Shown: positions 1 to 36,539 of the stretch, one piece after another
How positions within the stretch are numbered: position 1 is the first letter of the stretch
How the letters are laid out: each line of letters opens with the position of its first letter
Assembly (NCBI GenBank): GCA_008636045.1
Contig: SNRW01000042.1
Coordinates: forward strand, 1-36,539
Direction: 5' to 3'
From: Streblomastix strix
Taxonomy: Eukaryota
Length of the DNA: 36,539 nucleotides
The notes under the pieces: generated by a model
The model's database searches: none
Told to the model about the DNA's origin: nothing
Seen by the model: only the letters and a program-made list of their open reading frames with translations
Translations under genes and position numbers: made by a program

Positions 1-2275
1 TCCAATACAAGAAGAAAACATAAGCGTTTGCGATTTATAAAATGAAAATGCATGATTCAAAAATAGTTCATCTCTCAAGTAATAACAAAGGATTGTGTAT
101 GAATTCTATGTTGTCTGCTCATCATGCGCTGAGAATAGTAGCTTGAGACTCGCAAAATCGTCGCGAGGTCAGCATAGACCTAGAGTTAGCCAAAAATGTT
201 TTAAAAAGGAGTTAGTCGGTAATGGCACTGCTAGAGAAAGAGTCAAGAGATAAAGTTGAAGATTCGCCGAAATTTGAATAATTAAAACAAGGTTTGAATT
301 CCAAACAATAAATCGGTAATACTCGCGAGGAAAATAATATTCAGTAACCGCGTTAGCCTGTAAACGCTGGAAGAAGGAAATGTATTTCAAGATTCTATGA
401 ATTCCAATAACCACGGTTCGTACTTTATGCAACGAGCCACCAGTATAATTAGCCTTACTACGGTTTGCCGAAAAGAATTGAATATACTAATCTTCCAATG
501 TTTTATCCATAACAGGCTAGTTTACAACCTGTTTAAAAGAGATCACGCAATATGCCGAATCGCAAATTGCCACAACCTCGCCGAAGATATGAGAACAATG
601 AAACAGCAACAACCCAGACCCCTGCATTAAAGAAGGGATGATCTTGGATGAATCGTGATCAAGATTCGTAAAAAAACTCTGAAACATTTTCCGTTGAAGA
701 ATAAAAAGAATCATGAGATATGAAAACCAATAATAAATAAATTGAGGTTTAGGAACTTTAAGAAACTCACTATTGCGACAACGAAAGTATTTATTGATCA
801 AGTCAGTCAGGAAGTCAAAGAACCCTATCTGAATAAGTAATTCATCAGAATCTCATGTTGGAATGTAATGTGTGCTGCTGAAACAGTCTTGAAATGTGCC
901 GATGTTTCAAGAAATCATGCCATTAATCAGAATAATCTAATAAATTCCAACAGGTTAAGAGAAGTTATAATAAATTATATCGAACATTAGAAATTCAAAG
1001 AGTAACTGAAAGTGGAACTGGAACTTGGAATAATCAAATATGTATCGTAATGCATAATAACTTATTGAAATCTAGCACATATAATTCCTAAAAAGGGAGG
1101 CAGGGGGAGGAAAGTTATAAACTGTCTTAAGCTAGACAAATTGACCTAAACAGCTCATTTCAGAAAGGATAATGCAATTTTAATGATATAATTAATGAAG
1201 AAACAAGACAATGCAAATACATAAGACACGGATAAAGCATCGAATCATATCAACACATCTCATGAACTATAAATATTTCTTGGTTTCAAGTACCATTGAA
1301 AGGCTTATACTTATACAATGGTGCTATTCGTCTGAATCAAAAGACCACAGAAATTTTTCTCAATAATGAAGAAAGAAGTACGATAAATCATAGTAAGGCT
1401 TAAAACTAAAGTTATCAATTATTTAGACCACTTTCTACTTTTATGAATGGATAAGAAATTACTTGAATAAGGTACAAGAGATTTGATTCAATTCACGAGA
1501 GTTCTTGGCTGGAGCATATAACTAGCCAAATATAAAGTGATTCCTCCGAGAGTATTCGAATTTCTAATATTGAAATGGCGATCGATGAATTTGATGGTAG
1601 AAATCCCTGAGAAAAGAAAGATGCAACTTAAGGAGAAGATTAGAAAATGGAAAATGAAGATGATCTTGAGATAAATGGTGAATACTAGGGAAGTCGTAAG
1701 TATTTTAGGGAAACTATACTTTCCATGAAAATCAATCGTGGATGCATCTCTTCACCTAAAATCAATAATACGTTTGAAGACGGATACAATCAAGAGATAT
1801 TGCTGGCATGAGAGAATTTGAATAGAGAGAATCAGTACAGGTAATGGCAACGTATGTAGTAGAATCGGGATGGGGAGCTGTTCCGGTGAAAATAACAACA
1901 GGAGAAAAGAAGCTCTAGCGACAGACGAATGGCGAGGAGCGTAGAACCTCAAATCGCTTAATCTACGAGAGCTTGCTGCTGCACTGATGAGAATGAAGAA
2001 GCTGAGAGCATTTACTTTGAGTATCAGCTCCCTGATTATACGAACTTTCAACGTGGTTACAAAGTTTTTGTTTAAAAAATAGATGACAAAAGGAAAACTA
2101 AAACATTTTGCAAAGAAGATCTGATAGGAAGTTGTAAATCAAGATCCGTTACCGATAATGGTGAACCTTTTCGGAGTGAAGAGCAGGAAAACGGATGTAT
2201 TAAGTCGTCTGGCCAGGAATGGAGAATATATAATGACAAGAGAGGGATTAAAAATTGATGAAATTTAAATGGTGT
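1..2275 (+). mobile_element. Decayed DIRS-like (tyrosine-recombinase class) retrotransposon remnant, 3' truncated
   Basis: The region is more GC-rich than its flanks and holds an RT followed by a DIRS-type RNase H (next feature). 1-850 is uninterpretable and presumed to be a decayed gag-like region. The coding-like sequence ends abruptly at ~2275. Confidence 0.7.
950..2275 (+). pseudogene. Reverse transcriptase + RNase H (DIRS-like pol), degenerate
   Basis: With TAR=Q: ELELGIIKYV...IIPKKGGRGRKVINC...HFRK, DTDKASNHI, FLGFKYH*KAYTY, VINYLDHFLLL (YLDD box decayed to YLDH, ~1420). RNase H-like: ESGWGAV...SLNLRELAAAL...IRTFNVVT...TDVLSRLARNGEY. Several in-frame TGA stops. Confidence 0.8.
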
Positions 2276-2289
2276 TGTTATTTCACTTT

Positions 2290-3189
2290 CTTGAGAAATA
2301 GTGTATGTATATATATTTACTTAATATCTCTCAATATTTTCTAATGGAATAGTTTCAGCTGCTTAATCAGGAGTAAAAACCTTTGTTTTAGTATATGAAA
2401 GTGTTACCCAGGCCAAATAGATTCTTCCTCATTAAAAAGTATTTTCTGATATTGGTACGTCTTAAAATATATAAATATTATCATTGAAATAAGGTAACAT
2501 CAACAAATTTATATCAAAATCAATCATTTGCGGTTTTCCAAGTTCTGATTCATATATAAGTTCGGTTCTAAATTTTGCATTGTCCTTAACATATGTTTAA
2601 TTATGCACATCATATAATGTTCTTCTATCTGGTTTCATAATAATAATATTTTTGCAATAAATAAATAGATCTCTTCCATACTAAGTTGGTTTATTTGGTT
2701 TTAAATGAAGATTAACTCCAACTGTAAATTCATATGGAGTATCTTATCATAAATTTAAATATATAGCTCCTTCTTTTCCTTATAATAGGTTTGTACACAA
2801 TACATCACGTTCTTCAAAATAAATATCTTTAACTATCAAAAACTATTCTATTATTGACATTAATGCATAAATACCGTCATCATTCAGTGTTTTGCATTTC
2901 GTCAATAATATTTATTTAGTATCCAATATTCCTCCATTTTATTATGTTTTAATAGCTCTTCCAGATCCTGATTCTTAAATGCACTCTTAAAAAATTTAAT
3001 AATCTTATAATTGAATAGAACTTCTTGATTTGATGGTTGTTTTTAAAGCTGATCCTCCATCATTTCGTTATTAAATAATCTTAGAAAATGTTGTTTTATT
3101 TATTATCAATGACTATTCTTAGAAATTTGTACGATTTTCAACATTAATCACACTCTTTCCTATTTCGAATAAATAGTTTGAAATTTATG

Positions 3190-3237
<48 letters not shown>

Positions 3238-4400
3238 TCTGTCTATCTAAATTAGATTGCGTTTCAATTCAGGTAACGGATTGTTACCACTTTAAGCAAA
3301 TATACAACTCCCAATTTATAGATAAACATCAATATTATTTGCTGAATTTCCTGTTAATAATATCAGTTGCGATGTTGAAGTAACAAAAAAATTATTCAGT
3401 TTCAAATGATCCATTCAATGTTTAGACCCTTCACCATTACATTAAATAATATATTTGATTCAGAATTACTATCGATTTATACATATTATCATAAGAAAGA
3501 GTTTTATCTTCTCCTACATATTGCGATTAAATTTATATATCATTTCCAAGAATTGTAACTGTATTAATATTGATCATAGTATCAATCATATCATTCTCTA
3601 GTTGAATCATGCTTTCAATGTCAGTAGTTGGGTTATATTATCCTTCAAAAAATAACAGAATGAGTAAAAGTAGGTAATTAATTGATCTGCATTGATTTGG
3701 TTTAATCAGTATAACACTCAATTAATTCCATTGTTATTTGATTAAAATTGTGATTATTTACCTGAATCTATTATATAATTTTCGAATTCGCTTATACATC
3801 TTTTAAATCATCAGAAATATCAGATTCAAATTAACTTGGTGAATATCTGCATTCCATTAGTAGTGATATATCAGATAATTCTGTATTATAATCTATGCTT
3901 CTTACATATTATCATCTAGAGTTTCCAAGACTGCATAGTTATCGAAGCTCATCTAATACAACAAATAATCCTTTATCTTCTTATTCTTTTTCACAATTTA
4001 TATATTCAATTTATTCAAAATTAGAACCATTTTTAATATTATCCCAGTTAATTCCAGAAATAAAGATTCCACTTCCATATCCTTTATGAATATTTATATT
4101 TTGTGGATTTAAAACAGAATGAAAATCAAATGTTGTACGTTAAACTGAAATTTAGCTCTAAGTTGTAAAATCAATATCAATATATATTCCTCCTCCTTTT
4201 CCATCTGATCTACAACAATTAATGAACGAATAGGAATTCTTAATAGAAAATTTATCTGATTACTCAATTGAAGTATAAATTTCTACTCAGTTAAATCCGG
4301 AATATTCAATCAGAGATAAAAAATTTATTTTTATTATTTCAGATCCAACAATAGCAAAAATTTCACTTTATGAACCTGATGTTATGCTTTAATATATTGA
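2290..4400 (-). pseudogene. Decayed GGAI/GGGIY-repeat (pectin-lyase/beta-helix-like) surface protein gene
   Basis: Minus-strand translation gives FINCCRSDGKGGGIYIDIDF (~4170-4230), GYGSGIFISG, RNDGGSALKTTI (~3040-3065), SGSGRAIK, NGGILD and NDDGIYA. It has frameshifts and TGA stops and is interrupted by a (TA)n tract. Confidence 0.5.
3192..3236. repeat. (TA)n microsatellite
   Basis: About 22 TA units seen directly. Confidence 0.95.
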
Positions 4401-5771
4401 GAAATAAAATTATGATAAAATATAACAGATATGTAATAAATAACATTTATAATATATAAATGAATAAATATCAGGGATATAACATATATTATACTAATTA
4501 TAAATAAGAATGTCAATATTTTAATAATAATTTTTGAATTATTCTTTAAATTTTAGTGAAATTATAAATTAAAACATTGTTTGTAAGGATAAATTGCCAA
4601 AATCATTTCCAATTTAATTTATATTAAATGGAAGTTAAATTTATAAAATAAATTAATGTTAATAATTATGTAAAAGTTATATGATCATTTACGTAAATAT
4701 ATTAAAAAATTTGATATGCGTATGATTAAATTACAAATTTATTTCTAAATTTTAATAATCGATTGTTGTTTGTGAATTTAAAATTATTAAAATTATTAAT
4801 TAAGTAACTTAATATATTTTTAAATGTAATATTGTAAAAATTATGTAAAATTACTCATAAAAAAATTTAATAATTTCTTTTTATCTCGATAACTAACTTG
4901 TTTATAATTTTTTTGAATTATAGAAAAGTTTTCTTTTCAATCAATATGTATAAATAGTAGTGAATAATGTCCGGAAAATCATTTTTAAATATCTGAATAT
5001 TACAAATATCTTAATTTCACACATAATGTATATGATAAATCTTGCTGTTTATTATAAATATTTCTATTTTATTAAGTTTTGTGTTTTAAATTTGAATTAA
5101 AATTTAAGTAATTTACTGTAAAAAAATAAAATATATATTTGAATTTTGATTTAAGTATCATTTTCAGCTAGAAAAATTTTGATTGAAAAAATTTACTTTA
5201 AATTTTCAATTAAATTTATTACTATCAGTTTAATTCAATGACACAAAAATTATTCATATTTTGTAGATAATTATCATTGCAGAATCTTTGAGAAAGAACA
5301 AGCCTATTCTGGGTAAATTCACCTTCACAATCTTCACTGAATCTACAATAATTTACTATAATCATATAATATTTAAAGTTATGAAACCTAAAAGTATGTA
5401 TTTTACTGCTGGTAATGTCAAACTTTACAGCAACTAAAAACCTTTCAAATTATGAACGAGAAACACGGTATGCACGGAGAGGATCGTAATCTATATGGAA
5501 TTCTTTAGTTTGAATGCTACAATAAAATCTTATAATAAAATATGAAATTTATAAATTAATTATTGAAAAAAACTGAAATAAAATATGAAAAATAAAAATT
5601 CTTGAATTAGATAAACGAAAAAAGGAAATATTAATCAATTTATAACAAAATGAATTTCGAAATAATTTTCATTAGTTTTTTAAATTATTAAACTAAATTG
5701 TATTTTAAAAATCGGTTATAGTTTTTATTTTACAGTTTGAAGCAAAATAGTTTGTTTAATACATAATTATG

Positions 5772-6200
5772 AGTAGTATATATAGAAAAATTTTGCCGTA
5801 AGTTCAAAAGCAATCATTTTCAAATCAAACTATCTGTGAAAATTCACAAAAAAGTAAATTGTTATACATATTAATTATTTTTAATTTATAACATCCAATC
5901 TTCCCCAAAACTACCGAATAAACGTTCATATATTCAATAAATGTCCATACAAAAATAAGAATGAATAAATTAATGAATATATTAACGATTATAATCAATC
6001 GACACGCATTAATACCAAAAACTACCGAATAAACGTTCATATATTCATTAATTGTCCACACTAATATGAAGCATGAATAAATCAATATATATATATATAT
6101 ATATATCCGGACACATTAATCCCAAGACTACCGAATAAAAGTATTGGAAAGCATTAATCCACAACGCTAAGGCATAACGTTAATCCTGTGTGCGGCTTCG
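5772..6200 (+). repeat. Putative left terminal (inverted) repeat region with ~110 bp subterminal tandem repeats
   Basis: AGTAGT at 5772. The core CTACCGAATAAA recurs at 5911, 6022 and 6128 (periods 111 and 106). The first two copies extend as ...CGTTCATATATTCA.TAA.TGTCCA.AC. An (AT)n tract lies at ~6086-6106. Confidence 0.65.
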
Positions 6201-6766
6201 GAGGTTTATTCAAAATTGTTTACGATTTGGACAAACTGCTAAAATAATTGTGGATCAATAATTGCATTGGTAATCCTTATGATTTATATTTCTTTATTTA
6301 TTTAACAACATCTTAAATATTATTATTTAATAAATGAATTTTCAGTTCTCTATCTGATTAATTCTTCTAAATCAAGATATGGATTAGTATAATTAATTTA
6401 TGGACTTTTATATGGTTTTGCTATTCTTTTTCGAACTTATTTCTTTGAAGGTTTTTCTCTAGCATCACTTATTGGTGTTTCTTCGTTTTCATTTTAATCT
6501 TCTTACGGCTCATAAGATTAAAAATCTTCATCATCGTCAGTTTATTTTTAAAGTTATTTTTAAACTTTTTTCTTTGGTTCAAATCCTCCTCCAAGGGCTT
6601 ATAACAATGACTTATTCAATTGTGTTTAAAATAATTTTTTAAGTGTCTTCTTTCCTTCTTCGAACACTTTAATATCTTTATTAATTCGTATTGTATATCC
6701 GATGTAAAAGTATTCAATATTTGTTCAATTCTCTATCATATTCTTTAAAGCGTGTTGTAAGTCCAT
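6200..6766 (-). pseudogene. Polinton hypothetical protein (charged), frameshifted
   Basis: ATG at 6766: MDLQHALKNMIEN*TNIEYFYIG...LQALGGGFEPKKK / DDEDFQSYEPQED...NYTNPYLDLEE. Has a stop and frameshifts; the 3' end is uncertain. Confidence 0.45.
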
Positions 6767-6822
6767 TTGAATATTTTTAAATTAGGAAAATGATAAAGGG
6801 CATAGAAAGAAATTCAATTCGC

Positions 6823-7513
6823 ATGTCAAAATCCAAAAAATAACTGATTGAAATTAAAGATAAAGAACTTACGGATGAAGATAAAAAAGATTTGCAATTG
6901 ATCGATGATGCAATTAGCAGGTTTAAGTCAATGCAATTCATCGATGAAATGACTAATCCAAAGGAAAATATAACTTAAATTGAGACTTAAATTATTACAA
7001 TAACACCTGAATGGATTGATCCTTATATAATTAAAAATTATTAAATATTAAAGTTAATAAAATAAAGATAAATATAATTAAATTGACCGAACAACAGCAT
7101 AAGTAGACCTTGAGGAAGTAGTTAAAAAAACTTATCTTTCTTATCCAAATCTTGAAGTAATGAAATTCATTATTGATCGAATTTAGGCTAAAGTTACTAC
7201 AAGAAAAATAGGTGAAGATTTTATACTTTCATCAGAGATTTTTTTTAAACTTTGATCAATACTTACTTAAAAGAATGAAGATGATATAGAAATTGCATTA
7301 GAAGAACCATTATTGAGATCCCATTCATGCATAAGTAAATCATATAAAAAGAAAGAATTAATAAGAGTAATGGATATTCTAATTAAAAATGTTAGTAAAT
7401 CAGTTATTGATAATAATTTTTTTAATTTTATTGAGAAACTGTATCGAATTAACAAGGACTTTGTTCGTTTATCAGATGCATCTACATAAGAGATAACAAA
7501 ATATGATTTTTGA
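6823..7513 (+). pseudogene. Polinton hypothetical protein, frameshifted
   Basis: MSKSKKQLIEIKDKELTDEDKKDLQLIDDAISRFKSMQFIDEM...TPEWIDPY with TAR=Q. It continues after a frameshift to a TGA at ~7513. Confidence 0.5.
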
Positions 7514-7560
7514 AATAACTTTTTTAGCTTTCTATTTTTTTTTACATTTAATTATTTTTA

Positions 7561-8800
7561 CTGACAACAAAATTGCTTGCACAATCTGTAGTAGTTAAAG
7601 GTAAATTACTTGTTCATCCTCATAATATACTAAAAGAAATATATATAGAAATTATATATTAATGTGGAGATGATTCCTATTAACGAACATTAAAAAAATA
7701 TAATAAAAATTACTGTAAGCTACTAAAACGATATGGAAATAATCTTAATTATCCATAATAAGTTTATATAATGATTGAGAAGAGAAATAATGACCATATT
7801 GATGAAATAGCTAAATAGTATACATAACAGATGAAGTATCTTAGAGAATACACATCTAATTATCCTATACGAAACTTTATTGAATATAAAGTAGTCAAAT
7901 ATAGCGAACCAAGATAAATAGTTGAATAAATGTAAGTACTTACAAAATATAATTAATACGGATAGTTTGAAGTTAAATTTGAAGATAGTAGTATAGTTTA
8001 CTATGTTGAAGAACGAAAAACCTATTATTTTTGTATAAAAAATGGATCAAAATTTTAGTGATTTAGATATAATCGATGAAGATGAATAGATTAATTAGTA
8101 AGAATAGATTAGTAAAATAATATAATAATAAGAAGAGTAATAAAAATAAATTAAAGAACGTAATACATTATTATAAGTTAATGATTATGAGATAATGAAG
8201 TACTTTAATTATTTGAGTTAATTCTTTAGGAATTCAGTCGATTTTATTAATTTACAAACCGGCTAGATTATTCGTGAAGTAAAGATATTTCTATAACCTA
8301 TCGTAGCTGGAAAATTTTTAAATAAGTTGGAATAAGTTACTAAATTCTATTAGCAAATGGAGATACTATTGGTAAAGATTAAATTGATTATGAACCGATT
8401 GGAAATTCACGTTACTCATCAATTACTTATGGAATGTATGAGTAATTAATTTTTGGTATTTTAACTACATAAAATAGTAGAGTATATATATCATTGAAAA
8501 TAACTCATTAAGATCCTAGTACAGTATGTTTATCAGCATATACTTTATTCTCAATCGTTGATAATCTTATAAAACCAAAATTTATTGGATCACCAAAAAT
8601 ACATACCATTAAATGCAGTTATGTTAGCGACTAAAGGTTATGGTTATCCAATGTTATGGAATGGATCAGCTCTTTTAGATTGTCATGTTAATCCTAATGG
8701 AAATGTTGCAATAAATACAATATGCTTACTTAGTTTACCTGATGATTTTTGTGTATAGGTTTGTGATTCATATGCTATTCATAATTATTCAGCAAATTGA
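7561..8800 (+). pseudogene. Polinton protein(s) with a fibre-like C-terminal part
   Basis: Long reading frame(s) with TAR=Q. QILLANGDTI (~8345) is followed by a beta-rich globular-like region (GYGYPMLWNGSALLDCHVNPNGNVAINT) and a TGA at ~8800. Frameshifted. Confidence 0.45.
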
Positions 8801-8968
8801 GTAATTTTAAAAATATTTAAATAGATGGATTCAATGAAACAATTATTTACACTCTTGATTAATTGAACATTAACTGGCACGCTATCTTTAAAACTATATG
8901 GGAAGCAGCAATCAAATATGCCTGTGAATCAATGGTATGTAAATGAAAAAGTAATTTATTTTGATAAT

Positions 8969-10953
8969 TCATTGTGGTTCAATAACTCTACCAGCAAGCT
9001 CCTCAATAACGCCAATATTTAGTACATAGGGTATTGAACTCTCATCAAATATAATTTTTGCAAATGCATCATATAAGTAATGCATCATAAGAGTAATTGA
9101 TGTTTTAGTAGGATCAGGATATGCTCTAGTTCCAATGAATTATTTGAAATAATTTTAGTTCTATGTTGGACTTATATTTGATGAATCAATAATTCCTTTA
9201 GTCAAATTTCCTTACAAAATCATTTATTTATTGGTTCTAAAACCTAGTTTTGAGTAGTTATATCCTCGCATAAATGAATCATTAGTAGTTAACTTCCATA
9301 TGAACATATATTTATTAGGATACAGTGTTTTAACAGCTTTACTTCCACTATACAATGTTGTTAAATAGAAAATGTTAGAAGTTTTTTATGTATGTCGGTA
9401 TTATCTATCCATCCATAGAAATGACTCTTATCATCAATATTCAAGATCTCGAATGTAATTGAATGATATAGATCTGATGGAGCACCAACAACATCTTAAT
9501 CAACGAAACAATCAATCATTTATCCATTATTTCCTTAATTTAATCATTAATATGGTTATGGGATAACATTATTCTAATCAATATCTAGATTAAGTCCTGT
9601 GAATAATACAGGGAAAAACCATGTTGAATATTATAGCATAGTAAATGTCATAAATAATGCCTTTATGTTAGAAAATGACATAATGCTTTATATTGATCCA
9701 TTTTCTTCATCAAATCCGCAAAATGGAAAGTTTGATGATTATTTTCTAAATACTTTTGTGTGAATGTTAACTATTTTTGTTATTTTATCATATTATTTAT
9801 AACTTCTTCATTTTTTATATTTTAGCATACGTTCTAAATCTCCAACATATCGAATTTTGTTGTACCAATCTAACTAATTGAATTTTGTGGTATGTTAACA
9901 CTGATAGTTGCATTTTACATATTTACTATTCTTACATTATATCTCTCATATTCAAGAGTCTTATTTACTTCTCCTATTTTAGCTAAAAGATATACAATAT
10001 CAGGTTTCTCAGGAGGAATCATATGATAAGTTAAATGATTATTTTATACAATATCATTTTTTTAAGCCAAACAACCTTTAAATCTTATAGGAAATCTGAT
10101 ATCTATAATTATAGATGTAATGTTGCATAATTACGAGTATGAACAGGAAAAAATTTTTATATAGGATTTAGTTAATTAAGATCAAGTATTTGGCAGAACG
10201 TTATATCTTAAGGGATTTTATAATAAAATGGTGTTGTAACAGTTTCAGCAGTTGCTTATCTATCAATTTCACGAAGTCGGATATCAATAAATACTCCATT
10301 ATGACGTTTTCCTTCAATCATACTTTCTAATGGTGAAACTCTAACGCTATTTTTAATGCACAAATCACTTAGAGAATTTCCACTAATTACTGCTTATTCT
10401 CTTGAATAGATTGCTGATCCATATAATGTTGTTGCATCTTTCAATTGGTAGAATTAATTGAATGGTCCGCACGCAGTTGAGAATCCAATCCATAGTTACA
10501 AATGACCTGACATTTCTCTTCCATCAGCTGTTTTACTATAATATTTTAATGTTGCTTATAACATTTATCGCCCAATCAGCTGTTGAATCTTCTTTACAAT
10601 TGAAATTAGTTCATGCATTTAATTTTGCAAGAGTATCTCATTCAATAGCTGTTTTATTTAATTATATAGCTAATGTTTGCTGGTATTACAATTGTCCAAT
10701 TTACTTAAAAAGTTTAAACAATTAAACGTGCAGATTTGTCTCTTGCTCCAAATAGTGTTCGAGTATATTTAACTCCACTAGATGTAAGTTCTGTTATAGA
10801 AGAATTGAAGAAATTTTGCTTTGATATTTCAAAGAATTGAGGATGGATAGATAATGATTTTAGAACTTCTCCAAGTTACATATATTCACCAACGTAATCA
10901 GAACGTTGCGAATTTGATAATCGTCCAAGATAATCACTAGATTTGATTGACAT
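8969..10953 (-). pseudogene. Putative major capsid protein (double jelly-roll type), frameshifted
   Basis: About 660 codons: MSIKSSDYLGRLSNSQRSDYVGEY...WIGFSTACGPFNQF...LDLNQLNP..FPVHTRNYATLHLQL...MMHYLYDAFAKIIFDESSIPYVLNIGVIEELAGRVIEPQ*. The call rests on size, beta-rich pattern and context, not on a search. Confidence 0.55.
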
Positions 10954-11019
10954 TTCATTGAAACAAAAATTAATGAAACGGAATGGATATTTATGTTAAA
11001 AGTTTATATAATAAATCAA

Positions 11020-11245
11020 ATGGGTTTCATCTCTGGAATAGCAGATTTTGGATCAAAAATATTAAGTGGCGTTAAGAAAGCTGCACAATGGGTAGCACCT
11101 GCATTACAAAAATTTTGTCAACAATATCAAGTCCTGTTGGAATGAATCATCTAGCTCTTGGAAATGCATTAAGTGCAGAAGCTAATGTCGCAGATGTTAT
11201 GGATCGACTTTTGAATAATGTTAATGTCAGCGTAATTTATTTTTG
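11020..11245 (+). pseudogene. Small amphipathic-helix protein, adenovirus pVI-like (membrane-lytic candidate), one frameshift
   Basis: MGFISGIADFGSKILSGVKKAAQWVAPALQK, then after a frameshift ILSTISSPVGMNHLALGNALSAEANVADVMDRLLNN. Confidence 0.55.
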
Positions 11246-11250
11246 TAAAA

Positions 11251-12888
11251 ATGAACGATTCAATATCACAACAATAAATCCAGACAGTTAGATAATTTAT
11301 CACTAACGATATAGCTTACTATAATCAATATTAGAAATAAGGTGGATCAAGTGGTGGAATTATGTCAAAGAAAGAGTAATAATTATTTATAGATAATGAT
11401 AATGCATTAATCCACGCTACTAATAATTAAATCGTTGGTGGAATGGCATTAGATTTTGCGTTGAAAATAGAGCCTAATGGTTTATTAATGATAAAAAAAT
11501 TGAAATTGATTGGTTTTGATTTTGTTGCTTAAATTAATTAGTTGATTAATTAAGTGAATTAATTATAATAATCTATTGGAACAACTGATTAGGATATATC
11601 TGATATAAAAAATGATATTGATACTATTAATCAAGAAATATCACGATAAATACATTTCCGATGATTTCATTTATTGAATAATGAAATATAAAATTTACCT
11701 AATTCCGCTAATGGATATTTTTCAATTAGTGCTGAAAGTGGAACAGTATGGATGTATGATTAAAATTGGTATAATAATGGAGATATTGTTCCAGATTAAA
11801 TAATGCTTGCAAGAGAAGCAGCCCCATTATCTGATGGTATAGCAATTACAGGAATTAGCACAGAATATTCACGTAGAGATCATATACATCCCCAAAAATA
11901 TTACAACTTCTGTACCGCCAAATGAATCTGCTAGTGATTCGGTAGGCACAACAAATTATTATGCAAAAAACGATCATTCACATCCTCTCAATATAACAAC
12001 TTCAATATCTCTATAAGATAGTGTTGGTGGATCGGTTGGTACACCTAATTATTATGCTAGAAATGATCATTCACATCCAATTGATTTATTGAATAATATT
12101 TCAATAATATAAATAGTTAATGGTGTTTGTGCTAATGGAACATCTGCTTTTTACGCTAGAAATGATCACGTTCATCCATAATAATTGACATATTATGGTA
12201 TATTACAGCAACTAAGTTCATTAAACTAAAAGATTAGCAATTGAAATATTATGTGCTAATGGAGATTCAAAGTCTATATTTGATTTTTGTAATGATTTTT
12301 TTTATTAAAACAGGAAAAACGTTACAAGTAGTATAAGGATTATTACATTATGGAGGATAACCAGATAGTAATGATGATTATCAAACTAGAAAGTAAATAT
12401 ATTAGTCATATGTTAACAAAATATAAACGGAGACAATTGCTGGAAAAAAAATTTTCAAAAACAAATAACTTGAAATATAACAATCAGGATCAACTAATAC
12501 ATTATTGTTGTTCAATAAAAATAGTAATTATTTTTGAATAATTAGTTAATGATGATCAAATTGTTACGCTAATTAATTATAGTGGATCTAAACAACTACC
12601 AAAATTATATATATATTTAAATTTCAGAGATACATGTTTAGCATCATAATATTCAAAAATTAAAATACCAAAAAGATTTGAATTAAATACTGGAACAGCT
12701 GATTCATTCGCAGGAGTTACTTCAAAGTTCATAACAGGATAATTGGCAATTTATGCACTTCAAGTAACATTGTTAATAATCCGTTAGGTTTTGTAATTGT
12801 ATTGACATCTGAAGCAAATTATACGACTAGAGGATTACGCATATCTCCTGATGGAAATACATTAACGTTCAATGGTAGAAAAGTTTGA
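11251..12888 (+). pseudogene. Tail-fibre-like protein with YARNDHxHP repeats
   Basis: MNDSISQQQIQTVRQF..., a coiled-coil segment (DISDIKNDIDTINQEISRQ), four repeats YSRRDHIHP/YAKNDHSHP/YARNDHSHP/YARNDHVHP, then ITATKFIK...EILCANGDS, ending GLRISPDGNTLTFNGRKV*. Has frameshifts and a TGA. Confidence 0.65.
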
Positions 12889-12968
12889 CTTAATCTTCGA
12901 TTGTGGTTATAATTTATTTTAACAACTTAATTATTAGATTCTTTGATTATATAAAAAATATAAAAACA

Positions 12969-13410
12969 ATGAACCTAACCGATCAAACAATTTTTCAATG
13001 AATTAGTTAAATAGCACTTTGAAGATAACGATACAATTAAAGTTACAATTGAAACACTATAAAACAAGATAAAAAATGATGTAAAAGAATTAATTCATCC
13101 ATTAATCTAAGAATTAATAAGAATCAATAAAATGTTCACTAATCAATAGCAATAATTATAAAATATAAAGAAAATAGTTGATGAAGAAGATTATAAAAAT
13201 AAGTTGTTTAATGAATAGAATAAGAACTTCAAAAACATGTATGTTTTAAATAAAAAGTCGTTAGATCTTAATAATTAACCATAACTTATAAAGAAGTACA
13301 TTATCCCTGAAGTTAGTGAAGATGAAAAATAGATTTATAATTAATTTGTGAATGATGAATAATACAGTAACTTTGTCAATTATTAATAATTTAATTTAAA
13401 ATAATAAGAC
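12969..13410 (+). pseudogene. Polinton hypothetical coiled-coil protein
   Basis: ATG at 12969, with an early frameshift, then ELVKQHFEDNDTIKVTIETLQNKIKNDVKELIHPLIQELIRINK... The end is uncertain. Confidence 0.4.
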
Positions 13411-13419
13411 TACAGAGAT

Positions 13420-13799
13420 ATTCTATGTTTTTGATTTTATCTTTAATTTCATCTTGGATTGGTTCATTGAAAGTATAATGTTTCATGAATTATTAATACA
13501 ATTATTTTTCTTATTAACCAAAGTCATTAATCATGTTTAGCGCATCGAATATTTTGAATGTTTTATAATCAGTAGCATTATACTATAAGTCAATATTTGT
13601 AATCAACTAGTAAAGTTATTCCATTTCAAAAACATCAAACAATTTATTTGTTTGGATAATTTAACATTTTATGATATAAGATATATCTTCAATGAGTTGC
13701 TATTTCCAAATCTTTATTTGATATTGCTTCGTTCAGAAATGCTTCAATTTATTCTACAGATAGCTATGACCAATGTATATGAGGTTATTTCTTGTCCAT
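13420..13799 (-). pseudogene. Polinton hypothetical protein
   Basis: MDKKQPHIHWSQLSVEQIEAFLNEAISNKDLEIATH*... Coding-like with TAR=Q; the end is uncertain. Confidence 0.35.
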
Positions 13800-14018
13800 T
13801 TTTCTTTTGTAAAAGAATTTTATAATGCAAATCGTTAAATTTAATGTAACTAATACTATATCAGAATAACTCTATAATGTTTTTATTATATTAATTGTAT
13901 CCAATAATTTATCAGAAATTGATACAGAAATAATTGATGTAATAAAAATTTTCACTATAGAACATGTAATTCATTATCCCAACGATTACTGATAATACAT
14001 TCATTTATTTTTTTTAAA

Positions 14019-15035
14019 ATGTCACTACTTGAATAATAAAATATATCATTTACGAACTAAGATCTATTAAATGAACATAAAACTAAACCATTAACGAAGA
14101 TTTCATTGTTCCTTATTAAAGGAAATCATTATATTGTTGGAGCTGTTTGAAATGGTAAAACAACATTAATTTGTATGTATGTTGTGATATAGGAAAGTAA
14201 TCGATCTTTTCATATTGTACTTCTTATATTGTGGTGCGGATGAAACTATGACATTAAACCTAAATAGTAAGAACATTTAATTAGTGAATGTAAATTATGG
14301 AGAAGCAATGATATTTTAACCTGAATTTTGTGATATAAAATACTCAACTAAGGAGAAGTACACTTGGTACAAAATGAATAAAAAAAAATAATCTTATACT
14401 AGAGATTTAATTATGCGAATGGAAGAACAAATTTTATAAGCTAATGAGATTAAAAAGAATGAAAAACCTTATGATTATCTTAATGAAATTGCTGAACTAT
14501 TCAAATAAAAAGTAATCGAAACCATTTAAATATATAGCTAACCTACAATAATATTGAGATTCGATATTTCTGCACTAATTCAAAACGTTAGTTACTAAAA
14601 GAAATACAAAATTACTGATAAAACATAAAATGCTGACATTAAAATAATGAAAATACCTATATCATAAGAAGCTTAATTACTTAATACGTTAATGCTATTT
14701 GATGATATTGGATCTAATGCAGATATCAGAAGAATTAGTTCATAACTATCTAAAGCAATAACACATCTTGTTTGTGATTATCATAATTCAAAAATACTAT
14801 TTACTTTATAGCTTAACGTCCAATTTATTTGTTCAAGACAGCGAGGATATTAACCCATGTAATTTGCTTAGGGGTGAATTTAGGTGAATCTGATCTAAGA
14901 TAAGTGTACGATGAAAAAACCATATAAAATTTAGATTTTGATGAGTTATAATTACTGTACTATACATTAAAGAAACATGAGTCTATCATTTTAAACAAAT
15001 GGTTAGAAAAATTTTGAGATTCTCAAAAATAAATG
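14019..15035 (+). pseudogene. A32-like (FtsK/HerA) DNA packaging ATPase
   Basis: Walker A HYIVGAV*NGKTTLI (Gly replaced by TGA at 14148-14150). Walker B TLMLFDDIG (~14690-14710). Downstream FIAQRP.YLFKTARILTH motif after a frameshift. Confidence 0.85.
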
Positions 15036-15064
15036 AAATATTTGGTTAATGCTCTGCTAAACCT

Positions 15065-18000
15065 TCACTCATATGAATAATACTTAGCAGCTAATCCATA
15101 CATATAAGGACAGTTTGATTGATTCTCTAGCACTATCATTTTTGTGCGAATTCCTGCGATTCCATTTTTCATTATTGATAATTGGCTTATCTAATGATTC
15201 TTCTATCCTAAACGCATATTAGTGCATTTCGTTATCTTACCTTCATTAAAGCAATCGATTATCTGGTCTTTAGTGATTTTGTTAGTCTTCTAAATAACTG
15301 CTTTTAATTTTATTTTTGAATCATAACAATAATTCTTAAATATGATATAATTTTTAAGAGCTATTGCAATCATTGTTGGACCTTGTCGTTCGATTGCTAA
15401 TACAAAGATTTTCTTCTCATCATAAACATCTCCTCTAATCGTGGGGAAGAAATATTTAGCATTCTCATTAAAAAAATCTCTGTTTTTAACTATAGCATCA
15501 AATTACTAAGTACAATCTTCATTAGGATTTCCACTAATTGGCCAATAAGCTGAATCAGTACCTCCTTCAATAAAATGTATTTTATCCATGTCTAAGTTTT
15601 TATACATGATGTTCTATATGAAATTTAGATGCCAATATTTAGCATTATCTAATACGAAGAATGCAACTTATAAAGAAGTTTTACAACTGCAATGATCAAG
15701 ATTCATTTATACAAAATATCTATATTCAAATATTTTTTGTTCATCCATAAATGCTTTAGATCTAATTGCTCTTTCTGTTTACTTCTAATTTATTATTTTA
15801 ACTTTTTGATATTTCTCTGTATTCATTCCATCACTACCATAGGAACTATTCATAACTATCTTAAAGAATTATTCCTATCCCTTATTCCCATATAATTTTG
15901 CTTCAATTCTGTTTTTAGTAAATTCCTTAATAAACGAATTGAATTATTCATGTTTATTGAACATTATCATCTGCTTTTCATCATCTATAATAAAATGGCA
16001 ATCTTCAATTAAGAACCATAAATAGTCTGAACTAAATGTCATGAATTCTCCCATAATTGATGATGATAGATTAGTTAACTTTCTTTATTTTTATTCAATC
16101 ATAATCTTATTGTCTTTCATGTGATAGAACTTATAAGATCCGATAGTTTATTCATCAGTTGTGAATACATAATTCCTTAGAAAAGGTGGAAATTGATGAA
16201 ATCGTTAACAGCAACGATGCTGGCACCATAAGTGCTAATGTAATTCTCATCAATATGACCTTTAACTTCAGCAATGAGCAATTAGCAATCTTCTGTAAAA
16301 AAAAATTATTAATTATTCTAAATATTGTTTATTTTGAATGTTCAGTATTAGCAGAGCTCAAACCTTCGGTTTCTCCCTCAATCTTTCCTGTTTATGATCC
16401 ACACATATACATTTAACCTCCAATGTATTTTATAAATTAATGTGGCTCTGATGACATTACACTACGATATAAAGAATTAAAATCAACACCAACTATATGA
16501 GTAATTCTATGATCATTTGTTAAAACTGTTACTTTTTTTCTTCTTTACTATAATATAATCGTTTATTAAAATCAATTCTTGATACATTATCTCTATGCAT
16601 TGTATTTGATAATCCACCTGTGATCCATTTTTTGATTAAATGATACTCATCAATATCTGTTAGATTATTTGGTAAACGTCTTAATATAAAATATTTAAGT
16701 AAATAAGTGAACAATTTACTTATGTTTTTATCTTTGTTTGAACTAAAGCAATTGCAATATTTACATCAAAACTAAACATTATCTTTTGAATGACCTTTAG
16801 AATTATTGATTTTATCTAATGACGGTTTATTAGAAAAAGTGAATTTACATCCACAAATTCTGCAATTAGAATCTTTGAATAATTGTTTGAAATAATTGGA
16901 ATCACTGTCTTGAACATTATTTGTTGTGTCTCTTTTTTTATGTTTATCTTACGATTGATATCCTTTCACTTTATTCTACCAATAGTTCTCAGTTAAATAA
17001 AATTTCTAGTATTAATCTTCAAAATTAGGATATATTCCATTTATATCAAAATCCTCATATGCTTTAGCATATTTAATAGCATTAGAGCATGCTGCCATAC
17101 TCATGAAACTAAACATATCAATCTTATATTTAAATTATAGGCTAGTTAATGTCATTAACGGTTTAATCATTATAAAAATTTATAATTCATTAAAGTATTG
17201 AAAATAATCCCATCTATTTTAAACAGTTTTTCATCATCTAGATAAATCTAATAATCCTTCTAACTAATTTTAATATTCTTCAATGATGAATAGAAATCCT
17301 CCATCGTAAATGGTTTTGATTTACTTAGTACTTTATTAACGTTATCAGTGTTGAAAGATTAATAAGAAAACAGACCTTTATTTGTCATCAAATTCATCTC
17401 TAAAATCTTTAGCTGCTTATTTTAATTCCATTGGTTAAAGATACGTTAGCGTATCAACAAATTTCATCTTTAAATTTGATTTCTTATAATGTACAATTAT
17501 TTGCTTAGCTGTTAAAGGTCCACCAGTATAATTACTGATTGTCCAATCTATTCATTACATATATTATATAATTAATGACATATCAAACCTTGAGCTATTG
17601 AATCCTCTTATTGGTACTTCTATTGAATAAGTAATTGTTTCATCAATAGTGCAGACTTCTGTAATATATTGATTATCAGCATTAATTTATTCAGCTTCTT
17701 AAAACAATCAATGTAGTCATTAAGCTAAAAATTACCTCCATCTTACTAACTAAAGAATATCTTCTTAATTCCTTATTTGTTACGAATAGTTGATGCAACA
17801 GATAAAGATAAAAATTCATACATTTTATAGTTTGATTTACAAAACTTTTTATTAACGATTTTAGGTACTGTTTTAAGATCGTATGTGATGATGTATTGTT
17901 TACGTTTATATTCATTTTATCTTCCATTTGCTAGTACGTATTGATAAGTTTTGTTCTACATAATGTAAGGAATAAATTTCTTTTAGATTTAATCCAGTTT

Positions 18001-19740
18001 TAACTTTCTTTACAATTTTTTCATCATTATTCTCACATTTAATAATATGTTTCTCGTAGTCTTTTGAGTAATTTCTATCTTTAGGATCGAACGCTTTTGA
18101 GTTACAATGTGGACAAAATTTCAATCCCGTTAATGCTTATTTATTAGCTATTGCGAAAGCGTGAGAAATCTTATTCTCTTTTCATTCAGATTCAACAGCT
18201 AATATATCAATAATCTTAATCTATGAATGTAGGGTAGTTTTGTTTATTCTAAGATTTCATTTTAGTAGAATATCTACAGTCCTCTAAAATAATTTTTTTT
18301 GTTCATTATCGTAATAGTAAATGCCTTAATTAAATTTTAAATTGTATTATACAATATTAGCGTATTTAGTTATTTCTAATCCATCAAATACTTTCAAAAA
18401 ATCTGTCGTTTTTCTATTCTTTGAATCGAATGGTAGCTTTAACACTTAAACTAAATAATCTCTACTAATGCTAATAATTGATTCACTTTTATAACGTTTC
18501 TCATTTATGTCAGGATGTAATGCTTTAGCTATTGCTTCCAAAACATAATTGTTAATATTTCCTGTAATTTCATTGATAACATTTTTATGATCATTATAAT
18601 AAAGATCGATTAATTATTTCATACTATCTTCCACAATTTACGGTTAAAGATTATATGTTTTGATTAGCATTGAATAGATAGCTATGTATCGTTATCCTGT
18701 CCTATCTAATTTATAATTTTAAATATTAATTATCTCAACTTTAATGTATTGTTAATATTCTTCAAAATCTTCATCAAATTATATAACTTTTGGAGCATGT
18801 TCTTGTATACGAGTATCTCTTAGTAATATATATCCATAATCAACGTAAACGAAATCGTACTAATCATACCTATATTCTTCATAAATGACTCCAAAATTGA
18901 ATTGTATCTTGAAAGCTTAATGGTGATCTTCTATATAAACTTTATCAACAAACTATTCAATATCTGATAATGATTATATAACATTATTATAATGTAATTT
19001 GCTTTGTTATCCATTAGCTTCTGATTAAGGAATTACACATTCACAATCAAATCTTTATCTTGCTTTACTAATTTTAGCAATAAATCATTCCATATTATCA
19101 AGGAGAAAATATAATAAAGCACCTGCATCATTATCTATTTCATTAACATTTTATCCATTAAACTTGTTAATTTTATCAATAATCTCTATATTTTGCTTGG
19201 AAGTTATTTTGTATTGAAGATTCGCTTTATATTCTTCATCATAATTCTTTAAGCTTACTCTTGTTCTTTGATGATATAATCAGTCCAGAATTCATTAGCT
19301 TTTTATTGGTTTTACTCTCTACGATATTCCTAAAAACTTAATTCATATTAATTTGAATTTTAATGAGATAAATCTTAGTGTAATTTTCGATTCTATTCAC
19401 ATAAACCATCATAATATACATCTTTTTATTATTACTATTATTCTCTACGATACTCTTATAAATCTTAATTATATTGATTCTATTTGAAATGATTAATCAT
19501 ATCTTTACCTTTGAAGGCATCAGAGACGCTTGTTTTAATGATTTACTGATTGTATTAATGTATCTATTTTAGATGTACTTTCAAATCATTGTAGTTACTT
19601 CTTCCTCGTTTCTTAAAATTAATTTTGTCTAAATATTCATTAGGTTAATTTTTAAGTTAATTTACATTTAATGATTCTTCAATGTTTTTGTTGCTGATTT
19701 TTAGCAATTTAATTAGCTATGCTTTCTTAACGTAAGACAT
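15065..19740 (-). pseudogene. Protein-primed family B DNA polymerase (Polinton pPolB)
   Basis: ExoII-like RGFNSSRFDMSL (~17575-17610), motif A VGVDFNSLYRSVM (~16460-16495), motif B KIVMNSSYGSDGMN (~15820-15865), motif C IEGGTDSAYW (~15545-15575) and LKNY. A zinc finger CPHC...YEKHIIKC lies at ~18035-18120. Several frameshifts and stops. Confidence 0.9.
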
Positions 19741-19773
19741 TTGTTTAAAATAAAAATTATTATTTTAGACAGA

Positions 19774-20725
19774 TCATTAAAATTATATCTCGAGAAGTAA
19801 ATTATTATACATATCCATATACAGCATTGGTATCTTTCTTCTAAAATTATCATACAATGTAAAAACTAACGATTTGATCTATCCAACAAGACATTACTAA
19901 CTCATCATATTCACTCCCCATAATACTGGTGCATCAATCAAATTCTATTTGAAACATACATTAGAGAATCCATTATCTCCTGTTAATAATAACATTATTC
20001 CATGTAATTAAATACATACACAAATTATCAACATTTATGGATATTCTAGAAAAAATCCCAATATATGAACAGAATATTGGAATATCAAATTCTAAACTTT
20101 CATTATCATGTTTAATTTAATAGAACCATACTTCGAGATTAATTTTTTTAAAAGCTGATGATAAATTAACAAATTAATTGGCTCCATTCTCGTTCTATCC
20201 ATCATATAGATCTTATGCACCAAATAACTGTACGAATGGATTTGGAGATAGTAATTTACGATTTGCAAACCAATAAATTTTATTTTATTAACAATAATTA
20301 GTTGCAACTTATCGAATTAATTATCCATAATAATTAGTTCTTCTAACTGCTGTATAAATACATTCCCATTCTCTAACACAAAGTGCAGGCAATGAATTGA
20401 TAATCCTCACAGGAAATGTGTTGATATTATTGATGATTTATTGCATTGTTAATTGCTATACATTAATTGGTTAAGAATCGGAATTTATAAATGTTCCATT
20501 AGCATTTACATCAACTTACTTACCGAATAAGTATCTTATTGATAATCCATTTTCTTAAGTAAAATGTTTAGGTTCTATTGATGTTATTAAGTTATTTGAT
20601 GCAGGACAATGCAATCGGATTAATCCAATCATTCGATATAACTCATTTACTGTTGTATCTAAAATCCAATAGTGAAATAGAAATGTATTAACTCCAATGA
20701 TAATATAATTGATAGCTGAATTCAT
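19774..20725 (-). pseudogene. Putative minor capsid (penton, single jelly-roll) protein
   Basis: About 315 codons, MNSAINYIIIGVNTFLFHYW... The C-terminus VGQIKSLVFTLYDNFRRKIPML...NLLLEIQFQ* resembles the I-x-x-L-x-F-x-L-x-D-x-x-G-R-x-I end pattern of Polinton/virophage minor capsid proteins. Confidence 0.5.
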
Positions 20726-20759
20726 TAAATCTTATCCTTAATTTTAGTTTAATGAGAAT

Positions 20760-21610
20760 ATATTATTTTATAATTTTTATACGAGTTCATTCGTAGAATT
20801 ATTAAAGCATATCGCTTCATTATTCAATGTTGATTATGGTCTAAAATATTTCTCTGTTGTATCTGTAAAATTATCATATTATGCAAATGTTATAAACAAT
20901 AATTATGGGGTATATTTATATCCTTATATAGTTTAATCGCTAGTATGAGCATTATTAATGGCAGTATTTAAACTTATACGTATTGGTGGTAATCTGTCTT
21001 GTAGTTAACAATGAAATTAGTCCTCACGAATTTATTTTTAGAAATAGATTTTTCGTTATTCTGTTGATTCAATATTACGCTATATTTCTATTGAATCATT
21101 GATCAAATAATTTAATAAATTAATTAGAATGTTATTGATATTATTAACTTAAAAGCTTTAACTTCTGCAAGGGATAGTCGTTTGCCATATTACATAATCC
21201 ATATCTGAATCAGAGTTGATAATTTGTAATCCAATATTAGTCGTTTCATTGAAACAAAAATAAACTTCATGCTCTTTCATTTAAATACTATATCAATTTC
21301 ATTACTGCTGATTAGCAGTTCTCCGATGATATTTCAATAATTTCTTTTAATTATTCCATCTTATGACGTTTATTGAATTATCTTAATATAAATCTCAATT
21401 TTATCTCGGGAACACTCTTTGTCGCTCGTGATATAATTTAGCTCAAAAATGCAGCATAGGTCATAAATTCTTCACAATTTATTTTTGTTATATTTTTAAT
21501 CTAGAAAAGTAATTTCATTTCAATAAAGTAATTATTATCAAAATGCTAGAGATGATAATCAGTACGTCCCAAAAGCGTTGCTGTGATTTCTTATTTGGTA
21601 TTGTTTCCAT
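20760..21610 (-). pseudogene. Polinton hypothetical, possibly capsid-related structural protein
   Basis: EITATLLGRTDYHLQHFDNNYFIEMKLLFQIK...DRLPPIRISLNTAINN...YKYTPQLLFITFAQYDNF. Frameshifted. Confidence 0.4.
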
Positions 21611-21647
21611 TTGTTTATTACTAAAATATTAATTAACTGTAATTAAA

Positions 21648-22680
21648 ATGTCATAACGTGAAGTAAAAACAAAAAAAGATAAATCAGTAGATACAAAACG
21701 ACCTAAAGGACGACCTAAGAATAAATCAACTGTAGCTAATGTAATCGAAAATATGTTTTTAAAGAAACGTTTTACACATTTAGGACAAACTGCTAATTCT
21801 TAAAATATAGCAAAAGATCCACAAATTTTAAAGAATTTGGGAAAACTTTAGTTAGCTTAAAGTAGAATTAAATAGTCAGATTATTCAGCTTCATTAAGGT
21901 AGATAAATCAAACTGATAATAGAGTTTCAGCTCATGAAGCCGATGCTGGAATATATGGATTAAAAGGTAATGTTAGAAAAGAAAGAATATAAGGATCTTA
22001 TGACCCAATGGGATCAGTGCATGAAGCTAATTAAACAAAATAAATGGTGTAGCAGTTTTTTAGTACCATAATAGATGTAATCGTAATATGAAGCAAATTA
22101 CAATCCTTATTTAAACATCAATAATCGATTACATTGGTCATCATAGCAAGAGCCAAATAAAATTGCAGCATCAACTCCTGATCGAAATATATATGATAGT
22201 GATAACGGAAGAATGGAAAAATTTGGAGGATACAATCGTTTCAAAATATAACCTTAAGTGAATTTAAATCTTTACTCTCAAAACACAGATTAATAGACTG
22301 GTTTTGCTCCATAAATTGATGCTCTATAGTAAGATATCGAAAATGAAAAGGAATAAGATTAAGAAGAATAAGAACTTGAAGAAGATAATGCACAAACCAA
22401 TAGGGAATTATTTTATATTGGAAAATTGAATTGGGGATAAGAACCAGTGAATTCTCACTATAATAAAAGATCAATTTCCCACATTAATGATTTTAATTGT
22501 AGAGTAATTGATTAAGGATTATCTGAATATCAAAAGAAATAACCTATGACAGAAGAGGTATAAACAAATCAACCAAAAAAGTAAAAAAAATATTTATCCA
22601 ATAGAGAACTGAAGAGTACATTAAAAGTATAAGCAAATCTTAAAAATAAAGTTGGACATAAATCACACAAGAAATGAAAT
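21648..22680 (+). pseudogene. Basic AT-hook-containing protein (candidate virion core/DNA-binding)
   Basis: MSQREVKTKKDKSVDTKRPKGRPKNKST... The frame is open for more than 130 codons with TAR=Q and frameshifts later. Confidence 0.5.
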
Positions 22681-22705
22681 GATCAAAGATTGGGATCGTC
22701 AATTA

Positions 22706-22960
22706 ATTGAGAAATTTACTTAAAATTTCATCTGATATTAATGTTTTATTAAATATATCTATTATTCTTGACTACAAAATAGAGATTTATTCTTTAAATT
22801 ATTTTTACTTTAAACGTTATTTCTACTTAGCTTCACTCTATTATTTCTTAGCCATTTCTTATGCTTCTTATTCTGTAAAATATTTCTTTGGTCTACCAAT
22901 CTTTTATGTAAGTTTTATGTTTTCTGTGTCTATTTATTTATCTAGAAAAAATATCTGACT
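22706..22960 (-). CDS. Small basic GRPKK-motif protein (separate gene or integrase tail)
   Basis: DKQIDTENIKLTQKIGRPKKYFTEQEAQEMAKKQQSEASQKQRLK...SDEILSKFLN. The start is not resolved. Confidence 0.4.
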
Positions 22961-24045
22961 AATTTAAAAGTTTACTTATATTTATTCTTTAAAGTTCCAA
23001 TTTCATTTGCAACCTTATTGGTATAACAAATTGATACTTCCACAAATTTAATAATATTATACGGTTTCAATAGTTCACAAACAACATTTCCATGCTCATA
23101 TTTTAAAAATGTTACTATTTCATTAAATTTTCTACGTTATTTATCAAATCCATGAACAGTCTTTTTCTAAATCAAGATGAATAGTTATAATATTACAATT
23201 CTTTAAATCAAGTTATTTATCTTTATTTTATAATTCCTTTACATAAGTTAATTCCTTCATTTTATATTTAATGTACATTTCTTCTAAATCTTCATTCTTA
23301 TTTACTTATTTAGGACAGAATTTTTATTTAAAAGCATTATATTTTGAGTTAATATAATCATCAACAACTTATTATAATTATTTATTATTAGCCGTTAGTT
23401 AAGGAACTTTTTCAAACGCATTCCTTATCGTTCTAACTACTGAATCAACTACTCTATTTTTATTAACGAATGGCGAAGAATTATAGAAGTATTTTATGTC
23501 ATTCTCTTTTAAATAATCCTTAATCTATTTACTTCCCAACGCTGATTCACCATCAGATCTAAAGTTGCTAATAAGTTAATTAGATTTTAATTATTTGATA
23601 CACTTTAATAGTTCATTTGCTGATTTATCTTTAATTTGAAATACTACTAAGTATTTAGTGTAAAAATTAATATAAAATAGATATTATTGAATTACTTTAT
23701 TAATTATTGAATGCTTTATAAATATTATATCAATTTCCCAGCTCCATAACTTAGGTGAAAAATATGGTCTTTGATACTTCTTTAACGGTTTCAATGTAAA
23801 ATCTTATACTATATCGAGTTTATCCTTAACTTTGCTCCTAAAAGGATTCTTAATTCTCTATAGATCCTATTAAAGCATCGTTTTTGCTTTTAGTTTTACG
23901 TTTGATTTTATTCATTCAGCATGATACTTTTAAAAATTATCATGATAAATCTTATAACATTAAGAAATTATTTAATCTTCAAACTATTCCTCTAAATTAT
24001 TGAATGTTAGATTACTATTAATCTTGGTTGTTTCAATTTGTTAAT
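22960..24045 (-). pseudogene. Retroviral-type (rve) integrase of the Polinton, N-terminus truncated
   Basis: KYQRPYFSPKLWSWEIDII...YLFYINFYTKYLVV..IKDKSA...NFRSDGESALGS...NSSPFVNKNRVVDSVVRTIRNAF...YINSKYNAF. Confidence 0.85.
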
Positions 24046-24229
24046 AAAATATATAAAATAATAATAATAATATAAAACTGTTTATTCATTTCATTTAAAG
24101 ATATGAAAAAAATTTTCTAGAGTAAAAACAATATTGAAATGAAACACACACTATATTTAAGTCAAATGTGATTATGATTTGATTAAATTAATATAAAAAT
24201 TTATTAATAAACAATAACAACTAAATTTT

Positions 24230-32567
<8,338 letters not shown>

Positions 32568-33009
32568 GTTATACTTTTTTGAGTTTTATTATTGTTTATA
32601 GTTAAAATTGTATTTAAATAGCATTATTAATAAACATATTACGAGATAATAATATATGTACTCATACTATTTGCGCTCTTATCGGATTTTTATTTGTAAT
32701 TGTTTAATCTCAAGAATTTGAATTAAAAAATTCATTTTGATTAAATTTAAAATATGCTAAAAAATGTTAAATATTATATGGTTCAAAGAATAATATTATT
32801 TTTACTAAAGCACGCTAAGATATTTAGCGTTGAAGTATCAAATCCAGTTCATCAGTTGTATTCTAACATTTGCATTTAGCAACATGCTTGGTAATGCAAT
32901 CTTATAATAAATAGTAAAAATTATATAAAATACATGTTTCATTGTTAATGAAATGAATTTTTTTTCCTTTTTATTTCCTAACTATTTTTTTGTCACAGGG
33001 ATCATAAAG
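32568..33009. promoter_or_regulatory. Divergent intergenic region / putative bidirectional promoter (PAP <- -> V-ATPase D)
   Basis: 442 bp between head-to-head start codons. Inferred from gene geometry only. Confidence 0.45.
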
Positions 33010-34104
33010 ATGGCCGAGGTTACATTTTTTTAATTAAATTATATTTCCCTATAATTCTAATATAATTATTCTATCATTTTAACCGGTGTTCTCTCAGTAA
33101 GTCCTACCGACTCGTATGGTCCTACAGGGATAGAAAGCTAAGCTAGTAGCTGCTAAAAGAGGCCACGAACTGCTTAAGAAAAAGAGTGATGCACTTAGTG
33201 TTAGATTCCGCGAAATATTAGGGAAGATAATGGATGTTTTGTAAATTTTTTAATTTTTTTATTCTTAACTTCTTGTTACTCCAATTATTTGCAAGGCAAA
33301 AAATTAAATGATAAGCTTAGTTGACGATGCAATGTTTTCTACAACGTAAGCCAGATTTATAGCTGGGGATAATATAAAGTTTGACGAATTTTCCACCTTT
33401 TTTTTCTTTAATTGTTTTTCCTCAAAAAAACTCACTATTATATTTAGATACTAAGTTCTAGAATCAGTATCCAATTCAACACCAACAAAGATAAAAATGA
33501 GAATGGAAAACATTGCTGGAGTTCTTCTACCAGTCTTCGAATTGAGTTAAGAAGGCCAAACAAGTTTGTCCTATTTTTAGGCTTATATACTTGAATTTTT
33601 TATTAATTTTAAATTGAATTAGATTAAGAACTTACTGGTCTTTCAAAAGGTGGTAAGCGGGTATAAGAATGTCAGCAGAAACACATGCAAGTACTTGAAT
33701 AATTAATCAAATTAGCTTCACTTCAAGTATGAATTATAAATAAATTTATCTGTAATCATTTTAATAATTAATTAATCACTGATAACCAGACAGCATTTGC
33801 TGCGCTTGATGAAGTCATCAAAGTGACTAACCGAAGAGTGAATGCACTTGAATATGTTATGATACCCAGAGTTGAAGCAACAATACATTATATTGAATCT
33901 GAGATGTCAGAAGCTGAGCGTGAGGAGTTTTTCAGACTAAAGAAAGTATAGAATACTAAAAAGAAGAAGAAGTTGATATAAGAGGAAGAGGCTGCCTAAT
34001 TACTTGCTGCTTAATCAGGTCTTGAGAAAGGAGCCTAAGGAACAGCACAACCACAATAGGCAGAAAGTCTAATAGCTAGCAATGATGATGATGTTGTTGT
34101 ATGA
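33010..34104 (+). CDS. ATP6V1D: V-type proton ATPase subunit D, 254 aa; introns 33019-33097, 33236-33295, 33379-33447, 33564-33622, 33727-33789
   Basis: [36 protein letters not shown]...[12 protein letters not shown]...LTGLSKGG...[32 protein letters not shown]...[12 protein letters not shown]...NDDDVVV*. Spliced length is 765 nt (255 codons). Confidence 0.95.
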
Positions 34105-34230
34105 TCAACTGGACAAGGTGGAAAACGAAAAGCAGCATTATACCATATACTTATGCTCGTACACCTTTCTATGTGTATGTAATAGTGTTTACAATAATAA
34201 AAGTAGCAAGTAAATAACAATTCACTTTGT

Positions 34231-35262
34231 TCATTGCATTTATTTTTTGAGTTTCATAGCAAAGAAGAAAATATCATTTGTTTGGTAAAATTTATGAAGT
34301 ATTTCAGGTGGCAGTTTACATATATCGAAAAAAGTCATGGCTGATTTCATAAATTCAAAGAAGACTACCTAATTGCGATGTTCGTAAACAAGTAGAATAA
34401 ATGGAGGATTTTCATCTTTTGTGTGAGTAAATGGTAGATCGCCATCTTTAATACCAAATCCTCTAGTGATAAGCAGAAGTGCATTGAGAAGAAGATGATG
34501 AGGTACATTTGCGTATAAGCACTCACAGACAATCACTAGATCAAAATGTGAATTAAGTTCTTATGGAAGATTAACAGAACTCCAATCAAATTCAAAAAAA
34601 CTAACTCTTGATTATTCTTAGTTTGATTCATCACATGTTTTCAGGTCACTACAATTTTATGTGACGTTAAATTCAATTAATTCTTTCAGAATCGGTAGGT
34701 CTGTGCAAACAACTTCACCTACACCAAGTGATGCACAACATATACCAACAAAGCCTTATCCAGCACCGAGTTCGATCCATTTCTAATCATGAGCAAGTTA
34801 AAATTTGAATTCAAACGTTTCAAGTGGAAGAGGAAAATCATCTGGAGTTATATTCAAACTTTCTGATTTAACAGGGCTCTGAACAATTGTCTGTGAAGTA
34901 ACGTATTGAAATAATCCATTATAATCTTTCTTGATTAGCTCCAGCCACTTGCATAGGCATATGGCTGCGTCCCAAACCATTGCTAAAGCAATTCCAATAA
35001 AAAAGATTTTAAGAAAATGACGTAAGTAAATAAAACCTCCCGTGCCTAGTCCACGCATTTCACAATTAGGAATTTATGATATTGTAAGTTTTCTCACATT
35101 TTTATCATCCAATTCAATATTATATTCGAATTCAGCAAGCTAACTTCGCGGCTTTCTCCATTGCAGAGAGTTCTATTAATTTAATGAATATTGTAAAATA
35201 TAATTTTAACAAATATATTGACAAACAATATTCCGTTGCATCCAGGGTGAAATTCGAGTCAT
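34231..35262 (-). CDS. METTL21/VCPKMT-like (family 16) protein lysine methyltransferase, 307 aa; introns 35173-35226 and 34983-35036
   Basis: GLGTG|AMVWDAAICLCKWLE, motif I WIELGAGQGFVGICCASLG, VVCTDLP, FDWSS, FDLVIVCECLY, LLVYEHRN. Spliced length is 924 nt. Confidence 0.85.
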
Positions 35263-36431
35263 TTCTTAAACAAATGAAAAAAATAAATGCAAATAAAATA
35301 AGCTATTTATAATAATTAAATTTTAATGATGTTTAATTCAATCCGCAACCACAGTGGTGTAAGGAAATGCAATTTTTTATTTTTGTTTCAAATTCGCATG
35401 TATAGTAATTTTAAACGTAATCATTTTATCAAATTAATTGATTATTTAATTATATATGTTGATTAATCGAAAAAATGAATAAAATACATTAGTGAAATTA
35501 AAAGTTTTTAGCTATTTCACCATTCTGAGATTTTCATAATATATAATTCATAAATATTATATTGTTAATTATTATATATTTTTATAATATAATTCATTGG
35601 TTAAATTTTAAAATATTTTATTAGTTTTTATATTTTAATTCTCTTATAGCTAAAAGGTACTCTCCAGAGAAAAAAAATAAAAAAATATAATAATTTGCCT
35701 TAGGCCTGGGTAAAAATGACAAGCTGACAAAGAAATTTTTGTCCGCCAGTCAGTATGAAATTTGTTTGTCTTTACATAAAAAATATTCGAGAAAATAATG
35801 AAAATCATATTTTTTTTGGTATACTATGAATATTCATTTGATTCAAATTTATTATTTTCAATCAATATATATTAAAGACATTATTTTTAATAAATTTAAA
35901 AATACTAATGTAATAGTAAGTTTAAAGAATAAAAAGTTAATGATTTTCGTAATTTTCCATAAATATTTGTGACAATAGAAAAAATTCTTTCACAATTAGC
36001 TTATGAGGTGCAAGTTGAATTTAACCTTAAACAGAATTCTGATAATAATTAATCACATAATAATTGTGAATTTCCAAATTCGGTCAAAAAACTTACGCCA
36101 CTCGCCATCAAATAGATATTCATTATATTTAAGTTTTTTTTATTCAAATCTATATACTTCATATAAATAATATTAGAGAGATTCATTTAGTATTTCTTCA
36201 GTTTTTCTTTTTCAATCATATTCAAAAAAATTTATGCAAATTTTATTAGAATTTCATTATTTTTTTGGTAATTTAATTTAATACTAATTTAGACTTTCCT
36301 CTTTTCTTTCCTGATTTTTGATCTTTTTTTCTCTTTTTTTTAATTCTTTCAACTATGGTTGAAATATAATTTTCTTTATATATTTCAGCCTTATTTCCCA
36401 ATAATATATTTTGACAGCGCCACAGTCTATG

Positions 36432-36524
36432 AATTCTGCTACGCTATTTGTAACCATAATCTCAGTGCCAATTCACTATCAGCACTAAGACATAATTCTG
36501 CCGCGCTAATTCTATCCATAATCT
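36432..36524. repeat. Imperfect direct repeat (~32 bp, period ~62) at the window edge
   Basis: AATTCTGCTACGCTATTTGTAACCATAATCTC versus AATTCTGCCGCGCTAATTCTATCCATAATCTC. Confidence 0.55.
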
Positions 36525-36539
36525 CCACAGCTGGTGACT

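Follow-up and report, generated by a model that had tools for sequence, protein, structure and literature searches.

Remains of a Polinton/Maverick-type endogenous virus with TAA and TAG as glutamine codons in Streblomastix strix

The window analyzed here is the whole stretch of 36,539 nucleotides of contig SNRW01000042.1 of the termite-gut protist Streblomastix strix. From position 5772 to approximately 24045, it contains a Polinton/Maverick-type endogenous virus in which TAA and TAG encode Gln (Table 1). This element carries a single set of Polinton genes, i.e., those for a DNA polymerase (pPolB) with an HNH insert, an rve integrase, a packaging ATPase and a major capsid protein (MCP), together with a probable penton gene, another that is fibre-like and a third with an amphipathic helix. 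About 16 gene-like units and a terminal fragment are readable; those lacking homologues were delineated by frame scoring and translation only, and in the units between 6150 and 8950 no Pfam family reached its cut-off. An initial annotation, made from the sequence alone, had placed a Polinton-like virus between 5772 and 24045. Its identity is borne out by the pPolB, integrase, ATPase and MCP genes, and its boundaries by a step in contig depth and by the AGTAGT at 5772, which we take to be a terminus sequence.

Table 1. Features of the element in window coordinates.
Feature	Position	Strand	Remarks
Likely left terminus	5772..6142	+	AGTAGT (5772) followed by three subrepeats of ~111 bp, with cores at 5910, 6021 and 6127; presumed terminus
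About four frame-shifted gene-like units, no assigned role	6150..8950	one -, three +	Frame scoring and translation
MCP pseudogene, ~650-aa family, predicted double jelly roll	8969..10953	-	Five frameshifts; TGA at 10638, 10611, 9544
Small gene, Met-Gly and amphipathic helix	11020..11230	+	Frame-shifted after codon 31
Fibre-like gene	11250..12900	+	Coiled coil, YAxxDHxHP repeats, several frameshifts
Two gene-like units, no assigned role	12970..14000	+ then -	Frame scoring and translation
Packaging ATPase pseudogene	14019..15030	+	TGA at 14150 in Walker A; Walker B MLFDD; frameshifts
pPolB pseudogene, HNH/EndoVII insert before motif A	15065..19740	-	At least seven frameshifts and at least four TGA
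Likely penton (minor capsid protein)	19774..21280	-	One frameshift near 20056
Small gene-like unit	21270..21550	-	N-terminus of P0140 matches 21399-21485
Gene with Lys/Arg-rich N-terminus, possible core protein	21648..22677	+	One frameshift
Short basic gene-like unit	22700..22900	-	Translation
rve integrase	22990..23915	-	D61, D120, Asp156; frame ends at 23147
Gene fragment, truncated right end	23920..24045	-	Without terminal repeat

The MCP sequence is 50-70% identical to four S. strix references across the whole reference length, and its frameshifts and in-frame TGA codons are seen against all four of them. All 90 matches in the first search were S. strix proteins, and no trichomonad proteins were among the matches of the family search. 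An intact relative, P0045, is 50% identical to the window MCP over 637 columns. A model led by this protein, with 52 more varied rows, had a pLDDT of 77.5 and a pTM of 0.84, and Foldseek matched it to the MCPs of mavirus, PBCV-1 and Sputnik at E values of 1e-11 to 1e-10. Via this relative, the family is predicted to have a double-jelly-roll fold; the jelly roll anticipated in the initial annotation is thus found in the P0045 model, its match to the mavirus MCP having an E value of 1e-11. An earlier model, led by P0012 with 47 S. strix rows, had a pLDDT of 47.7, no Foldseek match and a top VIA Z of 4.6, to unrelated folds, and was dropped. DUF4106 was not matched by 47 members of the MCP family or six environmental relatives, and a PDB sequence search with the MCP as query returned nothing of use.

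The pPolB gene matches Pfam family PF03175 (DNA_pol_B_2) above the cut-off (E value 6e-08), motifs A, B and C and Exo II were located in it, and it is 75-77% identical to three S. strix models. Seven of its frameshifts are supported by two or more references, i.e., S. strix gene models that may themselves contain faults. EndoVII was recognized in the relative P0092 (E value 1.3e-12), and the HNH pattern is present in 28 of 32 pPolB relatives. The pPolB architecture of Maverick/Polinton elements is TP-vOTU-Exo-Palm (10.1101/2024.03.18.585575). Under a strict pattern, about six of the 32 relatives have a Cys motif in the region where it is expected, and in the window the corresponding position is occupied by Tyr. 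The longest S. strix pPolB among the matches has 928 amino acids and no full-length one was found, as against 1,477-1,529 amino acids in several relatives. In a tree from which P0121 was excluded (121 residues covered), the pPolBs using genetic code 6, in which TAA and TAG are Gln, form one branch amid environmental relatives. The end branch of the window copy measures 0.24, vs. 0.02-0.08 for the three nearest S. strix rows, two of which are partial.

The ATPase is similar to the MCP-adjacent ATPases of the loci L001 and L002 (E values 2e-05 and 7e-07), with 30% identity to that of L001 over 272 columns; the latter matches a PHROG packaging ATPase (E value 1.3e-05). Since no match to Pfam A32 was found, an A32-like subtype would follow from context. 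The integrase matches Pfam rve at an E value of 9.8e-05, under the curated cut-off; in its acidic triad the third position, Asp156, lies 35 residues past D120. By eye, protein-like sequence resumes in another frame past 23147. Thus, the motif-bearing pPolB, ATPase and integrase genes of the initial annotation have held up, the first by its Pfam match, the second by similarity and the third by a match under the cut-off.

The likely penton gene has 36 relatives, mostly fragments, and weak similarity (E value 3e-05) to a 701-aa gene of L001. The Atlas clusters closest to this L001 gene are viral, and in one of them 10% of the members carry V18-19; a PDB sequence match to the penton query was not found. 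Judged from sequence, the window gene probably encodes the penton, which in Maverick/Polintons is a single-jelly-roll protein. The helix gene is 84% identical over 31 amino acids to the N-terminus of P0009, and its hydrophobic moment of 0.58 was reached in five of 10,000 shuffles. It is a candidate membrane-lytic protein, presumably resembling adenovirus pVI; it has no PDB match, and literature searches turned up no paper that connects adintoviruses to an amphipathic protein or to protein VI. A fibre role for the fibre-like gene is suggested by its composition, including repeat types that we take to be those of fibres, and a core-protein role for the Lys/Arg-rich gene, which has no family match, is a guess from composition. 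Scans of the fragments against Pfam, NCBIfam and PHROG gave no match to an adenovirus-like maturation protease, although fragmentation or the lost right end could hide one. Of the unusually rich virion module proposed earlier, the MCP is established, a penton is likely and the amphipathic helix is real, but the qualification "unusually rich" is weak, with fibre and core genes drawn from composition only and no protease found.

The reading of TAA and TAG as Gln holds against standard-code relatives. In 25 pPolB relatives from outside Streblomastix, Gln is opposite window TAA/TAG codons in 89 of 490 pairs and opposite CAA/CAG in 30 of 220, vs. 1-3% for seven other codon pairs. The standard code of these environmental pPolBs was judged by long uninterrupted proteins and low Gln content, and checked on DNA for L001 and L002 only; in L001, nine of 13 genes checked end in TAA or TAG. 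Three nearly invariant Gln sites (19/19, 22/24 and 17/18) are TAG, TAA and TAA in the window. Of the Gln codons, 70-84% are TAA or TAG in seven segments of the element and 78-83% in three host frames, and the Gln content of pPolB is 6.4% in the code-6 proteins vs. 3.0%. That these codons are stops gained during the decay of a standard-code virus is hardly credible, and is refuted by the pPolB comparison provided that its alignments are right. Opposite many of them, relatives have Lys or Glu (79 and 43 of 490), which are one base change off, but the Lys/Glu share at CAA/CAG codons is similar, and the invariant Gln sites are TAA or TAG. Furthermore, other S. strix copies have Gln at 43 of 58 such sites in pPolB and 31 of 45 in the MCP, which argues that the sites were inherited, a comparison that is partly circular as the gene models are code-6 translations.

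Stop-to-stop code-6 frames of at least 200 amino acids number 26, more than expected by chance (9.3 +/- 2.9 and at most 17 across 100 Markov shuffles); those of at least 100 amino acids were rejected as evidence, being at chance level (96 vs. 87 +/- 6). The claim that about 15 genes open in code 6 was not confirmed, as code-6 translation remains broken by frameshifts and TGA codons. The claim on ORF calling in the standard code was confirmed: seven of the 25 window frames of at least 80 amino acids fall in the element, and those over MCP and pPolB lie on the opposite strand to the genes.

The element is a truncated set of pseudogenes rather than an intact hidden virus. Where it has in-frame TGA codons, other copies have Trp, Cys, Arg or further residues. 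Neither a right terminal repeat nor a target-site duplication (5-8 bp in Maverick/Polintons) was found, nor an inverted partner of the left end in the window; a short stretch at 7907-7978 that resembles 23970-24029 in inverted orientation (E value 0.01, AT-rich) was rejected as chance. Between 6128 and 24055, the summed depth of run X1 contigs per bin is 1,128-54,294, compared with 47 (4800-5463) and 66 (24056-24700) in the flanks and 233 in the bin 5464-6127. This repeat-level depth, which exceeds that of the flanks by as much as three orders of magnitude, could mean that the provirus is intact and that the breaks and the lost right end are artefacts of many similar copies collapsed in assembly. 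A warning has been given that many stops in short-read assemblies of repeat-rich genomes are artefactual, and polishing took out false stops in other protists (Bellas et al., 2023; PMC10120064). Nevertheless, an intact provirus is quite unlikely, since locus-specific contigs with a depth of 7-19 have zero or one difference at seven sites, among them MCP breaks and the two junctions (exact low-depth contigs at 4904-6349 and 24018-24379), an eighth listed piece with 14 differences being the exception. One contig of 682 bases (10110-10791; depth 13.7) contains two MCP frameshifts and two TGA codons without any difference. The listed exact contigs cover part of the breaks, none covers the entire element, and run X1, being possibly the sample of origin of the window, is not independent. 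Moreover, at many positions the window differs from almost every other copy, whereas a false consensus would do the reverse, and the end branch in the pPolB tree is long.

The presence of one terminus only, a depth minimum at 21400-22727 and a gene order unlike that of L001 would also fit a pair of related elements that have become nested or have recombined. We consider this very unlikely, as every hallmark gene is single, self-comparison reveals no duplicated block, and S. strix gene models join neighbours in the order of the window (helix gene and MCP in P0009, penton and pPolB in P0154, and likewise P0140). Thus, the locus is, with high probability, a dead copy, truncated on the right, that belongs to a Polinton/Maverick-type virus family of high copy number in S. 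strix, and the genes of this family read TAA and TAG as Gln. In the life history proposed for this family, the rve integrase of a working member would insert a linear genome of ~19-20 kb into the host DNA, pPolB would copy the genome via protein priming, and the ATPase would package the copies in a capsid built from penton and double-jelly-roll MCP. The virus genes would be translated by host ribosomes, and the virus would therefore have adopted the host's code. After insertion, the window copy would have decayed neutrally.

The locus itself is one fossil among very many, and the novelty initially claimed was overstated, because endogenous viruses of S. strix were already reported to use the host code (Bellas et al., 2023; PMC10120064) and proteins of the family are already in NCBI, some named major capsid protein in UniRef. 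The MMN (Metamonada) group of that study (MCP cluster 40, from S. strix and parabasalids, clustered at 25% identity over 30% of the length) shares with the window family the host, the code, a high copy number (820 S. strix MCP hits, 5.4 per Mb, in Table S4) and double-jelly-roll MCPs with virophage MCPs as top structural matches. By eye, the motif pattern in the N-terminal barrel of an S. strix example from that study resembles that of P0045. However, those S. strix MCPs have ~560 amino acids and are 30-35% identical to a Trichomonas vaginalis MCP (DUF4106), whereas the window family has ~650 and is DUF4106-negative. Six of six locus tags of the window family had no match in the supplement outside the S. 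strix rows of Table S5, and none of 15 tags from the compared part of that study was among the window-family matches. The MCP family may thus be a second lineage, uncatalogued in the tables compared. The chances seem evenly balanced that S. strix harbors, at repeat-level depth, a second uncatalogued Polinton lineage with a 650-aa DUF4106-negative capsid, an HNH-bearing pPolB and a pVI-like helix gene, which made a single switch to TAA/TAG as Gln on entering oxymonads while environmental metagenome sisters kept the standard code. Scans of IMG/VR with three queries found no relative, and a JGI scan reduced 193 pattern matches to three loci. If S. strix does harbor such a lineage, viruses would here have crossed the barrier between two genetic codes in nature, with their Gln content doubled, and the standard-code sisters would permit a before/after comparison of virus adaptation to reassigned stop codons. 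The family also suggests that surveys in the standard code overlook such elements.

Mavirus-type virophages provide the top PDB match of the MCP model and also have the pair of rve integrase and pPolB. However, identity to the mavirus MCP is 8-9% with a TM score of 0.40 by query, the PBCV-1 and Sputnik MCPs score about equally, and the window pPolB retains exonuclease motifs while no helicase or protease was seen. The likeness to Virophaviricetes is one of MCP fold, common to NCLDV MCPs, without a sequence match. Maverick/Polintons, which constitute the class Polintoviricetes (10.1101/2023.08.22.554363; 10.64898/2026.06.19.733378), share with the element pPolB, rve integrase, packaging ATPase, double-jelly-roll MCP, likely penton and a size of ~18-20 kb, but here an adenovirus-like protease was not found and the MCP has no family match. 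As trichomonad Polintons were placed in no group in a 2026 preprint (10.64898/2026.06.19.733378), class membership is likewise tentative here, and with this family the metamonad Polintons, which current schemes cannot place, may gain another lineage, their second. A close parallel to the pPolB is the pPolB2 of nematode and oomycete Polintons, which also has a PacI/EndoVII-like HNH inside the polymerase; this HNH was called unique to oomycete and nematode pPolB2 (Jeong et al.; 10.1101/2023.08.22.554363). The text of that study and its supplement as compared here do not mention Streblomastix. The family widens the range of HNH-bearing pPolBs past oomycetes and nematodes.

When TAA and TAG are read as Gln (code 6), the stretch at 5772–24045 displays the gene set of a Polinton (Table). 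Very probably, it stems from a family of DNA viruses that would insert by integrase, replicate by protein priming, form capsids and have taken up the code of their host, the present copy being a dead one. This life cycle would follow from established Polinton biology. The initial annotation as a Polinton-like virus is real and correct, given the hallmark genes under code 6 and the double-jelly-roll capsid recognized via a relative. Of its "hidden virus", however, only the gene set stands, as the copy is dead, with frameshifts, TGA stops and its right end gone.

Table. Features of the element.
Feature	Position	Strand	Remark
Left end	5772		AGTAGT, then three subrepeats of ~111 bp
About four gene-like units	between left end and MCP
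MCP (major capsid protein)	8969–10953	-
Small gene	11020		Met-Gly, amphipathic helix
Fibre-like gene	about 11250–12900
Two gene-like units	between fibre-like gene and ATPase
ATPase	14019 to about 15030
pPolB (DNA polymerase of family B, protein-primed)	15065–19740	-
Penton-like gene	19774–21280	-
Three further units	between penton-like gene and integrase		one with basic N-terminus
Integrase	about 22990–23915	-
Terminal fragment	stops near 24045

Code-6 frames of at least 200 aa number 26 in 5772–24045, vs. 9.3 ± 2.9 expected (100 shuffles); those of at least 100 aa show no excess over chance in shuffles, because TGA is the sole stop in this code. In code 6, Pfam matched DNA_pol_B_2 at 15068–16120 and, below threshold, rve at 23147–23878. 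Contigs of a termite-gut sequencing run (X1) are stacked over the element. Between 6128 and 24055 their summed depth per bin, which does not equal copy number, is 1,128–54,294, and the flanks have 47 and 66. This contig depth marks the element as a highly repeated family, and its edges fall close to the boundaries originally proposed, 5772 and 24045. Each hallmark gene occurs once in the element, and a composite of two elements is highly unlikely. No inverted counterpart of the left end, whose AGTAGT we take to be a Polinton terminus, is present within the window, and the copy is therefore right-truncated.

The code was assessed non-circularly with 25 pPolB relatives, all from outside Streblomastix. 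They have Gln opposite TAA/TAG of the window in 89 of 490 pairs, opposite CAA/CAG in 30 of 220, and opposite seven other codon pairs in 1–3%. Nine pPolB sites have Gln in at least half of the relatives. Three of them are near-invariant, and there the window has TAG, TAA and TAA. That the TAA/TAG codons of the element are stops arisen by decay is extremely improbable. TAA/TAG make up 70–84% of the Gln codons in the element and 78–83% in host frames. A related locus, L001, uses the standard code: of 13 genes checked, 9 end with TAA or TAG. For the C-terminal part of pPolB, a tree of 32 rows (without the relative P0121) has the seven code-6 rows as one side of a branch (support 100/99) among environmental rows. 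A single code switch would be compatible with this tree but is not proven, because its root is a midpoint root only.

The present copy is dead. Its MCP gene contains five frameshifts and three TGA codons relative to all four references, pPolB seven frameshifts (each with at least two references) and at least four TGA codons, the ATPase gene a TGA inside Walker A plus frameshifts, and the penton-like gene a single frameshift. The TGA positions correspond to ordinary residues in other copies, and the end branch of the window in the pPolB tree is several times as long as those of its sister rows. Bellas et al. (2023; PMC10120064) warn that such breaks may be assembly artefacts. Exact, low-depth X1 contigs span two MCP frameshifts with two TGA codons as well as both junctions; as X1 may be the source sample of the window, they show the breaks in its reads and are no second sighting. 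An intact provirus broken in assembly is very unlikely.

Since the window MCP is split into six pieces, an intact relative was chosen for folding. A first model, with P0012 leading 47 rows, was poor, had no structural match and was set aside. The second had P0045 at the head of 52 rows, environmental relatives among them, and reached pLDDT 77.5 and pTM 0.84. Among the PDB matches listed, Foldseek gave only double-jelly-roll MCPs, including those of mavirus (E 9.9e-12), PBCV-1 (2.2e-11) and Sputnik (1.3e-10); BFVD matches included capsid proteins of virophage, adomavirus and NCLDV. P0045 shares 50% identity with the window MCP over 637 aligned columns. Two S. strix MCP gene models (P0050 and P0067) have an HNH_3 domain fused on, which suggests a free HNH gene adjoining MCP in some copies.

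The penton call for 19774–21280 is weaker than the MCP call. This putative penton gene resembles an L001 gene of 701 aa (E 3e-05), with a C-terminal motif in common. The closest Atlas clusters of the L001 gene, at 0.91–0.92, are viral, with V18-19, presumably the Sputnik penton, on 10% of members in one and DUF5901 on 13% in another. L001 (889–13454), a relative in the standard code, carries MCP and ATPase genes, three 200-aa paralogues, this penton-like gene and a fibre-like one of 542 aa; its gene order is unlike that of the window, and no pPolB or integrase was found in the 13.5 kb examined.

S. strix or a close relative is the most likely host, since all 90 proteins matched by frame 10022–10828 (identity up to 77%) and 8 of 32 pPolB matches are from S. 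strix; no full-length S. strix pPolB was among the latter. Flanking host genes use code 6 like the element. A poly(A) polymerase (PAP_NTPase, E 2.7e-46), followed by long Gln/Asn/Ser-rich frames (28030–30093 and 24230–27979, the latter with a 43-unit AAT array), occupies 24230–32637 (-) and ends ~190 bases from the broken right end; a single very long gene may comprise these as exons. Beyond lie the gene for V-type ATPase subunit D (ATP-synt_D; 33116–34104, +), which is broken up, probably by introns, a lysine methyltransferase gene (Methyltransf_16, E 3.3e-16; 34231–35262, -) and a weak match to hAT transposase dimerisation (E 0.033; 35548–36219, -), a possible DNA transposon remnant. Left of the element, 1400–2500 is a decayed, retrotransposon-like remnant in code 6 (RT_RNaseH weak at 1870–2121, E 0.067; GC about 35% vs. 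20–28% around it), and 3431–4309 (-), in single-copy DNA, is a frame-shifted protein-like stretch with GGGIYI-type repeats and no Pfam family found.

In the literature searched, only Bellas et al. (2023; PMC10120064) came up for Streblomastix in connection with Polintons or with viruses and integrase, and no paper was found for oxymonads with endogenous viruses and Mavericks. The element's kind is already known, and the novelty initially claimed is overstated: that paper describes S. strix EVEs that use the code table of their host, and 820 MCP hits that fall in a single cluster. The present MCP family is longer than the S. strix example there and, by eye, its distant relative. Its search matches include no trichomonad proteins, and it has no match to DUF4106, the T. 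vaginalis MCP family. Its locus tags do not occur in the supplement up to the rows of S. strix in its spreadsheet and apart from five locus maps of that species in Dataset S1, and overlap with those rows and maps bears on any claim of novelty. Whether S. strix carries a second Polinton lineage, apart from theirs, is an even question. The pPolB of the element contains an HNH/EndoVII insert, a pattern found in 28 of 32 relatives; this polymerase and the MCP family may be new. Jeong et al. (10.1101/2023.08.22.554363) confine HNH in pPolB to pPolB2 of oomycetes and nematodes, and the HNH-bearing pPolB described here falls outside that limit.
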